Below, one piece after another: positions 1 to 53,965 of a DNA stretch of 53,965 nucleotides. The notes beneath the pieces are model-generated. The model made no database searches, had not been told where the DNA came from, and saw only the letters and a program-made list of their open reading frames with translations. The stretch covers positions 1 through 53,965 of IMG/VR virus record IMGVR_UViG_3300034093_000924. The stretch is one strand, 5' to 3'. The stretch comes from a virus. Its lineage: Duplodnaviria; Caudoviricetes. Each line of letters starts with the position of its first letter. Positions within the stretch are counted from its first letter, which is position 1. The position numbers and the translations under genes are program-made.

Positions 1-3000
1 GCCCGGTCAACCCCATGAAGTTCCCAAGCAGGCGGTCTTTTACGCTGGCCTGGGTGGCGGTCAGGGATGAGCCAATCGTCACGGGTTCTTTGCGGGTGCG
101 GAGTGCAATCTGTCCATCAGCAGCGCGATACGGCCCAATCTTCCTGTCAGCAAACGCTTGGCGAGACTTCTTCAGTGCGTAGAAAATGTCCGAGTTGGAC
201 ATCGCGGCCATGTCAGTAAAGCCCATGTCGCGCAGGGCTGCGCGAACCATACCGACCAACTCCTTGAGCCAGCGCCCAGCCTTTTGACGGAACGACTCGG
301 TGACCCGCGTTTCTTCCGTGTGCGCAATGATCTCGCGCAACACTTGCAGCTTTTGGATTTCTTCGCTGCGGCCCAAGGCGGCGTTGGATGCCGCTACTTG
401 CTGCATCTCGGCCAACAGGTCAGCTCCGCCAATGTCCTCGGCCAGTTTTAGCAAATCAGTCTTGTTGGCATACTCTTGCAACCGCTTGGCCCCAATCATT
501 GTGTCGATGCCGTAATGGCCAAACAACTCGTGGGCCACGGTGGCTTCCAAGTCCTTGAGGTCTGTGTGCTGGTTGCCAACGATCAAGACCGTGCCATCAC
601 TGAATACCGCGCCCTGCACCATGGCGTCCGTGGGATCAATCCCTTCTTGAGACATGCGCGTAAGCAAACCAAGGGAAATCTTGCCGGGGTCGGCGGCGTA
701 CACAAACTTGACGTTCTCTGGCAATCCTGCCTGCACTTTGTCGATAAATGCTTGTGCTTGGGCGGGGTCAATGCTTTCACCGGGTGCGGACCGAACGCGG
801 AAAGCTGTGCCTGCTTCGCTGTCTTTGATCGTCTGCTCAATCTCTTTATCAGACATGCGGCTACCAGCAACCCGCAACTCTTTGGGTGCACCAGTGGCTT
901 TGCGTGTAACTTGAGGTGTGCGCTTACTTGCGGCAACTTGCTTGCCTGCTGTGGGTAGCACTTCTTGAAAGTAGGCAATCTGCTCCTTCAGCGTGGCTTT
1001 GTATTCAGGCGTTGTTTTGCCCAACTCCAGCGCCTTGGCTTCCATCTCTTCGCGCACCACGGCTTTGAAATCGTTGACCGCATCGTCGTCCTTGCCATAC
1101 CGGGCAACCAACGCATCCAGCCGCTTCTTGCGCTGCTGTAGCATCGCCTTGTACCCCGGCTCTTGACGGCCCAACTCCATGGCCAGATTGCGCAGCTTTT
1201 CAGACGTTTCGGCTTCCTTGCGCACATCCCCCCGGTTAATCCGGGCGGCTGTCTGTGCCGTGCGTGACATCGGGGTCTTGGCTGTGCCTGCTTTAACAGC
1301 GGCTGCGGTGGCTTGGCGGCGTTCGTTTTCTTCTTTTTGCAACCGTCCCCGTTCTTCTACAACAGGTTTAATGGGAGTTGTCTCGTACAGGCTTTGGTGC
1401 AACTTGATGATTTGCTCACGCACAGGGGCAATCTTGCCTAACACCATGTTGTATTTGTTGAGCGCAGCGTCAAGTTTGCGCTGAAGGAACACGTTGGTTT
1501 TTCCTTCACGCGCCGCCATTTGCGCAGTAAGCGCATCATGCTCCGCTGCCAAATCGTAGGCTTGTGCCAACAAAGACTTCTTGGCATTGCGCTGGCGCGT
1601 TTCCACCAGCTTCTTCAGGTCTTCAATCTGTTGCGTGACCATTTCATACTCGACCGCAGGCGCACCGCCTTTGTCGTAGATGTCTTGCAACTTGATCTTT
1701 TCCGTTACGGGTTTGTTGTCCTTGTCCAAAACGACGTTGCCATCTTCATCTGTTTTGGTTTTCTCAATAACTTCAAAGTTCGTGCCGTTTGTAAATCTAG
1801 CTTTTGCTCTGGTGTCAAAAAAAGATTCAAACAACGGCGTGCGAGTACGGCGCACGCTTTGAAGCCGCAGCCCCGGTTCAATCGGTTTCTTAACCAGCTC
1901 TTCCCCGCCAAGCCCCAACCGCTCGTCCAACAAACGCATAACACGGGTGCGCTCATCAGCGGCTTTATCCAACGCGGCAGTTTTGGTCTTCTTGTTTTCT
2001 ACGTCCGTGATGGTGGCTATCAGTTTCTGGTCGTTGTTCTGTACGGCAGTGCGCAAAATGTTGGCGGGGCTGAACAAATCAAAGATGTCCGTGCGGGGCT
2101 TCTTCTGTGCTGTGGCCAACTCATTTTCAATCTTGTTGATGTCGTCGGTCTGCTTGGACAGTGCGGCAGCATCCCCAGCCTTGGCCAGTGTGGGCAGCGC
2201 AGCGTTGGCTTCGTCCAGCTTGGTTTGCAACGCCTGTACTTTGGCGGGTTCTTTTGGCTCTGGTGCGGCAGGCGCGGCTGCTTCAACCACTGTGGTTTCA
2301 GGCGCTTCAGTGACTTGGGGTGCTGGAGTGGGTGCTTGCTCTTGGGAGAACAGCGCCATTGTCTCGCCGGGTTGCGTCTGCTGATACGTGCGCATGGTTT
2401 CAAACAGCGGGACTTGGGCCTGAAGCTGCTTGACCTTAGTGACTTGCTGGGCGGCAGCGTCGAAGTCCCCCTTGGCCAACAACTCAAGGCGTTTCTTTTC
2501 TGCGGCTTTGAGTTCGCCCAGGAACTCTTTCTCGGACGCTGCCACACCCCCGCGCTCAGTTACCACCGCGCCCAAGGACTCCAGTTGAGGGAGCAACGCT
2601 TGGCGCTGGGCCTGGAGTTGTTCTTGCTCTTCAATGCTTGGGCCTGCGGCCAACTGAGTTTCAACCGTGTCGATCTGGGTGCGTATTTGACTTAACTGGT
2701 CCATCAGCTTGGTGACGGGCGGTAGTGCGGTAGCGTTGGGGATTGCCTGTGCAGCGGTTGGCTGTGCCCCGGCTGTCTCAGCTTCCATCTGCGCCGCTTG
2801 CTGTGCGTACAACGCGTCAATCGCTTCTTTGCGCTGCTGGTATTCGGCTTCCAGCGGTTTGAACTCGTTGTTGAACTTGGCCAGCTCTTGCTTGGCCGCA
2901 ACATATGCCTTCTTCTCTTCTACCGTGGAGGCCTTGGTGGGCTTGGTTGCAACCAATGCTTCAAGTTGTTGGCGCTGTGCAGCCGCAGCCCGGTACTGAT

Positions 3001-4045
3001 CGTCCAAAGCAATCAGTGCTTCTGGTGCATTCTTGGCAGCTTCGGCTTCTTGCGCGGCCTGGGCGGCTTCGTCCGCTTTTTGTTTGGCCACAGTGTCGCG
3101 TGCAGCACCGCGCTCAGACAATCGGCCAGCCCCGCCAATAGGGGCCAGCAGACCAACTTGGTATGCAGTCCTGCCATATTCAGCCAACGCATCGCTGTCT
3201 GTGAGAGACAACCCTGCTTGTGCACGCTCTAGCATCTGCTGGGTAATTTCCGTGGGGATTTCAGCTACTGCGCCAACGGCGGTGCCTTTGGCCAAGGTTG
3301 CAAGCAAACGCTCTTCGGCCAGCTTGGTGGCGTTGCCTGCTCCAATCGTCAACGCTTTGACGGGTATTCCTGTCAGTTTGCTTACAAGCTGCCCGCCCAA
3401 AGGAATGAACGTCCCGGCCACATCCAGTGCAGCCTGGGGCAAAGCAGCGGCTGCTGCCGCACCTCGGTCAATGTTGAGCGTTTCTCCCCTGGCCTGCTGT
3501 TCAGCGGCTTGGCGCTCGATGTTGCCGCCAAACTGGGAGATTAAAGACGGGGCGGCTGCGCCTGCCACGCCGCCAACAATCGTGCCGACCGGGCCAAAGA
3601 CGGAGCCTGCTGTTGCGCCCAACCGGGCCGCGCCCAGTGTCGATGCTATGTTGGGCGCTTGTTCAGCAATGGCTGCGGGGACTTGGCCCAGCGCTTCCTT
3701 GGCGGCAGAAAAGACGCCTTGCTCTTCGTATGCCTTCTTGACCTTATCCCAACTGACCTGCTCTTCGTATTTTTTACTCCGAGCTTCTCCGCGTGCCAAT
3801 GCGCTTTTGGCCGCTTCCTCGGGAGACCCCATCAGGGATTCTGCGGCGGTCTGTCCGCTGGACAGAAGTGACTCAAGCCCCTTACCAAACGCCCCGCCCA
3901 GACCGCTTTTAGTTGTGGGGGCTGGGGCTTCTACACCAAACGCTTGTGGAAAGTACTTATATGCGTCTCGAAAGGCATCCGCAGGGGACTGTCCTTCTGT
4001 AGCTTCATAGTACGCGCCGTTGGGCAAGCGGATGTAGTTGGCCAT
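1..4045 (-). CDS. Large internal virion/ejection protein of polyvalent type with a zincin-like metallopeptidase motif; 3'-truncated by the window edge (>1,348 aa)
   Basis: Absent from the ORF track, consistent with no stop before position 1 (I did not check every codon). ATG at 4045 gives MANYIRLPNGAYYE..., followed by a Gly/Ala hydrophobic segment (GATAGSVFGPVGTIVGGVAGAA). The same frame near 532 reads TVAHELFGHYG and later LREIIAH. Last gene of the ejection cluster. Confidence 0.8.
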   Translation of the reverse strand, partial: MANYIRLPNGAYYEATEGQSPADAFRDAYKYFPQAFGVEAPAPTTKSGLGGAFGKGLESLLSSGQTAAESLMGSPEEAAKSALARGEARSKKYEEQVSWDKVKKAYEEQGVFSAAKEALGQVPAAIAEQAPNIASTLGAARLGATAGSVFGPVGTIVGGVAGAAAPSLISQFGGNIERQAAEQQARGETLNIDRGAAAAAALPQAALDVAGTFIPLGGQLVSKLTGIPVKALTIGAGNATKLAEERLLATLAKGTAVGAVAEIPTEITQQMLERAQAGLSLTDSDALAEYGRTAYQVGLLAPIGGAGRLSERGAARDTVAKQKADEAAQAAQEAEAAKNAPEALIALDDQYRAAAAQRQQLEALVATKPTKASTVEEKKAYVAAKQELAKFNNEFKPLEAEYQQRKEAIDALYAQQAAQMEAETAGAQPTAAQAIPNATALPPVTKLMDQLSQIRTQIDTVETQLAAGPSIEEQEQLQAQRQALLPQLESLGAVVTERGGVAASEKEFLGELKAAEKKRLELLAKGDFDAAAQQVTKVKQLQAQVPLFETMRTYQQTQPGETMALFSQEQAPTPAPQVTEAPETTVVEAAAPAAPEPKEPAKVQALQTKLDEANAALPTLAKAGDAAALSKQTDDINKIENELATAQKKPRTDIFDLFSPANILRTAVQNNDQKLIATITDVENKKTKTAALDKAADERTRVMRLLDERLGLGGEELVKKPIEPGLRLQSVRRTRTPLFESFFDTRAKARFTNGTNFEVIEKTKTDEDGNVVLDKDNKPVTEKIKLQDIYDKGGAPAVEYEMVTQQIEDLKKLVETRQRNAKKSLLAQAYDLAAEHDALTAQMAAREGKTNVFLQRKLDAALNKYNMVLGKIAPVREQIIKLHQSLYETTPIKPVVEERGRLQKEENERRQATAAAVKAGTAKTPMSRTAQTAARINRGDVRKEAETSEKLRNLAMELGRQEPGYKAMLQQRKKRLDALVARYGKDDDAVNDFKAVVREEMEAKALELGKTTPEYKATLKEQIAYFQEVLPTAGKQVAASKRTPQVTRKATGAPKELRVAGSRMSDKEIEQTIKDSEAGTAFRVRSAPGESIDPAQAQAFIDKVQAGLPENVKFVYAADPGKISLGLLTRMSQEGIDPTDAMVQGAVFSDGTVLIVGNQHTDLKDLEATVAHELFGHYGIDTMIGAKRLQEYANKTDLLKLAEDIGGADLLAEMQQVAASNAALGRSEEIQKLQVLREIIAHTEETRVTESFRQKAGRWLKELVGMVRAALRDMGFTDMAAMSNSDIFYALKKSRQAFADRKIGPYRAADGQIALRTRKEPVTIGSSLTATQASVKDRLLGNFMGLTG

Positions 4046-4103
4046 GTCTGTCACTCAAATTGTGTTGCCCGTGCGACGGCGTTGGGGTTGCGCACAGAAA
4101 ATA

Positions 4104-5831
4104 TTATCGCTGACCCGGCGCTCTTAGTACAGGGGCATTTGCAGGGGGTGCGACAAAACTGCTTCCGCCAGCACCGCCCATACCTGCCATATACACAGCA
4201 AACGTGGGGTACCGGGCCATGAACTCACCGCCCTTCAAGGGGTCTGCGGCTTGTGATGTGTAGGCTTTGTACAGCATAGGTACCTTGTCCGCTTCTTTGA
4301 ACAGCCCAAAACCTTTAAGTAACGGGCTTCCTTCGGGCTCATTACCAAGCTGTTGGTACATGTGGAGAGGGGAACTCAGTCTTGCCGTTTCCGCTTGCTT
4401 CGCTGCAATTCTTTCTTGTGCAGAAATTTGAGCTAGCCCCATTCGCTCTCTTGCATTGATGTCGTACATCTTGGCGCGGTTTTCCGACATTACGCCAAAC
4501 GCAACCCGTGAATCTGCCCGGTTCATATCGCCGTCTTTTTGAAGCGCGTCCAACCCCAGTTTTTCAGCTTCTGTCCTGGTAGCGCGGATGTCTTTCTGGG
4601 CAGCGCGGACTTCTTTGGCGTTCATGTCCGCACGGTTTTGACGGAACATGTCGATCTTGTCAAAGGCTTCGTCCAGTTTTTCACGAGACGCCTCCAACTT
4701 ATCCAACCCTTCGGTGTAGGCCTTGGCCCCAACGCCCGCACCCTTGCCAATGTTGACCAGCCCGTGCGGAGATTCCCCGGACATGATGGCAAGTCCTGCT
4801 TGGAAAATGGCCAACCCAGGTAGATCAGCTTCGCGTTTGCTCAACTTTTCTCCCCGTTCTTTGGTTCTTTTTTCGACGGCTTCCATGCCCAAGCCTTGCT
4901 TGGCTTGATCGGCTTTGATTTCATCGAGTGCAGCTTTGGCGTCTGTTTCGCGGGCTAGTGTGTACGTGCCAATTTTGTTTTGCACTGCTTGCGACACAGT
5001 GGGTTCGCCAAACTGGTCACGCATATTTTGAAACTCTTTTGCAGTGCCTGTAGCGGTCTGAGTCAGGCCAGGGATGTCTGCCATCAGCCCTTCGCCGCCA
5101 ACGGTGGGATTCAGTCCTTGACCGCCGCCGGGTTTTATTCCTCTTGCCGGGGTAGCACCGGGAACAGGCGTGGCTGGAAGCGGGGGTGCTGCGGGAGCAG
5201 CGCGGGGGACAGGCGCGGGAGCAGTGGATTGTTGGAGACGCGCCGCATCTTCTTGTTTCATTCTTTGTGCAGTATCGGGTGCGGCAGTTTCAAGAAATTT
5301 AATTTGGGCCGCTCTCTCCGCAGCTTTTCTACGCGCAAGAATTTCTTCAACTCGTGCTTGGTCATAAGCCAAAGATTCCGGGTGTACACCAAAAAGTCCG
5401 CTGGGGTCAACCATACCGTGTGAGTACCCCTGCGGCTGGCCCCCAACTCGGAACCGGGGAACTTCTCCGCCTTCTTCAAAAGCAACGATGCCACCAGTAG
5501 CCATGCGCTGCATATTAGGTGCCGGGAGCTGACCAATACCGCTGTCTTCTGGAAGCTGTTGTGGCGGCGTGCCTTGCGGCGCACCTTGCGGTGGCATCCC
5601 TTGTTGGGGCGGCATTTGTGGCCCCATCTGCGCAATTTCTTGGTCAACCACTTTAGGCTGCGGCTGTTGCTGCCCCGCCTGTGCACCCTGACGCATCTCT
5701 TTACGGCGGTTGGACTCAGACAGCGCCAACGACAACGTGTAGGGGTCGGCCTTGTGCATAGCCGCGTATTGCTGCAACGCTTGGTCGGACATCCGCGCCA
5801 TTTGGGCGGTAATCTGGTTGACGTTAATCAT
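4104..5831 (-). CDS. Putative ejection / internal core protein (575 aa)
   Basis: Q/P/A-rich, probably helical; contains MATGG, FEEGG and FRVGG motifs; lies between the pilot-like gene and the giant ejection gene. Confidence 0.7.
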   Translation of the reverse strand: MINVNQITAQMARMSDQALQQYAAMHKADPYTLSLALSESNRRKEMRQGAQAGQQQPQPKVVDQEIAQMGPQMPPQQGMPPQGAPQGTPPQQLPEDSGIGQLPAPNMQRMATGGIVAFEEGGEVPRFRVGGQPQGYSHGMVDPSGLFGVHPESLAYDQARVEEILARRKAAERAAQIKFLETAAPDTAQRMKQEDAARLQQSTAPAPVPRAAPAAPPLPATPVPGATPARGIKPGGGQGLNPTVGGEGLMADIPGLTQTATGTAKEFQNMRDQFGEPTVSQAVQNKIGTYTLARETDAKAALDEIKADQAKQGLGMEAVEKRTKERGEKLSKREADLPGLAIFQAGLAIMSGESPHGLVNIGKGAGVGAKAYTEGLDKLEASREKLDEAFDKIDMFRQNRADMNAKEVRAAQKDIRATRTEAEKLGLDALQKDGDMNRADSRVAFGVMSENRAKMYDINARERMGLAQISAQERIAAKQAETARLSSPLHMYQQLGNEPEGSPLLKGFGLFKEADKVPMLYKAYTSQAADPLKGGEFMARYPTFAVYMAGMGGAGGSSFVAPPANAPVLRAPGQR

Positions 5832-5840
5832 GAATATTCC

Positions 5841-7469
5841 TTACCCTATTTTGGAGAGTGCCAGCTCAGCCAGACCTGCTGGGCGCTGCTTGGCTTTAAC
5901 TTTGCCGCCCTTTTTCATACCTGCCATTCTGCTCAAGCCATAACCTGCCATGCCCAGACCTGCTAACTGCGACACGTTGCTGGGGGCGGCTTGGTACATG
6001 TTGGTGCTGGTGGACTGCATCGGCAAGCCGCGCAGCATGTTGCTCATAAAGGCCAACTGCTGCTGGGGGTACTGCTGCGCCATGGCGTAGTTCTGAATCT
6101 GCTGGTTCAAGATGCCTTGCTGCTGCGCTTGCTGTTGAGCGCCCAACTGATTCTGCAAATTAATGTTGCCAACCTGTTGGCCGTACTGCGTCTGGCCCAA
6201 CTGACCCAACTGACCAGCGGCTTGCAGCCCGGTCTGCAACCCTTGCATGCCGTAGCCTGCACCAAACTGGCGAGACTGCTCCCCGGCTTGCTGGCCAGCC
6301 AACCCATACTGTGCGCGTTGCTGTGCGGCGGTCATGCCCTGACCTGCGCCAAACTGTCGGGACTGTTCACGCATTTGTTGCGCGTTCATACCTTGCTGCT
6401 GGTTGGCCAGTTGTGCTTGGAGGTTTTGTCCAGAGCCAAGCCCCTGGGTTTGCAAACGCGAAGCCAGATTCTGCTGGCCAACATTGAACCCCATGCCTTG
6501 ATTGGCCAACTGCGCTTGCAGGTTTTGACCTGAACCCAGTTGCTGTATGCCCAATTGAGCGCCAAGATTTTGCTGACCCACAGTAAGACCCGCGCCTTGG
6601 TTGGCTAACGCTGCTTGCATGCGTGCGTTTTGCTCGGCATTAAATTGCTGTTGCGCGTTTTGGAACGCGGCGTTCTGCCCTTGTGCTTGGATGTCGCCCT
6701 TTTGCGTGGCCAAGTTACGTGCGGCTTCAGCTTCCATCAACCCTGCACGGGAGCCACCAAATGCGCCAGAACGAACCGCCTGACCAGCACGCTGGGTGCC
6801 TGCAATATCGGCTTGACGCTGGGCTTCGCGTTGCTGGATGTCCACTACATTTTGCATGTAGGGGTTCATGAACTGGTTAGCAGTTCCAGGTTGGTTAAAG
6901 CTGTCTGCGCTGACACGCTCGGCAGGCCCCATCTGATACTGCTGCAAGTTGGGCGCGTTTACATTAGCCGGGCCTTGCATTTGCAAGTCTTGCAACTGCG
7001 GTGCATTGACTTGTTGGGAGTTGAACTGCCCGGTTTGATAGTCTTGGGGCGCTTGGAACTGATTGCCAAACTGCCCTGCGTCGTAGCTTGCCCCCATAGC
7101 GCGTTGTCCTGCCAAGCCCGCAATACCCGACGCCGTGTCCAACTGGGGAGATGTGCCCATGTTGGCGGCTCCCCTGAACGACTGCTCCTGCATGGGGCTG
7201 AACCCAGCAACGTACTTGGATGGGTCTTCGCTGAACGGCGTGTAGCCCTTCATGCTAGTGGCGTATTTCTGCCCCGTGGTCGGGTCTGTCTCGTAGTTGT
7301 ACAACTGCTGCTGGGTTGTGCCAAGCATCGTCTCTACGTATGGACGCGCATACTCAGGGATGTTTGTGTTGGACACCGTGGTCTGTGTAGGCGGAGGAGC
7401 GCCGCCACCCCCGCCCATGTACAAGCGTGGCCCCATAAAAAAGTCGAGTATGTCGGTAAATTTGAACAT
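5841..7469 (-). CDS. Putative DNA transfer/pilot ejection protein, Gln/Gly-rich
   Basis: ATG 7469 with GAGGG upstream; N-terminus MFKFTDILDFFMGPRLYMGGGGG; QLANQ repeats; C-terminal hydrophobic helix plus MKKGG; follows a GNAT-like gene as in the P22 gene 14-gene 7 order. Confidence 0.7.
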   Translation of the reverse strand: MFKFTDILDFFMGPRLYMGGGGGAPPPTQTTVSNTNIPEYARPYVETMLGTTQQQLYNYETDPTTGQKYATSMKGYTPFSEDPSKYVAGFSPMQEQSFRGAANMGTSPQLDTASGIAGLAGQRAMGASYDAGQFGNQFQAPQDYQTGQFNSQQVNAPQLQDLQMQGPANVNAPNLQQYQMGPAERVSADSFNQPGTANQFMNPYMQNVVDIQQREAQRQADIAGTQRAGQAVRSGAFGGSRAGLMEAEAARNLATQKGDIQAQGQNAAFQNAQQQFNAEQNARMQAALANQGAGLTVGQQNLGAQLGIQQLGSGQNLQAQLANQGMGFNVGQQNLASRLQTQGLGSGQNLQAQLANQQQGMNAQQMREQSRQFGAGQGMTAAQQRAQYGLAGQQAGEQSRQFGAGYGMQGLQTGLQAAGQLGQLGQTQYGQQVGNINLQNQLGAQQQAQQQGILNQQIQNYAMAQQYPQQQLAFMSNMLRGLPMQSTSTNMYQAAPSNVSQLAGLGMAGYGLSRMAGMKKGGKVKAKQRPAGLAELALSKIG

Positions 7470-7479
7470 CACAGTGCCC

Positions 7480-7893
7480 TCATATCTTTGTTTCAACCAC
7501 GGTATAACGCCGTGTAAATCCCTGGTTCTCCAGCAGGCGAACCATTGCTGGACGCCCGCCCGCTTGAATCTTGGTAGCGCCCATGCCGCGCAACACCGCC
7601 TTTAACTGATCCAGTACTGGCTCATTGACAATCCCTGCACCCCCTGCGCTAGTCACAAACGCCACCCTGTCGTTGGGGTAGTTTTGAAAAGCGATTGTCA
7701 TTGCCCCGTGAAGCTGGTTGTCTTCGTCAGTGGCCACTAACAACGTCCAATGTCCCAGCGTGACGTACATTTTGATCTGCTCAAGCGAGTAGTCATCCCC
7801 GCCAAACTTCTCTGTTGCAGCGATGAATTTCTCCACCAACGGCCAAGTCTGGGCGGTGTACTGTTGCGGGACATGCTGGACAGTGAGCGTCAT
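7480..7893 (-). CDS. GNAT/acetyltransferase-like virion-module protein (positional analogue of P22 gp14)
   Basis: 137 aa with GNAT-like pattern (AFVTSAGG...GATKIQAGGRPAMVRLLENQGF); immediately upstream of ejection genes. Confidence 0.6.
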   Translation of the reverse strand: MTLTVQHVPQQYTAQTWPLVEKFIAATEKFGGDDYSLEQIKMYVTLGHWTLLVATDEDNQLHGAMTIAFQNYPNDRVAFVTSAGGAGIVNEPVLDQLKAVLRGMGATKIQAGGRPAMVRLLENQGFTRRYTVVETKI

Positions 7894-9044
7894 GCTGGCA
7901 TGTACTTGGTCGGGTTGATCTGCTTGGCCTGTGCTTGTTTACCTGTCCTGGCGGCGCGAACCCGGTCCATCATCTTGTACAACTGCTTGGCCCCAGCGTC
8001 CGATGAGCCGTTACCCAAGCCCGACACCACATCGGCAGAAACCACAAACTCGTCGTTGGCCAACCGGGCGGGTTGCTTGCCTGCAATGGTGGCGGGGATG
8101 CTGTCACTCATGCCGTCTCCTGGGCCTTTGAGCATGCGCCCACCACGAGCGTAGTCGGCATAACCGCCAAGATCGGCCAAACCGCCACCAGCCATACCGG
8201 GCCGGGCAACCATCTTTGTGCCAGCTTCAGCGTCATACCGGGCAGGGTCGTAGCTCAGTGGGGGGGTGGCGTACTTTCCCTGTTCTTGTTCTTGTGCAAG
8301 CCGCTTTATTTGTTCTCCAATACTTGTAAGCCCGCCGCCAGCCATGTTGCGGTAGTCTTTGTACACCGGAGTGTAGGGGGTAGGCGGCTTGACTTCAAGC
8401 GGCTTGTAGCGGTCTGGGTCGTACTTGAGCTTGTTCAACGGGCCGTCATACGGCGGGGCTTCGGGATAGGGACTCTTGCGGTCTGCCAGCATTGCCGCAG
8501 CCGCCAGGGGAATGCCGTATTTGGCCACGGCGGGGAGTCCGCCGTACCAGTTAGCGGCGGAGTTTGCCATGCCTGCAATACCGCCAGGAGCGGCGGGAGC
8601 CGCAACACTTGGAACCATCGCCGCCTGCCCGCCCACATAGGGAGTAGCTATCCCAGACCCAATGGCATCAACACCAGCAGCACCAGCGGCGGGAAGGGCG
8701 CTAGCCGCAGCGGCGGGAGCGGCGGGGGCCAAACTTGCAAGTCCCGCCAATTGAGACGCCTCAACTGATCCAGCAGCAGCGGCAGCAGCCTGAGCCGGTG
8801 TTAACGCAGAGGCAGCTAAATACGCGCTGTCGGCAGCAAGTGCTCCAGCCGCAGTCCCAGCACCAGCAGCCCCGGCTCCCGCGCCCGCCGTCCCTGCTCC
8901 AGCAAGCGTCTCCCCGCCAAGAGCCCCGCCAGTAAAATACATGGCAGTCGCCGCTGCAATCAGCGGCGCATTCTGTGAAAGGCTTAAACTTTTGTCAAGG
9001 TTGGCAAGCTCTTTGCCGGGGTCGAATCCGCCGCCACCGCTCAT
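7890..9044 (-). CDS. Internal virion protein with a C-terminal GPGDGMSDSIPA...LANDEFVV domain
   Basis: Ala/Gly-rich N-terminal half; C-terminal motif resembles the GPGTGTSDSIPA-LSxGEFV segment of many tape-measure proteins; AGGAG RBS. Confidence 0.65.
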   Translation of the reverse strand: MSGGGGFDPGKELANLDKSLSLSQNAPLIAAATAMYFTGGALGGETLAGAGTAGAGAGAAGAGTAAGALAADSAYLAASALTPAQAAAAAAGSVEASQLAGLASLAPAAPAAAASALPAAGAAGVDAIGSGIATPYVGGQAAMVPSVAAPAAPGGIAGMANSAANWYGGLPAVAKYGIPLAAAAMLADRKSPYPEAPPYDGPLNKLKYDPDRYKPLEVKPPTPYTPVYKDYRNMAGGGLTSIGEQIKRLAQEQEQGKYATPPLSYDPARYDAEAGTKMVARPGMAGGGLADLGGYADYARGGRMLKGPGDGMSDSIPATIAGKQPARLANDEFVVSADVVSGLGNGSSDAGAKQLYKMMDRVRAARTGKQAQAKQINPTKYMPA

Positions 9045-9069
9045 AGCGTACTCCTGGTTAATTGTTCAA

Positions 9070-9098
9070 ATGGTATCATGTTGAGAGCGCCGAGACAA
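9070..9098 (-). promoter_or_regulatory. Candidate sigma70 promoter for the ejection-protein cluster
   Basis: Minus strand TTGTCT-17 nt-TACCAT with an extended TGn, ~25 nt upstream of the 9044 start. Confidence 0.4.
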
Positions 9099-9717
9099 AT
9101 GTGACAGTCAAGATTGCCGAGGGAATAGCCGGGACTGGAGCCGCTGCCGCAACAGCCTTAATTTGGACGTTGGTGTCATCCACACTCCACATCAGCTCAA
9201 AGTAGTCCCCCGCCTGCATAGATAACACAAAATTCCAAGCTGCAATGTTTTCTGCTACGGTTCCTTGAACAGCCATTTCACTGGCGGAATACGCAACGTC
9301 TACCCCATTTATCCGCGCCCAAATGTAAGCGTGCCCTGCGGAACCAGATGCCTTATCAAGCTGCAAGGAAAACTGGAAGTTGTAGATGCCTGCATTTGTA
9401 ACAGTAATTTTTGATGTTGGCGACCCTATAGCAACGCCGTTACTTAGACCAGTAGAGTTAAATGTAACTGTATACGCCGTGCCTGTTGCCGCCGCCGATT
9501 GTGTTGTAGTGTCGTGGAATGCTCCGTAAGGGAACTGAACAAACCGTCCCCCGTTATCCCCCACCACAACGCCCAACAAACTATCAAGCTGGTTAAAGTA
9601 CAACCGCAAGATGTTCATAAACTGCTCTTGGTATTGGGCGTTGTATTCCTGCGGAGCGGACGGCAGGCGCGGCGCTACGACAGGCCGATAGCGGTTGGTG
9701 ATTATGTTAGTTGCCAT
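9076..9717 (-). CDS. Tail-associated protein with a beta-rich (C1q/BclA-like) C-terminal domain
   Basis: N-terminal RLPSAPQEY...LRLYFNQLD helix, then beta-rich GIYNFQFSLQL...GDYFEL; follows the nozzle gene. Confidence 0.55.
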   Translation of the reverse strand: MATNIITNRYRPVVAPRLPSAPQEYNAQYQEQFMNILRLYFNQLDSLLGVVVGDNGGRFVQFPYGAFHDTTTQSAAATGTAYTVTFNSTGLSNGVAIGSPTSKITVTNAGIYNFQFSLQLDKASGSAGHAYIWARINGVDVAYSASEMAVQGTVAENIAAWNFVLSMQAGDYFELMWSVDDTNVQIKAVAAAAPVPAIPSAILTVTFVSALST

Positions 9718-12048
9718 TTATCTCCTGCCGTCAGGACGGAGGTCAATGCGAGGAGCGCCCAGTTGCCACTGCACCCCCAACCCGTCTGTCGTTGACCCCG
9801 TGGTCCCAGAACTTACCTTGAATGCCATCTGCCGCCCACGAATCCGCACGTATATCTGTTGGGTGAACTGTTGCACGTTGTACGTAATCTGGTTCTGATA
9901 GTTCTGGGTGCTTTGCACTGCGGGGTTGTTTGAGCTTCCGTATGCCGCGCCAGGGAAAGTTCGGGGTATGGCTGTGAAATACGCTGTTGGAGTATTTACG
10001 CTGGAGCCGTCAAACGTCAGGTCAGGAATCAAGCGCCACACAAACCCAAAGTTGTTGCCGTCCCCAATATCAAAGTCGGAAGACTGCACATTGGCCACAA
10101 TGGGAACCGCTGGGTTGACCGTACCATCATCCACACCACTCTCATGGTAAACAAGAATTGCGTTTGAACTTCCGCCAGCAACGCCATAAGCTGTAGCCAT
10201 TGGGGAGGCACGCAACGCACTATCCAGCCATGCTGTACGGCCTTGATACGCGCCGTTGTAGTTTGCCCAATCGCCGTAATACCAAACATTGTCTTTGTAG
10301 TTGTAGATTACATAACGGTCAATTACGTTGGACGTAGAAGAGCAGTACTGCCACCAAACCTCGTTGTAGCCTTCATTTGTACCTGACACAATTTGAAAAG
10401 ACTGTGTTCTGTTTATATCGGTGAACACATATTCCCGTAGCGTAGACGGCAGAACATCCACCCTACCAGAGTATTGGTAGAACTGATCTAGTCCCATCCA
10501 GTACGTGATGTTGGTAGCAGTTGCCACAGCATTAGGGCCAGCAATAGAGATGTTGTCCCCCAGAATCTGGAAGCTCCACACGTAGGGCGGACCAATATAT
10601 TGCATAGAGTAAATGGCTGAATCAGTAAACACCAAAACCTCTTGGCGTGTCTGCTGGGCCATGATAATGGCCGAGCCGTGGCTCAGTCGGTAATCCCCTG
10701 CTTGGTTGGTGATAGCGGGAGTCCATGTCAACAAATCTTCTTGGTTAGACCATCGAATCTGCATGGGGTCAAGTGCTGCCGTGGCATATACCCCAGTAGG
10801 GTCATTCGTACCAAAAGCAATTGTGAATCGGCTTGAGTCGGATACCAACACAAAGTTACACACCGTGGGGCATGTCGAATCTGCATCCCAGTAAGCAATA
10901 CTATTTTGGGTATTGGTGTTGGAAGCGGAAACTACCTGCGCCCTATTAAAAATGGTAGGTGTTGCATCTGCAACCCAGTAGTAGATTGCCCCACCACGAG
11001 GATTTAACACCAAGTTCTGGCCGTAGTTTGACTCACTCCAAGTACGCAATTGCAGCCCAATACCAAAACCTATAGGAGCAGCAGCGCCCCAGCCTGTAGC
11101 AGTGGATGAATACTGATATACAGGTGTTCCAACCGTGTGTGTTGCCGCCGTAGTACCAACCCCCCGAACCACAGGAGATGCAAAGGTGGTAGCAGTAACA
11201 GACGGGTACGTAATAATTTCAGTGTCAATAACAATGTTCCCGCTGGCCGCAAACCCGGTTGTGGAACTGACGCTAATAGCCCCAGTAGAAGTTGTGCTAG
11301 TAATAGCTGAAGTTAGTGCGGTAGCAACACTGGGGCCAGTCGAGCCACCCCACCCACCAGAACCCCAGCCTACGCCAACGGTGTATACATCGCCACCCGT
11401 TGAAATCTGCACTGCAAAAGCAGCCGCGCCCGTTGTGCCAGCAGTCACCGTAACAGCCGATGAGACATAGACCTGTATGGTAAATGTAGAGCTACTGACG
11501 TATGTAATTTGAAACTCAGCATTGAGGTTTGCCGCAGGAATGCCGTTAACTGCGCTGGCCACCCCTGAGATGGTTACAAAGTCGTTTGTCTGCCCGTTGT
11601 AACCCGACACGTTACAGGTCACAGTCACATACCGTGCAGTGCCTGATGAAGAGGCAGTCGTGGTGAATGCGTTTGAAGCAACGCTAATTGCGGCAGGGGG
11701 GATGCCTGTTATTGGCGTTATGTCGTAGAACAGTCCACCTGTACCGTTTTGGATGTAGTACTTGAGATTGGTGCCCAGACCAAGCAGGTTGTACCCAGAC
11801 AAGGTAACCCAGTTCCACAAGGAACGACAAACACCCCATAACGTGCCAGTTGTGGGGTACGCAATACTGGTAGTCACATTGGCAATGTCGGTGGATAGAA
11901 TGCCCGCATCCTTTGTCCAACCGCCAATCTTTTCTGGCAGACCAGAACGAAAGCGCACCTTGTTGGTTTGATACCAACCGCCTTCATTGCCGTAGTTGGT
12001 GCTTTCTCGGTTGGTTCCCGGCGTGAATGCAAGTTTCTGTAAGGGCAT
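9718..12048 (-). CDS. Tail nozzle / head-closure protein (P22 gp10 / T7 gp12-like)
   Basis: 776 aa; N-terminal NKVRFRSGLPEKIGGW; propeller-like IRWSNQED segment; C-terminal RIRGRQMAF...LGAPRIDLRPDGRR; synteny. Confidence 0.7.
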   Translation of the reverse strand: MPLQKLAFTPGTNRESTNYGNEGGWYQTNKVRFRSGLPEKIGGWTKDAGILSTDIANVTTSIAYPTTGTLWGVCRSLWNWVTLSGYNLLGLGTNLKYYIQNGTGGLFYDITPITGIPPAAISVASNAFTTTASSSGTARYVTVTCNVSGYNGQTNDFVTISGVASAVNGIPAANLNAEFQITYVSSSTFTIQVYVSSAVTVTAGTTGAAAFAVQISTGGDVYTVGVGWGSGGWGGSTGPSVATALTSAITSTTSTGAISVSSTTGFAASGNIVIDTEIITYPSVTATTFASPVVRGVGTTAATHTVGTPVYQYSSTATGWGAAAPIGFGIGLQLRTWSESNYGQNLVLNPRGGAIYYWVADATPTIFNRAQVVSASNTNTQNSIAYWDADSTCPTVCNFVLVSDSSRFTIAFGTNDPTGVYATAALDPMQIRWSNQEDLLTWTPAITNQAGDYRLSHGSAIIMAQQTRQEVLVFTDSAIYSMQYIGPPYVWSFQILGDNISIAGPNAVATATNITYWMGLDQFYQYSGRVDVLPSTLREYVFTDINRTQSFQIVSGTNEGYNEVWWQYCSSTSNVIDRYVIYNYKDNVWYYGDWANYNGAYQGRTAWLDSALRASPMATAYGVAGGSSNAILVYHESGVDDGTVNPAVPIVANVQSSDFDIGDGNNFGFVWRLIPDLTFDGSSVNTPTAYFTAIPRTFPGAAYGSSNNPAVQSTQNYQNQITYNVQQFTQQIYVRIRGRQMAFKVSSGTTGSTTDGLGVQWQLGAPRIDLRPDGRR

Positions 12049-12056
12049 TTTGATTC

Positions 12057-12533
12057 CTATGACAAGAACATGGCGCGTTCGTCAATCCGACGGTTTTGCA
12101 GCCCTTTGAGTATTTTCCCACCAGCCATGCAATACTTCAAGAGTTCTTCCGCAGCACCCGCTTTATCGCCCCGAAGCAGCTTTTGACGAAGCGTCGAACG
12201 CTGGAGTGTTCCAAGACCGACATTGAAACTAAAGCTAACAAGGCTATCATACATACCTTGTGTAAGGGAAACGGGGCAGAACTGAGCCACTCCACGCTCA
12301 AACCTTGCAAGATCGCTTCTGAGAATCCCATCTACTTCGTCCTTTGAAAAAACCCGGCTATCTTCTGGGCGAAGCGGGTAAGCTCCTCTTTGATCCATTG
12401 GTATCTTAGCTTGGTCTGGGTAAAGTACATGTCCAACTCCTATTGTCCAAAGCAGGGCTGGGCAACGGTATGGTTTAAACCGAATGCCCTCATGGTGGCA
12501 GATGACCTTGATGGCCTCTGGGCTGAGATTCAT
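12057..12533 (-). CDS. Endolysin, GH24 phage lysozyme
   Basis: HEGIRFKPYRCPALLWTIGVGH (E-x8-C-x5-T triad), SFSFNVG, GLQNRR. Confidence 0.92.
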   Translation of the reverse strand: MNLSPEAIKVICHHEGIRFKPYRCPALLWTIGVGHVLYPDQAKIPMDQRGAYPLRPEDSRVFSKDEVDGILRSDLARFERGVAQFCPVSLTQGMYDSLVSFSFNVGLGTLQRSTLRQKLLRGDKAGAAEELLKYCMAGGKILKGLQNRRIDERAMFLS

Positions 12534-13036
12534 TTGGATTTAAAAGCTTGGCCGCCAAACCAGAACGACACAATACACGCCCAGATGATCTGGGTTTCAT
12601 CGTCCCACAGGTTGTCCAGCGCAACGGTAAATTCCACGTTGGTGTGCCATGCGTAGTAGAAGCCAAAAATCTCAACAAACATAAACATGGCAAACATGCC
12701 GTAGGTGATGACGCTACGGGTGGCGGCTCTCATATTAATGACCCAAGTGCTGGCCCCTTGACCCAGTGCTACATCGTGTGCATACAAAGCTTGGCGCTCC
12801 TGCATTGCGGTCTGGGCGTTGGTGACCTCTGCGTTGATCTGAATCTGCTCGGTCTGGATATGCTCAATCCGTTCCTGCGCTTCCAGGCCAGCTTTCTTCA
12901 AGGTTAGTTCCCGTTCGGTCTGCATGGCCGCAAGGGCAAGCTCATGCTTCTTGTCGGCCCGGTCTTGGAAGAATTCAAGGATTTTGGGCAAGCCGCCCAT
13001 GAGGAAGCTGATGAGGGATGAGAACAGGGTTAGCAT
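12530..13036 (-). CDS. Holin-like membrane protein
   Basis: N-terminal hydrophobic helix, coiled coil, two further TM segments ending IVSFWFGGQ; overlaps the endolysin start. Confidence 0.65.
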   Translation of the reverse strand: MLTLFSSLISFLMGGLPKILEFFQDRADKKHELALAAMQTERELTLKKAGLEAQERIEHIQTEQIQINAEVTNAQTAMQERQALYAHDVALGQGASTWVINMRAATRSVITYGMFAMFMFVEIFGFYYAWHTNVEFTVALDNLWDDETQIIWACIVSFWFGGQAFKSK

Positions 13037-13039
13037 TTT

Positions 13040-13495
13040 TTAGCCTTTCAGGTCGAAACTTAAATTGGGGTGGCGGGGGTACTGCACAACGCGCTCCCCT
13101 TCTGGACATTTGTATTTGATTGTTGCCAACAAAGTTGCCTTGCCGCTGGCAATCTTCTCTTTTTGAACCATTGTCAACTGGTACGTAAATGTATCAATCT
13201 CTGGGCCTGCGGGGCCGCTGAACCTGCTGGCTGTGGTGGTTGCTTCATGCACCATACCCGCCGCATCACGAATGCTTGGGGTAAAACTTTCAACGGAGCA
13301 GTCATCGCGCTTCTTAATCCGTGCGACAGTTACGTTTATTGGCTGTCCAGCCTCTGCCACGATCTTGAAGTTCTCAGGCGACCACTCAATGATTGCGCGG
13401 TCAAACCAGCCAAACTTGTCGGCCAGCGTGTAACTGCCACCCAGTGCGGCAACGCTTGCGGCAACTGCTCCAATGGCCTTGGTGAGGTCAATCAT
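13040..13495 (-). CDS. Hypothetical protein with N-terminal membrane anchor (lysis region)
   Basis: 151 aa; hydrophobic N-terminus then a beta-rich domain with two Cys; tightly packed with neighbours. Confidence 0.6.
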   Translation of the reverse strand: MIDLTKAIGAVAASVAALGGSYTLADKFGWFDRAIIEWSPENFKIVAEAGQPINVTVARIKKRDDCSVESFTPSIRDAAGMVHEATTTASRFSGPAGPEIDTFTYQLTMVQKEKIASGKATLLATIKYKCPEGERVVQYPRHPNLSFDLKG

Positions 13496-13791
13496 TTTTC
13501 TTCCTTCTTTTGAGCTTCTTCAATCTGCTTTCGCAGTTTCTCGGTTTTTTCCATTTGGGCCTTGGCCTCTCGCCTTACCACCATCGTGTCCACATACATC
13601 ATCCCGACAAGGGGAAGCACCAACACAAAGACCAGTGCAAACAGGACTAAGACCAGAAGGTATCCAAACGACCCTGATGATTGAGACTGATTATCCACAT
13701 TAGGCCTATCAAGTAAGCGACTACGAAAACCACCGCTACCGTCTCCAGCACCCTGTCCAGAATCTGATTTTTTAACCTTTGTCGCCGCCAT
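13492..13791 (-). CDS. Small single-TM protein, possibly spanin-like; start uncertain (GTG at 13698 possible)
   Basis: Hydrophobic YLLVLVLFALVFVLVLPLV followed by a charged coiled coil; stop overlaps the next ATG. Confidence 0.5.
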   Translation of the reverse strand: MAATKVKKSDSGQGAGDGSGGFRSRLLDRPNVDNQSQSSGSFGYLLVLVLFALVFVLVLPLVGMMYVDTMVVRREAKAQMEKTEKLRKQIEEAQKKEEK

Positions 13792-14216
13792 GCTTTCACC
13801 CGCTTTTCGTGCAGTTCACGAGCCGCCTGCTCTGACTTTTGATCCAAGAGCCGCTGATACTCTTCTACGATGTCACGCCACATATCAGGCATTCCCATCT
13901 CCCAGCGCACCATTTTCTCTAAGTCAGCGTAAAACTGCTTGGTCTGCCGCAGATACATTACATTGTCTATGGCTTGTGTGGCAAGGTCGTCTTTGATCCC
14001 CTTTTTCTGATTGTCTTCCCGTTGAACTTCCGCTTTCTCGTGGCTGGCCTCGAGCTCGGCGTGCCCCTTGAAGAACTTTGACAGTGCGCCGCCCACTTCC
14101 GTGGTGATCTTGGACAGATCATTGCCTGTTTTCTTCAGGTCTTGGTAGACGGCAACGCACCCCTTTATGCCTTCATAGGCACCTTTGCAGAGAGCGAATG
14201 CCGTGATTGGATCAAT
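13647..14216 (-). CDS. Coiled-coil protein with C-terminal TM helix; probable ATT start
   Basis: The frame is open 40 codons upstream of the track start (14096) to ATT at 14216, with SD TAAGGGGT and an in-frame TAA two codons earlier. Confidence 0.6.
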   Translation of the reverse strand: MDPITAFALCKGAYEGIKGCVAVYQDLKKTGNDLSKITTEVGGALSKFFKGHAELEASHEKAEVQREDNQKKGIKDDLATQAIDNVMYLRQTKQFYADLEKMVRWEMGMPDMWRDIVEEYQRLLDQKSEQAARELHEKRVKAWRRQRLKNQILDRVLETVAVVFVVAYLIGLMWIISLNHQGRLDTFWS

Positions 14217-14226
14217 TTTTTACCCC

Positions 14227-14637
14227 TTAAGGGTGCAATGCCCGCAGTTGAGCAAGCGTTGTGCAGGCGTCAGTCAAAGTGGGTAGATCACGCAGGCGCT
14301 GTTTTTCCGCCACGATTGCAGTAGTGTCACTGCCAGCTTCCAACGCACGCTGGAAGGCTACATCCTGCGCTGTCAACAAAGGGGCACGTTCGGAACGCAA
14401 ACGGGTTTTTGTAAGCGCTTGGGCTTTAGTGAAGTTAATTGTCACTGCGCCATCAACTTGTTCCCATGCGTCAAAAAAATCATTATTGTCATAAGGAAGC
14501 GTTGATTGAGCAACAATAAAACTTGAAACACCAGTGGGTATATCTTTGGCCTGCACTTGTTCAATTGGCAATTCCCCCGTAGGGACGCAGACGGACACGC
14601 CGCCAAGATCATTGGTGTAAATAATTACATCAGACAT
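14227..14637 (-). CDS. Tail fibre assembly chaperone-like protein
   Basis: C-terminal RSERAPLL...QRLRDLP motif typical of tail assembly chaperones; follows the fibre genes; AAGGAG RBS. Confidence 0.7.
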   Translation of the reverse strand: MSDVIIYTNDLGGVSVCVPTGELPIEQVQAKDIPTGVSSFIVAQSTLPYDNNDFFDAWEQVDGAVTINFTKAQALTKTRLRSERAPLLTAQDVAFQRALEAGSDTTAIVAEKQRLRDLPTLTDACTTLAQLRALHP

Positions 14638-14677
14638 CTTGGACTCCTTATTTGTTGAGTGTTAAAGGAAATCATAT

Positions 14678-16774
14678 TTATTCGTAAAGAATGTTAATTG
14701 AGCCAGCGTCAAAAGTGTCTGTGCCAGTGGTTGTTGTGATGCGAACAGCAGTCAGTACTGCACTTAATGAAACATCGCCAGCACCAGAACAAACGGTTCC
14801 AGTGTTATATTTCCCATTATGACTTGATACCCAGTCGTTACCACTAATGTTTGTAATAACCATATGTCCTGACCAAACACCTGCGGTACTTGAAATATAG
14901 GCTAAAAACCCAGTAGTGTCTGAAAGAATAGTGTTGCCTCCGCTTACAGCCGCCAAAGCGGTTGATACATACCCACTTGTTGTATAAGTAGTGCTACCCG
15001 TCCCAAGTTGAATCAAAAAATTTGCACTTGAATTTAAACTTACCCCTCGAAATTGCACAGTTATACGTTCTACACCTGATGGTATGCCTGTAAAGTTAAT
15101 ACTTGTGCCGCTGGTAGATGCTTGCACCGTTGCTGACCTGATTAAAGCTGAACTTGCCTGAGTGGCAAGGGTGGCAAGGGTGGCAAGGGTGGCCGTGGTG
15201 GCAAGCGTTGCCAAGGTAGCCGTGGTTGCAAGTGTTGCCAAAGTAGCAGTTGTTGCTAATGTTGCATTTGTGGCCGAACCCGCAGCAATACTAGATTGCG
15301 CCACCCATGTTGGAGCGGCGGCGGCATTGGAAGATAGAATTTGTCCAGAAGTCCCGACAAGAGAATACGCCTGTGCAGTGCCCGTGCCGTAAGTAATCCC
15401 GCCATTTGTTGGCGTTGCTGTAGAGTTTGTTCCGCCATTGGCAATAGGCAAAGTTCCCGATATGTCCGTAGTTAAAGCCACTTGAGCAAATGAAGTGTCT
15501 GTGCCATTTGAGCGGAGCACTCGACTGTTTGTTTGGGCGGGTAACAATGCGTTGAGGGCTGCGTTTGCCGTGGTTTGTCCAGTACCACCGTTGGCAATAG
15601 GCAGAGTTCCTGACACATCTGCTGACAAAGCCACGGACCCCCATGTAGGAGCACCAGAAGCGTTGCCATGCAGCACTTGGGTAGAAGTGCCAGCCAACGT
15701 GGTGGCCATAGCCGTGGTGGTTGAGCCGTACAAAATACCGTATTGGGTTAGAACGGCTGTTTGTCCCGTGCCGCCATTGGCTACAGCCAAAGTACCAGTA
15801 ATGTCGCCGGTACTGATGTCAATGTCATCCCAGGTTGGCGCAGTTGCGACTGTGCCGGTACCCACCGATACCAAGTACTTTCGAGTGGCTGTGGTGTTGC
15901 CTGCCAGTTTGGCTAGTGTGTTGGCGGCGGACGAATACAGAGTGTCCCCGGTTGTGTACGTGCTTTGCCCCGTGCCCCCGTTGGTAGCGGCAAGAGTACC
16001 CGTAATGTCGGATGTACTAAGGTTAATCGCATCCCAACTTGAGTTTGTGCCGTCGGTCTGAAGGTATTTATTGGCGTTGCTTGTTTGGACGGGAAGCAGC
16101 GCATTGAGTGCCGCGTTAGCCGTAGTCTGCCCAGTGCCGCCGTTGGCGATGGGCAGTGTGCCTGTCAAGTTTGATGCTTGTATTTCATAGAAGCTTGTCC
16201 CATCTGACCAGACCATGACCTTGGAGCCATTGGCAATTAGAACAGTAGCCGTTACTGTCGCACCACCAGCAAGCGTGCCCGTAGCAGTTGCAGTAATGGT
16301 TTGCCCCACAGTCGGTATTGCAGACAAGCTACTAAAAAACGCCTGCCATTGCCCCAGAGTTGTGCTGCTTAGAGTTGCAACCGTGTAAGCAACCCCGCTG
16401 ATAATGCTAGTGCCCGTACCCGCTGCCGTGGTGTTGCCAATCACAGTCGAGTTGTAGATGGTCATTGACTGGCCGCTGTCGTTCCAAACAATATACGCTT
16501 TGGAGACGGGGGGTGCGTAGACCGCAAAAGCCGCGCCAGTTGTGGTGGTGAACCGCAGCATGGCGTACACAGCTTGGTTTGCAGAGGCCGTAGATGTAGG
16601 CCCGCTGGTGTATGTCAAAGCTTGGCTGGCCGCAGTTACGCTAACCGTCTGATACCCGGCGATCGACGAGTCCAGCACATAGGCCAAATTGTTGTTGGTT
16701 GTGTCCCCCCACGTACCCGCCTGGGTGCCGTTGGTGATGAGTTCAATCCGTAGATTTGATGAATAAGTGCTCAT
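14678..16774 (-). CDS. Tail fibre protein 2 (698 aa)
   Basis: GTWGDTTNNNL N-terminal anchor, repeated GTLPIANGGTG motifs, ATL repeats, C-terminal beta domain (FDAGSINILYE). Confidence 0.8.
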   Translation of the reverse strand: MSTYSSNLRIELITNGTQAGTWGDTTNNNLAYVLDSSIAGYQTVSVTAASQALTYTSGPTSTASANQAVYAMLRFTTTTGAAFAVYAPPVSKAYIVWNDSGQSMTIYNSTVIGNTTAAGTGTSIISGVAYTVATLSSTTLGQWQAFFSSLSAIPTVGQTITATATGTLAGGATVTATVLIANGSKVMVWSDGTSFYEIQASNLTGTLPIANGGTGQTTANAALNALLPVQTSNANKYLQTDGTNSSWDAINLSTSDITGTLAATNGGTGQSTYTTGDTLYSSAANTLAKLAGNTTATRKYLVSVGTGTVATAPTWDDIDISTGDITGTLAVANGGTGQTAVLTQYGILYGSTTTAMATTLAGTSTQVLHGNASGAPTWGSVALSADVSGTLPIANGGTGQTTANAALNALLPAQTNSRVLRSNGTDTSFAQVALTTDISGTLPIANGGTNSTATPTNGGITYGTGTAQAYSLVGTSGQILSSNAAAAPTWVAQSSIAAGSATNATLATTATLATLATTATLATLATTATLATLATLATQASSALIRSATVQASTSGTSINFTGIPSGVERITVQFRGVSLNSSANFLIQLGTGSTTYTTSGYVSTALAAVSGGNTILSDTTGFLAYISSTAGVWSGHMVITNISGNDWVSSHNGKYNTGTVCSGAGDVSLSAVLTAVRITTTTGTDTFDAGSINILYE

Positions 16775-16793
16775 TTAATTTCCTTATTTGGGG

Positions 16794-18677
16794 TTATATA
16801 AAACACGACACATTAACAACTTCCATATCTAATGGAGAACCAGTGGTCATGTCGGAAGTAATAATAAGCAATGTAGCGCCCGTAGCACTGTAGTTTTCAG
16901 TAGTTACTCCAAAATTACGTTCGTTGGTAGAGTTTAATGTATAACACCCTCCTGTAACGGCACAAAAATTTGCGCTGCCCAAAGCGTTCGTAAAGTTTAG
17001 TGTGTAGTTCCCCGCGCTGTTACGTGTAACGCTAGTGACATTAAAACTGCCCCGCCTAGTACCAGTGTTACCGTTAAAGTTTACCCAAGCTTTTGAAGCG
17101 TTTGTAGCCGTGGTGGCCAAGGTGGCCAAGGTGGCCAAAGTTGCAAGGGTTGCCAAGGTCGCTAGGGTAGCCAAAGTGGCATTGGTAGCAGAAGACGCCG
17201 CGCCACTCAAAGTAGCAGTGATCGTGCCTGCGCTGAAGTTACCCGAGGCATCCCGTGCAACAACTTTGCTGGCAGTGTTGGTGGTAGTTGCATCCACTGC
17301 AAAGGTACGGGCGGTTGAGCCATTAAAAGTACCGCCGCTTGTAAGGTATGTCCCCGCCGTCAGAGCCGCTGCTGTAGCGTTTGCTGTGGTCGCCGTAGTA
17401 GCCAAAGTAGCCAGGGTTGCCAAAGTCGCTAGGGTAGCCAGAGTTGCGTTGGTGGCTGCGCCTGCGGTATAGCTGCCAATATTACCTGCGGAAATGGCAA
17501 TGTTGGGGCCAAAATAATAGTTTGCCCCGTCAAAATAAACGTAGTTGGCCCCGGAACTTGATAAATATATAACCCCGGTAGTGCCGCCACTGCGATACGC
17601 TGTAACGTCACCGTTTACAACTGTTAAACCCGTGCTTGCACCGGCGGTGTTGGGCGTAATGATCGCGGTTGTGGCTTTAATTTGCCCCGCAGTTGTTGAG
17701 GATGTGCCAACCCCCAGCGAGTTGACTTGATAATTGTTGGCTGTGTTAAGCGCATTGGCCGTTGTAGCAGTTGTAGCCAAAGTTGCAAGCGTAGCCGTAG
17801 TGGCCAAAGTTGCAAGCGTAGCCGTAGTAGCCAACGTAGCCGTAGTAGCCAGTGTGGCGTTGGTTGCCGAAGACGCCGCGCCGCTTAAGGTTGCGGTGAT
17901 TGTCCCCGCGCTGAAATTGCCTGAGGCATCCCGCGCTACAACCTTGCTGGCAGTGTTTAGGTTAGTTGCATCTACTGCAAACGTGCGAGCAGTTGACCCA
18001 TTAAAGGTGCCACCACTTGTAATATACGTCCCACCCGTTAGGGCTGCTGCTGTGGCGTTTGCTGTTGTTGCAGTTGTGGCTAATGTGGCTGTAGTAGCAA
18101 GGGTCGCCAGTGTGGCAAGAGTCGCCGTAGTGGCCAAGGTTGCATTGGTAGCTGAACCTGCTGCAATGCTGGACTGAGCCAACCAAGTGGGGGCTGCTGC
18201 GCCATTGCTTTGCAAAACCTGCCCGGAAGTGCCTGCTAAAGAATACGCATGGGCCGTACCCGTACCGTACCCAATACCACCGTTGGTGGCAGTAGCTGTA
18301 GAGTTTGTGCCGCCAGAAGCAATTGGTAACACTGCACTGTTGGTAGCCGTTAACGTGGTTCCGTCGGCATAAACCGCCCTTTCAGCCGGGTACGTAACAA
18401 ACACATCTTTGGTGCCCGCACTGAAATTGACAGCCGTGCCCCCATTACTTGACTCTAAAATTGTGTCCCTTGAGAGCAAAGTACCAGCAGCAGTGTATGT
18501 GCCAATCCCAACTTCCCACTCAGAACCGCTTTGACCTGCAATCGTGTAGTAGGTGGTGTTTGCGTTACCAATAACCGAGAAAGACTGGAACCCCGTGGCT
18601 GCGCCAGCAAGCGTGATAGTGCCGGTACCCGTGGTTGTGGTGGTTTCTTTAACCCTGTCTTTTAGTACTAAAGCCAT
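16794..18677 (-). CDS. Tail fibre protein 1 (627 aa)
   Basis: MALVLKDRVKET...WEVGIGTY N-terminus, duplicated VVARDASGNFSAGTITA module, ATL repeats, C-terminal KAWVNFNG domain. Confidence 0.8.
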   Translation of the reverse strand: MALVLKDRVKETTTTTGTGTITLAGAATGFQSFSVIGNANTTYYTIAGQSGSEWEVGIGTYTAAGTLLSRDTILESSNGGTAVNFSAGTKDVFVTYPAERAVYADGTTLTATNSAVLPIASGGTNSTATATNGGIGYGTGTAHAYSLAGTSGQVLQSNGAAAPTWLAQSSIAAGSATNATLATTATLATLATLATTATLATTATTANATAAALTGGTYITSGGTFNGSTARTFAVDATNLNTASKVVARDASGNFSAGTITATLSGAASSATNATLATTATLATTATLATLATTATLATLATTATTANALNTANNYQVNSLGVGTSSTTAGQIKATTAIITPNTAGASTGLTVVNGDVTAYRSGGTTGVIYLSSSGANYVYFDGANYYFGPNIAISAGNIGSYTAGAATNATLATLATLATLATLATTATTANATAAALTAGTYLTSGGTFNGSTARTFAVDATTTNTASKVVARDASGNFSAGTITATLSGAASSATNATLATLATLATLATLATLATLATTATNASKAWVNFNGNTGTRRGSFNVTSVTRNSAGNYTLNFTNALGSANFCAVTGGCYTLNSTNERNFGVTTENYSATGATLLIITSDMTTGSPLDMEVVNVSCFI

Positions 18678-18685
18678 ATGTGTCC

Positions 18686-20647
18686 TTAATCCGTTTCAAC
18701 CAGCACCCAGTCGGCGGTTTCTGCGTTGTTCACCAATGCCCACGACGCTGTTTCTGCGTTGTTCACCAATGCCCACGACGCTGTTTCTGCATTGTTCACC
18801 AATGCCCACGACGCTGTTTCTGCATTGTTCACATTTTGCCAGTTTGCGGTCTGGCTGTCATCAACCAATTTCCAATTTACCGCAACTATAGTCCCAACCC
18901 CTCCCGTGGCTTGCACGCCAGTCAAGGCAACGGTTCTGACCCCATTGCTTATTGTGCCTATTGCCCCCGCCGCAGATACCCCCGTTATAGCAACCAGCTT
19001 TGTAAACTCAACTGCCCCAACTGCCCCGGAAGCGGCGACACCTGTAACGGCAACCAGTTTTGCAAACTCAACTACCCCAACTGCACCGGAAGCTGAATTG
19101 CCTGTAAGGGCGAGTGATGTGGCTGGGGCTACTGCCCCCAATAACCCAGAAGCTGATACCCCCGTTATAGCAACCAGCTTTGCAAACTCAACTGCCCCAA
19201 CCGCGCCTGCTGCCGATACTCCAGTGAGGGCCACTGTCTGAACAACCCCTACATTACCTACAAATCCGTTGGCAACGTCCCCATCTTCACCCTCTGAGGT
19301 GCTGGGAGCCATTGTCTCAACCGCACCAGAAGCGGATACGCCTATGAGCGCAATTGATGTAGCGCCCCTAGACACTGTGCCAACCGCACCAGAAGCAAAA
19401 TTGCCTGTCAGAGCAACCGTTGTGCTGGGAGTTACTGTCCCCAACAAACCAGATGCAGACACCCCGGTAAGAGCCAGCGACCTCTCAGCAACCGTTACCG
19501 CTCCGACAGAACCCGATGCCGCCACACCTGTCAAAGCAAGAGCTGTCGCACCCCTGGAAACCGTGCCAACCGACCCTGTAGCCAATACCCCAGTAAGGGC
19601 AATCGTTGTGCTGGGAGCTACTGTCCCAAGCAGTCCTGATGCTGCATTGCCCGTCAAGGCAAGCGATGTAGCGCCTCTGGAAACCGTCCCAACTGCACCA
19701 GAAGCCGACACCCCGGTCAATGCAATCGTTGTGCTGGGTGCTGCGGTTCCGACAAAACCAAAGGCTACATCACCATCCTCACCTTCGGAACTACTGGGAG
19801 CAACTATGCCCACTGCACCTGAAGCCAAAACCCCGGTAAGGGCAAGTGATGTTGCACCCCTGGAAATTGTGCCAACTGACCCCGTAGCGGATACACCTGT
19901 AAGCGCGATTGATTGACTTGGGGTAACCGTACCAACAGAACCAGAAGCCGATACGCCCGTCAAAGCAAATGATCTTGCTCCAACAGCAACTGTCCCGGCA
20001 GAACCTGATGCTGATACGCCTGTAAGCGCAATTGTCGTACTGGAGGTTACTGTTCCAACAATACCTGTAGCCGATATGCCAGTGAGAGCGAGAGATGTGG
20101 CACCCCTGGAAACCGTGCCAACCGACCCTGTAGCCAATACCCCAGTAAGGGCAATCGTTGTGCTGGGAGCTACTGTACCGACCGACCCTGTAGCTGATAC
20201 CCCGGTGAGCGCAACTATAGTTGCTTGAGTTGCGGTAACTGTGCCAACAGAACCTGTGGCTGATACCCCCGTCAGAGCAATTGTTGTGCTGGGAGCTACT
20301 GTTCCAACTGCGCCAGAAGCAGCCACGCCTGTCAAAGCAACCGCATGACTAGGTGCTACCGTTCCAACTGCGCCAGAAGCAGTTGCGCCCGTAAGATCGA
20401 CGGAATGAGATGGCGTTGCTGTACCTACGCTACCTATCGCAGCATTGCCATCTTCTGCTGGGCTGTTTGTCTCTGTAACAGACCCAACACTACCTGTAGC
20501 CGATACCCCGGTTTTAGCAACCGATATGCTTGGCGTTGCTGTGCCTACCGCCCCGTTCGCGGCAACACCAGTTAAAGCAACCGTTACCGGCGATCCACCA
20601 GCAAGAGACGCAAACGGGACTTCGGCAAATGCGGCTATACCAAACAT
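18686..20647 (-). CDS. Repeat-rich virion structural/fibre protein (653 aa)
   Basis: More than 20 degenerate ~21-23-aa repeats (ALTGVSAxGxVGTV); MFGIAAFAEVPF N-terminus; Trp-containing C-terminal repeats. Confidence 0.75.
   Translation of the reverse strand: MFGIAAFAEVPFASLAGGSPVTVALTGVAANGAVGTATPSISVAKTGVSATGSVGSVTETNSPAEDGNAAIGSVGTATPSHSVDLTGATASGAVGTVAPSHAVALTGVAASGAVGTVAPSTTIALTGVSATGSVGTVTATQATIVALTGVSATGSVGTVAPSTTIALTGVLATGSVGTVSRGATSLALTGISATGIVGTVTSSTTIALTGVSASGSAGTVAVGARSFALTGVSASGSVGTVTPSQSIALTGVSATGSVGTISRGATSLALTGVLASGAVGIVAPSSSEGEDGDVAFGFVGTAAPSTTIALTGVSASGAVGTVSRGATSLALTGNAASGLLGTVAPSTTIALTGVLATGSVGTVSRGATALALTGVAASGSVGAVTVAERSLALTGVSASGLLGTVTPSTTVALTGNFASGAVGTVSRGATSIALIGVSASGAVETMAPSTSEGEDGDVANGFVGNVGVVQTVALTGVSAAGAVGAVEFAKLVAITGVSASGLLGAVAPATSLALTGNSASGAVGVVEFAKLVAVTGVAASGAVGAVEFTKLVAITGVSAAGAIGTISNGVRTVALTGVQATGGVGTIVAVNWKLVDDSQTANWQNVNNAETASWALVNNAETASWALVNNAETASWALVNNAETADWVLVETD
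18717..18832. repeat. 33-bp tandem repeat, ~3.5 copies, coding (WALVNNAETAS)
   Basis: gtttctgc(g/a)ttgttcaccaatgcccacgacgct repeated nearly identically. Confidence 0.9.
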
Positions 20648-20673
20648 GGCTTACGGCCTGCGCCGCCCCCGCA

Positions 20674-21165
20674 TTAAGTTGTGGCTAAGCGCAACAGAGC
20701 AGTCGAAGTCGTGTTGGAAGGCATCGTCAAGGTGAAAGTTCCCGCCGTGATTGTCTGTGAACCAAACGTGTGAACACTAACCGCCTTGTTGCTTTGAGTG
20801 GAGTTGTAGATCAACACTGCATCAAACGCCGTGGTCAAAGTCACTGTGGTATAGGTGATTGAAGCCGAAGGCGTAACAAAACCCACACCTGCCGTAGCAG
20901 AAGAGTTGGTTGACGTTGGCGTAGTTGTAGTTGTTACCGCAACACCGCCTGCCGTATAACCTGTACCAGACACTTCATTCGTAGCTGCGTAAGCCGTGGT
21001 AGAAGCATTAACAGTGGCTGACGTCAAATACAGTGCCGCTTTAAATGTATCCCCAGTTGGAGACGTCAAACTAGTGCGTGAAACAATAGTTGAAGCCCCA
21101 AACTGATGTTGGGCTGACATCAGTTCACCAAGGAACGATGTACACATTGATTGGGTGTTTGCCAT
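20674..21165 (-). CDS. Virion structural protein (paralogue of 21379..21801)
   Basis: FKAALY...NEVSGTGYTAGG...LIYN...FGS...TALLRL. Confidence 0.7.
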   Translation of the reverse strand: MANTQSMCTSFLGELMSAQHQFGASTIVSRTSLTSPTGDTFKAALYLTSATVNASTTAYAATNEVSGTGYTAGGVAVTTTTTPTSTNSSATAGVGFVTPSASITYTTVTLTTAFDAVLIYNSTQSNKAVSVHTFGSQTITAGTFTLTMPSNTTSTALLRLATT

Positions 21166-21174
21166 GATATTTCC

Positions 21175-21369
21175 TTATGTAAAAGAAGCGGTTTCGCCAC
21201 CAGCAAAAGTTGGCGGTTTTTTCAGAGTCACATGAGCAGAACGGTGAACCAATTCGCCTTCCAGCCAATACTCAACCCAAGAAGTTTGTTCGTTGTCATT
21301 ATCCACGGTTCCTTCCCGCTTTTCAAGCAGGGTGTCGTCCATGTCGCCTTTTGTCGTGGTTACTAGCAT
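21175..21369 (-). CDS. Hypothetical protein (64 aa)
   Basis: AAGGAG RBS; fills the gap between the two paralogues. Confidence 0.7.
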   Translation of the reverse strand: MLVTTTKGDMDDTLLEKREGTVDNDNEQTSWVEYWLEGELVHRSAHVTLKKPPTFAGGETASFT

Positions 21370-21378
21370 ATTTGCTCC

Positions 21379-21801
21379 TTAAACAAGTCGAATGAGTGCC
21401 GATGTGCTGGTGTTCGCAGGCATCGTCACGGGGAAAGTTGCGCTGGATGTTTTGTTAGACCCGAAGTCCAAGACGCACACAGCGCCGTTGGCCCCCGGAG
21501 TGTAAATCAACGCACCCCTGGCAGTGATTGCGCCCGTCCAAGACGGCGAAGAAAAGTTGATGAACACAATGCTTCCAGAAGAAGCAAGTTCGGTACCGAT
21601 GGTGGCTGTTACCACCAGACCGCCGGGGGCATAATTGCCGCCAGACGCCTCATCCGCCGAAGTGTATGCAGTGGTGTTCTGGTCAAGTGTGGCGGCATTG
21701 GTGTACAACGCCAAGTAAAACGTGTCCGACACAAAATTAATTGTGCCGTTCACCAGCCCTGACCGAAGTGTGTTGCAACTGTAGTTGCCCGTGAACGCCA
21801 T
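21379..21801 (-). CDS. Virion structural protein (paralogue of 20674..21165)
   Basis: FYLALY...DEASGGNYAPGG...LIY...DFGS...SALIRL. Confidence 0.7.
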   Translation of the reverse strand: MAFTGNYSCNTLRSGLVNGTINFVSDTFYLALYTNAATLDQNTTAYTSADEASGGNYAPGGLVVTATIGTELASSGSIVFINFSSPSWTGAITARGALIYTPGANGAVCVLDFGSNKTSSATFPVTMPANTSTSALIRLV

Positions 21802-22544
21802 CAGCGAACCCCACTATTCTGGGGCAGGGGCGATTGCCGATACTGCCCACTGCGGTACGCATCGCTACGCTCCAGCCCATCGCCCAGACGCTGTGCCAAT
21901 GCAAGCGCTTCCTTGTATTTGCCGTCATACAAAGCGATCAGGTCTTGCTCACCCTTCATGAAGGTGTACGCCTCAACCAAAGAACCATACAACAACACGC
22001 TGTCAAAGTTGTCACCAAGCCACGTTTGGCCAGAAGCCACTGTGGTGATGGATTCAGGGTAATAGTAGTAGTGCAACTCTACGTAGTATGTTGCATCCGG
22101 TGTAGGGCCAAGAATAAGAGACAACTCGTTTGTAATTGCCGAACTGACAATTGTTGGGCCAAACAAAGCGTAGTATTTTGGCTCTCCTGTGTCATTTGGA
22201 TTTGGGTATGCCTGACGGATGAAGTTCACATCTTTGTTGAGTAAATACTCATACGTGCCCGTATCTAAATTAGCGCCCGTAACACCTGTCACCAACGCCA
22301 AAGAATAAACAGACAAGAAGTCGTCGGGCAAAGACACGTACTTGTTGTTTATGGTGATTGGGGTGGATTGATTCTTACGCAGCGAGGGGAACTGCACCGA
22401 GTTGTATATACGTTGTTCAGCCTGCGTGATGCAAGTATTAATCTGTGTCGTTGCAGACACAGTACCCCCACTTGCAAGGTACACATCGGGAAACTGATTC
22501 TCGGTGTAGCTCTGAATTGTGTTGTACAACTCGGTGTAGTTCAT
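21801..22544 (-). CDS. Head-tail adaptor-like protein (P22 gp4 / T7 gp11 class)
   Basis: MNYTEL...AEQRI...LPDDF...PTPD...LLYGSLVEAY adaptor pattern; synteny. Confidence 0.65.
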   Translation of the reverse strand: MNYTELYNTIQSYTENQFPDVYLASGGTVSATTQINTCITQAEQRIYNSVQFPSLRKNQSTPITINNKYVSLPDDFLSVYSLALVTGVTGANLDTGTYEYLLNKDVNFIRQAYPNPNDTGEPKYYALFGPTIVSSAITNELSLILGPTPDATYYVELHYYYYPESITTVASGQTWLGDNFDSVLLYGSLVEAYTFMKGEQDLIALYDGKYKEALALAQRLGDGLERSDAYRSGQYRQSPLPQNSGVR

Positions 22545-22741
22545 GCCATCGGGCCTCTGGCCATCTTGCCTTTGGTCTGCGCTTTACCGCCGCGCACCAC
22601 GATACCCGAAGTTTTCATGGGTGGGTAGTCTTGGCTGCGTGTGTTGGCCACAGACACGTTTGCTTTGCGCATCGTCTCTTTGGCTGGCTCTTCGCCAACA
22701 ATTACGTTGGCTACTTTGGTTGGTTGCGTGTAGGTTGCCAT
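22541..22741 (-). CDS. Small basic protein (66 aa)
   Basis: GGAGG RBS before ATG 22741; C-terminal VRGGKAQTKGK motif. Confidence 0.65.
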   Translation of the reverse strand: MATYTQPTKVANVIVGEEPAKETMRKANVSVANTRSQDYPPMKTSGIVVRGGKAQTKGKMARGPMA

Positions 22742-22742
22742 A

Positions 22743-22934
22743 TCAGCCTCCACGACCAGGACTGCGCTGGTTCATGACCTTGGCCATGTTGCGCCCGTAT
22801 TTGAGCATATCGCCGTTGGTCTTGCCGCCAGCCTTAAGCTTGGTCATGGGCTTGCCAGGGTGCAGCTTTTTCTCATGCTTATGCACCGCGCCTGCGATCA
22901 TCTTCTTGTCTTGTGCCAAGTCTTTCTTGTCCAT
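22743..22934 (-). CDS. Small basic protein (63 aa)
   Basis: AAGGAG RBS; HKHEKKLHPG...LKAGG. Confidence 0.7.
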   Translation of the reverse strand: MDKKDLAQDKKMIAGAVHKHEKKLHPGKPMTKLKAGGKTNGDMLKYGRNMAKVMNQRSPGRGG

Positions 22935-22944
22935 CTTCGACTCC

Positions 22945-23373
22945 TTATGTCGTTACTACCGTAACTGTACCCAATTGCACGCCCAAAACCAAGTTATTTG
23001 GTGTTAAAGCGGCATCAAAAAATACTGAGCCCCCAACAGGAGTCCAGCCCCACTGAAAAATCCTGCTGCCCCCGCTGAGAATCCCTTGGGCGTCAGCCGC
23101 CGAACTGTTGGTCAGCTCAATTTGCAGACCTGTGCGACCAGACACTTTGTAGCTGATGTCGGGCCTTGGGTCTCGTATCCCCTGCGGGTCATCCACCGGG
23201 TACATACCCAGTTGCAACTGTGGCTGATCTGGGTCCCAGCACTGGGGGCACACCTTGAGATCATATACCTTGGTCTTGACAACTTCTTTGCGCAGCGTGG
23301 TCAACTTGAAGCGAAACCCGCAACGGTCACACTCCGCAATTGAGTTCTTGCCAGACGCAAACCTGTTACCCAT
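22945..23373 (-). CDS. Zinc-ribbon protein (142 aa)
   Basis: CDRC...CPQC followed by PQ...DPRPD. Confidence 0.7.
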   Translation of the reverse strand: MGNRFASGKNSIAECDRCGFRFKLTTLRKEVVKTKVYDLKVCPQCWDPDQPQLQLGMYPVDDPQGIRDPRPDISYKVSGRTGLQIELTNSSAADAQGILSGGSRIFQWGWTPVGGSVFFDAALTPNNLVLGVQLGTVTVVTT

Positions 23374-24311
23374 TACGTACCCCCAATGAACATCTGCCTG
23401 GGCACAAGCCGCAGGGACGCACGTTCTTGGTCTTCATCCGCAGCCGACATCCAGGCTTCGTCATACTGTTGTTTGAGCACGCCCAGGCGCTCCATGCCAC
23501 CAGGAATCTTGAGCGCAATGTAGTAGGCCAGTCCTGCTGCCATACATGGGATAAAGCGGAAGGGAACATCCATGACGTTCACGCCACCGCCAGCATCTTG
23601 CACCCGGCGCATGCGCCAGTAGACAAACTGGTAGGTCTGGGAGCCATCAGGTGTGGGCCACACAGTGACACGGGGGGTGTTGTTGACGCGGACGGGGTCG
23701 CTTGCAACGGGTGTCTGTTGGGTCGTGCCGTTTTGCGCACGAAACACGTTACTCAGGGTATTTCCTGAAATGTAGTTGTAAAACACAGTCTCTGTGCCAC
23801 CTGTGGCCACGATGTCCACGTACCCAATTGCGGGAAGCCCAACAACCGAACTCAACGTGATCGTTGCCGCAGTGAGGTCTTGGGACACAAACGTCGAAGC
23901 GGTGGTGGCCACCTGCCCGTCCAGGCGCTGATACCAGACCTGGATAGGCCGGGCTTGATTGAGCTTGTTGGGGATGGTTGCGTAGGTGGACACGCTGATG
24001 CGCGTGATGGTCAAGTCCGCTTGGTTGGACAGGATGTTGGCATTGGTGCGGATCACATGGTCAAGCAGATCAACGGTGTCCGTTGGAACGGCGTAGGTGT
24101 TCAGTCCTTGTGTCAGGGTAATCGTCCCCTGCTCAAACGTCCACATGTTGACGCCACGGTTGGCCCAGTCAGCAAACAGTAAGTTAAGGGACCGACGCGC
24201 TGTTCGCAGGTCATACCCCGTGCGCATTTCTGAACCCGCACGCTCGAACGCTTCCTCGACCAGCTCAGTGAGGTCAAGGTTAAAGCCTGATTGTCCAGAG
24301 GTAACTGCCAT
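23373..24311 (-). CDS. Second adaptor/tail tubular protein A-like (312 aa)
   Basis: EEAFERAG...ARRSLNLLFADWANRG...WPTPD...GLAYY adaptor-type architecture. Confidence 0.65.
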   Translation of the reverse strand: MAVTSGQSGFNLDLTELVEEAFERAGSEMRTGYDLRTARRSLNLLFADWANRGVNMWTFEQGTITLTQGLNTYAVPTDTVDLLDHVIRTNANILSNQADLTITRISVSTYATIPNKLNQARPIQVWYQRLDGQVATTASTFVSQDLTAATITLSSVVGLPAIGYVDIVATGGTETVFYNYISGNTLSNVFRAQNGTTQQTPVASDPVRVNNTPRVTVWPTPDGSQTYQFVYWRMRRVQDAGGGVNVMDVPFRFIPCMAAGLAYYIALKIPGGMERLGVLKQQYDEAWMSAADEDQERASLRLVPRQMFIGGT

Positions 24312-24313
24312 GA

Positions 24314-25492
24314 TTAAAAGCCCCCACGCCGTCCTTGCAACATCGACGCCAAGCCTTGCAGACCCATTTGACCGCCGTATCCACCACCGCCCATGCGTCC
24401 GCCGTAGCCGCCCCCACCACCGTAACCGCCACGACCCCCGCCGTATCCGCCACGACCACCGCCGTATCCGCCACGACCGCCAAAATCAGGCATGCCCATC
24501 CTGTTGTCTATACGGGGGCCGGGAAGCTGCCGTCGCATAAAGTCACCAATACCGATTTCTGAAGCCACCTGCTCTGAGCCGGGTTGCTGTGGCATTACAG
24601 CCGCCCGCATGTCCCCAAATGTTCCTGGTGGTGGTGGCATATCCACAGTCATACCGCGTCTAGCATCCTCTTGGGTAGCCTGCTGCCACGCGGACTGTAG
24701 CCGTGTTTGGTCTTGCATGTTCCGTTGTTGCTGCATCTGGTCAATGTTGCCGTATGGGTTTCCCATTTGTCCCATTTGTCCCATTTGTCCCATTTGTCCC
24801 ATTTGTCCCATTTGTCCCATTTGTCCTTGCTGGGGTTGGGCCATCCCCCGCATCTTGCCCTGCAAGTCTTGCATTTGCTGGAACATAGGGGCTTTTTGCA
24901 TGTACTCGTTCATCTGCCGCCCAAGGTCTTGCTCCTGCTTCTGGTACGCCTGGAAGTCAGGGTTGTCCATGTACGCAGGGCGCTGGCCCATTGGTTGCGG
25001 CATTTGCATTGGCGTTGGTTGGAAGGGCCCGTTTGGGTTTTGCAACTGTTGCTGCCCTTGCGGCTGACCAAAATTGTTTTTGTATGCCTCATAGCCTTTT
25101 TGGTCTTCTTGCAACTGTTGCTCACGAGAACGAAACTGCTGATCTTGCATACGTGGCGTCGCACGATACTGCTCAAAAGATTGGAGTTGATTGGGCTGTT
25201 GCTGCTGCTGAAATTGATTCATCCCATAGCCGGGACTTTGGTTAGGCCCCAGTTGCTGCCCACCAAACGGGTTCTGCATCTGCTGCATACCATACGGCTG
25301 TTGTTGCTGCATGCCAAATGGGCTTCCCCCTTGAAAGCCGCCCGCAGATGCGTTGCCCATGCCCCCACCAAAGTTGTTCATGTACGGCTGCGCGTAAGAG
25401 GGGACGCCCCCACCCGGCTGCGCCGATGCGTTGCCCATGGGTTGTTGCCCCATGCCGCCTGAACCGCCTGCACTTCCTGCTCCGCCTGCCAT
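24314..25492 (-). CDS. Low-complexity Gln/Gly/Met/Pro-rich protein with RGG repeats (392 aa)
   Basis: Start overlaps the upstream stop (TAATG) and the stop is 2 nt before the next ATG, so it fits the gene packing; contains (QMG)7 and GGRGGY repeats. Confidence 0.75.
   Translation of the reverse strand: MAGGAGSAGGSGGMGQQPMGNASAQPGGGVPSYAQPYMNNFGGGMGNASAGGFQGGSPFGMQQQQPYGMQQMQNPFGGQQLGPNQSPGYGMNQFQQQQQPNQLQSFEQYRATPRMQDQQFRSREQQLQEDQKGYEAYKNNFGQPQGQQQLQNPNGPFQPTPMQMPQPMGQRPAYMDNPDFQAYQKQEQDLGRQMNEYMQKAPMFQQMQDLQGKMRGMAQPQQGQMGQMGQMGQMGQMGQMGQMGNPYGNIDQMQQQRNMQDQTRLQSAWQQATQEDARRGMTVDMPPPPGTFGDMRAAVMPQQPGSEQVASEIGIGDFMRRQLPGPRIDNRMGMPDFGGRGGYGGGRGGYGGGRGGYGGGGGYGGRMGGGGYGGQMGLQGLASMLQGRRGGF
24762..24824. 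repeat. 9-bp perfect tandem repeat (cccatttgt)x7, coding QMG
   Basis: Directly visible in the sequence. Confidence 0.95.
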
Positions 25493-25725
25493 TATCGGTA
25501 CCCCGCTGTTTTCTTTGCGATGCTTTTGGGTTGCGCCACAAACTGTTTACCTGCCGCCTTACCTGCCCGTTTGGCTTTGGTGGTTGCTGCGTACTCAGAA
25601 GGACTGAGCGCCTTGATTGCCGCTTCTGGCAAGTACCGCTCACCCGTTTTTGACGAAGGCTTCCCCGACTTGGTGCGCCATTTCTGGTCACCCCAGTTTT
25701 TAAGGGAAGTCTGCGGTGCTTTCAC
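25492..25725 (-). CDS. Small basic protein resembling the C-terminal half of DUF5872-like proteins
   Basis: SLKNWGDQKWRTKSG...ERYLP...EYAATTKAKR...GKQF. Confidence 0.7.
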   Translation of the reverse strand: MKAPQTSLKNWGDQKWRTKSGKPSSKTGERYLPEAAIKALSPSEYAATTKAKRAGKAAGKQFVAQPKSIAKKTAGYR

Positions 25726-26027
25726 TTCATCACACCCCGCGTCTTACCGCGTTGCGCTATTCCGTCTGCACGTTTGGAAGCGGAGACCGTGCCGCCTTTT
25801 TTCATGCCACGAGTTTCGCGTTGCAATTCGGAAGCATACTCTTTAGCTTTAGCGTCAGGCAGTGTAAACCCCATAGTGTTGGTTTTGCCGTTCTTTGTTC
25901 GGTAGATATAACTATCCCCTGTTTTAACGCCAAAATTGTCGTCAACTGTCCCTTGACTATCCGCCCCGCCAAGCGATTCGGGCTCTGTGCTAAACCTAGC
26001 TTTACTGGATTTTTTCTTTTCAGTCAC
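25722..26027 (-). CDS. Small basic protein (101 aa, GTG start)
   Basis: GGAGGAGG RBS before GTG 26027; MKKGG and RADGIAQRGKTRG motifs. Confidence 0.65.
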   Translation of the reverse strand: MTEKKKSSKARFSTEPESLGGADSQGTVDDNFGVKTGDSYIYRTKNGKTNTMGFTLPDAKAKEYASELQRETRGMKKGGTVSASKRADGIAQRGKTRGVMK

Positions 26028-26295
26028 GATAACCTCCTCCAGCCGCCTTGTATTTCTTGGCGACAAGTTGTGCTTTACGGGCTGACCATTGGCCTGCACC
26101 CGTTCCGTGGGTTGCGGCTGCCTTCACCTGGGACACGATTTTCTTGCGAAGACCGGGCTTGGTGTAATTGCCAGCAGCATTGACTTTTCCACCTTCTTTG
26201 TACTCAGTGAAATCGGTGTCATCCCGGCGCTTTTTGCGCTTGGCTCCGGGCATTTTGGAGGGGTTGATGTCCCCCATCCCACGGCTGGCCATCAT
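26020..26295 (-). CDS. Small basic protein resembling the N-terminal half of DUF5872-like proteins
   Basis: YTKPGLRKKI...GQWSARKAQLVAKKYKAAGGGY. Confidence 0.7.
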   Translation of the reverse strand: MMASRGMGDINPSKMPGAKRKKRRDDTDFTEYKEGGKVNAAGNYTKPGLRKKIVSQVKAAATHGTGAGQWSARKAQLVAKKYKAAGGGYRD

Positions 26296-26296
26296 C

Positions 26297-26662
26297 TCAG
26301 CACTTGCCGCCGCGCTTCATGCCCAGGGGCGTGGAACCAGCCATCTTAATCATCGTGCCCTTGGTTTTACCCTTGGAAGCGATACCGTCACGGCTGGGAG
26401 CACCAGTCTTGACGCTACCCATTTTGGCGCTGGTCATGCCACCAGAAGCCATCTTCTTTGTGCCCATTGCTTTTTTCTTAGCAATCATTTCCATGAAAGG
26501 GTTTGCTTTAGCCATATCACCACCTCTTTTAAAAGACTTGCCTTTGTCGGCGTTGCTGAAATCTTTGCCCACAGACTGTGGGACCCCTACCTTCTTGGCA
26601 AACGATGGGTTGTTGGCCACCGCAGCCATGAAATTGTGCTGTTTTTTACTTGTTGACGGCAT
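26297..26662 (-). CDS. Small basic protein (121 aa)
   Basis: MPSTSKKQHNFMAAVA...; FKRGG, MASGG and MKRGG motifs; DGIASKGKTKG. Confidence 0.7.
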   Translation of the reverse strand: MPSTSKKQHNFMAAVANNPSFAKKVGVPQSVGKDFSNADKGKSFKRGGDMAKANPFMEMIAKKKAMGTKKMASGGMTSAKMGSVKTGAPSRDGIASKGKTKGTMIKMAGSTPLGMKRGGKC

Positions 26663-26858
26663 CGTCGGCCTTCTTGTTCCAGGGAAGCAAGTCAGAAAAC
26701 GATCTACCCGTGACCATTTCCGTAATCCGCATGGAAGTCCACACGATGGTCAAGACACCGCCGACCAGAGCAACAACAGGCGTGACAACCCCGAGGAAGC
26801 CCCCAAGGCCCATTACAACTGCCGCGCCGTCAACCATAGCCTTTGTGTCGTGGTTCAT
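26646..26858 (-). CDS. Small membrane protein (70 aa)
   Basis: Long hydrophobic stretch AAVVMGLGGFLGVVTPVVALVGGVLTIVW. Confidence 0.6.
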   Translation of the reverse strand: MNHDTKAMVDGAAVVMGLGGFLGVVTPVVALVGGVLTIVWTSMRITEMVTGRSFSDLLPWNKKADDAVNK

Positions 26859-26859
26859 G

Positions 26860-27114
26860 TCAGCACTTCCAAGCCCGCAGGCTCTTGTTAATCCGACTGT
26901 TTGGGTCTTTGGCTGTCTTCTCGGACGTGAGCTTTTTCTTCATCCCAGTCATCCTTGCACAGAAAGAGTCGCGCCTGCTGCCGCCCTCGGGCTGCGGTGC
27001 TTTCAACCCCGGCTTGCCGGGATTGGCTTTGTTGTAGGAAGCCCGACCCTTGGCGTTCAAGCCGCCCTTCTCGGATTTGCCTTCCTTGCGTTGCCATGCA
27101 GGTGACTTAGCCAT
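26860..27114 (-). CDS. Small basic protein, DUF6321-like (84 aa)
   Basis: GGLNAKGRASYN...RRDSFCARM...SRINKSLRAWKC; ATG 27114. Confidence 0.7.
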   Translation of the reverse strand: MAKSPAWQRKEGKSEKGGLNAKGRASYNKANPGKPGLKAPQPEGGSRRDSFCARMTGMKKKLTSEKTAKDPNSRINKSLRAWKC

Positions 27115-27622
27115 AGTAAATCTGCGACGCGTCAATACCGCTCATGTAGGAATAAATTCCATTTATTGCTAGTACGCCTTCGCCGGGAATAAGCGGAGCA
27201 TTTTGAAACTCGTCTGTTGCGTGGGTTTCATAGGTTAACAACCAACGATTTGCGCCACTGACATAAACCGCTGCTGGAGAACCTGTAATATTCCCAGTAT
27301 TGATGTCTACAAGCGTAAACGAATCCGCGTTGACTCTAGTAATAGAATAATTTCCATCAGTAGCAGCGCCACCTGAGCCACCCGCAAAATGTATACCTAC
27401 AACATCTCCAGTAGACAATCCGTGCGCCGTCTTAGCCACCGTCACGGTCGTGCCAGTGCGTCCATAAGTAACGCTTGAAGTTACTGGGGCTGTGGTTGAA
27501 TCAAACAATACAAGAGTGCCACTACCACCATAAAAAGAAACGCCTTTTACACGGTTGCGTCCAAGAACAAAAAAACCGCTTTGGTTTAAATGACCTTGTT
27601 TTACGTCAGTTTGCATCGTCAT
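27107..27622 (-). CDS. Virion-module beta-rich protein (171 aa)
   Basis: AAGGAG RBS; internal TAHGLSTGD beta insert. Confidence 0.7.
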   Translation of the reverse strand: MTMQTDVKQGHLNQSGFFVLGRNRVKGVSFYGGSGTLVLFDSTTAPVTSSVTYGRTGTTVTVAKTAHGLSTGDVVGIHFAGGSGGAATDGNYSITRVNADSFTLVDINTGNITGSPAAVYVSGANRWLLTYETHATDEFQNAPLIPGEGVLAINGIYSYMSGIDASQIYYG

Positions 27623-27640
27623 AATCAAACTCCTTTTTTA

Positions 27641-27660
27641 ACAGGGGCCGAAGCCCCGTT
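27641..27660 (-). other. Intergenic stable hairpin GGGGC-UUCG-GCCCC
   Basis: C(UUCG)G tetraloop on the minus strand just before the SD of 27622; no U-tract on that strand. Confidence 0.55.
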
Positions 27661-27667
27661 GGGTTGA

Positions 27668-28210
27668 TTAAGAGTTGGCAAACGGCGTGGCAACCGTACC
27701 CGTACCAAGCACCGTGCCTTCAACCATGTACTTGTTAGCTGCAATTGCAAAAATCCGCACCCATGAACCTGCAACACCACCAGTGGTCGTGCCATTCAAG
27801 TTGATGAAGTCGTTAGCGGCAGCGGCAAAGAAACCAACCAATGCAGCGCCGTCTGAGTCAACGTCGTTCATGGTAATTGAGCCAACGTATTTGTCAGTAC
27901 CGTTTGTACCAATCTTCAACGAGCTGGTGGCAATCGTTGTGGGAACCCAGATGGTGTACAAAACACCTTCGTTGTTAACTGTGCTGGGGTCTTGGCCAGG
28001 GCCAGAAGTGGTGGGGTTTGCCGTCATGTTGATAGCGGGCAATGTCAGCGTCAGTGCAGCAGCCAATGTGCCGCCAACAGAGATGATGCGACCGCCATGA
28101 GCTTCGGGGCTTAATGTGGTGCTAGAAGTGATTTCAACGACAGCCGCTGGGCCTTGTTGGTAAATGCCGCCCAAAGAACGAATTGGGCCTTGAAACGTAG
28201 TGCGTGCCAT
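27668..28210 (-). CDS. Virion structural protein (180 aa), possible head fibre/decoration
   Basis: MARTTFQGPIRS N-terminus, TLTLPA, INLNGTTTGG; first gene after the major capsid gene. Confidence 0.7.
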   Translation of the reverse strand: MARTTFQGPIRSLGGIYQQGPAAVVEITSSTTLSPEAHGGRIISVGGTLAAALTLTLPAINMTANPTTSGPGQDPSTVNNEGVLYTIWVPTTIATSSLKIGTNGTDKYVGSITMNDVDSDGAALVGFFAAAANDFINLNGTTTGGVAGSWVRIFAIAANKYMVEGTVLGTGTVATPFANS

Positions 28211-28220
28211 GATAATTTCC

Positions 28221-28293
28221 TTACATGCAAGTGGGGCGTATCTGTCTGCATGTCGTCAGCCGGGACTGTCAGATACACCGGAAAGCCCGGAAT
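28221..28293 (-). ncRNA. Candidate structured (pseudoknotted) 5' leader RNA
   Basis: Three interleaved helices: CCGGG/CCCGG, GGUGUAUCUG/CAGAUACGCC and ACAUGCAG/UUGCAUGU, the last abutting the SD. Confidence 0.5.
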
Positions 28294-28299
28294 AGTTGC

Positions 28300-28328
28300 A
28301 ATATACACTAAAAGAAAAAGGGGCACAA
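28300..28328 (-). promoter_or_regulatory. Candidate sigma70 promoter overlapping the capsid terminator
   Basis: Minus strand TTGTGC-17 nt-TATATT. Confidence 0.4.
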
Positions 28329-28340
28329 GGCCCCTTTTTC
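28310..28340 (-). terminator. Intrinsic terminator after the major capsid gene
   Basis: Minus strand GAAAAAGGGGC-CTTGT-GCCCCTTTTTCTTTT, ~10 nt after the stop; potentially bidirectional. Confidence 0.8.
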
Positions 28341-28349
28341 ATAGACACA

Positions 28350-29279
28350 TTAAGCGCCTGCGGAACCCCACATACCGAGGGGATCAGACCAGCCGAAGCT
28401 GTAACGCTCACGAGCCTTGTAACGGACGTTGCCCGTATCAAAGTCGCCGTCCATCGAGTTTGCCAGGGGCATACGCTCGAAATGCTTCATGCCGTTGGGA
28501 ACGTCGGTAATCAAATACCAGCCATTCGAATCGGTCAAGAAGTGGTTGACACAGTAGCCTTCAGGAATCGCACCCATCTGCTTGATAGCGTTGATGTCGT
28601 TATCAGCAGTAGAGACACGCAGTTCAGTGTCAAGCAAGCGCTTGGCAACGAACATCAGCGCTGGGGGGATGACCATCTTGCGGGGCTTGGCAGCGATCAA
28701 CAGACCACGCTCATCGGTCCATGCAGCGATTTGAATCACGGCATTTTCCAAGGAGGTTTCGTTCAAGTCCACGCCAGTGGTGGGGCTGTTGAAGTTAACC
28801 GCGCCATTCACCAAGGGGTGGCCAACACGAGTGCTGGAGCTGTTGTTACCAAACAAGGTCACGCCGTCACCACCCAGGTAAGAACCGTTGAACCCGTTAT
28901 TGATAACGGAGGCGGCTTTAACCTGCTTGGTGTAGGACATCGCACGAGCCAGGGCTTTGGTGTAACGAGCAGACAGTGAGTCGTACAAGTTATCTTCCAC
29001 AGCTTCCTCGGTGATCGAGAAGCCCAGGGCGATGGTCTCGTGGTTGTAACGGGCGGTAAACGCTTCCTGCGCATTGTCGTAGGAGATAGCGGAACCCTCG
29101 TTCTTGACGGGAGCAGCACCGAAACCAGCAAGCTTGGTCTCTTCTTCGAAGCTACGCTCTGATTTCTCAGTTTCGTAGATTTCTTTGTGCTCTTCGCCGT
29201 AACGAGCGTATTCCAAACCGAACAAAGCGTTCAGACCAGGGAGCAACTCTTTAAGTAGTTGTGCGCGTGAAATTGCCAT
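28350..29279 (-). CDS. Major capsid protein (309 aa)
   Basis: MAISRAQLLKELLPGLNALFG...DGVTLF...HPL...RYKARERYSFGWSDP; strong TAAGGAG RBS; follows scaffold; terminator downstream. Confidence 0.88.
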   Translation of the reverse strand: MAISRAQLLKELLPGLNALFGLEYARYGEEHKEIYETEKSERSFEEETKLAGFGAAPVKNEGSAISYDNAQEAFTARYNHETIALGFSITEEAVEDNLYDSLSARYTKALARAMSYTKQVKAASVINNGFNGSYLGGDGVTLFGNNSSSTRVGHPLVNGAVNFNSPTTGVDLNETSLENAVIQIAAWTDERGLLIAAKPRKMVIPPALMFVAKRLLDTELRVSTADNDINAIKQMGAIPEGYCVNHFLTDSNGWYLITDVPNGMKHFERMPLANSMDGDFDTGNVRYKARERYSFGWSDPLGMWGSAGA

Positions 29280-29292
29280 TTTGAGTTACTCC

Positions 29293-29919
29293 TTACAGAC
29301 CAACTGCGTTGGTAAATGAGTGATAGCCGGGATTGATTTTGACCAGAATATCGGTGTAGGCGTCGCCCACAGTCGAGAAACCAACCATATCAACAAACCC
29401 AACAACACGGAATGCTGCGGTGGTGGTCACAGCCGAGGCACCTGCTACGACGGAAGCCGTAGAGTTACCAGTGGATGTGCTGCCAGTTGCCACAGCGCTA
29501 GTTGTGAAGAACACGTTTGCGCCCACGGCAGCTTGCGTGACAGAGCCAGCAGACTGAACTTGGAACACAACACCGGGGTCATCCACAACGTAGGCGTTAA
29601 CCACACCCGTGGTACCCGTGGGGTAGTACTGAGCGTAGATCACTTGGCCTTGTGCGTTGATGTAAGAACAGCCAACAAACACACCTACGATGCCCGTGTT
29701 AGCGGTGCCAGTAGGAAAGCCGTTGGTGGTCGCATCAGCGCCAGTTGCGGTGGCCACAGCCAGATAGCCAGACGCATTCACGTACACGGGCGAACCGTTG
29801 TAAATGCTTGAGGCAGTGCCTGCGGGGTCGATGAGATACGAACGGGTTGCACCTGCGTATGGTGTGCCACCCAGCTCATTCACGGGTTTTAGCCCGTATG
29901 GGGATGCTACTGATGCCAT
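29293..29919 (-). CDS. Capsid decoration/auxiliary head protein (208 aa)
   Basis: PYGLKPV...GIVGVFVGC...VVDDPGVVFQVQ; immediately upstream of the capsid gene. Confidence 0.65.
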   Translation of the reverse strand: MASVASPYGLKPVNELGGTPYAGATRSYLIDPAGTASSIYNGSPVYVNASGYLAVATATGADATTNGFPTGTANTGIVGVFVGCSYINAQGQVIYAQYYPTGTTGVVNAYVVDDPGVVFQVQSAGSVTQAAVGANVFFTTSAVATGSTSTGNSTASVVAGASAVTTTAAFRVVGFVDMVGFSTVGDAYTDILVKINPGYHSFTNAVGL

Positions 29920-29934
29920 TTAAGGACTCCTTGT

Positions 29935-30387
29935 TTACTTAGAACCTGAACCAAACCCTTTGCCGCCACTGACTGAAGACTTGCGGTCCGCAAACAGGGG
30001 CATGCGAGGATCATTGTTTCGCATGAAGTGGTTGTCCACCGATTCCATCTGGTTTTGTGCTTGTCGGTCGTAATAGTCGTCCCGTGCGCGTGCTTTCTCG
30101 GCGATCATCTTGCAGAGCATGAGTCCGCCAATCTCCACGTTCCCGGTCTTCGCATTGCCTTCAATCATCAATTCCGGATGATCTTCTGCCTTGACTGGCT
30201 CCCAACCGTCGCGCATCTTTCGAGACACGTTGGTGGGTTCAGCTTGCCCTAATACGTGTGTAGCTACCCAGCGGTACACATATCCTGGCTCCGGGGTCGG
30301 ATCAGGCAGTGCCGAGGACGGCGTATACACATAACGAGTTTGCTTGTCGCGTGACACAAGGTCACGGGGGGTACGGTTTTCAGCCAT
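29935..30387 (-). CDS. Head-module hypothetical protein (150 aa)
   Basis: LPDP...YRWV...GWEPV...IGGLMLCK; lies between scaffold and decoration genes. Confidence 0.7.
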   Translation of the reverse strand: MAENRTPRDLVSRDKQTRYVYTPSSALPDPTPEPGYVYRWVATHVLGQAEPTNVSRKMRDGWEPVKAEDHPELMIEGNAKTGNVEIGGLMLCKMIAEKARARDDYYDRQAQNQMESVDNHFMRNNDPRMPLFADRKSSVSGGKGFGSGSK

Positions 30388-31339
30388 TTTGACTCTCCAA
30401 TTTTGCTACTTGAGCAGCGTACTGCTGCGGGGTTAATCCAAATTTCTTTGCCAGTGCGACCTGGGTCTGAGTTAATTGGACTTTCTTGGCTCCCGACGAA
30501 CGGGTCGCGGGAGCTGCAACGGCAGCAGGTCGTCTTGGAGAATCTCCCGACCTTGGCTTGTCTTCGGCACCACCGAAAACTTCGGGGAACTTCGACTTCA
30601 CGCGATCATTTATTTGATCGAAATAATCATCACTGCGGGGGTCTACCCCGTTGTTGACTAGTTTTTGATGCAGCCCTAGTGCGTAGCTGGTAACTTCTTC
30701 GAACCCGTTTGCGCCAAACCACTGGTTTTTTGCCTGCCAGCGCAGGGTTTTTTCGTCTGGTTGCGCCTGTTCGGGTGCGCTTTGACGCGTTTGTACCTCA
30801 TATTCTTCAGTTTGTAAAGGGGGTGGGCGAAAACTTTTCGCTTGCTCCAATTTCCACTTGGCGTCAGTCATTGCTTCCTGGGCTGCAATGATGGCATCAG
30901 TGTCAAACGCTTCCTGGGCATCCTTGTACTGGCGGCGGGCTTTCTCCAGTTCGGCTTCCGCCGCACTTTTAGCCATAGTGCCGTACTGCTCTGTTCCGTT
31001 GGACACGTACTGTTTTAACTGCTTGTTCTCGTTGATGAGCTGCTGTGCAAGACGCTCGAGTTCTTGCTTCTCGCGTATGGTGGATTCTTTGGCCCGGCGT
31101 TCGTCGTGACGGGCATGGGTCAACTCCTTAATGCGTTTTTGGGCACCTTGGGTGTATGACTCAATTTCATCGTCCGTGGGGTCTTCCACCTCTCGGTCCA
31201 GGGGCCTGCGGCCTCTGTCTTGGATGGGGGTGTCGTCAATGACTTCAACTTCTACGTCACCGTCATCCTCCACGGACACCTTGACCTGGGAGGTCTTTTC
31301 GTCGTCTTGTTCGTCTGGGAACTTGTATTGTTCAGCCAT
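30380..31339 (-). CDS. Capsid scaffolding protein (319 aa)
   Basis: Acidic N-terminus, KRIKELT coiled coil, WQAKNQWF, C-terminal AKKFGLTPQQYA; lies between portal and capsid. Confidence 0.7.
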   Translation of the reverse strand: MAEQYKFPDEQDDEKTSQVKVSVEDDGDVEVEVIDDTPIQDRGRRPLDREVEDPTDDEIESYTQGAQKRIKELTHARHDERRAKESTIREKQELERLAQQLINENKQLKQYVSNGTEQYGTMAKSAAEAELEKARRQYKDAQEAFDTDAIIAAQEAMTDAKWKLEQAKSFRPPPLQTEEYEVQTRQSAPEQAQPDEKTLRWQAKNQWFGANGFEEVTSYALGLHQKLVNNGVDPRSDDYFDQINDRVKSKFPEVFGGAEDKPRSGDSPRRPAAVAAPATRSSGAKKVQLTQTQVALAKKFGLTPQQYAAQVAKLESQNG

Positions 31340-31349
31340 GTCTACTCCA

Positions 31350-31787
31350 TCAAGCGCGGGTTAACCCGCGAGGGTCTTGCACAACAGCATCGACTTGATC
31401 GTCATTTATCAAGCGAAACTCCTTACCGAAAATCTTGAAGCGCGTACCAGAATAGGTACGTACCAACACAAAGTCTCCTGCCTTGCACCACGCGCCTGCG
31501 GGGAACTTGGTGGTGTCTTTGTATGCGTCAGGGCCGACCTTGAGCACAAACAGAACCGTTGTGGCGTGTTCTTCTTGGCGCATGACGGATGACGCTTTAA
31601 CGAGATCAAGCTCAGTACCGTCAATCTTTTCAGATATGTCTGGCACCGCACACAGCAGCTTCCAGCCTGTTGGCTCTGGCAGCATGGTTGCTTTCTCGTC
31701 GTTGTTTGCGTCTTCTGCCGGGGCAGCGACGGGTTGGATTGCTTCAGGCAGGGCAAATTGCCCCGGTTCAAGTACGAGTTCACTCAT
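31350..31787 (-). CDS. groES: GroES-like co-chaperonin
   Basis: PTGWKLL...VLKVGPDAY...CKAGDFVLVRTYSGTRFKIFGKEFRLINDDQVDAVV matches the Cpn10 pattern; ATG 31787 overlaps the upstream gene end. Confidence 0.8.
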   Translation of the reverse strand: MSELVLEPGQFALPEAIQPVAAPAEDANNDEKATMLPEPTGWKLLCAVPDISEKIDGTELDLVKASSVMRQEEHATTVLFVLKVGPDAYKDTTKFPAGAWCKAGDFVLVRTYSGTRFKIFGKEFRLINDDQVDAVVQDPRGLTRA

Positions 31788-31974
31788 CGGATTGTTCAAC
31801 TTTCTTTGCAAGGTCAATGATGTAACGCTCTGCAAGGGCCAGACCCTGAATGATCCCGCAAAGTTTTTGGTACTCGTCAAAAGTGCGACACGCACCCCCC
31901 GCGCAGTCATCTGCGTAGTTGTTCATGTCGGTGCGTATTTGTTCGCGCAATACGCGTGCGAAATCTTCGATCAT
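31780..31974 (-). CDS. Hypothetical protein (64 aa)
   Basis: Helical (EYQKLCGIIQGL); ATGA overlap with the portal stop. Confidence 0.7.
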   Translation of the reverse strand: MIEDFARVLREQIRTDMNNYADDCAGGACRTFDEYQKLCGIIQGLALAERYIIDLAKKVEQSDE

Positions 31975-34514
31975 GTTTTAGGGGTGTCCTTTCGTTGGTT
32001 TTCTTTACGCTTAAGCAACTGGTCATCAACACGCAATAGGGCATCCCCCATCTTTTGCTGGTTGTTGAACTGTTGTTCTTTTTGGGACATCTGAAACTTG
32101 CCCGCATTTTCTGCTGCTTGGAGCGCCTGATCTTCTTTGTCCATTCGGTACTTGCCGACTTTGGCCATGGCGTCCATTTGCAGTTTCTTTTCCTCGATGG
32201 CCAACTTGCCGGTAACTTCCTTGTCCTTGAGCTGCATCTCTTGCTGCGCCTGCTGTGCTTTTGTCTGGGCTTCTTGCTGCTTGATCTGCACTTCTTGTTG
32301 GCGAATTTGCAAATCTTGCTGCTGCATCTTTAGCACGGGGTCTTGCGCTTGCTGCTGGGCTTGCTGTTGCTGAGCCTGCTGTTGGTTTTGCTGGAGCACT
32401 TGTTGTGCTGCCTGCGCCATCATCCCTGACAGAGCCACCTCAATCTGCGGGGGCAGTTTCTCGTCTGCCGGGGGCAGGGGCATACCAAGTTGCTGCTCGA
32501 TCTTTTGGCGGTAACCAAACCCAACGTGCTCGGCAATGTGCGCCTGCATGGCTGCTTGGATCACTGGTGCCTTGGGGTTTTGGCCGATTAACTGCATGAT
32601 GATTGGGTCTTGCATGGCCATCGTGTGCACCTTGATGTGCGACTCGTGGTCTTGGTAGAAGAACGCCTTGAGCGGTTCCCCTTTGAGTGCGGCCATGTTC
32701 TCCGACACAGGGTCTCTGGGTCTCTGGTCGTCAGGCAGGGGCACAAGCTTGTCTGCGTCCTTGATGCCCAAGACCTCCAGCATCTGACGGTGCAACTGGG
32801 GCAAGTCGTAGATGTCCGGGGCCATCTGCGCCATCTGGATGACGGCTTGATACTGCACAACCCGCTGGCTCATAGTGGCCGCGTTGGGGTCACTCACCGG
32901 GATGATGTCAACGTGTTTGTAGTCCGCTTGCTTGGCACGCCTTGTGGACTTGTCTGGGTCGTAGTCGTACTCGGGGTCTGTGTAGTCCCGAATCAACCCG
33001 GCCAGCAGTTGCAGTTCTTGTTTGAAGCTGTAGTGCAGCCGTGCCTGGACAGCCGACATCACTTTCAACTGACGCTCCAGCAGAGCCAGGGTCGTGCCCA
33101 CGGGCGCTTGTGCGCTCATGTCCGAGACCTTCATGTCCGCCGTGGCGGCAAAGCGTCTGCCTTCCTCCACGATGGTGCCCAGCAACTGGTACAGAACGCC
33201 GCTTGGCTCCTTGTACGGCAGGGGTAGGATGTTGTCTCTGAGCGCCCCAGAACTAACGTCTACGTCTCTGAACTCGCCGGGTTGAATTGGTGTGTCATCA
33301 CCCTTAATGCGAAGCCCTCGAGTCTTGAGGCCCCCTGGCAGGTTGGAGAGCGTACCCGCATCGACAAGCTGGCGCATGATGCTGGTTGCAGACTTGGCAA
33401 ACCCACCGATAAGGTGGAAAAGACCAAAGCCATAAGCCCCGAATCCGGGGATGTATTGGTAGTGGACAAAATGCTGTCGCTTGAGTCGCAGGTCATCGTC
33501 TTCCTTCCAGTTGCGGCGAACGGCCAACACCTCGTTGGTCCCTTTTATTAGGGTAACTACGTATGGCAAAGCAATACCCGTCTCTTCGCCATCATCGTCT
33601 TTGTCTTGGTAGCCCTCCAAGTCCAGGTCAACGTGGCACTCAAAGATGATATAGCGCTCGTCGTTCAGGTCACTGAACCCCGTCTCTTTGTCCTTGGCTT
33701 TCTGGATGTTGGTCTGCTCTTTGGACGGATCGGGCAACTCAACGTCCCGGTAGAACCCGGCTTTCTGGAGTTTCACAATCTCGTTTTTGGTCTTGCGCAT
33801 CACATGGGTGACGCGGTAGCAAGTGTCCAAGTCCGTGGCCCCGTAGGGCAGGATGATGTCTTCAGCGGGGATGAACATTGACACCTGACGCCCCAGGCTT
33901 GGGTCGTAATACACCTTTTTGAACGCGCTACCCGTGGCTGGCAGGCTCCACAGCATGCGCTCATGCTCGGGCCTGAACTCACGCATCACTTCTGTCAGCT
34001 CGTAGTTCATGTCGAACTCGACGCGGACAGCGGCTTCTTGTTTCTCTGGGGTCTGCTTGCCCAGTATCTTGGTCCGCACCGGGCCTTGCGCGGGGAAGGT
34101 CTCTGTGATCGTCTCAGACTGGAAGCGCACAACCGCCTCGGTAATCATTGGGTGGAACACGCCAGACGCGCCGTTCCAAGGCTCTGTGCGCTCCTCGTAC
34201 TGGAGACCGAGCAGCTTTAGTCCCTCTGTGTAGGCTTTCTCCCAGTCCTTGCGGGAGTTCTTGTCGTTCTCGATGTCTCCTGCCAAGTCCCCAGCCAGGG
34301 TCTCCAGGGCAGACTGTTCCATCTCCTCGGCCAAGTTGACGTTGAACTCGTCCTCATCTTCGTCGCCTGGGCGGATAGACAACTCAAAGCCTGGACCTTC
34401 AATGTTGACTTCCTCGGGGTCGATGATCTCGATCTCAACCGCTTCTTCTTGCTCCCCTAGTTCGTCAATGCCCTGGGGCTGTTGGTAAAGCGCTTTGTCG
34501 ATATTGGTTGCCAT
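31971..34514 (-). CDS. Portal protein (P22-like, 847 aa)
   Basis: SRKDWE...HPMITEAVVRFQ...GSAFKKVYYD...LVDAGTLSNLPGG; Q-rich C-terminal coiled coil; follows terL. Confidence 0.88.
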   Translation of the reverse strand: MATNIDKALYQQPQGIDELGEQEEAVEIEIIDPEEVNIEGPGFELSIRPGDEDEDEFNVNLAEEMEQSALETLAGDLAGDIENDKNSRKDWEKAYTEGLKLLGLQYEERTEPWNGASGVFHPMITEAVVRFQSETITETFPAQGPVRTKILGKQTPEKQEAAVRVEFDMNYELTEVMREFRPEHERMLWSLPATGSAFKKVYYDPSLGRQVSMFIPAEDIILPYGATDLDTCYRVTHVMRKTKNEIVKLQKAGFYRDVELPDPSKEQTNIQKAKDKETGFSDLNDERYIIFECHVDLDLEGYQDKDDDGEETGIALPYVVTLIKGTNEVLAVRRNWKEDDDLRLKRQHFVHYQYIPGFGAYGFGLFHLIGGFAKSATSIMRQLVDAGTLSNLPGGLKTRGLRIKGDDTPIQPGEFRDVDVSSGALRDNILPLPYKEPSGVLYQLLGTIVEEGRRFAATADMKVSDMSAQAPVGTTLALLERQLKVMSAVQARLHYSFKQELQLLAGLIRDYTDPEYDYDPDKSTRRAKQADYKHVDIIPVSDPNAATMSQRVVQYQAVIQMAQMAPDIYDLPQLHRQMLEVLGIKDADKLVPLPDDQRPRDPVSENMAALKGEPLKAFFYQDHESHIKVHTMAMQDPIIMQLIGQNPKAPVIQAAMQAHIAEHVGFGYRQKIEQQLGMPLPPADEKLPPQIEVALSGMMAQAAQQVLQQNQQQAQQQQAQQQAQDPVLKMQQQDLQIRQQEVQIKQQEAQTKAQQAQQEMQLKDKEVTGKLAIEEKKLQMDAMAKVGKYRMDKEDQALQAAENAGKFQMSQKEQQFNNQQKMGDALLRVDDQLLKRKENQRKDTPKT

Positions 34515-34522
34515 GTCTGTCC

Positions 34523-36058
34523 TTAGTAATACGCCGCCTTACGGCGGAAGTAGATGGGGTCGTCTTTCTCGTCGGTGTTCAAACTGATGAACCCGCCCTG
34601 TCTGAACCGCAGCAACGCCTGGGAGGTCGTGTCCACGTAGTCATCGTTCTCGCCGTTGGGGAAGGACGCCACCTCCTCGATGACCTCCCTGGCCCAGCGT
34701 GTGTCTGGTGCCCAGACTGTACCTGAACTGAACAAGTCCGCAACCGCGTTTAGCCGCACAATTTTGTCGTTGCCCCTGGAGGGGTTGGTCTCTTGTACAG
34801 GTATGCCCATTCTGCGCAACTCTTGTATCAGTGGCGCTCCTGCGGCTTTCTTCTCCACGATGAAGGCATCTGGCTCCCACTCCTTGTAGTGCTTGAGTGC
34901 CGTGGCTTTCAACTCAGGAAACTGCATCCTGTCTTTAAACGCATCGAGCAGTATGACCTGCGCCGCGTCGTTCTCTTCCTCGTTGTAGAACACGCCCCAG
35001 GTTGTGCACGCCGAATAGTCGGCGCTGGTCTTGGCTTCAAACGCCGTGTCCCAGCTCTGGATGATGTACTCACAGGTGGGTGGGTCTTCCCCCTCCCAGA
35101 TGCGCCAGTTCTTTCTGGAGATGATGGCCGCGTTGTCGCTGGTGGGCTGCTGCATGTACTGGGCGTTCCAGTACTGGGGGTCAATCGAGGCTTTGGCCGA
35201 CTTCAACGCAGCCAGGGGCCACTGCTCTGGCCACAAGGACTTCTCGTCGTCCATGCCTTCGTTCAGTATGGCTGGCAACTCCACAATCTCCCATGCGGGT
35301 GCGTTGGGGTTCTTGGTCTGGTAGTCAATCAGCCTCCCGGTCAGGTCCAGTTTGCCCCAGCGGGTCATCACCACGATGATCCCACCCCCTGGCATCAAGC
35401 GCTGGAGGGGTCCAGTCTGGAACCAACTCCATGCCGTGTCAAACGCTAGACGACTGTTGGCTTTTACGTCTTGTTCCGAGTGAGGGTCATCCACAACAAA
35501 CAGATCGGCACCCCGACCAGCCAGAGCACCACCGACGCCAGCAGCGTAATACTGACCCCCAGCGCTAGTACCCCATTTTCCAGCAGCTTTCTGGTCATCG
35601 GCAACAAGTGTTTGTGGAAAAAGCTCACGGTAGTCCTCGCTGTCGATCAAATTGCGGACCTTGCGGCCAAAGTCTTCGGACAAAGACGCGGTGTGCGTCC
35701 CCATGATGATCTTCTTATTAGGGTATTTACCTAGAAAGTACGCTGGGAACAGGTAAGAACTGAATTCTGACTTGCCCATACGGGGTGCGATGTTGATGAT
35801 GACCCGGTTTTTGCGCCCTTCAATCACATCGGTGAAAATTTTGGCCAGTTTTCTGTGGTGTGGACCCACTTTGAACCCTGGATAGACCCGTTTGGCAAAC
35901 GAAATCATGTCCTGGCGTGCTGCTGCCACCCCGTAGCGCTTCTCGCGCTCCTCCAACATGTCAAACAACTCCATCTTCTCCTTGAGAGACAGTGTTGGGA
36001 GCGCCTGCTGGATAGCAGCGATCTCAGTTGGGGAGAGCGTCAGGTCGTTGAGCTTCAT
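34523..36058 (-). CDS. terL: Terminase large subunit
   Basis: Walker A-like APRMGKS, Walker B VVDDP, motif III MTRW, nuclease SWDTA and DDYVD. Confidence 0.93.
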   Translation of the reverse strand: MKLNDLTLSPTEIAAIQQALPTLSLKEKMELFDMLEEREKRYGVAAARQDMISFAKRVYPGFKVGPHHRKLAKIFTDVIEGRKNRVIINIAPRMGKSEFSSYLFPAYFLGKYPNKKIIMGTHTASLSEDFGRKVRNLIDSEDYRELFPQTLVADDQKAAGKWGTSAGGQYYAAGVGGALAGRGADLFVVDDPHSEQDVKANSRLAFDTAWSWFQTGPLQRLMPGGGIIVVMTRWGKLDLTGRLIDYQTKNPNAPAWEIVELPAILNEGMDDEKSLWPEQWPLAALKSAKASIDPQYWNAQYMQQPTSDNAAIISRKNWRIWEGEDPPTCEYIIQSWDTAFEAKTSADYSACTTWGVFYNEEENDAAQVILLDAFKDRMQFPELKATALKHYKEWEPDAFIVEKKAAGAPLIQELRRMGIPVQETNPSRGNDKIVRLNAVADLFSSGTVWAPDTRWAREVIEEVASFPNGENDDYVDTTSQALLRFRQGGFISLNTDEKDDPIYFRRKAAYY

Positions 36059-36647
36059 CAGCCGTGGGTGTGTGAGTACTAACTTCTATGTCCTCGATCA
36101 ATGCGGCGTCTGTGACGCCCATGAACCTGTTGAGCTTGTCTTTGATCTTCTGGTCGATCTCGTTGTCGGACAGGTCAGCCCGCTTAACCTCGATGCGTTC
36201 AGTAAACAGTCCAATCTCCGTGACCCGCCCGAGCATGTCCAGCGCCTTGAGCCTGATCCGAGCGTCGGGGTGGTTTGTTTCCTCCAGTATCTTGGCCACC
36301 GCCATGCCGCGCAGCTCTTTGGCTTGCTCGACAAACTCCCAGTCGTAGGCCGAGAGCATGGTGACCAGATGGCGCACAGCCTCTGGGGTTTTCAACTGGG
36401 TGAGTTGGTGTTTCGTTTCCGCAACAGGTTGTGCGGTGGCCAGCGCGGAGAACACTTTGCGTGCGGCGTTGGCTTGTGCTTGCTCGAGCGCCTTCTGGTC
36501 ACTGGCCACCCCCATGCTCTCCAGCCACTCGGTGGTCTTGACCTGGGCGTTCAGGATTTCTTCTGGGGATGAGGCATCCAACCCACGAACGGCTTTGCGC
36601 TCGTAGGAATCTACGGGGGGAGAGAAATCTATTAAGTGATCCAACAT
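36024..36647 (-). CDS. Probable terminase small subunit (start uncertain)
   Basis: Directly upstream of and overlapping terL; RLKALDMLGR...GLFTERIEV is a terS-like C-terminal motif. Confidence 0.6.
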   Translation of the reverse strand: MLDHLIDFSPPVDSYERKAVRGLDASSPEEILNAQVKTTEWLESMGVASDQKALEQAQANAARKVFSALATAQPVAETKHQLTQLKTPEAVRHLVTMLSAYDWEFVEQAKELRGMAVAKILEETNHPDARIRLKALDMLGRVTEIGLFTERIEVKRADLSDNEIDQKIKDKLNRFMGVTDAALIEDIEVSTHTPTADEAQRPDALPN

Positions 36648-36661
36648 ACGCGCATAAGCCC

Positions 36662-36690
36662 TTGAACCTGCGATTGGTCTAATGTACACT
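36662..36690 (+). promoter_or_regulatory. Candidate sigma70 promoter of the sRNA
   Basis: TTGAAC-17 nt-TACACT. Confidence 0.55.
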
Positions 36691-36696
36691 CAATCC

Positions 36697-36828
36697 CGGT
36701 AAGTGTGCAAGCAGTTGCCATTTGGCCTACGGCCAATTAGCAAAAATGCTCATTTGCTTCTCCTCCGGGGGTTTGTGATTATCCCCCCTCTTCATCCCCT
36801 GACTGGCAACGGTCAGGGGACTTTTTCG
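36697..36828 (+). ncRNA. Candidate trans-acting antisense sRNA (~130 nt)
   Basis: Bounded by a promoter and a terminator; hairpin, then unpaired seed CATTTGCTTCTCCTCC (36751-36766), then hairpin; seed is complementary to the early-gene RBS motif. Confidence 0.55.
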
Positions 36829-36832
36829 TTTT
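36795..36832 (+). terminator. Intrinsic terminator
   Basis: TCCCCTGACTG-GCAA-CGGTCAGGGGA-CTTTTTCGTTTT; the GNRA loop, U-G wobble and U-tract all fit the plus strand. Confidence 0.8.
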
Positions 36833-36927
36833 GGGGGGTGTTGGCTGGTAGTTCCCCTTTTCCACTTGCGTGTGCCTACACGGCTCCTCATTTAAACCAA
36901 GCCTCTCCATTGGTCACCAACATGGGT

Positions 36928-36958
36928 AGTATACCCCCCCTGTCAATCGTTGGACAAG
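36928..36958 (-). promoter_or_regulatory. Candidate late promoter overlapping a CTTGTCCAAC-NN-TTGACAG element
   Basis: Minus strand TTGTCC-18 nt-TATACT; the same 19-bp element occurs at 45258-45276 on the plus strand. Confidence 0.4.
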
Positions 36959-37215
36959 AGTTTTGTGGAATTTTTTAAAAAATTTATGGGGGTAGTAGAA
37001 AGGATTACAAAAGATTGATTTATGGCACAGAAACAGTGTTCAGTGCTGGGCGGCGTCAATCGTCCAATATGGGTTGGTGGGGGTACGGTGGGGTCTAAAT
37101 AACTCGTTTTTTGGCTGAAATGGGTACTCTCGACCCCATTTGAATCGGGGTCACCGCACAATAGAGACAGCGATGGGGATTGGCCCTGTCGCAAGCTAGT
37201 CTTAAAGGAAAAACC

Positions 37216-37629
37216 ATGTCAACGAAAACCACAGTTCACGCAGTTATCACCGCCGCTTTCGCATACGGCGAGGGCATCGCAACCCTCCGCACCGCCTTCA
37301 AGGGCAAAGCCCGTGATGCCGTCACCAAGGCGTTATTGCCCGAGGTGGCGAGCCATCCCAAGTACTTGGTGCCTCTGGTGGCCGGAGAGCGCAAAGCGGC
37401 GGGCACCAAGGTGCTCGACAAAACCCATGCGAATTACGAGGCGTGTCGCAAGGCGTTGCAACGCATCGTGAAGGAGGTGCTCGGAGAGCAAGGGTCGAGC
37501 AAAACCGAGGAGATGGAAATCCCCGAGGCGATTCTCAAGGCGGCGGCGCAACTGGCCAAGCTGTGCGCCGAGTACGAGGGTGCCCGCAAACTGGCGAGCA
37601 CCGCCGTGGCTCACGCCTTTGCCAAGTAA
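37216..37629 (+). CDS. First early gene, hypothetical (137 aa)
   Basis: AAGGA RBS before ATG 37216. Confidence 0.75.
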   Translation: MSTKTTVHAVITAAFAYGEGIATLRTAFKGKARDAVTKALLPEVASHPKYLVPLVAGERKAAGTKVLDKTHANYEACRKALQRIVKEVLGEQGSSKTEEMEIPEAILKAAAQLAKLCAEYEGARKLASTAVAHAFAK

Positions 37630-37630
37630 T

Positions 37631-37652
37631 CGGGGACACCTTGTCCCTGTTT
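37631..37652. repeat. Palindromic element copy 1 (GGGACA-CCT-TGTCCC)
   Basis: CGGGGACACCTTGTCCCTGTTT just after a stop codon. Confidence 0.85.
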
Positions 37653-37717
37653 CTTCCTGACGGCCTGCCCGAGAAGGTGCGCCGTTGTTTCTTTTCCTGT
37701 CCAACGGAGATTTACCC

Positions 37718-37858
37718 ATGACACAAAACCAATTCCTTGCGCTTTGCAACGAGCACCTCATCGACCCAGGCGTAGCCCTTGAAAACCCAGCCATCGTTGA
37801 AGCCCTTGAAAACCGAGACGATGAAGCCGTGATAGCGGCACTCACAAACGACTTTTAA
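37718..37858 (+). CDS. Small acidic hypothetical protein (46 aa)
   Basis: GGAG RBS; MTQNQFLALCNEHLIDP...TNDF; below the track length cutoff. Confidence 0.6.
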   Translation: MTQNQFLALCNEHLIDPGVALENPAIVEALENRDDEAVIAALTNDF

Positions 37859-37934
37859 ACAGGACACTCTCCCAGCCCATGCGTCTAGCGTGGGTTGTGG
37901 GGGCACTCTTGCCCGAACAACTAGGAGAATCATC

Positions 37935-38159
37935 ATGCGTTCAACTCACTTCCCCCTCTTGAAAGACCGTGGCACCCTCAACCTGCCCACAGGCCGCTGG
38001 CTCGTCCAAGACTACTTCCCCCAGTACCCCAAGCGCGACTACCACATCGTGTCCGTGCAGAACCGAGACACCCTGCTCTCAATGTCCTTCGCGTCAGGCG
38101 ATGCGTTCGAGTCCTGGCTTGAGGTCAACTGCCAGCCAGTGCAACTCCCCCTGCTGTGA
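37935..38159 (+). CDS. Hypothetical protein (74 aa)
   Basis: AGGAG RBS before ATG 37935. Confidence 0.65.
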   Translation: MRSTHFPLLKDRGTLNLPTGRWLVQDYFPQYPKRDYHIVSVQNRDTLLSMSFASGDAFESWLEVNCQPVQLPLL

Positions 38160-38162
38160 AAG

Positions 38163-38187
38163 AAACGGGGACAAACTGTCCCTGTTT
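38163..38187. repeat. Palindromic element copy 2 (GGGACA-AAC-TGTCCC)
   Basis: AAACGGGGACAAACTGTCCCTGTTT. Confidence 0.85.
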
Positions 38188-38221
38188 TTGTTAAATAGCA
38201 AAAAGTAATACTAAAAAGTTC

Positions 38222-38515
38222 GTATCACCTATTTAACAATATGGACACGAGCAAAGACACCTCCAAACCCGCATGGATACTGGCGTCAAGCCTTCCGGTG
38301 GCTATATATCTATATTTATATTTATATTTATATATAGGGGAGTGGGTATGTATGGGTTTGCCCCCGCTTCCACCTCTCTTCTTTTGTTTTTGTGGGCTTT
38401 GCTTTTTGCGAATACCAAAAACAACAGATACCTCGCCACCGGATGGCACAAACCCAGCACCCATGCGGCTTTCAGGGTGGCGAAGCTCGTGTCCAGATTG
38501 TTTAATAGGTGATAC
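38222..38515. repeat. 81-bp imperfect inverted repeat flanking an AT-rich core (candidate replication origin)
   Basis: Arms 38222-38302 and 38435-38515 align without gaps at 63/81 positions; TA-rich run at 38303-38336. Confidence 0.8.
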
Positions 38516-38592
38516 TTCCGGATACCAACTGACAAAACCATGATAAATAGAGTACACTTCAAGCCCCCCTCACACACGAAAGCACCCCAGCC

Positions 38593-39318
38593 ATGTTCGA
38601 AAACAAAAACACACGCCTTGTGCGATTACCCCCCCGCCTGTTGTTGGCCGAAGCCAACCGCCTGACCAAAGGAGTGCCGCTACTGCAAGGCACGCTATTT
38701 AACGCAGTAATGCAGAAAAAGAAACTGGCCCGCAGTCAACGAAACAAGAAGGCAGCACACGCCAGATTGTGGAAACCCATCATAAATACCGCTAAATACG
38801 AGCGCCGAAATGTGCGCGTGATGCACGATTACCAAGCCAAGTTACCCGAACCGACCCCTCGCCTTGAAGCGCTGGGCCTGTACTTGGTGGTGTTGGATAA
38901 GGTAATTGACCAACTCGAAGCGCACATTGCCTTGGGGGAATACACGCCAGCGCAGTATGCAAAGGAACACAACCTGCCCAATGTGGGGGTGCACTGGTCT
39001 GACTGGGTGAAGGAATCCCACAAGCGAAACCTGACCGCAGTCTTTGCCGCACTCCCCCGAACAGGGCGCAAGAACAAGCACCCCTTTGCCCGAACAGTAC
39101 CCAAGCCCATCTTTGAGAAGCAACACGCCCACCTTGTCAAACGCACGACAAGCGACCTGGACAACGAGCGCAAGCACTTGGCCGATGACCCGAACGACGG
39201 TAACTCATTCAAAAGAATAAAACAGATGATGCGTGTGCTGGCCGTGCTTAGAGACATGAAAGAACCCCAAGCCCTGCCCAACACATGGCACGGGCTGGCC
39301 CACCAGAAAGAGGAATGA
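38593..39318 (+). CDS. Hypothetical basic protein (241 aa)
   Basis: Long ORF (GVHWSDWV...LPNTWHGL) followed by palindrome copy 3. Confidence 0.75.
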   Translation: MFENKNTRLVRLPPRLLLAEANRLTKGVPLLQGTLFNAVMQKKKLARSQRNKKAAHARLWKPIINTAKYERRNVRVMHDYQAKLPEPTPRLEALGLYLVVLDKVIDQLEAHIALGEYTPAQYAKEHNLPNVGVHWSDWVKESHKRNLTAVFAALPRTGRKNKHPFARTVPKPIFEKQHAHLVKRTTSDLDNERKHLADDPNDGNSFKRIKQMMRVLAVLRDMKEPQALPNTWHGLAHQKEE

Positions 39319-39342
39319 AACGGGGACAAGCTGTCCCTGTTT
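39318..39342. repeat. Palindromic element copy 3 (GGGACA-AGC-TGTCCC)
   Basis: AAACGGGGACAAGCTGTCCCTGTTT. Confidence 0.85.
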
Positions 39343-39390
39343 ATCGGTCTGCCGCCTGCCGACTCAGGCGGTACTTTAAGGAGAAGTGAA

Positions 39391-39627
39391 ATGAAGAACT
39401 ATTGGTATTTGCGTATCGGCACCGACACACTTGAGGAAGCCCAGCGCTTTTCTAAAAAGAGTGATGCGATTAACGCATACAAATGTGTGGCCAAAGAGTT
39501 GGCGTTTTATGGGCAGGCCATTGACGCTTCGATTCACACGGCACCCACTCGTGCCGAGGTCGTGGAGTATCCCGACTATGTACTGTCGTTGAACGAAAAC
39601 GGCAGAGTTGTAACTGAGCAAGCATAA
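39391..39627 (+). CDS. Hypothetical protein (78 aa)
   Basis: AAGGAGAAGTGAA RBS. Confidence 0.75.
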   Translation: MKNYWYLRIGTDTLEEAQRFSKKSDAINAYKCVAKELAFYGQAIDASIHTAPTRAEVVEYPDYVLSLNENGRVVTEQA

Positions 39628-39638
39628 GGAGAAGTGAG

Positions 39639-39911
39639 ATGAAGATGCACAACATCTATTTTGTGGAAGTTACCGACACCTTCGGGGGCGAGGCCAACTA
39701 CTCGTGGGCCAAGCGGTTCAAGGTACACGCCAACACTGAGCGAGGGGCGATGCGTAAGGTAGCCCGCCACATGGGGTATGGCGGCGGGACATCCCGAGAC
39801 TGGGACACGGGCGACACAGCACGCTGGGTGTGGAAGCACGCTTGTGTCTGTGCGTTCGTGCAAGGGTACGAAGACCAAGCCGAGCACCTCATGCGTGTCG
39901 AGTCAATCTAA
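39639..39911 (+). CDS. Hypothetical protein (90 aa)
   Basis: AAGGAGAAGTGAG RBS; VTDTFGGEANYSW motif. Confidence 0.75.
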   Translation: MKMHNIYFVEVTDTFGGEANYSWAKRFKVHANTERGAMRKVARHMGYGGGTSRDWDTGDTARWVWKHACVCAFVQGYEDQAEHLMRVESI

Positions 39912-39928
39912 ACCAAAGGAGAAAGCAA

Positions 39929-40339
39929 ATGAAATACAACTCATTGATGGAAGCCCAGATGGGCGAGTGGCCGGACAGCTTGGTGCTGACTGACCGCCAG
40001 ATGTACGACGCCGTGAAGGTGGGCACACCTGATTGGATGGCGAAGCACAAGATAGAAGATTGGCGTATGTACGAAGCGCGGCACGAGTTTGGAGATTGGT
40101 TTGCGCCTATCTTTTATATGGATTGGAAACACCTACAGATTGAGCAGACACGCGCACAGTGGGCACGCAATGCGTTCTATTACCGAAGCGGTGACCCCGA
40201 TGGGTTCTTCTATGCGTGCGGCAAGCAAGACGATGGGACATACCGCCATGTGGGCTTTCGCTACGGCACAGAGGACTGCGAGTACGCATCTGGGTTTGAC
40301 GGCCTGACATACACACCAACCAAAGGAGAAAGCAAATGA
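39929..40339 (+). CDS. Hypothetical protein (136 aa)
   Basis: AAGGAGAAAGCAA RBS before ATG 39929. Confidence 0.7.
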   Translation: MKYNSLMEAQMGEWPDSLVLTDRQMYDAVKVGTPDWMAKHKIEDWRMYEARHEFGDWFAPIFYMDWKHLQIEQTRAQWARNAFYYRSGDPDGFFYACGKQDDGTYRHVGFRYGTEDCEYASGFDGLTYTPTKGESK

Positions 40340-40521
40340 ATCGATACACAGTACAGGTGCGCTTGTCGTACTACGCCGATGTGGAAGTCGAGGCAGATGA
40401 CGAACACAGTGCCAAACAGCAGGCAATACGCAAAGCACATTGGGCAATGGATAGGGGCGATGGGTGCTGGGGCGAGGAGCCCAGCGTAGTGGAGATAACC
40501 AACGAAGGAGAAGTGAAATGA
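40336..40521 (+). CDS. Hypothetical protein (61 aa)
   Basis: AAGGAGAAAGCAA RBS; VEVEADDEHSA. Confidence 0.7.
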   Translation: MNRYTVQVRLSYYADVEVEADDEHSAKQQAIRKAHWAMDRGDGCWGEEPSVVEITNEGEVK

Positions 40522-40733
40522 GTGCAATACAACTGGACTACGAGATGCTGCACAAAGCGGCGCAACAGATGGAGAAGGAAGGCGGGAGTTTCGCAGGGCA
40601 CATAGCACAAGCGTTCTATGTGGCAGACAGCACCAACATGTACAAGCTAGTCGAGGCGTTCGATGACCTGTTCGCCGAGTACTACCGCAAGTACCGCAGA
40701 GACCTGATGATTAACCAGGAGACAAGCAAATGA
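40518..40733 (+). CDS. Hypothetical protein (71 aa)
   Basis: AAGGAGAAGTGAA RBS; GGSFAGHIAQAFYVADSTN. Confidence 0.7.
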   Translation: MSAIQLDYEMLHKAAQQMEKEGGSFAGHIAQAFYVADSTNMYKLVEAFDDLFAEYYRKYRRDLMINQETSK

Positions 40734-40975
40734 AAACGAAAGAAGAAATGATCGCCTTCGCCGAGGGCTACCTGCGATGCTCTCTGTATGACGAACACAC
40801 AGGCGAGTCCATCAAGGGTGTTGATGAGTACGTGCATTGGGATATGTACGAGCTTCACTTTTTCGGACAAGACCACGCCGAGGAGGTTCCCGAGTATGCC
40901 CTCAAGATGGTGGTGTACTACTACAAAAGACTAGCGCTATCCGAGCCGATATTCACAACGATTGTTCAACAGTAA
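40730..40975 (+). CDS. Hypothetical protein (81 aa)
   Basis: AGGAGACAAGCAA RBS; ATGA overlap. Confidence 0.7.
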   Translation: MKTKEEMIAFAEGYLRCSLYDEHTGESIKGVDEYVHWDMYELHFFGQDHAEEVPEYALKMVVYYYKRLALSEPIFTTIVQQ

Positions 40976-40986
40976 GGAGAGAAGCA

Positions 40987-41169
40987 ATGAAAGACCAAAT
41001 GAACCAAGAAGAAGTCAACGAGACAGTGGTGCTTGAGTTACTCAATGTGATTGCGAGACTGCGCCATGTCAGCAACAACCTCGACAGCATATCCATGCGC
41101 CACGAGTGCACCGCCCAGCTTGAGGTGGTGCAAAAGAAACTGAACTATTTGATTGACTTAACCAAGTAA
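40987..41169 (+). CDS. Hypothetical protein (60 aa)
   Basis: AAGGAGAGAAGCA RBS. Confidence 0.65.
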   Translation: MKDQMNQEEVNETVVLELLNVIARLRHVSNNLDSISMRHECTAQLEVVQKKLNYLIDLTK

Positions 41170-41182
41170 AAGGAGAGAAGCA

Positions 41183-41410
41183 ATGAGAGAACCACAACAA
41201 CACTTCTATGCGTCCAGCGTATCGCAGTGGGCAACGACCAACGACAAGCGCGACCTGCGCCAGTTGTTGAGACTCATGGACAAGGACGGGTACGCATACA
41301 ACCTGTTCCTCGTGCCGTTGGATCACACCGCCACCTATGAGATCAGGATGTACCAACCCCAAGTCGAGGGCACACAGTGGCTTGGATTCTTTAACCCAAA
41401 GGAGAAGTGA
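41183..41410 (+). CDS. Hypothetical protein (75 aa)
   Basis: AAGGAGAGAAGCA RBS. Confidence 0.7.
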   Translation: MREPQQHFYASSVSQWATTNDKRDLRQLLRLMDKDGYAYNLFLVPLDHTATYEIRMYQPQVEGTQWLGFFNPKEK

Positions 41411-41411
41411 G

Positions 41412-41672
41412 ATGAAACATCAATGGAACACAGGCCGTCAGTATGACGAGCACGGGCAACGCATGGTGGCCGAGGTAGACAGGGAGAACCTGATGGACCT
41501 CCCGCGCATTTACTTCAGCGACCTGTCACGCCACATCAATGGCTTTGTGCCGCTGGGTATGTGGGCACAGACAGGGGACAAGTACGCCATCGAGACGCTG
41601 GTCATGACCAACTACGACTTTGGCAACTACTCACCGAGCAACATAACTCTTGAATGGAAGGAAACAAAATGA
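41412..41672 (+). CDS. Hypothetical protein (86 aa)
   Basis: AAGGAGAAGTGAG RBS; WNTGRQYDEHGQRM. Confidence 0.7.
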   Translation: MKHQWNTGRQYDEHGQRMVAEVDRENLMDLPRIYFSDLSRHINGFVPLGMWAQTGDKYAIETLVMTNYDFGNYSPSNITLEWKETK

Positions 41673-41983
41673 AGATCAAAGTAAGTGAATTAACAGGAGC
41701 CGCCCTTGACTGGGCGGTGGGGTACATCATGGGCGAGAAGCTACGCATACTTGACCGACAGATTGTTTGGCCCGAAGACTACTCACCATCGACAGACTGG
41801 GCACAAGGTGGGCCGATCATTGAGCGTGAGGGGATTGCCCTCTATCTGTACGGCGGCTCCGAATGGAATGCCCATGTTGGCGGTCGTGAGTCGGTCGGCC
41901 CCACACCATTAATCGCCGCTATGCGGTGCTATGTGGCAAGCAAGCTGGGTGATGAAGTTGAAATACCAGAGGAGTTGAAATGA
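41669..41983 (+). CDS. NinX/DUF2591-like protein
   Basis: ELTGAALDWAV...PSTDWAQGGPIIERE...GPTPLIAAMRCYVASKLG. Confidence 0.75.
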   Translation: MKIKVSELTGAALDWAVGYIMGEKLRILDRQIVWPEDYSPSTDWAQGGPIIEREGIALYLYGGSEWNAHVGGRESVGPTPLIAAMRCYVASKLGDEVEIPEELK

Positions 41984-42183
41984 ACGGACTAGACGCACAC
42001 CACGATGCGCTACTCGACAGGCACCTAGACCAGCTCGACCGAGAGGACGCACGCTCAGCACTGGCGGACGCGGAACGCACTCGCTTGCTTGACTTGGTTA
42101 TCCAGGTGCAAGGCGCACTGATGCGAGACGACAAGGAGATTGCTATGTGTATCTTGAATGAAATCGAAAAGGAACTGGAATAA
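41980..42183 (+). CDS. Hypothetical protein (67 aa)
   Basis: AGGAG RBS; ATGA overlap. Confidence 0.65.
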   Translation: MNGLDAHHDALLDRHLDQLDREDARSALADAERTRLLDLVIQVQGALMRDDKEIAMCILNEIEKELE

Positions 42184-42205
42184 ACGGGGACAACCTGTCC
42201 CTGTT
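42182..42205. repeat. Palindromic element copy 4 (GGGACA-ACC-TGTCCC)
   Basis: AAACGGGGACAACCTGTCCCTGTT. Confidence 0.85.
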
Positions 42206-42270
42206 ATGGGTTAGCGGTGTGCCCTCTCACACCGCGCTTGTAAGTAGTAACAAAAAACTGGAGAAGCAAG

Positions 42271-43608
42271 ATGAAGATATTGTTTAACAGCACATTCATG
42301 CCAGCCGCCGACATCGTGTACCACCACCGCGCATGGTTCAGGCGTGAGACACGCAAGTACAAACTGCACCCCGTTGTTGAGGCGGCACTTGATGTGTGCC
42401 GTCCTGATGACTGGCATCAGTTGTTGCTTGAGTGGCCGCACATATCCGAGGGTGACCCCGCACGGCTGGCATACACGAGGGACGAGCGTGCAGGTGAGGC
42501 CGACAGACAGACTGTCACCACCATCGGCAAGTATCTGACGCGCCACTTCAGCGATATGCCCGACCACAAGGTGCGTGACTTGGCCGCGCTGTATGGCTCC
42601 AATGGCGAGTGCAGGTTCGTGCACACCATGGCTGAGATGCTGCACCACTTGAAGCGTGGGCCGTCATCGTGTATGACTGGCGACAGGGACTACCGCTGTG
42701 ACGATGGCGTGTTGCGCCATGCCTATGAGGTGTATGACCCGAGCCTTGGCTGGCACATGGCTGTGCGCTTGGAGTTCGGCAAGACTGTGGGCCGTGCGCT
42801 GTGCCACGGCAAGACCTATGTGCGCTCTTACAAGTACAACCCACACGGCAGTGGCTCACCCACTGACGAGACGCTTGAGGCGTGGCTAGAAACACAGGGG
42901 TACGACAAGGAGTGCACATGGGATGGGCTGAAGATCATGCACTACATCACACAAGGCGGCGACACACTGGCCCCCTACCTCGACGGCGACGACAAGTACG
43001 CTACCAAGAAGGGCGGCTACTTGGTCATCACGGACGACCGTGATGCCGAGTACCAGTGCGACAACACAGGCGGCACGGCCAGCGACAACAACGGGTCAAA
43101 CTGTGAGGACTGTGGCGACCGCATGAGCGATGGTGATGGGTACTGGGTTGGCGCAAGCGAGGAGACCCAGGTGTGCGACAGTTGTTTCAACCACAACTAC
43201 ACATATGCGTACAGCAGGCGCGGGCATCAGGCACACATCAACAACGACTATGTGGTGTATGTCGAGTCGCAAGACGCGCACTATGACGAGGACTATCTCG
43301 ACAGCAACAACATTGTGACGCTGGAGAATGGTGAGTACGAGCACACCGACAACGCTGTGGAGATTGACAACGAGTGGTTCCACATCGAGGACGAGAACAT
43401 TGTCTGTGACCACAACGGCGACTACCAACTGCTCAACAACTGTGTGGGACTAGAGAGCGGCGAGTACGCCCTGACCGATGAGGCGTGGCTGTGCGCCGCG
43501 TCTGCCGATTGGTACTTGACCGATGATGTCGAGCCTGTGACTGTGGACGGCGAGAACTACCACCCCGACCATGCACCCGAGCAAGCAACTGAAGAAGAAG
43601 GAGAATGA
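42271..43608 (+). CDS. Hypothetical protein with SCM/GRAL/PYLD motifs, a CxxC pair and an acidic repeat tail (445 aa)
   Basis: GPSSCM, GRALC..YVRSY, APYLD, CEDC...CDSC; D/E-rich C-terminal part. Confidence 0.8.
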   Translation: MKILFNSTFMPAADIVYHHRAWFRRETRKYKLHPVVEAALDVCRPDDWHQLLLEWPHISEGDPARLAYTRDERAGEADRQTVTTIGKYLTRHFSDMPDHKVRDLAALYGSNGECRFVHTMAEMLHHLKRGPSSCMTGDRDYRCDDGVLRHAYEVYDPSLGWHMAVRLEFGKTVGRALCHGKTYVRSYKYNPHGSGSPTDETLEAWLETQGYDKECTWDGLKIMHYITQGGDTLAPYLDGDDKYATKKGGYLVITDDRDAEYQCDNTGGTASDNNGSNCEDCGDRMSDGDGYWVGASEETQVCDSCFNHNYTYAYSRRGHQAHINNDYVVYVESQDAHYDEDYLDSNNIVTLENGEYEHTDNAVEIDNEWFHIEDENIVCDHNGDYQLLNNCVGLESGEYALTDEAWLCAASADWYLTDDVEPVTVDGENYHPDHAPEQATEEEGE

Positions 43609-44702
43609 GTATGAACAAGAAATCAATTCTGTATAAGACCCTGGTCCGTGCGTTGTCGCTCAAGCGTCCGCATGGTGGTGCGACTGTTGCTGGCTTCACG
43701 CAATGGCTCGTGGACCGCTTGCCCGATCTGGCCGAGGTGTTCACCGATGCCGCTGGGAATGTGCACATTGATATGCGTAGCAGTGACGACCACCGCACGC
43801 TGTTCGTGGCCCATGTGGATACGGTGCACAAGGACGAGGGGGCCAACAAGTTCCGCAAGACCCAGTACAAGTGGTATGCCGAGGACTCACAGCTTGGCGC
43901 GGATGACGGTGCGGGCTGTGCCATGCTCATGCACCTGATGCACAGCGGTGTGCCTGGGTATTACATCTTCACGCAAGGCGAGGAGCGTGGGGGTATCGGT
44001 GCCAAGCACATAGCCAACACATACGCAGACCTGCTGGGCCAGTTCCAGCGTGCCATTGCGTTCGACCGCAGGGGTGTGGATAGCGTCATCACGCACCAGG
44101 GCTGGGGTCGTTGCTGTTCGGATGGGTTTGGCCAAGCCCTGGCTGATGCGCTCAATGTCGATGAGCGCTTGATGTATATGCCTGACGACACTGGGGTATA
44201 CACCGACACTGCCGAGTTCACCGACATCATCCCCGAGTGCACCAACATCAGCGTGGGCTATGACTTCGAGCACAGCGCCAAGGAGGAGCTGGATGTGTAT
44301 CACTTCGACCTGTTGGCCCAGCAAGCCGTGCTCATTGACTGGGATGGGCTCCCCTCCGAGCGTGACCCCACGGTGCCTGACCTCAAGGACATCCACGACA
44401 CAGGTTGGAGCAAGGGGTGGTGGACCAAGTACGACAAGGATGTGGCCAAGTACGACTACGCCGACATGACAGCGGACTGCTTCGAGGAGGCCATCGAGGA
44501 GGCGCGGGCTGGGTACCCTGAGTACCTGCTGGACTTGATCGCCGAGGCCGCGTACCCCGAGGACATTGACTTGGCCTTGCGCTTCCTCGACAAGCGGCGT
44601 GTGACCAAGGACTTGGTGGACGAGATAGCGCGGCAAGCCCAGGCGTACAACGCAGACACGGCCCTGCTCAATGCGTTCGATGCCCTGTATGCCGAGGTTT
44701 GA
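43605..44702 (+). CDS. M20/M28-family zinc peptidase-like protein
   Basis: AHVDTVH, LGADDGAG, GEERG, FDRRG and EHS metal-ligand motifs. Confidence 0.8.
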   Translation: MSMNKKSILYKTLVRALSLKRPHGGATVAGFTQWLVDRLPDLAEVFTDAAGNVHIDMRSSDDHRTLFVAHVDTVHKDEGANKFRKTQYKWYAEDSQLGADDGAGCAMLMHLMHSGVPGYYIFTQGEERGGIGAKHIANTYADLLGQFQRAIAFDRRGVDSVITHQGWGRCCSDGFGQALADALNVDERLMYMPDDTGVYTDTAEFTDIIPECTNISVGYDFEHSAKEELDVYHFDLLAQQAVLIDWDGLPSERDPTVPDLKDIHDTGWSKGWWTKYDKDVAKYDYADMTADCFEEAIEEARAGYPEYLLDLIAEAAYPEDIDLALRFLDKRRVTKDLVDEIARQAQAYNADTALLNAFDALYAEV

Positions 44703-44735
44703 CCGGTGTCAACTTCTTTTTTAAAAGGAACATTC

Positions 44736-44879
44736 ATGTTTGATGAACTTTATTGCGTGTACTGCGCTACCCCCAAGGGGGACAGCTACTCTTGTTGCCA
44801 AGAGAACCATTTCGTGCCGTTCGGTGATCTTTATCCCGAAGATCAGGCGGCGTTACTTGAGGAGATGAAAGATGACTGA
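44736..44879 (+). CDS. Small Cys-rich protein (47 aa)
   Basis: AAGGA RBS; CVYC...CCQENHF. Confidence 0.6.
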   Translation: MFDELYCVYCATPKGDSYSCCQENHFVPFGDLYPEDQAALLEEMKDD

Positions 44880-45159
44880 CAAGACCTACAACGGCTGGAC
44901 CAACTACGCCACATGGCGTGTGAACCTGGAGATATTCGATGACGCGGACAAAGCCGAACTGTTCGATCTATCCTTGCCTGTTGAACAACTGCGCCATGTG
45001 CTGCAAGACTATGTGGAGGAACACATCTACGAGGCAGGCGGGGGCGACGAAGGCAACATCGCCGTTGACTACGCGCTGGCGTTCCTGTCCGATGTGAATT
45101 GGTACGAGATCGCCAAGCACATGATTGACGATGCACAACTGGAGAAGTCTGATGAATAA
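44872..45159 (+). CDS. Hypothetical acidic protein (95 aa)
   Basis: YNGWTNYATWRVNL...VNWYEIA, a pattern common in phage early proteins. Confidence 0.75.
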   Translation: MTDKTYNGWTNYATWRVNLEIFDDADKAELFDLSLPVEQLRHVLQDYVEEHIYEAGGGDEGNIAVDYALAFLSDVNWYEIAKHMIDDAQLEKSDE

Positions 45160-45247
45160 CTACACCATGTCCGAGCGCATACAGCGCGTTGTTGTGCTGG
45201 TCGCACTGATTGTGCTGGCCTTGGATTTATTTATATGGAGGGCGTAG
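45152..45247 (+). CDS. Small membrane peptide (31 aa)
   Basis: GGAGAAG RBS; VVVLVALIVLALDLFIW. Confidence 0.5.
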   Translation: MNNYTMSERIQRVVVLVALIVLALDLFIWRA

Positions 45248-45269
45248 CAACCACTAACTTGTCCAACAC

Positions 45270-45298
45270 TTGACAGAAGTTTATTTGCGAGGTATATT
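45270..45298 (+). promoter_or_regulatory. Sigma70 promoter
   Basis: TTGACA-17 nt-TATATT, intergenic, ~20 nt before the 45320 start. Confidence 0.75.
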
Positions 45299-45319
45299 TT
45301 CAAAAACGGAGAAGCACAA

Positions 45320-45538
45320 ATGCACTACCACACACCGCCCTACGACACGGGCAAAGTAAAGATCGGCCTGATGTACAACGGCAGGCCCAGCACCATGACG
45401 CGAGACGAAGAGCTTATCCAGGCGGCACTGCTTGGCATACGCCCTGATTGGTGCTACTTCATCGAGAGCGCACTGATCTATGTCGCTGTCGTATTCACCC
45501 TTTTATCCGCCATCTTTTTTCTACTAGCCAAGGACTAA
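45320..45538 (+). CDS. Small protein with C-terminal TM helix (72 aa)
   Basis: GGAGAAGC RBS; PYDTGKVKIG; hydrophobic tail. Confidence 0.7.
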   Translation: MHYHTPPYDTGKVKIGLMYNGRPSTMTRDEELIQAALLGIRPDWCYFIESALIYVAVVFTLLSAIFFLLAKD

Positions 45539-45540
45539 AA

Positions 45541-46188
45541 ATGCCCGACTTACAAACCGCACTCACCACTGCAATCAAGAGCCAAGTTTTATCAACCACC
45601 ATCAACGAATGGGAAGAAGAGGAGCAGCAGACCATGCAAGCACAAACACAACCACAGGCACAAGCACCAATCATGCAAACACAAACCAAAATCAACGGCA
45701 ACAGCAAACTTACCCTCACGGGCAACCTATCCAAAGACATCTTCGTCTACATCAGAGACAACCCCGGCTGCTTACGCGCCGATATACGAAAGGTGTTTAT
45801 CGAGGCGGGTTTTAAAGAGGCTTCAATAGGCTCCCTCGTCTCGCAGATGGTGCGCAACAAAATAGTGAACATCAACGAGGTGGGCAACCTCGAAGCGAAG
45901 CGCGTTTACTACAAGCCGCTGGTCAGCGGAGCCAAGAGAAAAGAGATGAGCATAAAGCGGGGCGTAGCACGCGACAAGCCCGCAAAGCCCAAGGCGCAGG
46001 GCATCGCCGCGCTGGCCCCCGAGCCTACCCAGGACACAGCCAAGGGCCAGGAAGCCATCGACAAGGTGCTTGCCCTACCTGTGCGTGAAGCGCGGGCTGT
46101 GTACGATGCGCTGTGCCTGTTGCGGGACTTGAATGTGGGCGAGGCGAGACACTTGTACACCGAGTTGCAGAAACTGTTCGGAGGTTGA
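45541..46188 (+). CDS. Putative winged-helix DNA-binding protein (215 aa)
   Basis: IFVYIRDNPGCLRADI...SIGSLVSQMVRNKIV resembles a winged HTH. Confidence 0.6.
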   Translation: MPDLQTALTTAIKSQVLSTTINEWEEEEQQTMQAQTQPQAQAPIMQTQTKINGNSKLTLTGNLSKDIFVYIRDNPGCLRADIRKVFIEAGFKEASIGSLVSQMVRNKIVNINEVGNLEAKRVYYKPLVSGAKRKEMSIKRGVARDKPAKPKAQGIAALAPEPTQDTAKGQEAIDKVLALPVREARAVYDALCLLRDLNVGEARHLYTELQKLFGG

Positions 46189-46311
46189 ATGGACACAGTT
46201 CTGGCCACGATTCTCTTGGGGTTCATAGGTGTGGTAGTTGCTGGCCTTGTGCTGGTAGCACTGATGCGCTTGTGGTTCTGGATGGATGAGCAGGAAAGGA
46301 ATGACAGATGA
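46189..46311 (+). CDS. Small membrane peptide (40 aa)
   Basis: GGAGG RBS; single TM helix. Confidence 0.55.
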   Translation: MDTVLATILLGFIGVVVAGLVLVALMRLWFWMDEQERNDR

Positions 46312-46338
46312 ACGGCAAACACAAACAGGAGAAACGCA

Positions 46339-46569
46339 ATGGCTAAGTTACCTTACACATACACCATTTGCCCCGACCAAGAACCGCCAAAGCAATTCAC
46401 GGCGAGTTGTGTCGATATGGGGCGCTTGCTTAAGAACTCCCCTGATGGGGACTTGACGATTAACCAGAAGCGTACCGCCACATGGGATGTGTGGTCTGGT
46501 AACCACATGGGCGCAATTGAAGAAGCGCTACACGCCATAAGCGAACAGCACAAAAAGGAAAAGAAATGA
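46339..46569 (+). CDS. Hypothetical protein (76 aa)
   Basis: AGGAG RBS. Confidence 0.7.
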   Translation: MAKLPYTYTICPDQEPPKQFTASCVDMGRLLKNSPDGDLTINQKRTATWDVWSGNHMGAIEEALHAISEQHKKEKK

Positions 46570-46835
46570 ACGAAGAAGACGAAGCATTCGAGCAGTTGGC
46601 CTTGAAGCAGGGCCAATGGGAACACACAAGTGGATGGCGTAAGAAACAAATCATGGACACACAAGCATTCCCAAACCCACACAGGACTGACATGACGGGC
46701 ATGACCTTGCGGGACTACTTTGCGGCAAAGGCTATGCAAGGAATGATGCACGATGTATCGCAACCCGTTGGAGAAGTAATCGCTGAATGGGCCTATCAAG
46801 TTGCAGACGCAATGCTGAAAGCGAGGGAAGCATGA
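46566..46835 (+). CDS. Hypothetical protein with GMTLRDYFAAKAMQG motif
   Basis: Widespread phage motif plus AYQVADAMLKAR. Confidence 0.75.
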   Translation: MNEEDEAFEQLALKQGQWEHTSGWRKKQIMDTQAFPNPHRTDMTGMTLRDYFAAKAMQGMMHDVSQPVGEVIAEWAYQVADAMLKAREA

Positions 46836-47047
46836 CCGCCATGACCAAGGAAGAGTTCAAAGCCCGTTGGGAATCCAATGACAACGGCGGTGGTATCAGT
46901 TACGACGACATTGCAAACTGCGCGGTGGCGTGGGGCATATCGCGTACACCAAAGACACGCCGCATTGACGTTATCCGCTACCAAGTGCTGGTGGCGGCAG
47001 GCACAGTGGATGCCGAAGAATTCACACCTGACGAGGAGCAAGCATGA
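46832..47047 (+). CDS. Hypothetical protein (71 aa)
   Basis: ATGA overlaps at both ends. Confidence 0.65.
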   Translation: MTAMTKEEFKARWESNDNGGGISYDDIANCAVAWGISRTPKTRRIDVIRYQVLVAAGTVDAEEFTPDEEQA

Positions 47048-47301
47048 AACTCTCCGCACAGAAAAAGTTTGAATTGGCTTTGCACGATATGCCGATGTGC
47101 GCCGTCTGCAACAAGCGTGTTGAGCGCATGGAATCCGAATACGACATCAACACATACCAAAAGCGGTTTCGTGTTTACTGCCACGGACAAACGGAAGAGG
47201 CGTTTCTCAGCGACATGGACATTTGGAACGCAGACAGTATTCGCATGGGTCAGGCATTCATTGACAAGCTACCTCAACCACAACTGGAGATGAAGCGATG
47301 A
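47044..47301 (+). CDS. Hypothetical protein with CxxC...CH motif (85 aa)
   Basis: PMCAVCNK...VYCHG; GAGGAG RBS. Confidence 0.7.
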   Translation: MKLSAQKKFELALHDMPMCAVCNKRVERMESEYDINTYQKRFRVYCHGQTEEAFLSDMDIWNADSIRMGQAFIDKLPQPQLEMKR

Positions 47302-47516
47302 CCTACAACGCAGAGCAGATTACCTACATGTTGGCTGATGCCATAGACAAAGACCGTGAGTACAAGTCTTGGCACGTAAGTACAAAGCACCTGATGACCC
47401 TTGTTGAAATGGCTGTTGCTGATGAGCGTGAGGCGTGTGCAAAGGTGTGTGATGAATATGGTGATGAATATGGCGAATTTATTGCCGATGTAATCAGAGC
47501 AAGGGGACAAGCATGA
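47298..47516 (+). CDS. Hypothetical protein with EREACAKVCD motif
   Basis: Common phage motif; ATGA overlaps. Confidence 0.7.
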   Translation: MTYNAEQITYMLADAIDKDREYKSWHVSTKHLMTLVEMAVADEREACAKVCDEYGDEYGEFIADVIRARGQA

Positions 47517-48088
47517 CTGACAAAGAAGCAATGGCAATGGCGCTTGATGCGTTGGAAAACAGCGTTGATTTGGTTGTTGAAGATGCGTACAACGCAGAGC
47601 AACTTTATGGCAACTATCCAACACGACAAGGCAAAGTTGGCGGCTTGAAGATATTGGCTGACCAACACAAAGAAGCCATCGCCGCCCTCAAAGAACGCTT
47701 GGCACAAGAGAAAGCACTTCAAGCCTTGCACAATGAAAATGAACGGCTGGGCTTGTATGAAGATGCTTATGCACAGCCAGAGCAAGAGCCTGTGGCGTGG
47801 GGTGTATTTGAAGGCAACCTGCACGATATGTTTTTTACGCAGGAAGAAGCGCAGGAGATGGCAAGTTTAAAAGGAAGTCATGCAGAAGTGAGACCCCTCT
47901 ACACAACCCCACCCCAGCGCACAGAGCAAGAGCCTACCCCTGAGATTAAGTACAAAATGATTGTGATTGATGACCTGCATCCACAGGGCATACCGGTCGA
48001 GCAGTGGGTAAACCCACCACAGCGCACAGAGCCTTTGATCGGCTGCGTTAATCACGACTGCGCCAAATGCAAGGAGCGCAACACATGA
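47513..48088 (+). CDS. Mosaic hypothetical protein with QEPVAW / PLYTTPPQR modules (191 aa)
   Basis: Typical modular early protein; PPQRTE occurs twice. Confidence 0.7.
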   Translation: MTDKEAMAMALDALENSVDLVVEDAYNAEQLYGNYPTRQGKVGGLKILADQHKEAIAALKERLAQEKALQALHNENERLGLYEDAYAQPEQEPVAWGVFEGNLHDMFFTQEEAQEMASLKGSHAEVRPLYTTPPQRTEQEPTPEIKYKMIVIDDLHPQGIPVEQWVNPPQRTEPLIGCVNHDCAKCKERNT

Positions 48089-48303
48089 AACCAATAGCAT
48101 GGTACGACCCATCTAATGGCGTAGTCAGTACAGATAGAAACAGCCCTTTGTTTACACCGCTTGGTCAGGTGTGGCCTTTGTATCCAAAGGGTGAGTGGGT
48201 TGGACTGACTGACAGGGAGATGATGGACGCCATCCACATGGACGACAGCCCGATGGAGATGGGGCGAAAGACTGAAGCCAAACTCAAGGAGAAGAACACA
48301 TGA
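48085..48303 (+). CDS. Hypothetical protein (72 aa)
   Basis: AAGGAG RBS; EWVGLTD...EAKLKEKN motif. Confidence 0.7.
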   Translation: MKPIAWYDPSNGVVSTDRNSPLFTPLGQVWPLYPKGEWVGLTDREMMDAIHMDDSPMEMGRKTEAKLKEKNT

Positions 48304-49055
48304 TATTTCTAATCAAGAAGCGCAAGTTGGTGGTGGACATGTTCACCTGTCGGCAGATGGTGTTTGATGCGGCAAAGCCCAAGGCGGCGGCACACTTCTA
48401 CCCGCAGTGGTGGAAGGACTTAAAGCTGGAGATACCCATCCAGAACAGCCTGTTCCCCACTGCCACCATGAAGCGGTGCATGGGTGTGGTTGATCACTAC
48501 AAGCACGGCATCGTTCAACCGCTGTGGTCTGACTACACGCTGGAGGTGGGCGCTATTGGCGACCCGCACTGGGCTGGGCAATTCTCTGACAGCACAAGCA
48601 CCATGAGCCAGCACCCCGCCGTATTGCGTGGGTTATTCGCGCCCGAGTCGCACTACTGCCACATGAAGTTCGACAACCCTTGGGTAGCAAGCTGTAAAGA
48701 GGATGTGTACTTCAAGTGGGAGCAACCAACGTGGAGTATGCCAAGCCTGTCTAGCTACGTCCTGTTACCGGGCACGACTGAGTTCAAGTACCAGTATTCC
48801 ATGAATACAAACCTGCTGTTCGTGAAGGGGGCAACCACGATCACACACCGCTTGAAGTTTGGCCAGCCGCTGGTACACCTAACGGCGTTGACAGAGCGCG
48901 ATATTGATCTGCGCCACCACATGGTTACAAGGGAAGAGTACAACAAGTACCTGCAAGGCGAGAAGCTGAGTAACCTCAACCGATACCGCGAGTACCGCAG
49001 GGTGCGCGAGTCTGAAGAAAGCAAATGCCCGTTTGGGTTTGGGAGAAAGACATGA
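48300..49055 (+). CDS. Hypothetical protein (251 aa), possible dUTPase-like beta fold
   Basis: PQWWK...TMKRC...KFDNPW...LPG...GQPLVHL pattern; the fold assignment is inference. Confidence 0.7.
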   Translation: MIFLIKKRKLVVDMFTCRQMVFDAAKPKAAAHFYPQWWKDLKLEIPIQNSLFPTATMKRCMGVVDHYKHGIVQPLWSDYTLEVGAIGDPHWAGQFSDSTSTMSQHPAVLRGLFAPESHYCHMKFDNPWVASCKEDVYFKWEQPTWSMPSLSSYVLLPGTTEFKYQYSMNTNLLFVKGATTITHRLKFGQPLVHLTALTERDIDLRHHMVTREEYNKYLQGEKLSNLNRYREYRRVRESEESKCPFGFGRKT

Positions 49056-49297
49056 GTAAATGGGAAAGCCACAAGGACAGGGGCAACACCACCTTCAACA
49101 GGTGGGCAGAAGCCAACAGCGTTGCAAAGATGACACGCGAGAACAATACATGGATGCACAGCCGGGGAAAGTTGTGCTGGACCTGTCAAAAGCAATCCGT
49201 GCCCGAAAAAGGGTGTGTATTGAATATCAATATGGGGCTTCACAAATACGTGTGCAAGCCCTGCGTTGACGCACGCAAACCAAAGGAAGCCACATGA
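49052..49297 (+). CDS. Small zinc-finger protein (81 aa)
   Basis: CWTCQK...CKPC. Confidence 0.65.
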   Translation: MSKWESHKDRGNTTFNRWAEANSVAKMTRENNTWMHSRGKLCWTCQKQSVPEKGCVLNINMGLHKYVCKPCVDARKPKEAT

Positions 49298-49458
49298 AAG
49301 GTGGAGCAAGACCGGGGAGTGGGCGCAAACCCACACTGATTGACGAGCGCCGAGTACTTGTACTGCGTGAGCAGGGCGAGTCAATGCAAAAGATTGCCGA
49401 GCGGTTTAATGTTAGCCTACAGGTCATCAAGTACTTTTTTAAGAAGCGAAGGAAGTAA
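49294..49458 (+). CDS. Small HTH DNA-binding protein (54 aa)
   Basis: MKGGARPGSGRKP...LREQGESMQKIAERFNVS; below the track length cutoff. Confidence 0.7.
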   Translation: MKGGARPGSGRKPTLIDERRVLVLREQGESMQKIAERFNVSLQVIKYFFKKRRK

Positions 49459-49459
49459 C

Positions 49460-49759
49460 ATGGCCATGACCCCCGAAGCCAAAGTCAAGAAGGCAGTCAA
49501 GCGACTGCTCGATGACAACGCGGTGTACCACTTCTCGCCTGTGCAAAACGGCATGGGCAGAGCGGGCATACCAGACATCATCTGCTGTTACTTTGGCACG
49601 TTCATCGCCATCGAGTGCAAGGCGGGCAAGGGCAAGACCACTGCGCTGCAAGACATGGAGCTGGCCAAGATACAGCAGGCCGGGGGGACGGCACTGGTTA
49701 TCAACGAGGAGAACATGGACTTGGTGAAACAAACTTTAAAGGAACTGCTATGCGAATAA
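49460..49759 (+). CDS. VRR-NUC domain nuclease
   Basis: TPEAKVK...GIPDII...IECKAG...TALQ. Confidence 0.85.
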   Translation: MAMTPEAKVKKAVKRLLDDNAVYHFSPVQNGMGRAGIPDIICCYFGTFIAIECKAGKGKTTALQDMELAKIQQAGGTALVINEENMDLVKQTLKELLCE

Positions 49760-50025
49760 CACAAGAGGACATAGAGGCGCGAGTGGCGTCTATGACCGAT
49801 GCCCAGAAGGACCACTTCAAAACGCTGGTGTACGCACTGCTCCAGTGCTACGCCGAGGATAAGCACGCTGCTGTCATTGTGCTGGGCGACCTGACCGATG
49901 AGAGCGCCAGCGTAATCACAGTCAACTGCAACGAGATGGATGCAGCCACGCTGCTGCTGGCAGCGGATAACTTTTTCAACTACATCAACATGCGTGAAGC
50001 ACCACCCAAAGAGGCCATGAATTGA
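49750..50025 (+). CDS. Hypothetical protein (91 aa)
   Basis: AAGGA RBS before ATG 49750; overlaps the polymerase start. Confidence 0.65.
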   Translation: MRITQEDIEARVASMTDAQKDHFKTLVYALLQCYAEDKHAAVIVLGDLTDESASVITVNCNEMDAATLLLAADNFFNYINMREAPPKEAMN

Positions 50026-51989
50026 CCAAACCATTTGACAGAATACTATGCATCGACTTTGAGACACGTTGGAGTAGCAAGGACTACACGCTGTCCAAGA
50101 TGACAACAGAGGAGTACATACGTGACAATAAGTTCGTGGCTTTCGGAGCCTGTACACATGAGTTCGGAAGCGACGAGCCGATTGAATGGGTTAGAGGACC
50201 AGATTTATCTGAGTACTTTTCTGGCATCGACTGGGGACGAACCGCCGTGCTTGCACATAACGCCCAATTCGATATTTCCATCCTTGAGTGGCGATATGAC
50301 TGTCACCCCGTCTTCATCTTCGACACCCTATCAATGGCAAGAGCTTTACGCGGCGTGGAAGTTGGCAATTCCCTCGCCAAACTGGCAGGAGATTTTGGTC
50401 TTCCCCCCAAAGGGAGAGCCGTACATAGTACCGATGGACTGGCCGTCCTTGAGCCTGAGACAGAAAGAGAACTTGCTGAGTATTGTCAGCACGACGTATA
50501 TCTCTGCGAACAAATATTCGAAAGACTCTCGGCGGGCTACCCTAGATCGGAACTACACCTTATTGACATGACGCTCAAAATGTACACACGACCAGTGTTG
50601 CAACTTGACCAAAAGATGTTGATACAAGCATTGACAGAAGAAGGAAACATACGTGAAGCGCTCCTACAACGTCTTAACATCAATGAGTCTGAACTGGCGT
50701 CAAACCCTAAGTTTGCGCAGATTCTTACAGGCCTTGGCGTTACACCCCCGACAAAAATCAGTAAGACCACAGGCAAGCAAACGCTTGCCCTGGCAAAAAA
50801 CGATGCTCTCTTCCAAGCCCTCCTCAATGGCTCGAACGAAGATGTTGCGCTCCTTTGCGAAGCGCGTCTCAAAGTCAAATCAACAACCGAACGCACAAGG
50901 GCACAGCGGTTCTTGGACATCAGCCAGCGCGGCCCGCTCCCGGTTCCGCTTTCGTACTACGGTGCTCAGACTGGCAGGTGGACAGCGGCCAAGGGCAGTG
51001 CCATCAACATGCAAAACCTCAAGCGAAAGTCGTTCTTACGTAAAGCGATTATGGCTCCCGATGGCTACCAACTCGTTGTCGGCGACCTCTCGCAGATTGA
51101 GCCGCGAGTACTCGCGTGGCTGGCCGACTACGATGATATGCTCAACATCTTCCGGGCTGGAGGTGACCCTTACGCGGCATTCGGAAGTCAGATGTTTAAC
51201 ATACCCGGGCTTACTAAGGATTCTCATCCAGACCTGCGGCAGTCTGCAAAAAGCGCGTTACTGGGCTGCGGCTATGGTCTGGGCTGGGCATCGTTCGCGT
51301 CACAGCTTCTTACGGGATTCCTTGGGGCCCCCCCAGTTCGCTACTCGAAAGAGTTTGCTAAAGCACTGGGCGTGGACGGAGAATATGCGCAACGCTTCCT
51401 AGACTGGGATGAGAACGTCACGAAGCTGGAGGAAATCCCCCGCATCTGCACGAGCAAGGAACTGCTGGTGCACTGCCTTGCGGCCAAGAAGATCATCGAC
51501 ATCTACCGGGCAACTGCCGCACCTGTCGTAGAGATGTGGGACTTGTTTGGCCAACTCATCGAGCGCAGCCTGTACAACGGCAAGGAGTACACGCACAAGT
51601 GCCTGACCTTCAAGAAGGGGGAGATCATCTTGCCAAGCGGTATGAGTTTGTTGTATCCTGATCTCAAGCCCCTCAAGGATGACAAGGGCCGGGTGCAGTG
51701 GGTTTACGGCCCCGACCAGACCAAGCTATATGCTGGTAAGATAACGAACAACGTCACGCAGGGCGTAGCAAGATGTGTGATGACAGACGGGATGCTTCGC
51801 GTAGCAAAACAGTATCCAGTCAAAGGGACAGTGCATGACGAGCTGATCGCCGTGGTGCCTGACGATGAAGTAGCCACCGCTAAGACATGGGTCTTGGCGC
51901 AAATGACTATGGAGCCGAAGTACTTGCCGGGGATACCCCTGGCCGCTGACGGTGGTGCGCACCGTCGTTATGGGTTAGCAAAAAATTAA
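50022..51989 (+). CDS. polA: DNA polymerase family A with 3'-5' exonuclease
   Basis: Exonuclease IDFET/HNAQFD; motif A DLSQIEPR; motif B RQSAKSALLGCGYG; motif C VHDE; TTG start. Confidence 0.92.
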   Translation: MTKPFDRILCIDFETRWSSKDYTLSKMTTEEYIRDNKFVAFGACTHEFGSDEPIEWVRGPDLSEYFSGIDWGRTAVLAHNAQFDISILEWRYDCHPVFIFDTLSMARALRGVEVGNSLAKLAGDFGLPPKGRAVHSTDGLAVLEPETERELAEYCQHDVYLCEQIFERLSAGYPRSELHLIDMTLKMYTRPVLQLDQKMLIQALTEEGNIREALLQRLNINESELASNPKFAQILTGLGVTPPTKISKTTGKQTLALAKNDALFQALLNGSNEDVALLCEARLKVKSTTERTRAQRFLDISQRGPLPVPLSYYGAQTGRWTAAKGSAINMQNLKRKSFLRKAIMAPDGYQLVVGDLSQIEPRVLAWLADYDDMLNIFRAGGDPYAAFGSQMFNIPGLTKDSHPDLRQSAKSALLGCGYGLGWASFASQLLTGFLGAPPVRYSKEFAKALGVDGEYAQRFLDWDENVTKLEEIPRICTSKELLVHCLAAKKIIDIYRATAAPVVEMWDLFGQLIERSLYNGKEYTHKCLTFKKGEIILPSGMSLLYPDLKPLKDDKGRVQWVYGPDQTKLYAGKITNNVTQGVARCVMTDGMLRVAKQYPVKGTVHDELIAVVPDDEVATAKTWVLAQMTMEPKYLPGIPLAADGGAHRRYGLAKN

Positions 51990-51998
51990 GGAGAAGCA

Positions 51999-52316
51999 AT
52001 GACAGTAAAGCACAGACAGATACCGCGCAAGATGCGCGTAGGCAGCAGGACATACTCGGTTGAGGTTGTCGAAGCGATGATCGAGAAGAACCTGATGGGG
52101 CGCACGTACTACCCCGACAGGAACATCAAGATCGGACTCAAGAGCAACAGCACCGGGCGTGTGTACAAGCCCACCGAAGTCCACGACACCTTCTGGCACG
52201 AGGTGGTGCACGCCATCTTGCACGACATGGGCGAGGACAGCTTGAACAAGAACGAACGCTTCGTGACCCGGTTCGCCAACCGCTTGACCAAAGCAATAGA
52301 GACTGCGAGATTTTGA
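51999..52316 (+). CDS. Small zincin-like metallopeptidase (HExxH)
   Basis: TFWHEVVHAIL...NERFV; AAGGAGAAGCA RBS. Confidence 0.7.
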   Translation: MTVKHRQIPRKMRVGSRTYSVEVVEAMIEKNLMGRTYYPDRNIKIGLKSNSTGRVYKPTEVHDTFWHEVVHAILHDMGEDSLNKNERFVTRFANRLTKAIETARF

Positions 52317-52549
52317 TGATTCACGAAGTAATTTACGAAGACGACAAACCAGTGTTCGTGCGCTTCTATGCGGTGGCCGTGTCAGACTACGGCAGTGAGG
52401 GGTGCACGCCTACGCATCGAGAAGAATGTCCACTTACTGGCTTTGTTGCGTGCGTGGGTCGATCAGGCGACAACATCTGCGGCGGGTACTACGGCCACGC
52501 AGGTCCTCATGTTGTTAAGTGCCGCGAACAAAGGAAAGCAAATGGCTAA
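52313..52549 (+). CDS. Hypothetical Cys-rich protein (78 aa)
   Basis: Fills the gap with overlaps; weak RBS. Confidence 0.5.
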   Translation: MMIHEVIYEDDKPVFVRFYAVAVSDYGSEGCTPTHREECPLTGFVACVGRSGDNICGGYYGHAGPHVVKCREQRKANG

Positions 52550-53207
52550 GGTGACATGGAGCCACAGTGCTCTCAAGGATTTCGAAGGGTGCGCACGCAG
52601 GCACCACGAAGTCAAGGTGCTCAACAACTATCCGTTCCAAGAGACGGAGGCCACGCGCTACGGCACGAGCTTTCACTCAGCGGCTGAAGTCTACATTCGG
52701 GACGGCACACCGCTGCCCCCTGAGTTTGCTTACGCCACGGCGGTGCTTGATGCGCTCCTGGCCAAACCGGGGAGGAAGCTGTGCGAGTACGAGATGGGCA
52801 TCACCCCGGACTTGCAGCCGTGCTCCTTCAACGAACCCAAGCGCTGGGTGCGGGGCATCGCTGACTTGCTCATCATTGACGACGACAACTTGACCGCCTC
52901 GGTGCTGGACTACAAGACGGGCAACAACAAGTACCCAGATCGTGACCAGCTAAAGCTCATGTCCCTCATGGTGTTCAAGCACTTCCCCCATATCCGCAAG
53001 GTGCGTTCAGCGCTGCTGTTCGTGGTCAAGAACGATATGGTCAAACACACCATGGCCGTGGACGAGACCGAGGCTGAGTGGTGGCGCTATCGTGAGCGTG
53101 TGGCCAAGCTGGAGTCCTGCTATGCCACAGGCGTATGGAACCCAACGCGCACCCCGCTGTGCGGCTGGTGCCCTGTGAGATCATGTGAGTTCAACCCTAA
53201 ACACTGA
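52542..53207 (+). CDS. Cas4-like PD-(D/E)XK exonuclease
   Basis: WSHSALKDFEGC, GIADLL, DYKTG, QLKLM, CGWCP..C. Confidence 0.85.
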   Translation: MAKVTWSHSALKDFEGCARRHHEVKVLNNYPFQETEATRYGTSFHSAAEVYIRDGTPLPPEFAYATAVLDALLAKPGRKLCEYEMGITPDLQPCSFNEPKRWVRGIADLLIIDDDNLTASVLDYKTGNNKYPDRDQLKLMSLMVFKHFPHIRKVRSALLFVVKNDMVKHTMAVDETEAEWWRYRERVAKLESCYATGVWNPTRTPLCGWCPVRSCEFNPKH

Positions 53208-53217
53208 AAGGCAAACC

Positions 53218-53451
53218 ATGGCAACCCGCAACTACAAAGCTATATACAAACGCGATTTGGAAACGGGCAGGTCTGGCCCTGACTCCGATCAGCACGAACG
53301 CCAACGCGCTCGGCGTGAGTATGACAAGAAGGGCATCGCCCGCACTGGCAAGGACATTGACCACATCAAGCCGCTGCGCAAGGGCGGCAAGTCAGTACCG
53401 GGCAACCTGCGGTTGCGTGCTAAGAAGGCCAACCAAGGAGACAACAAATGA
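53218..53451 (+). CDS. Small HNH endonuclease
   Basis: DIDHIKPLRKGG...NLRL...N. Confidence 0.8.
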   Translation: MATRNYKAIYKRDLETGRSGPDSDQHERQRARREYDKKGIARTGKDIDHIKPLRKGGKSVPGNLRLRAKKANQGDNK

Positions 53452-53558
53452 CATTCGAGGAATGGTGGAAGACCCTCACGGTCTCAGAGCAAAAGCTCAT
53501 AGGCTACAACGTAGCCCGCTTCGTTTGGGAACAAGCGTTGGCGTTAGGAAAAAAATAA
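53448..53558 (+). CDS. Hypothetical peptide (36 aa)
   Basis: AAGGAG RBS; MTFEEWW... Confidence 0.55.
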   Translation: MTFEEWWKTLTVSEQKLIGYNVARFVWEQALALGKK

Positions 53559-53571
53559 ACCCGAGAAGCGA

Positions 53572-53965
53572 ATGCAAATCATAGACAACAAAGCACTGCT
53601 GTTCACTACCCGCAACCCCAACAAGTACTGCATCATTCCAAAGCACAAAGTCATGCCTCGCACAGATGGTGGCTTTGATGTTGCAGTCTATTGGGGGTTG
53701 GATGAGGCGCGAGTGTTGAAGAACCTCGGTGTCAAAGATGTACCCTCGCCCATCGTGAGGAAGTACCCCTGGCCTGGGCGCTACAAGCCCATGGCCCACC
53801 AAGTCGAGACCGCTGCCTTCTTGACACTACACCGCCGCGCATTCGTGTTCTCGGAACCCGGCACAGGCAAGACGCTATCCGCACTGTGGGCAGCGGACTA
53901 CTTGATGCAGCGCGGTGAAGTGCGCCGCGTGTTGATACTGTGCCCCCTGTCGATCATGCAGTCAG
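53572..53965 (+). CDS. SNF2/SF2 helicase, N-terminal part (truncated)
   Basis: PMAHQ Q-motif, Walker A EPGTGKT, motif Ia LILCPLS; runs off the window. Confidence 0.85.
   Translation, partial: MQIIDNKALLFTTRNPNKYCIIPKHKVMPRTDGGFDVAVYWGLDEARVLKNLGVKDVPSPIVRKYPWPGRYKPMAHQVETAAFLTLHRRAFVFSEPGTGKTLSALWAADYLMQRGEVRRVLILCPLSIMQS

Follow-up and report, generated by a model that had tools for sequence, protein, structure and literature searches.

A covarying double-pseudoknot RNA in the predicted mRNA leader of a probable phage capsid decoration gene

Introduction

The operator of phage T4 gene 32, which encodes a protein that binds single-stranded DNA, is a single H-type pseudoknot joined to the ribosome site by an unstructured A/U-rich spacer. 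Together with the E. coli rpsO operator, in which a pseudoknot lies at the start site and S15 is the repressor, it is a precedent for autogenous control. Stabilising 5'-terminal stem-loops of bacterial mRNAs, for example that of the ompA leader, are plain hairpins whose sequence is little constrained. The put RNAs of HK022 are two tandem stem-loops that follow a promoter, with terminators downstream to be read through. Translational riboswitches are typically complex in fold, pseudoknotted and highly conserved at the junction nucleotides, and lie next to the Shine-Dalgarno sequence (SD). Double pseudoknots and conserved junction letters are also common in small ribozymes, and the hammerhead core consists of CUGANGA, stem II, GAAA and three stems around the cleavage site. 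To our knowledge, few structured RNAs combine five covarying helices with two pseudoknots, and those that do are usually ribozymes, riboswitches or nuclease-resistant elements. The xrRNA is described as a three-way junction in which the 5' end is paired to a junction strand and a hairpin loop is paired to the 3' flank, and the flavivirus xrRNA fold is reported to halt bacterial RNase J1 as well (PMC5760640).

Here we describe an RNA motif between the major capsid protein gene and the following gene of a phage, at what is predicted to be the 5' end of the second gene's mRNA. The motif belongs to no Rfam 15 family. A search of positions 27000-29500 at E values up to 10 gave four weak matches, all far below gathering and none on 28211-28308, and the first-pass annotation had not recognised the family; the leaders of phages DSL-LC04, HTVC023P and HTVC027P likewise had no Rfam 15 match. 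No published description was found in full-text searches, whose coverage of most subscription journals is poor. A 2023 intergenic screen of IMG/VR lists 8495 unnamed candidates called 'DNAVirus_N', of which 879 lie no more than 25 nt from genes with known domains (PMC10690425). These candidates come from the same data source as our motif and are, like it, intergenic RNAs that covary and lie within 25 nt of a start codon, and the motif may be among them; in contrast to our analysis, the pipeline as described does not report pseudoknots, and the main text names no motif before decoration or cement genes (PMC10690425).

Results and discussion

A predicted promoter nested in the capsid gene terminator

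The window is the entire viral record of 53,965 bases. The features that surround the leader are as follows.

28350 to 29279, minus strand: major capsid protein gene, 309 aa (PHROG phrog_371 major head protein, E 4.3e-17; Pfam Phage_capsid_4, E 3.4e-11)
28314 to 28340, minus strand: intrinsic terminator of the capsid gene, 11-pair stem and U run, found by terminator scan
28323 to 28328, minus strand: -35-like hexamer TTGTGC, in the loop and 3' arm of the capsid terminator
28300 to 28305, minus strand: -10 hexamer TATATT, 17 nt after TTGTGC
28211 to 28293, minus strand: predicted mRNA 5' leader, 83 nt, with +1 placed by promoter spacing at A28293, the seventh nucleotide after the -10 hexamer
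27668 to 28210, minus strand: downstream gene, 180 aa, probably a capsid decoration (cement or capsid-spike-like) protein

The first-pass annotation had proposed a leader RNA downstream of the capsid terminator, preceded by a promoter and followed by a ribosome site and a start codon. The intrinsic terminator was found at 28340-28314, where it is the strongest minus-strand terminator-like site in a scan of 8300-48000 (~40 kb), and TTGTGC (28328-28323), the 17-nt spacer, TATATT (28305-28300), AAGGA (28222-28218) and ATG (28210-28208) are all present. The promoter scan did not list TTGTGC because it matches the consensus at only three of six positions; in relatives, the same place is occupied by TTGCAC, TTGACA, TTGCAA or TTCACA. 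The -10 element recurs: among 227 leaders parsed by the structural descriptor introduced below, 211 have a -10-like hexamer 4-11 nt 5' of helix A, most commonly TATATT (108), TATAAA (52) or TATAAT (16), and the spacing between hexamer and A is 6-9 nt in 197 of these 211. By the usual -10 spacing rule, A would lie at about +1 to +4 of the transcript. Transcription of the post-capsid gene appears to begin at a promoter of the sigma-70 type that is nested in the capsid-gene terminator.

Contigs of relatives from RNA libraries span the leader and the start of the gene (e.g. records 18, 19 and 31). The metatranscriptome data, from four runs, are assembled contigs, from which start, strand and level are not readable. 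The contig cover is lower over the bins of the promoter and terminator, an observation that we do not use as evidence. Two small ORFs, 28111-28326 and 28256-28441, overlie the leader. They were rejected as coding, and the leader region was judged to be non-coding, because the lengths of its linkers and loops vary between sequences by non-multiples of three.

The motif lies directly after the promoter and heads a ~20 kb run of minus-strand genes, a position that would suit a put-like RNA, modifying the polymerase in cis and so letting it antiterminate processively through a long late operon. However, we found no strong minus-strand terminator in 8300-28250 to be read through; terminator-like sites there are at chance level (24 against 24.0 expected). 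The fold described below differs from the two tandem stem-loops of the HK022 type, and antitermination would leave the tight, conserved spacing to the SD unexplained. We consider this reading highly improbable.

The leader is predicted to fold into five helices with two interlocked pseudoknots

The elements of the refined fold are listed in 5' to 3' order, followed by the two strands that differ from the first-pass annotation.

28286 to 28290, minus strand: A, 5' strand of pseudoknot 1, CCGGG, pairing with A' (28264-28260)
28278 to 28281, minus strand: A2, CCGG, a potential local hairpin with A; the GG of A2 is the start of B
28270 to 28279, minus strand: B, 5' strand of the 10-bp central helix, GGUGUAUCUG; 8/10 pairs change on both sides
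28266 to 28268, minus strand: D, 5' strand CAG of a 3-bp hairpin, from pair counts in 150 leaders
28260 to 28265, minus strand: hexaloop of D, UCCCGG, containing A' (CCCGG, 28264-28260)
28257 to 28259, minus strand: D, 3' strand CUG, from pair counts in 150 leaders
28254 to 28256, minus strand: junction strand ACG, conserved in MAFFT alignment A1
28248 to 28253, minus strand: C, 5' strand of pseudoknot 2, ACAUGC, pairing with 28228-28223
28245 to 28247, minus strand: junction strand AGA, found as AGA in 99/102 protein-anchored parsed leaders
28235 to 28244, minus strand: B', 3' strand of the central helix, CAGAUACGCC, from pair counts in 150 leaders
28229 to 28231, minus strand: E, 5' strand CUU of a 3-bp hairpin; the inner pair U-A becomes C-G in 46 sequences
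28223 to 28228, minus strand: hexaloop of E, which is the refined C', GCAUGU, from pair counts and the descriptor
28218 to 28222, minus strand: SD, AAGGA, of which AAG is also the 3' strand of E (CUU/AAG)
28253 to 28246, minus strand: C as first drawn, ACAUGCAG, 8 nt; refined here to 6 bp
28230 to 28223, minus strand: C' as first drawn, UUGCAUGU, 8 nt

Helices A, B and C had been proposed in the order A-B-A'-C-B'-C', a chained double pseudoknot, and the sequence agrees at every element. The comparative analysis confirmed a predicted fold consisting of the 10-bp central helix B, two pseudoknots and two additional hairpins, D and E, giving five helices. In pseudoknot 1 (A:A'), the predicted first nucleotides of the transcript pair with the hexaloop of D, a hairpin set inside the loop of B; in pseudoknot 2 (C:C'), a strand also within the loop of B pairs with the six nucleotides just 5' of the SD. 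Three conserved junction strands with the letters G-A-C connect the three stacks, and these are the three (U/A)GAC words that had been noted as recurring. Geometrically, short linkers hold the far ends of the two 9-bp stacks (D with A:A', and E with C:C') at the base of B, so that both stacks have to run back alongside B and would form a closed three-helix body.

Nearest-neighbour energies were -13.1 kcal/mol for B alone, -8.2 kcal/mol for the A:A' duplex, -6.3 kcal/mol for the C:C' duplex and -19.3 kcal/mol for the best nested fold. Folding of the single sequence gave an MFE of -22.8 kcal/mol (z = +1.16), with 178/200 shuffles folding at least as well and a centroid that shows helix B alone. 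This nested-only calculation is uninformative because about half of the pairs are pseudoknotted and invisible to the method.

All five helices are supported by compensatory changes

Relatives were collected through the capsid protein (597/600 candidate stretches confirmed; best 80 of 597 kept) and the protein of the next gene (513/541 confirmed; best 80 of 513 kept), and a degenerate DNA pattern contributed at least 120 further stretches. The refined model was tested on MAFFT alignment A1, which comprises 150 distinct leaders. In these leaders, 96.6% of cells are paired compared to 88.2% in shuffled alignments, a level that 0/500 shuffles reach, and controls in which the partners were slid by 1-3 columns gave 28-46%. 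Both sides change in 15/27 pairs, with at least one such pair in each of the five helices. The three helices of the first-pass annotation gave 94.8% paired cells against 87.2% shuffled (0/500) on the same 150 leaders, with 13/23 pairs double-changed. The double pseudoknot is therefore real and conserved. These cell counts overstate the number of independent events, because many of the sequences are close relatives, and the four sequence types described below are the stronger argument.

Changes in the individual helices are coordinated. A:A' occurs as CCGGG/CCCGG, CCGGA/UCCGG, CCCGGA/UCCGGG, CUCGG/CCGAG, CUGGGA/UCCCAG and CCAGGA/UCCUGG, and forms at least 4 bp in 149/150 sequences. The middle pair of D takes all four Watson-Crick forms (A-U 117, U-A 18, G-C 14, C-G 1) and is paired in 100% of cells. 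In C:C', 39 sequences have A-U in place of G-C, and 4 have U-A in place of A-U. Among 2,252 cells of helix B, 198 are G-U pairs, which fit the minus strand only. An apparent link between the middle pair of D and the letter after C (A or C) was dropped, as L190 and L193 break the pattern.

The positions of A, B and C in the earlier helix list hold; the length of C does not. Its seventh pair (A-U) forms in only 74/149 sequences, and its U instead joins the A that follows C' and precedes GGA (U-A 85, C-G 46 and U-G 5 of 140). Since this U pairs across C', C:C' is assigned 6 bp and C' becomes the hexaloop of E. For the junction strands, the third letter of ACG is G in 92/102 protein-anchored parsed leaders. 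The letters A and AC are demanded by the descriptor, so their conservation rests on the MAFFT alignments and on reading of the sequences.

A competing hairpin, CCGG-GCUUU-CCGG, had also been proposed. This A:A2 pairing can form, with 97% of cells paired, but it has no double change and is confined to the sequence type of the window, being absent in the others; in the distant sequence L054, A, A2 and A' change together. It bears on the idea of a riboswitch, in which a small molecule or ion bound at the three-way junction would alter access to the SD, with A pairing alternatively with A2. Against this, the four types keep no alternative structure in common, in no case does a conserved anti-SD clearly sequester the SD, the riboswitch models of Rfam give no match, and control would fall on a late structural gene whose sequence is variable. 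We see no sign of ligand sensing, which the first-pass annotation had suggested as one role, and we regard a riboswitch as very unlikely.

Four sequence types share one architecture

A covariance model built from the nested helices (R1) matches the window at 28293-28218 with 98.7 bits (E 1e-19); this is the sole copy in the window, where the next best match has 9.8 bits. R1 also matches Pelagibacter phage HTVC023P at the same genomic position (35.5 bits) and phage DSL-LC04 between the genes annotated 'major capsid protein' and 'cement protein' (17.5 bits). In HTVC027P, the R1 match is partial (8.8 bits), and every element is present when the sequence is read by eye. R1 misses most leaders of the HTVC027P type, with 29 matches from 59 sources, and the structure of this type rests on the descriptor and on reading of the sequences. 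A second match in DSL-LC04 (21 bits) was taken as chance; it lies inside coding sequence at the helicase/polymerase junction and has four non-standard pairs and a deletion in B. The pseudoknot helices of the four types are as follows.

Window type: A:A' CCGGG/CCCGG; C:C' ACAUGC/GCAUGU
DSL-LC04 type: A:A' CUAGG/CCUAG; C:C' UAGUAG/CUACUA
HTVC023P type: A:A' CCUAG/CUAGG; C:C' GUAUAG/CUAUAC
HTVC027P type: A:A' ACUGUA/UACAGU; C:C' CCUAG/CUAGG

While the helix sequences differ, the junction strands (A; ACG or ACU; AGA) are constant across the lineages. Hairpin E is found in the window type (at least 152/176 with three pairs) and the DSL-LC04 type (7/10) and is absent in both pelagiphage types.

Relatives of the HTVC023P and DSL-LC04 proteins were added, and all leaders were parsed with a structural descriptor. 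The full architecture was found in 227/251 unique leaders and in 0/502 shuffles. The 227 leaders contain 21 A:A' combinations, 13 C:C' combinations and 60 distinct 5' strands of B. Among unique leaders fetched through the protein alone, 102/114 parse (53/54, 34/36 and 15/24). Cross-type pairs were counted by script because alignments A2 and A3 put A, and in A3 also C', in shifting registers. Complementarity of at least 5 bp with the leader's own partner strand is seen in 99.6% for A:A' and 100% for C:C', compared to 9.3% and 5.7% when partners are swapped between types.

The motif precedes a single gene family

To see how closely the motif follows its neighbouring genes, loci anchored on either protein can be compared. 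Among the capsid-anchored loci (best 80 of 597), 59/80 have exactly one R1 match, on the gene strand. Of the remaining 21, five end less than 260 nt past the capsid gene, five parse with new helix sequences, four are variants recognised by eye, and seven have a different next ORF, several of these endonuclease-like. When leaders were fetched through the second protein (best 80 of 513), the element was present in all 79 unique 92-nt leaders, 77 by the core expression and two as variants. The spacer between the two genes is 137-270 nt in 66 of the 81 loci holding both; in the other 15 it is 785-2062 nt with extra ORFs inserted after the capsid gene, and the leader stays directly before the second gene, moving with it. 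The motif is thus tied exclusively to one downstream gene family, which it always precedes. It is missing in seven DSL-LC04-like relatives and in Planktothrix phage Pag-Yong1, which have other structured leaders instead.

The 180-aa product of the downstream gene had no usable sequence match in PHROG, Pfam or PDB, and among phage records a tblastn search found it in HTVC023P and HTVC027P only. An AlphaFold model (pLDDT 75, pTM 0.74) gave as its best Foldseek match the capsid spike of Pseudomonas phage Pa223 (9ny6_C, E 6.1e-5, TMq 0.42), and the gene at the same position in DSL-LC04 is annotated 'cement protein'. According to the DSL-LC04 paper, HHpred was used for annotation; the cement gene is not discussed in its main text. 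The 223 complete downstream ORFs encode 50-236 aa, and only 104 match the protein of the window at E <=1e-5. Nearly all 223 begin with MAxTTFxGPVxSxNGF or a related arm, and it is only in this 16-residue N-terminal arm that the family members are alike. On the grounds of the modest likeness to the Pa223 spike, the gene position and the DSL-LC04 label, the product is probably a capsid decoration protein, modelled here as a conserved anchoring arm with a swappable outer domain. Since the motif marks a family common only in its arm, it helps to annotate unlabelled capsid decoration genes and their promoters.

Across the leaders, the motif is shown by sequence to hold a fixed position between the putative promoter and the putative ribosome site. 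In the parsed leaders, 7-15 nt, mostly 11-12, separate the end of C' from the ATG. The SD abuts C' in the HTVC023P type, begins 3 nt beyond it in the DSL-LC04 type and shares letters with it in the HTVC027P type (CUAGGAG); in the window type, the first letters of the SD form the 3' strand of E, right after C'. The second pseudoknot therefore ends 0-3 nt from the SD or overlaps it, which fits the translational control that had been proposed for this RNA.

This arrangement would also fit a translational operator, at which a phage protein, either the N-terminal arm of the decoration protein or free capsid protein, freezes the fold beside the SD and shuts off synthesis autogenously when in excess. 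Consistent with such an operator are the unpaired, near-invariant junction letters in all types, the strict co-occurrence with one gene family, the SD that abuts the fold and in one type overlaps C', and the 16-residue arm that the downstream proteins have in common. However, these proteins, from 50 to 236 aa long, are otherwise unrelated in sequence, so that a common ligand could only be the short arm or another protein, and PHROG and Pfam searches revealed no RNA-binding domain in the downstream protein. We consider an operator of this kind rather unlikely.

Comparison with described RNA elements

Like the T4 gene 32 operator, the motif is a pseudoknot at the extreme 5' end of a phage mRNA leader, with the predicted first nucleotides paired to the D loop, and would act in cis on its own gene. 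It differs in having two interlocked pseudoknots on a 10-bp helix and a fold that ends 0-3 nt from the SD, and in preceding a structural protein gene whose product resembles a capsid spike and matches no SSB family. The likeness to the rpsO operator is a pseudoknot directly beside an accessible SD, which could hold the 30S subunit or a repressor; there is no sequence or fold homology. With ompA-type stem-loops, the motif is predicted to share base-paired first transcript nucleotides and few free 5' nucleotides, but it is a 76-nt five-helix fold with near-invariant junction letters.

The layout recalls that of flavivirus xrRNAs, with a junction enclosed by a central helix, a 5' end that is paired into the core and a second pseudoknot extending to the 3' flank. 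Here the partners are reversed, in that the hairpin loop takes up the 5' tail and the 3' flank is bound by the junction strand. The motif also has one internal hairpin rather than two and lies at an mRNA 5' end rather than in a 3' UTR. The xrRNA models of Rfam do not match, and the resemblance is one of predicted topology.

The word CUGACGA resembles the hammerhead CUGANGA box and, like the double pseudoknot and the conserved junction letters, would speak for a self-cleaving ribozyme processing read-through transcripts from the capsid gene. No conserved GAAA follows the C' helix, however, and searches at E values up to 10 gave no match to a ribozyme family. Moreover, a strong terminator precedes the motif, and the conserved promoter would start the transcript at the motif's own 5' edge. 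Self-cleavage, which the first-pass annotation had listed among the possible functions, is the least probable of the readings considered here, and nothing points to the virion-assembly RNA that it had also listed.

A candidate shield of the 5' end and presenter of the ribosome site

The reading that we favour, with a probability of about 0.5, is that the motif is a constitutive 5' leader, acting in cis on its own message, that shields the mRNA from 5'-end-dependent decay and presents the SD. With the 5' end locked in a helix and about three or fewer nucleotides free, the message would be protected from decay that begins at the 5' end. A rigid fold that ends exactly at the ribosome site would keep this site exposed and well placed, and shielding and presentation together may give high, steady output of a protein needed in stoichiometry with the capsid. 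A generic role of this kind, rather than a specific sensor, is suggested by the absence of a conserved alternative pairing across types and by the relatives that have swapped in other structured leaders; the movement of the motif with the gene in 15/81 loci argues for the link to this gene. Against shielding and presentation, the overlap of C' with the SD in the HTVC027P type looks more like repression than presentation, and the -35 element is weak (3/6). Moreover, a plain 5' hairpin would be enough to protect the end, so that a fold this elaborate, with unpaired letters (A; ACG; AGA) that are near-invariant, hints at a specific partner or pocket beyond this reading.

In a bolder version, the motif would be a 'cap-and-dock' module. 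The 5'-terminal knot would mechanically stop 5'-end sensors and 5'-3' nucleases, blocking RppH, RNase E and RNase J, and would in this way be the equivalent of xrRNAs in bacterial viruses. The rigid body would stack on the SD:anti-SD helix and, docked on the platform of the 30S subunit, recruit ribosomes ahead of host messages late in infection. This version is doubtful; if true, the motif would be the first natural structured, ribosome-recruiting and nuclease-proof 5' element described in phages.

Should the leader stabilise mRNA or boost translation without other factors, it would serve as a compact and portable element for expression. Binding of a protein or ligand would instead reveal how phages adjust the amount of decoration protein to capsid output. 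With a cultured phage-host pair and existing RNA-seq data, the motif is directly testable.

Distribution of the motif

A scan of prokaryote genomes gave 50 exact pattern matches, with ~35 expected by chance as estimated from the pattern and the library size. Nine of the 50 contain the motif, all on 3.6-60 kb contigs from metagenome bins of unrelated phyla. None of the nine is from an isolate genome, and the scan therefore gives no host clue. Among viral contigs, the motif is present in hundreds from freshwater and marine sources, and the pelagiphage group that carries it has been called the most abundant known (PMC12753301).

The capsid terminator and the predicted leader promoter overlap

The terminator-promoter overlap upstream of the leader is conserved across the window, phage DSL-LC04 (L282 4915-4945) and Pelagibacter phage HTVC023P (L283 2378-2425). 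In all three, the -35-like hexamer of the leader promoter lies inside the capsid terminator hairpin, which in the window is located as follows.

28314-28340, minus strand: capsid gene terminator hairpin, containing the -35-like hexamer (28323-28328)

A common N-terminal arm in otherwise different proteins encoded downstream of the motif

The proteins encoded downstream of the motif (e.g. at the related loci L162, L166, L196, L211 and L219) have in common only an N-terminal arm of ~16 residues, with the form MAxTTFxGPVxSxNGF, MGFATHLGPWLLGT or MAVSTTQSIWRSGGG. Beyond this arm they diverge in both sequence and length (50-236 aa). This pattern is suggestive of a cassette-like exchange of an exposed domain.

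Further matches of the covariance model

The motif was also detected at 64-101 bits on nine contigs of 3.6-60 kb (L486, L458, L466, L464, L474, L450, L487, L452 and L473) filed in metagenome bins. The bins carry the labels of unrelated phyla, including Nanopelagicales, Armatimonadetes, Chloroflexota and Nitrosomonadales, and the nine are probably phage contigs swept into them. A second match in DSL-LC04, at 21 bits (OR003939.1 29915-29983; L446 1501-1569, minus strand), is located at the junction of the helicase and DNA polymerase I genes. It has four non-standard pairs in the central helix B and is probably due to chance.

Other leaders, insertions and repeated hairpins

The post-capsid leader of Planktothrix phage Pag-Yong1 (L281 4904-5007) is GC-rich and unrelated to the motif. 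Here the loop of a 9-bp hairpin is able to pair with GGAGACGG at the SD, apparently giving an analogous SD-adjacent pseudoknot that arose independently. Seven relatives of the DSL-LC04 cement gene (L376, L382, L393, L424, L426, L430 and L433) have a shorter leader ~60 nt upstream of the start codon, comprising a single 7-bp hairpin, CAGGUGC-AAUCCC-GCGCCUG, between CUGA and ACCC, and lacking helices B and C. At L033, L036, L040, L043, L071, L076 and L079, unrelated ORFs are inserted directly 3' of the capsid terminator and separate the capsid gene from the expected leader (compare the 15 of 81 loci with long capsid-to-next-gene spacers). The N-termini of several inserted ORFs may resemble those of homing endonucleases.

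A hairpin of the form GGGACAG-N-TTGTCCC, with CGTTT after it, occurs in three near-identical copies dispersed over the upstream, probably early, region of the window.

42187-42201, minus strand: hairpin
39323-39337, minus strand: hairpin
38168-38182, minus strand: hairpin

The three may represent a repeated site of regulatory or terminator-like function.

Follow-up and report, generated by a model that had tools for sequence, protein, structure and literature searches.

The window, i.e., the whole 53,965-nt stretch of phage DNA that was analyzed, carries genes for a DNA polymerase and an exonuclease on the plus strand and for the terminase on the minus strand. Gene calls and the early and late labels used below are heuristic, with this gene content as their sole support. 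The small terminase gene terS, assigned by position and by comparison with relatives, occupies 36024-36647 on the minus strand; the ATG at 36647 is supported by relatives, which keep this start and align from residue 1. Neither terS nor four of the nine early proteins scanned had a match among the PHROG families.

A compact unit was found on the plus strand, with its −35-like box in the 5′ untranslated region of terS. Its −35-like box, TTGAAC (36662-36667), and its −10 box, TACACT (36685-36690), the latter lying in the near-palindrome AATGTACACT (36681-36690), were read off the letters and are 17 nt apart. The promoter matches the sigma-70 consensus at 8 of 12 positions and was missed by the promoter scanner because its cut-off is 9/12. 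Among 116 homologous units, a −35 TTG is placed 16-18 nt 5′ of the −10 box in 111, and the −10 box reads TACACT (78 units) or TATACT (38 units), i.e., TAYACT in 116/116. At the sequence level, the unit therefore has what is expected of an sRNA with its own promoter, namely boxes with conserved spacing and a non-coding unit downstream. The predicted sRNA spans 36698-36832 (plus strand), about 135 nt in the window with the 5′ end placed from the −10 box, and has a median length of 93 nt in relatives; a covariance model of the unit (see below) matches 36693-36827 with 51.5 bits (E 1.1e-9). The initial annotation had held that no credible plus-strand ORF lies inside. A 91-codon frame with a GTG start (36703-36978, plus strand) does appear on the mechanical ORF list, yet it is not credible because the length of the stretch between the −10 box and the conserved linker motif varies from 33 to 77 nt among relatives.

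Folding of 36698-36832 on the plus strand gave three hairpins with an energy of −55.4 kcal/mol (z −5.07), and none of 200 shuffles was equally stable. SL1 (36698-36758) is built from a basal stem, GGUAAGUG/CAUUUGCU, followed inwards by a GCAA/UUGC helix and, at the apex, by the insert UUGGCC-UAC-GGCCAA, which only some relatives have. SL2 (36767-36788) is a GGGGG...CCCCC hairpin whose sequence differs among relatives. SL3 (36795-36820), the stem-loop of an intrinsic terminator, has 11 pairs, of which 7 are G-C, and a loop of 4; it is followed by CTTTTTCGTTTT. The U-tract, CUUUUUCGUUUU (36821-36832), was both read off the letters and detected in the terminator scan. A run of at least 5 T residues stands 3′ of the terminator hairpin in the 116 extracted units, the tract follows the last hairpin on the plus strand only, and this rho-independent terminator on the strand of the RNA is kept in relatives with a hairpin of varying sequence. 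All the elements named in the initial annotation were recovered: the TTGAAC-17-TACACT promoter (36662-36690, plus strand), the AGCA..TTGGCC-TAC-GGCCAA..TGCT hairpin contained in SL1, the GGGGG/CCCCC hairpin corresponding to SL2, and the terminator of SL3 with its U-tract. The segment 36751-36766, described there as unpaired, is so in its second half; only UCUCCUCC (36759-36766) is single-stranded in the fold, while CAUUUGCU (36751-36758) forms the 3′ arm of the SL1 basal stem, which is kept by covariation in relatives (helix 1 below).

The linker between SL1 and SL2 carries a conserved motif, GCUUCUCC(UCC) (36756-36766, plus strand), whose single-stranded part, 36759-36766, is the proposed anti-Shine-Dalgarno seed. 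In 95 distinct alignment rows the positions from U (column 91) to C (column 97) are identical in 94-95, with 84 for the G, 85 for the C and 90 for the first U. The YCUCC of the motif has a mean unpaired probability of 0.94, with values above 0.8 in 108 of 116 units, and the motif is invariant among phages whose TerS proteins are only 44-99% identical. A conserved single-stranded seed, as expected of the sRNA class, is thus present.

Covariation, strand and occurrence of the RNA unit

For a first alignment we applied MAFFT and RNAalifold to 103 of the 116 extracted units, leaving out 13 near-duplicates. Just 4 consensus pairs were obtained, because MAFFT misaligned hairpins of unrelated sequence. 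We then trained a covariance model on 33 of the 116 units, projecting the structure from single-sequence folds, and re-aligned the units to it. Such a model-fitted alignment favors pairing; slid and shuffled controls nevertheless stayed far below the observed values. Results showed that 87.1% of the cells were paired, vs. 41-50% with slid partners, and that 25 of 30 pairs had changed on both sides. These were distributed over all the hairpins: 6 of 10 pairs in helix 1 and 4 of 4 in helix 2 (both SL1), 4 of 4 in helix 3 (SL2), and 11 of 12 in helix 4 (SL3). The covariation score was 0.474 vs. 0.175 in shuffles, and was reached in 0 of 500 shuffles. Among 2584 cells, G-U/U-G combinations occurred 402 times and A-C/C-A combinations 53 times, a ratio of 7.6 (slid controls, 1.3-2.9). 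We thus concluded that the plus strand is the RNA. In 114 of the 116 units the plus strand also folds better than the minus strand, and a structure on one strand with covariation support is in line with the sRNA class.

Using the covariance model on 762 kb (both strands) we found the unit in all 100 sources, i.e., in every related contig with enough sequence, once in each and in the expected orientation. As the initial annotation had proposed to check, related phages do have the promoter-seed-terminator unit upstream of terS, always divergent from it. Further sources contained it in 13 of 20 cases; in the other seven, the TerL match begins within ~720 nt of the locus start or at the first bases of the locus. 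A context-blind DNA pattern retrieved 114 new loci, of which 109 adjoin a divergent terS, 2 are short of sequence and 3 are hairpin-free chance matches, i.e., linkage to terS holds in 109 of 109 genuine matches with room. The linkage also holds where terS has been exchanged: with TerL 96% and TerS 63% identical, the DNA of the block 36618-36844 shows 93-96% identity. The family comprises at least 200 distinct contigs in IMG/VR. In the uncultured aquatic phages that carry it, an abundant group, the unit sits where early and late genes meet. Three short contigs fall into metagenome bins labeled Phycisphaerales, Burkholderiaceae and Limnohabitans, which gives hints of hosts. Contigs assembled from RNA libraries (16 runs, shares 0.05-0.21; four examined) cover the region piecewise and carry no information on strand, ends or expression; they reveal a relative without 36838-36940.

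A blastn search with 36000-37600 gave no match in a collection of isolated phages. Around terL, up to a distance of 4 kb, the covariance model detected nothing credible in phage 023Pt_psg01, phage DSL-LC04 and Pelagibacter phage HTVC027P; the best scores, 13.9 and 13.8 bits (E ~0.07), both came from phage 023Pt_psg01. No cultured family member was therefore found. Rfam 15 covariance models placed no family at threshold on 36000-38700 and 36600-36950, and c4 RNA is absent among the Rfam matches at E up to 10 in 36600-36950. Membership in ar15/AbcR (RF02345, clan CL00108) was rejected at 21.1 bits (E 0.034-0.26) vs. a gathering threshold of 40; the likeness is one of layout. A full-text literature search, at the level of listings, abstracts and selected passages, found no description of this terS-linked RNA.

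Early ribosome-binding sites and predicted pairing

For comparison of start regions, eight called ORFs inside the long 2-4054 ORF were dropped, a start at 4054 was added, and the homolog-supported start at 36647 was used for terS and 36058 for terL. Runs of 9 or more contiguous pairs with 36751-36768, counting G-U, are available in 16 of 40 early vs. 3 of 43 late start regions, which agrees with the ~15 complementary plus-strand genes claimed initially. The check suggested at that stage, that early start regions should outrank late ones in duplex prediction, had the expected outcome: the median predicted duplex energy was −16.6 kcal/mol for early and −12.5 kcal/mol for late start regions (p = 0.003), and 17 of the best-scoring 20 start regions were early. 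With a generic 16S-tail control the early/late difference was absent (p = 0.15), and an equally large difference was obtained with 0 of 300 shuffled seeds. As it is the seed and not the 16S tail that separates early from late genes, the additional AAG(Y)(R)A complementarity is specific to the early genes of the phage.

The 16-nt consensus of Shine-Dalgarno (SD) sequence, spacer and ATG on which the initial annotation relied did not hold, as a search allowing up to 3 mismatches returned GGAGGAGAAGCAAATG itself and nothing else. For the shorter GGAGAAGYRNNATG, 5 occurrences, all of them plus-strand, compare with 0.02 expected, and targets of the GGAGAAGUG type do keep pairing through two G-U wobbles, as had been stated. 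The start region AGGAGAAGUGAAAUG (39379-39393, plus strand) is predicted to form 12 contiguous pairs, G-U allowed, and sites of this type recur at 39627-39641, 40506-40520 and 41400-41414. For AGGAGAAGCAAUG (51989-52001, plus strand) 11 contiguous Watson-Crick pairs are predicted, with a similar site at 42260-42273. The predicted target AGGAGAAAGCAAAUG (39917-39931, plus strand) has one extra A relative to the seed and a second copy at 40324-40338, with −22.7 kcal/mol for each.

In the window, the plus strand holds 17 copies of the pattern AGGAGA-N3-9-ATG and the minus strand 3, one of the latter being the 36751-36766 site itself; in ten long relatives it occurred 140 times on the majority strand vs. 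18 on the other. In the window, early genes have AGGAGA(A)G, whereas the SD of late genes is UAAGGAGU or AAGGA. The same distinction could be seen in relatives, where A follows GGAG in 200 of 280 early-side vs. 23 of 83 late-side ribosome-binding sites (RBSs). These comparisons of start regions show that early genes, both in the window and in relatives, carry a class-specific RBS complementary to the motif. Since GGAGAAA (73) outnumbers GGAGAAG (32) among the 280 early-side sites of relatives, the perfectly paired core is often only AAGGAGAA, little longer than an ordinary SD match.

Whether seed and early RBS vary together in relatives, as the initial annotation had proposed to check, received a divided answer. 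An earlier comparison using ~3 kb of early region per locus gave a weak signal. In two phages with the seed CUUUCUCC, the RBS AGGAGAAAG was counted 12 times and AGGAGAAG once, vs. 15 and 35 times, respectively, in six phages with CUUCUCC (Fisher p = 6e-5, for phages that are not phylogenetically independent). The CUUUCUCC covariation may reflect a single evolutionary event, as it is based on two related phages. For the seeds CUCUCUCC and CUUCUCUCC, in turn, no matching shift of the early RBS was detected in three long relatives, which retained AGGAGAAGC.

Proposed function and alternative explanations

The comparative data establish the RNA gene, its strand, its predicted structure and its conserved exposed motif. 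That a self-contained plus-strand sRNA gene is real, as claimed from the outset, is very probable in the light of its promoter, covariation, terminator and linkage to terS. We infer its transcription, repression in trans, timing and a link to the late leader. Transcription of the sRNA would begin at a dedicated sigma-70-type promoter within the terS leader and stop at the intrinsic terminator, giving a three-hairpin RNA whose SL1-SL2 linker presents (G)CUUCUCC(U) in single-stranded form. This motif would nucleate pairing with an extended SD, AAGGAGAAG(Y)(R)A, the mark of plus-strand replication and early-middle genes that is absent from late genes. From there the duplex could grow to include the 3′ arm of hairpin 1, reaching the start codon, and 30S binding would be blocked at roughly 10-16 genes. 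Silencing of many early genes through an RBS seed, the central proposal of the initial annotation, is plausible and indirectly favored by the stronger predicted early duplexes, the class-specific early RBS and the CUUUCUCC covariation, and weakened by the seeds CUCUCUCC and CUUCUCUCC; that RBS occlusion of early genes is the main job of the RNA has, in our view, slightly less than an even chance. To the whole explanation, an sRNA family outside Rfam that may silence early genes and be linked to the late leader, we assign a probability of roughly 0.45. A promoter that looks constitutive would make the RNA an early repressor from the start of infection, so that an extra assumption is needed, e.g., accumulation with genome copy number. 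A role as an immunity or carrier-state repressor, also raised initially, was unsupported, with no lysogeny genes among the 10 proteins scanned.

The sRNA gene falls within what is probably the late leader, in the opposite orientation, so that a second role of the RNA as cis-antisense partner of the putative terS leader is probable; the initial claim to this effect is plausible. It is rather unlikely that this would be its principal role, in which leftward late transcripts would cross the sRNA gene and full-length pairing would alter the processing, stability or termination of the leader. Masking of the SD-like AAGGAGAAGCAA(A)UG, at which ribosomes would be loaded on the leader, may be part of such a role; in the reverse direction, the leader would titrate the sRNA and leftward transcription would shut off the sRNA promoter. 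Such an activity, compatible with a role in trans, fits the strict linkage to terS, also where terS was exchanged, and the tRNA genes oriented towards terS that lie beyond the sRNA gene in three relatives, 1 nt (L112), 3 nt (L083) and ~200 nt (L111) from its 3′ end. Leftward read-through is likely, as the hairpin has no T-tract in that direction. Since any anti-RBS sequence reads as an RBS on the opposite strand, conservation of the motif could itself stem from the late leader, and a mirror-image RBS followed by a start codon is kept in 92 of 119 relatives (ATG 74, GTG 12, TTG 6). Yet the codon is missing in the remaining 27, which belong to several clades, and a purely cis pair is complementary whatever its sequence, so a near-invariant motif is left unexplained. 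The depletion of A-C combinations, moreover, shows selection on the plus-strand fold, and the only consensus match to a leftward promoter (36957-36928) has a −10 box that overlaps the insert 36838-36940, which is specific to the window. A candidate minus-strand promoter, TTGCAC-18-TACATT, shares the palindromic −10 box; it was not relied on because its '−35' sits in the covarying SL1 helix 2. In the window the mirror-image RBS precedes a minigene, MSIFANWP (36727-36753, minus strand, starting at 36753), and the initial annotation had named as an alternative that the segment serves as the RBS of this minigene only. The consequence, that there is no sRNA and that the hairpins belong to a late mRNA leader with a leader peptide or type I toxin-like minigene, is extremely improbable. 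A perfect minus-strand SD-spacer-ATG in the window and a good minus-strand fold (−50.9 kcal/mol, z −4.41) speak for it; against it stand a minigene that is not conserved, peptides of 2-51 aa in relatives without a common sequence or frame, the absent start codons, the T-tract on the plus strand only, the tolerance of G-U and depletion of A-C relative to slid controls, and TTG and TAYACT boxes kept at correct plus-strand spacing. A leader peptide or type I toxin was rejected on these start-codon and peptide data, and a conserved small ORF opposite the RNA, as in type I toxin-antitoxin systems, was not found.

Action in trans on host mRNAs, by which the anti-SD motif would occlude the RBSs of one or more conserved host genes, e.g., for a shut-off or reprogramming of the host, and the likeness to early RBSs would be a side effect of the host-preferred SD, appears unlikely to a greater degree than the cis-antisense role. 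A slowly evolving target would fit a motif that is invariant while TerS diverges, and the architecture is that of bacterial anti-SD sRNAs, with ar15/AbcR giving the best Rfam alignment, below threshold; the seed, however, separates early from late genes and the 16S-tail control does not. We regard as very unlikely a promoter-proximal attenuator, in which transcription from 36697 would stop at 36832 and a phage or host factor would allow read-through to genes from 37180, in the manner of lambdoid phages with their short, terminated leader RNAs. One strand does carry the promoter, the terminator and the genes downstream, and in most relatives the terminator is ~10-25 nt from the next conserved element. 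Directly 3′ of the terminator, however, 184 of 277 loci have a separate conserved block that is promoter-like, made up of the palindrome TGTCNANNGTTNGACA and a TTTTATAAAATTT box, so that downstream genes need no read-through. The tRNA genes inserted between the terminator and this block are on the opposite strand, and the invariant single-stranded pyrimidine motif would be left unexplained. The unit is also directed away from terS and terL, unlike a lambdoid late leader.

Relation to known regulators and significance

Phage-encoded structured small RNAs, P1/P7 c4 and the related P4 CI, are described in a review as pairing through exposed stretches around phage RBSs and blocking translation (PMC12197685). 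The terS-linked RNA is likewise phage-encoded and structured, with a short exposed pairing stretch. c4 is processed from the transcript that it controls and acts on one operon, icd-ant. The RNA described here, in contrast, comes with a promoter and terminator of its own, is encoded on the strand opposite to the terminase operon, and could have 10-16 start regions within its reach. P22 Sar, which covers an RBS, and lambda OOP are short RNAs that have a promoter and an intrinsic terminator of their own and are antisense to a phage mRNA; our RNA resembles them in its predicted promoter and terminator and in its position opposite the likely terS leader. They act on the single transcript that they overlap and need no conserved seed; here, a near-invariant single-stranded motif is kept in more than 200 diverged contigs and matches many RBSs 2.5-15 kb away. 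In its layout, with a single-stranded pyrimidine-rich anti-SD motif between a 5′ hairpin and a second hairpin that precedes the terminator, and in the use of one seed for many RBS targets (predicted in our case), the RNA is similar to AbcR/ar15 and the RsaE-type C-rich sRNAs; these are chromosomal and act on host transport and metabolism mRNAs.

In phage T4, the RegB endoribonuclease (GGAG) and the RegA repressor recognize a temporal class of mRNAs at the RBS and switch it off, and late genes escape through differing sites. These are proteins, whereas the recognizer proposed here is an RNA and the discriminator is the SD extension AGGAGA(A)G. We tentatively suggest, as a possibility with odds of about one in three, that an address embedded in the RBS, AAGGAGA(A)G with a CAA-type spacer, may mark the temporal class and that one sRNA may read it and shut off the replication and early-middle regulon. 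This would be an RNA-only counterpart of RegA/RegB, and the seed and the RBSs of the regulon would have to co-evolve, as the CUUUCUCC lineage hints. Given that the RNA gene is embedded antisense in the likely late-operon leader, a mechanical coupling would exist between the sRNA level and the start of late transcription.

Whatever its function, the RNA is valuable as a compact, very well conserved and unannotated family. Since the parts are small (an RNA of 90-135 nt and start regions of 30 nt), the hypothesis can be tested with synthetic constructs and needs no host culture. To our knowledge, the known phage-encoded regulatory RNAs act on one or a few transcripts each. If our reading holds, a single sRNA would control a whole class of the phage's own genes via a shared RBS extension, which would be a new way of building a temporal program and would mean that the flanks of RBSs can carry class information.

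Position, parts and fold of the unit

The window represents a complete virus record of 53,965 bp with a G+C content of 54%. Minus-strand genes run leftwards from 36647, starting with terS (36024-36647) and terL (34523-36058), followed by portal-sized and structural ORFs, while plus-strand genes, among them those for a DNA polymerase and an exonuclease, extend from ~37216. The terL product is ~50% identical to the TerL proteins of the nearest cultured phages. The predicted sRNA unit is located in the divergent gap, immediately upstream of terS. The ATG at 36647 is where TerS homologues start to align (residue 1), which places the -35 box of the putative promoter inside the terS 5′ untranslated region. 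Further to the right, in a gap of the plus-strand module, a simple repeat of the type (TATATT)n/(TA)n (38303-38336) precedes a promoter-like CTGACA-18-TACACT sequence (38529-38558), possibly marking an origin or a second promoter region.

All parts listed in the initial annotation were found, each on the plus strand: the promoter TTGAAC-17-TACACT (36662-36690; 8 of 12 consensus positions, just under the scanner cut-off), a long 5′ hairpin (SL1, 36698-36758), a GGGGG/CCCCC hairpin (SL2, 36767-36788) and a terminator hairpin of 11 pairs (SL3, 36795-36820) with a U-tract extending to 36832. The folding energy of the predicted 135-nt sRNA is -55.4 kcal/mol (z -5.07). The 16-mer originally described as unpaired is so only in part: UCUCCUCC (36759-36766) is free, while CAUUUGCU forms the 3′ arm of SL1. 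Nor does the entire 16-mer represent an RBS consensus, as with up to 3 mismatches it matched only itself; instead, a shorter element, GGAGAAGYRNNATG, is shared, with 5 occurrences in the window vs. 0.02 expected.

The unit in related phages

Searches of IMG/VR with TerL and TerS gave 157 loci, and the 420 nt upstream of terS, taken from 142 of these, comprised 119 distinct sequences. Simple pattern matching revealed a common plan in all but one of them, and in the sole exception (locus L142) the unit was recovered by a covariance model. On the strand equivalent to the window's plus strand, the plan consists of a near-palindromic -10 box, a first hairpin whose length varies, a pyrimidine motif, a second hairpin of unrelated sequence between relatives, a G+C-rich hairpin and a T-run. 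In 111 of the 116 extracted units, TACACT or TATACT is preceded by TTG at a distance of 16-18 nt. The motif reads GCUUCUCC in 101 sequences; the remaining versions, CUUUCUCC (8), CUCUCUCC (6) and CUUCUCUCC (4), are pyrimidine variants with one or two bases changed.

Folding showed the three-hairpin shape in 116/116 extracted units, and in 114 the plus-strand fold surpassed that of the complementary strand in stability (means -40.1 vs. -31.6 kcal/mol). The covariance model, with 33 units as input, gave precisely one match per source in 100 sources, on the expected strand every time, and 13 additional matches among 20 further sources. Standard pairs occupy 87.1% of the alignment cells vs. 41-50% with partners slid by 1-3 columns, and 25 of 30 pairs display both-sided changes. 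The covariation score reached 0.474, compared to 0.175 after shuffling (0/500 reached 0.474) and 0.04-0.10 with slid partners. Fitting to the model biased this alignment toward pairing, yet the margin over the controls is large. G-U and U-G cells numbered 402 vs. 53 for A-C and C-A (ratio 7.6; slid controls 1.3-2.9), an asymmetry that exceeds base composition. Since A-C on the plus strand equals G-U on the other, the rarity of A-C indicates that the folded molecule is the plus-strand RNA. Of 95 distinct rows, 94-95 agree at each motif column from U (column 91) to C (column 97), and 84, 85 and 90 at the motif G, C and first U columns; the mean unpaired probability of the last five motif bases is 0.94. 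Judged from these sequence comparisons, the RNA gene is very probably real and defines a new, well-supported sRNA family.

No Rfam 15 family scored at or above threshold; the top alignment, ar15/AbcR (21.1 bits vs. a threshold of 40), reflects likeness of layout only. The covariance model gave no credible match near terL of the nearest cultured phages, and no description of the family was found in the literature searched, for which partial text was available. Three short contigs of this phage group (L161, L162, L163) were assigned to metagenome bins that bear the labels Phycisphaerales, Burkholderiaceae and Limnohabitans; L161 and L163 carry the sRNA, and the labels are a weak hint to the host.

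Linkage to terS and neighbouring elements

A context-blind IMG/VR scan, using a pattern built from the -10 core and the motif alone, matched at least 119 stretches. Among at least 114 new loci, 109 had a divergent terS homologue adjoining the unit, 2 were short of sequence and 3 were chance matches without hairpins. terS itself is mosaic: TerL of close relatives is 96% identical, TerS just 63%, while the block 36618-36844 retains 93-96% DNA identity in the same relatives. Thus, the unit persists through exchange of its neighbour gene. Recombination breakpoints flank the unit, the right-hand one just beyond the U-tract.

In some relatives, the early promoter block and the sRNA terminator are separated by tRNA genes oriented towards terS: Pro and His in L083 (3647-3816), Asn in L112 (3782-3857) and Met in L111 (3571-3644), ending 3, 1 and ~200 nt from the sRNA 3′ end, respectively; no tRNA gene was found in the window itself. 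Such genes beyond the sRNA, together with an SL3 hairpin that has no T-run in the leftward direction, suggest that leftward transcripts probably traverse the sRNA gene.

Directly after the terminator, we observed an insert of ~100 nt (36838-36940; core 36839-36922) confined to the closest relatives and L112; among RNA-library contigs, one relative joins 36837 to 36941, with the insert absent. Its 84-nt core starts with TGTTGG, finishes with CCAACA (inverted termini) and has differing flanks among carrier contigs; the insert is possibly a small module of mobile or mosaic nature. Next, at 36941-36956, comes the palindrome TGTCAATCGTTGGACA (pattern TGTCNANNGTTNGACA), with an AT-rich TTTTTTAAAAAATTT box within ~20 nt rightward. 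It adjoins the sRNA terminator, as a single copy, in 184/277 loci and reads as putative back-to-back TTGACA-like -35 boxes or an early-promoter operator.

Early ribosome-binding sites and the proposed role of the sRNA

Two RBS flavours were seen in the window. Plus-strand genes at 39391-52001 mostly have AAGGAGA(A)G and an A-rich spacer, and minus-strand structural genes have UAAGGAGU or UAAGGA; the first plus-strand genes (37216-39318) are without the extended motif. With early and late classes assigned by heuristic gene calling, the start regions are AAGGAGAAGUGAAAUG, AAGGAGAAAGCAAAUG, AAGGAGAGAAGCAAUG or AAGGAGAAGCAAUG for early genes and UAAGGAGU or UAAGGA for late ones. For AGGAGA-N3-9-ATG, the window has 17 plus-strand and 3 minus-strand copies; in ten long records, the split between the two strands is 140 vs. 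18. In relatives, A follows GGAG in 200/280 early-side vs. 23/83 late-side RBSs; the class difference is thus not confined to the window.

Using RNAduplex, we paired 36746-36768 with positions -25 to +6 of 40 early and 43 late starts. As the initial annotation had anticipated, early starts outranked late ones (medians -16.6 vs. -12.5 kcal/mol, p = 0.003), providing 17 of the top 20 scores. At least 9 contiguous pairs with the sRNA are possible at 16/40 early vs. 3/43 late starts. A generic 16S-tail control did not separate the classes (p = 0.15), and 0/300 shuffled seeds reached the observed difference.

The proposed covariation of seed and early RBS held for one variant only. Two long records with the seed CUUUCUCC have 12 AGGAGAAAG and 1 AGGAGAAG RBSs, compared to 15 and 35 in five records plus the window with the seed CUUCUCC (Fisher p = 6e-5); as these two CUUUCUCC records are themselves relatives, their shift may be one evolutionary event. 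A matching shift was absent from three long records with CUCUCUCC or CUUCUCUCC.

On the minus strand, the motif reads in mirror image as an RBS, and a minus-strand minigene was considered as the reason for the motif. We rejected it: a start codon follows in only 92/119 relatives (ATG 74, GTG 12, TTG 6) and is absent in 27, from several clades, and the peptides (2-51 residues) share neither sequence nor frame. Occlusion of class-specific early RBSs is, tentatively, the best single reading of the main sRNA role, and we assign it a probability of roughly 45%. Its chief rival is cis-antisense action on the late leader, and the sRNA may combine this with the trans role.
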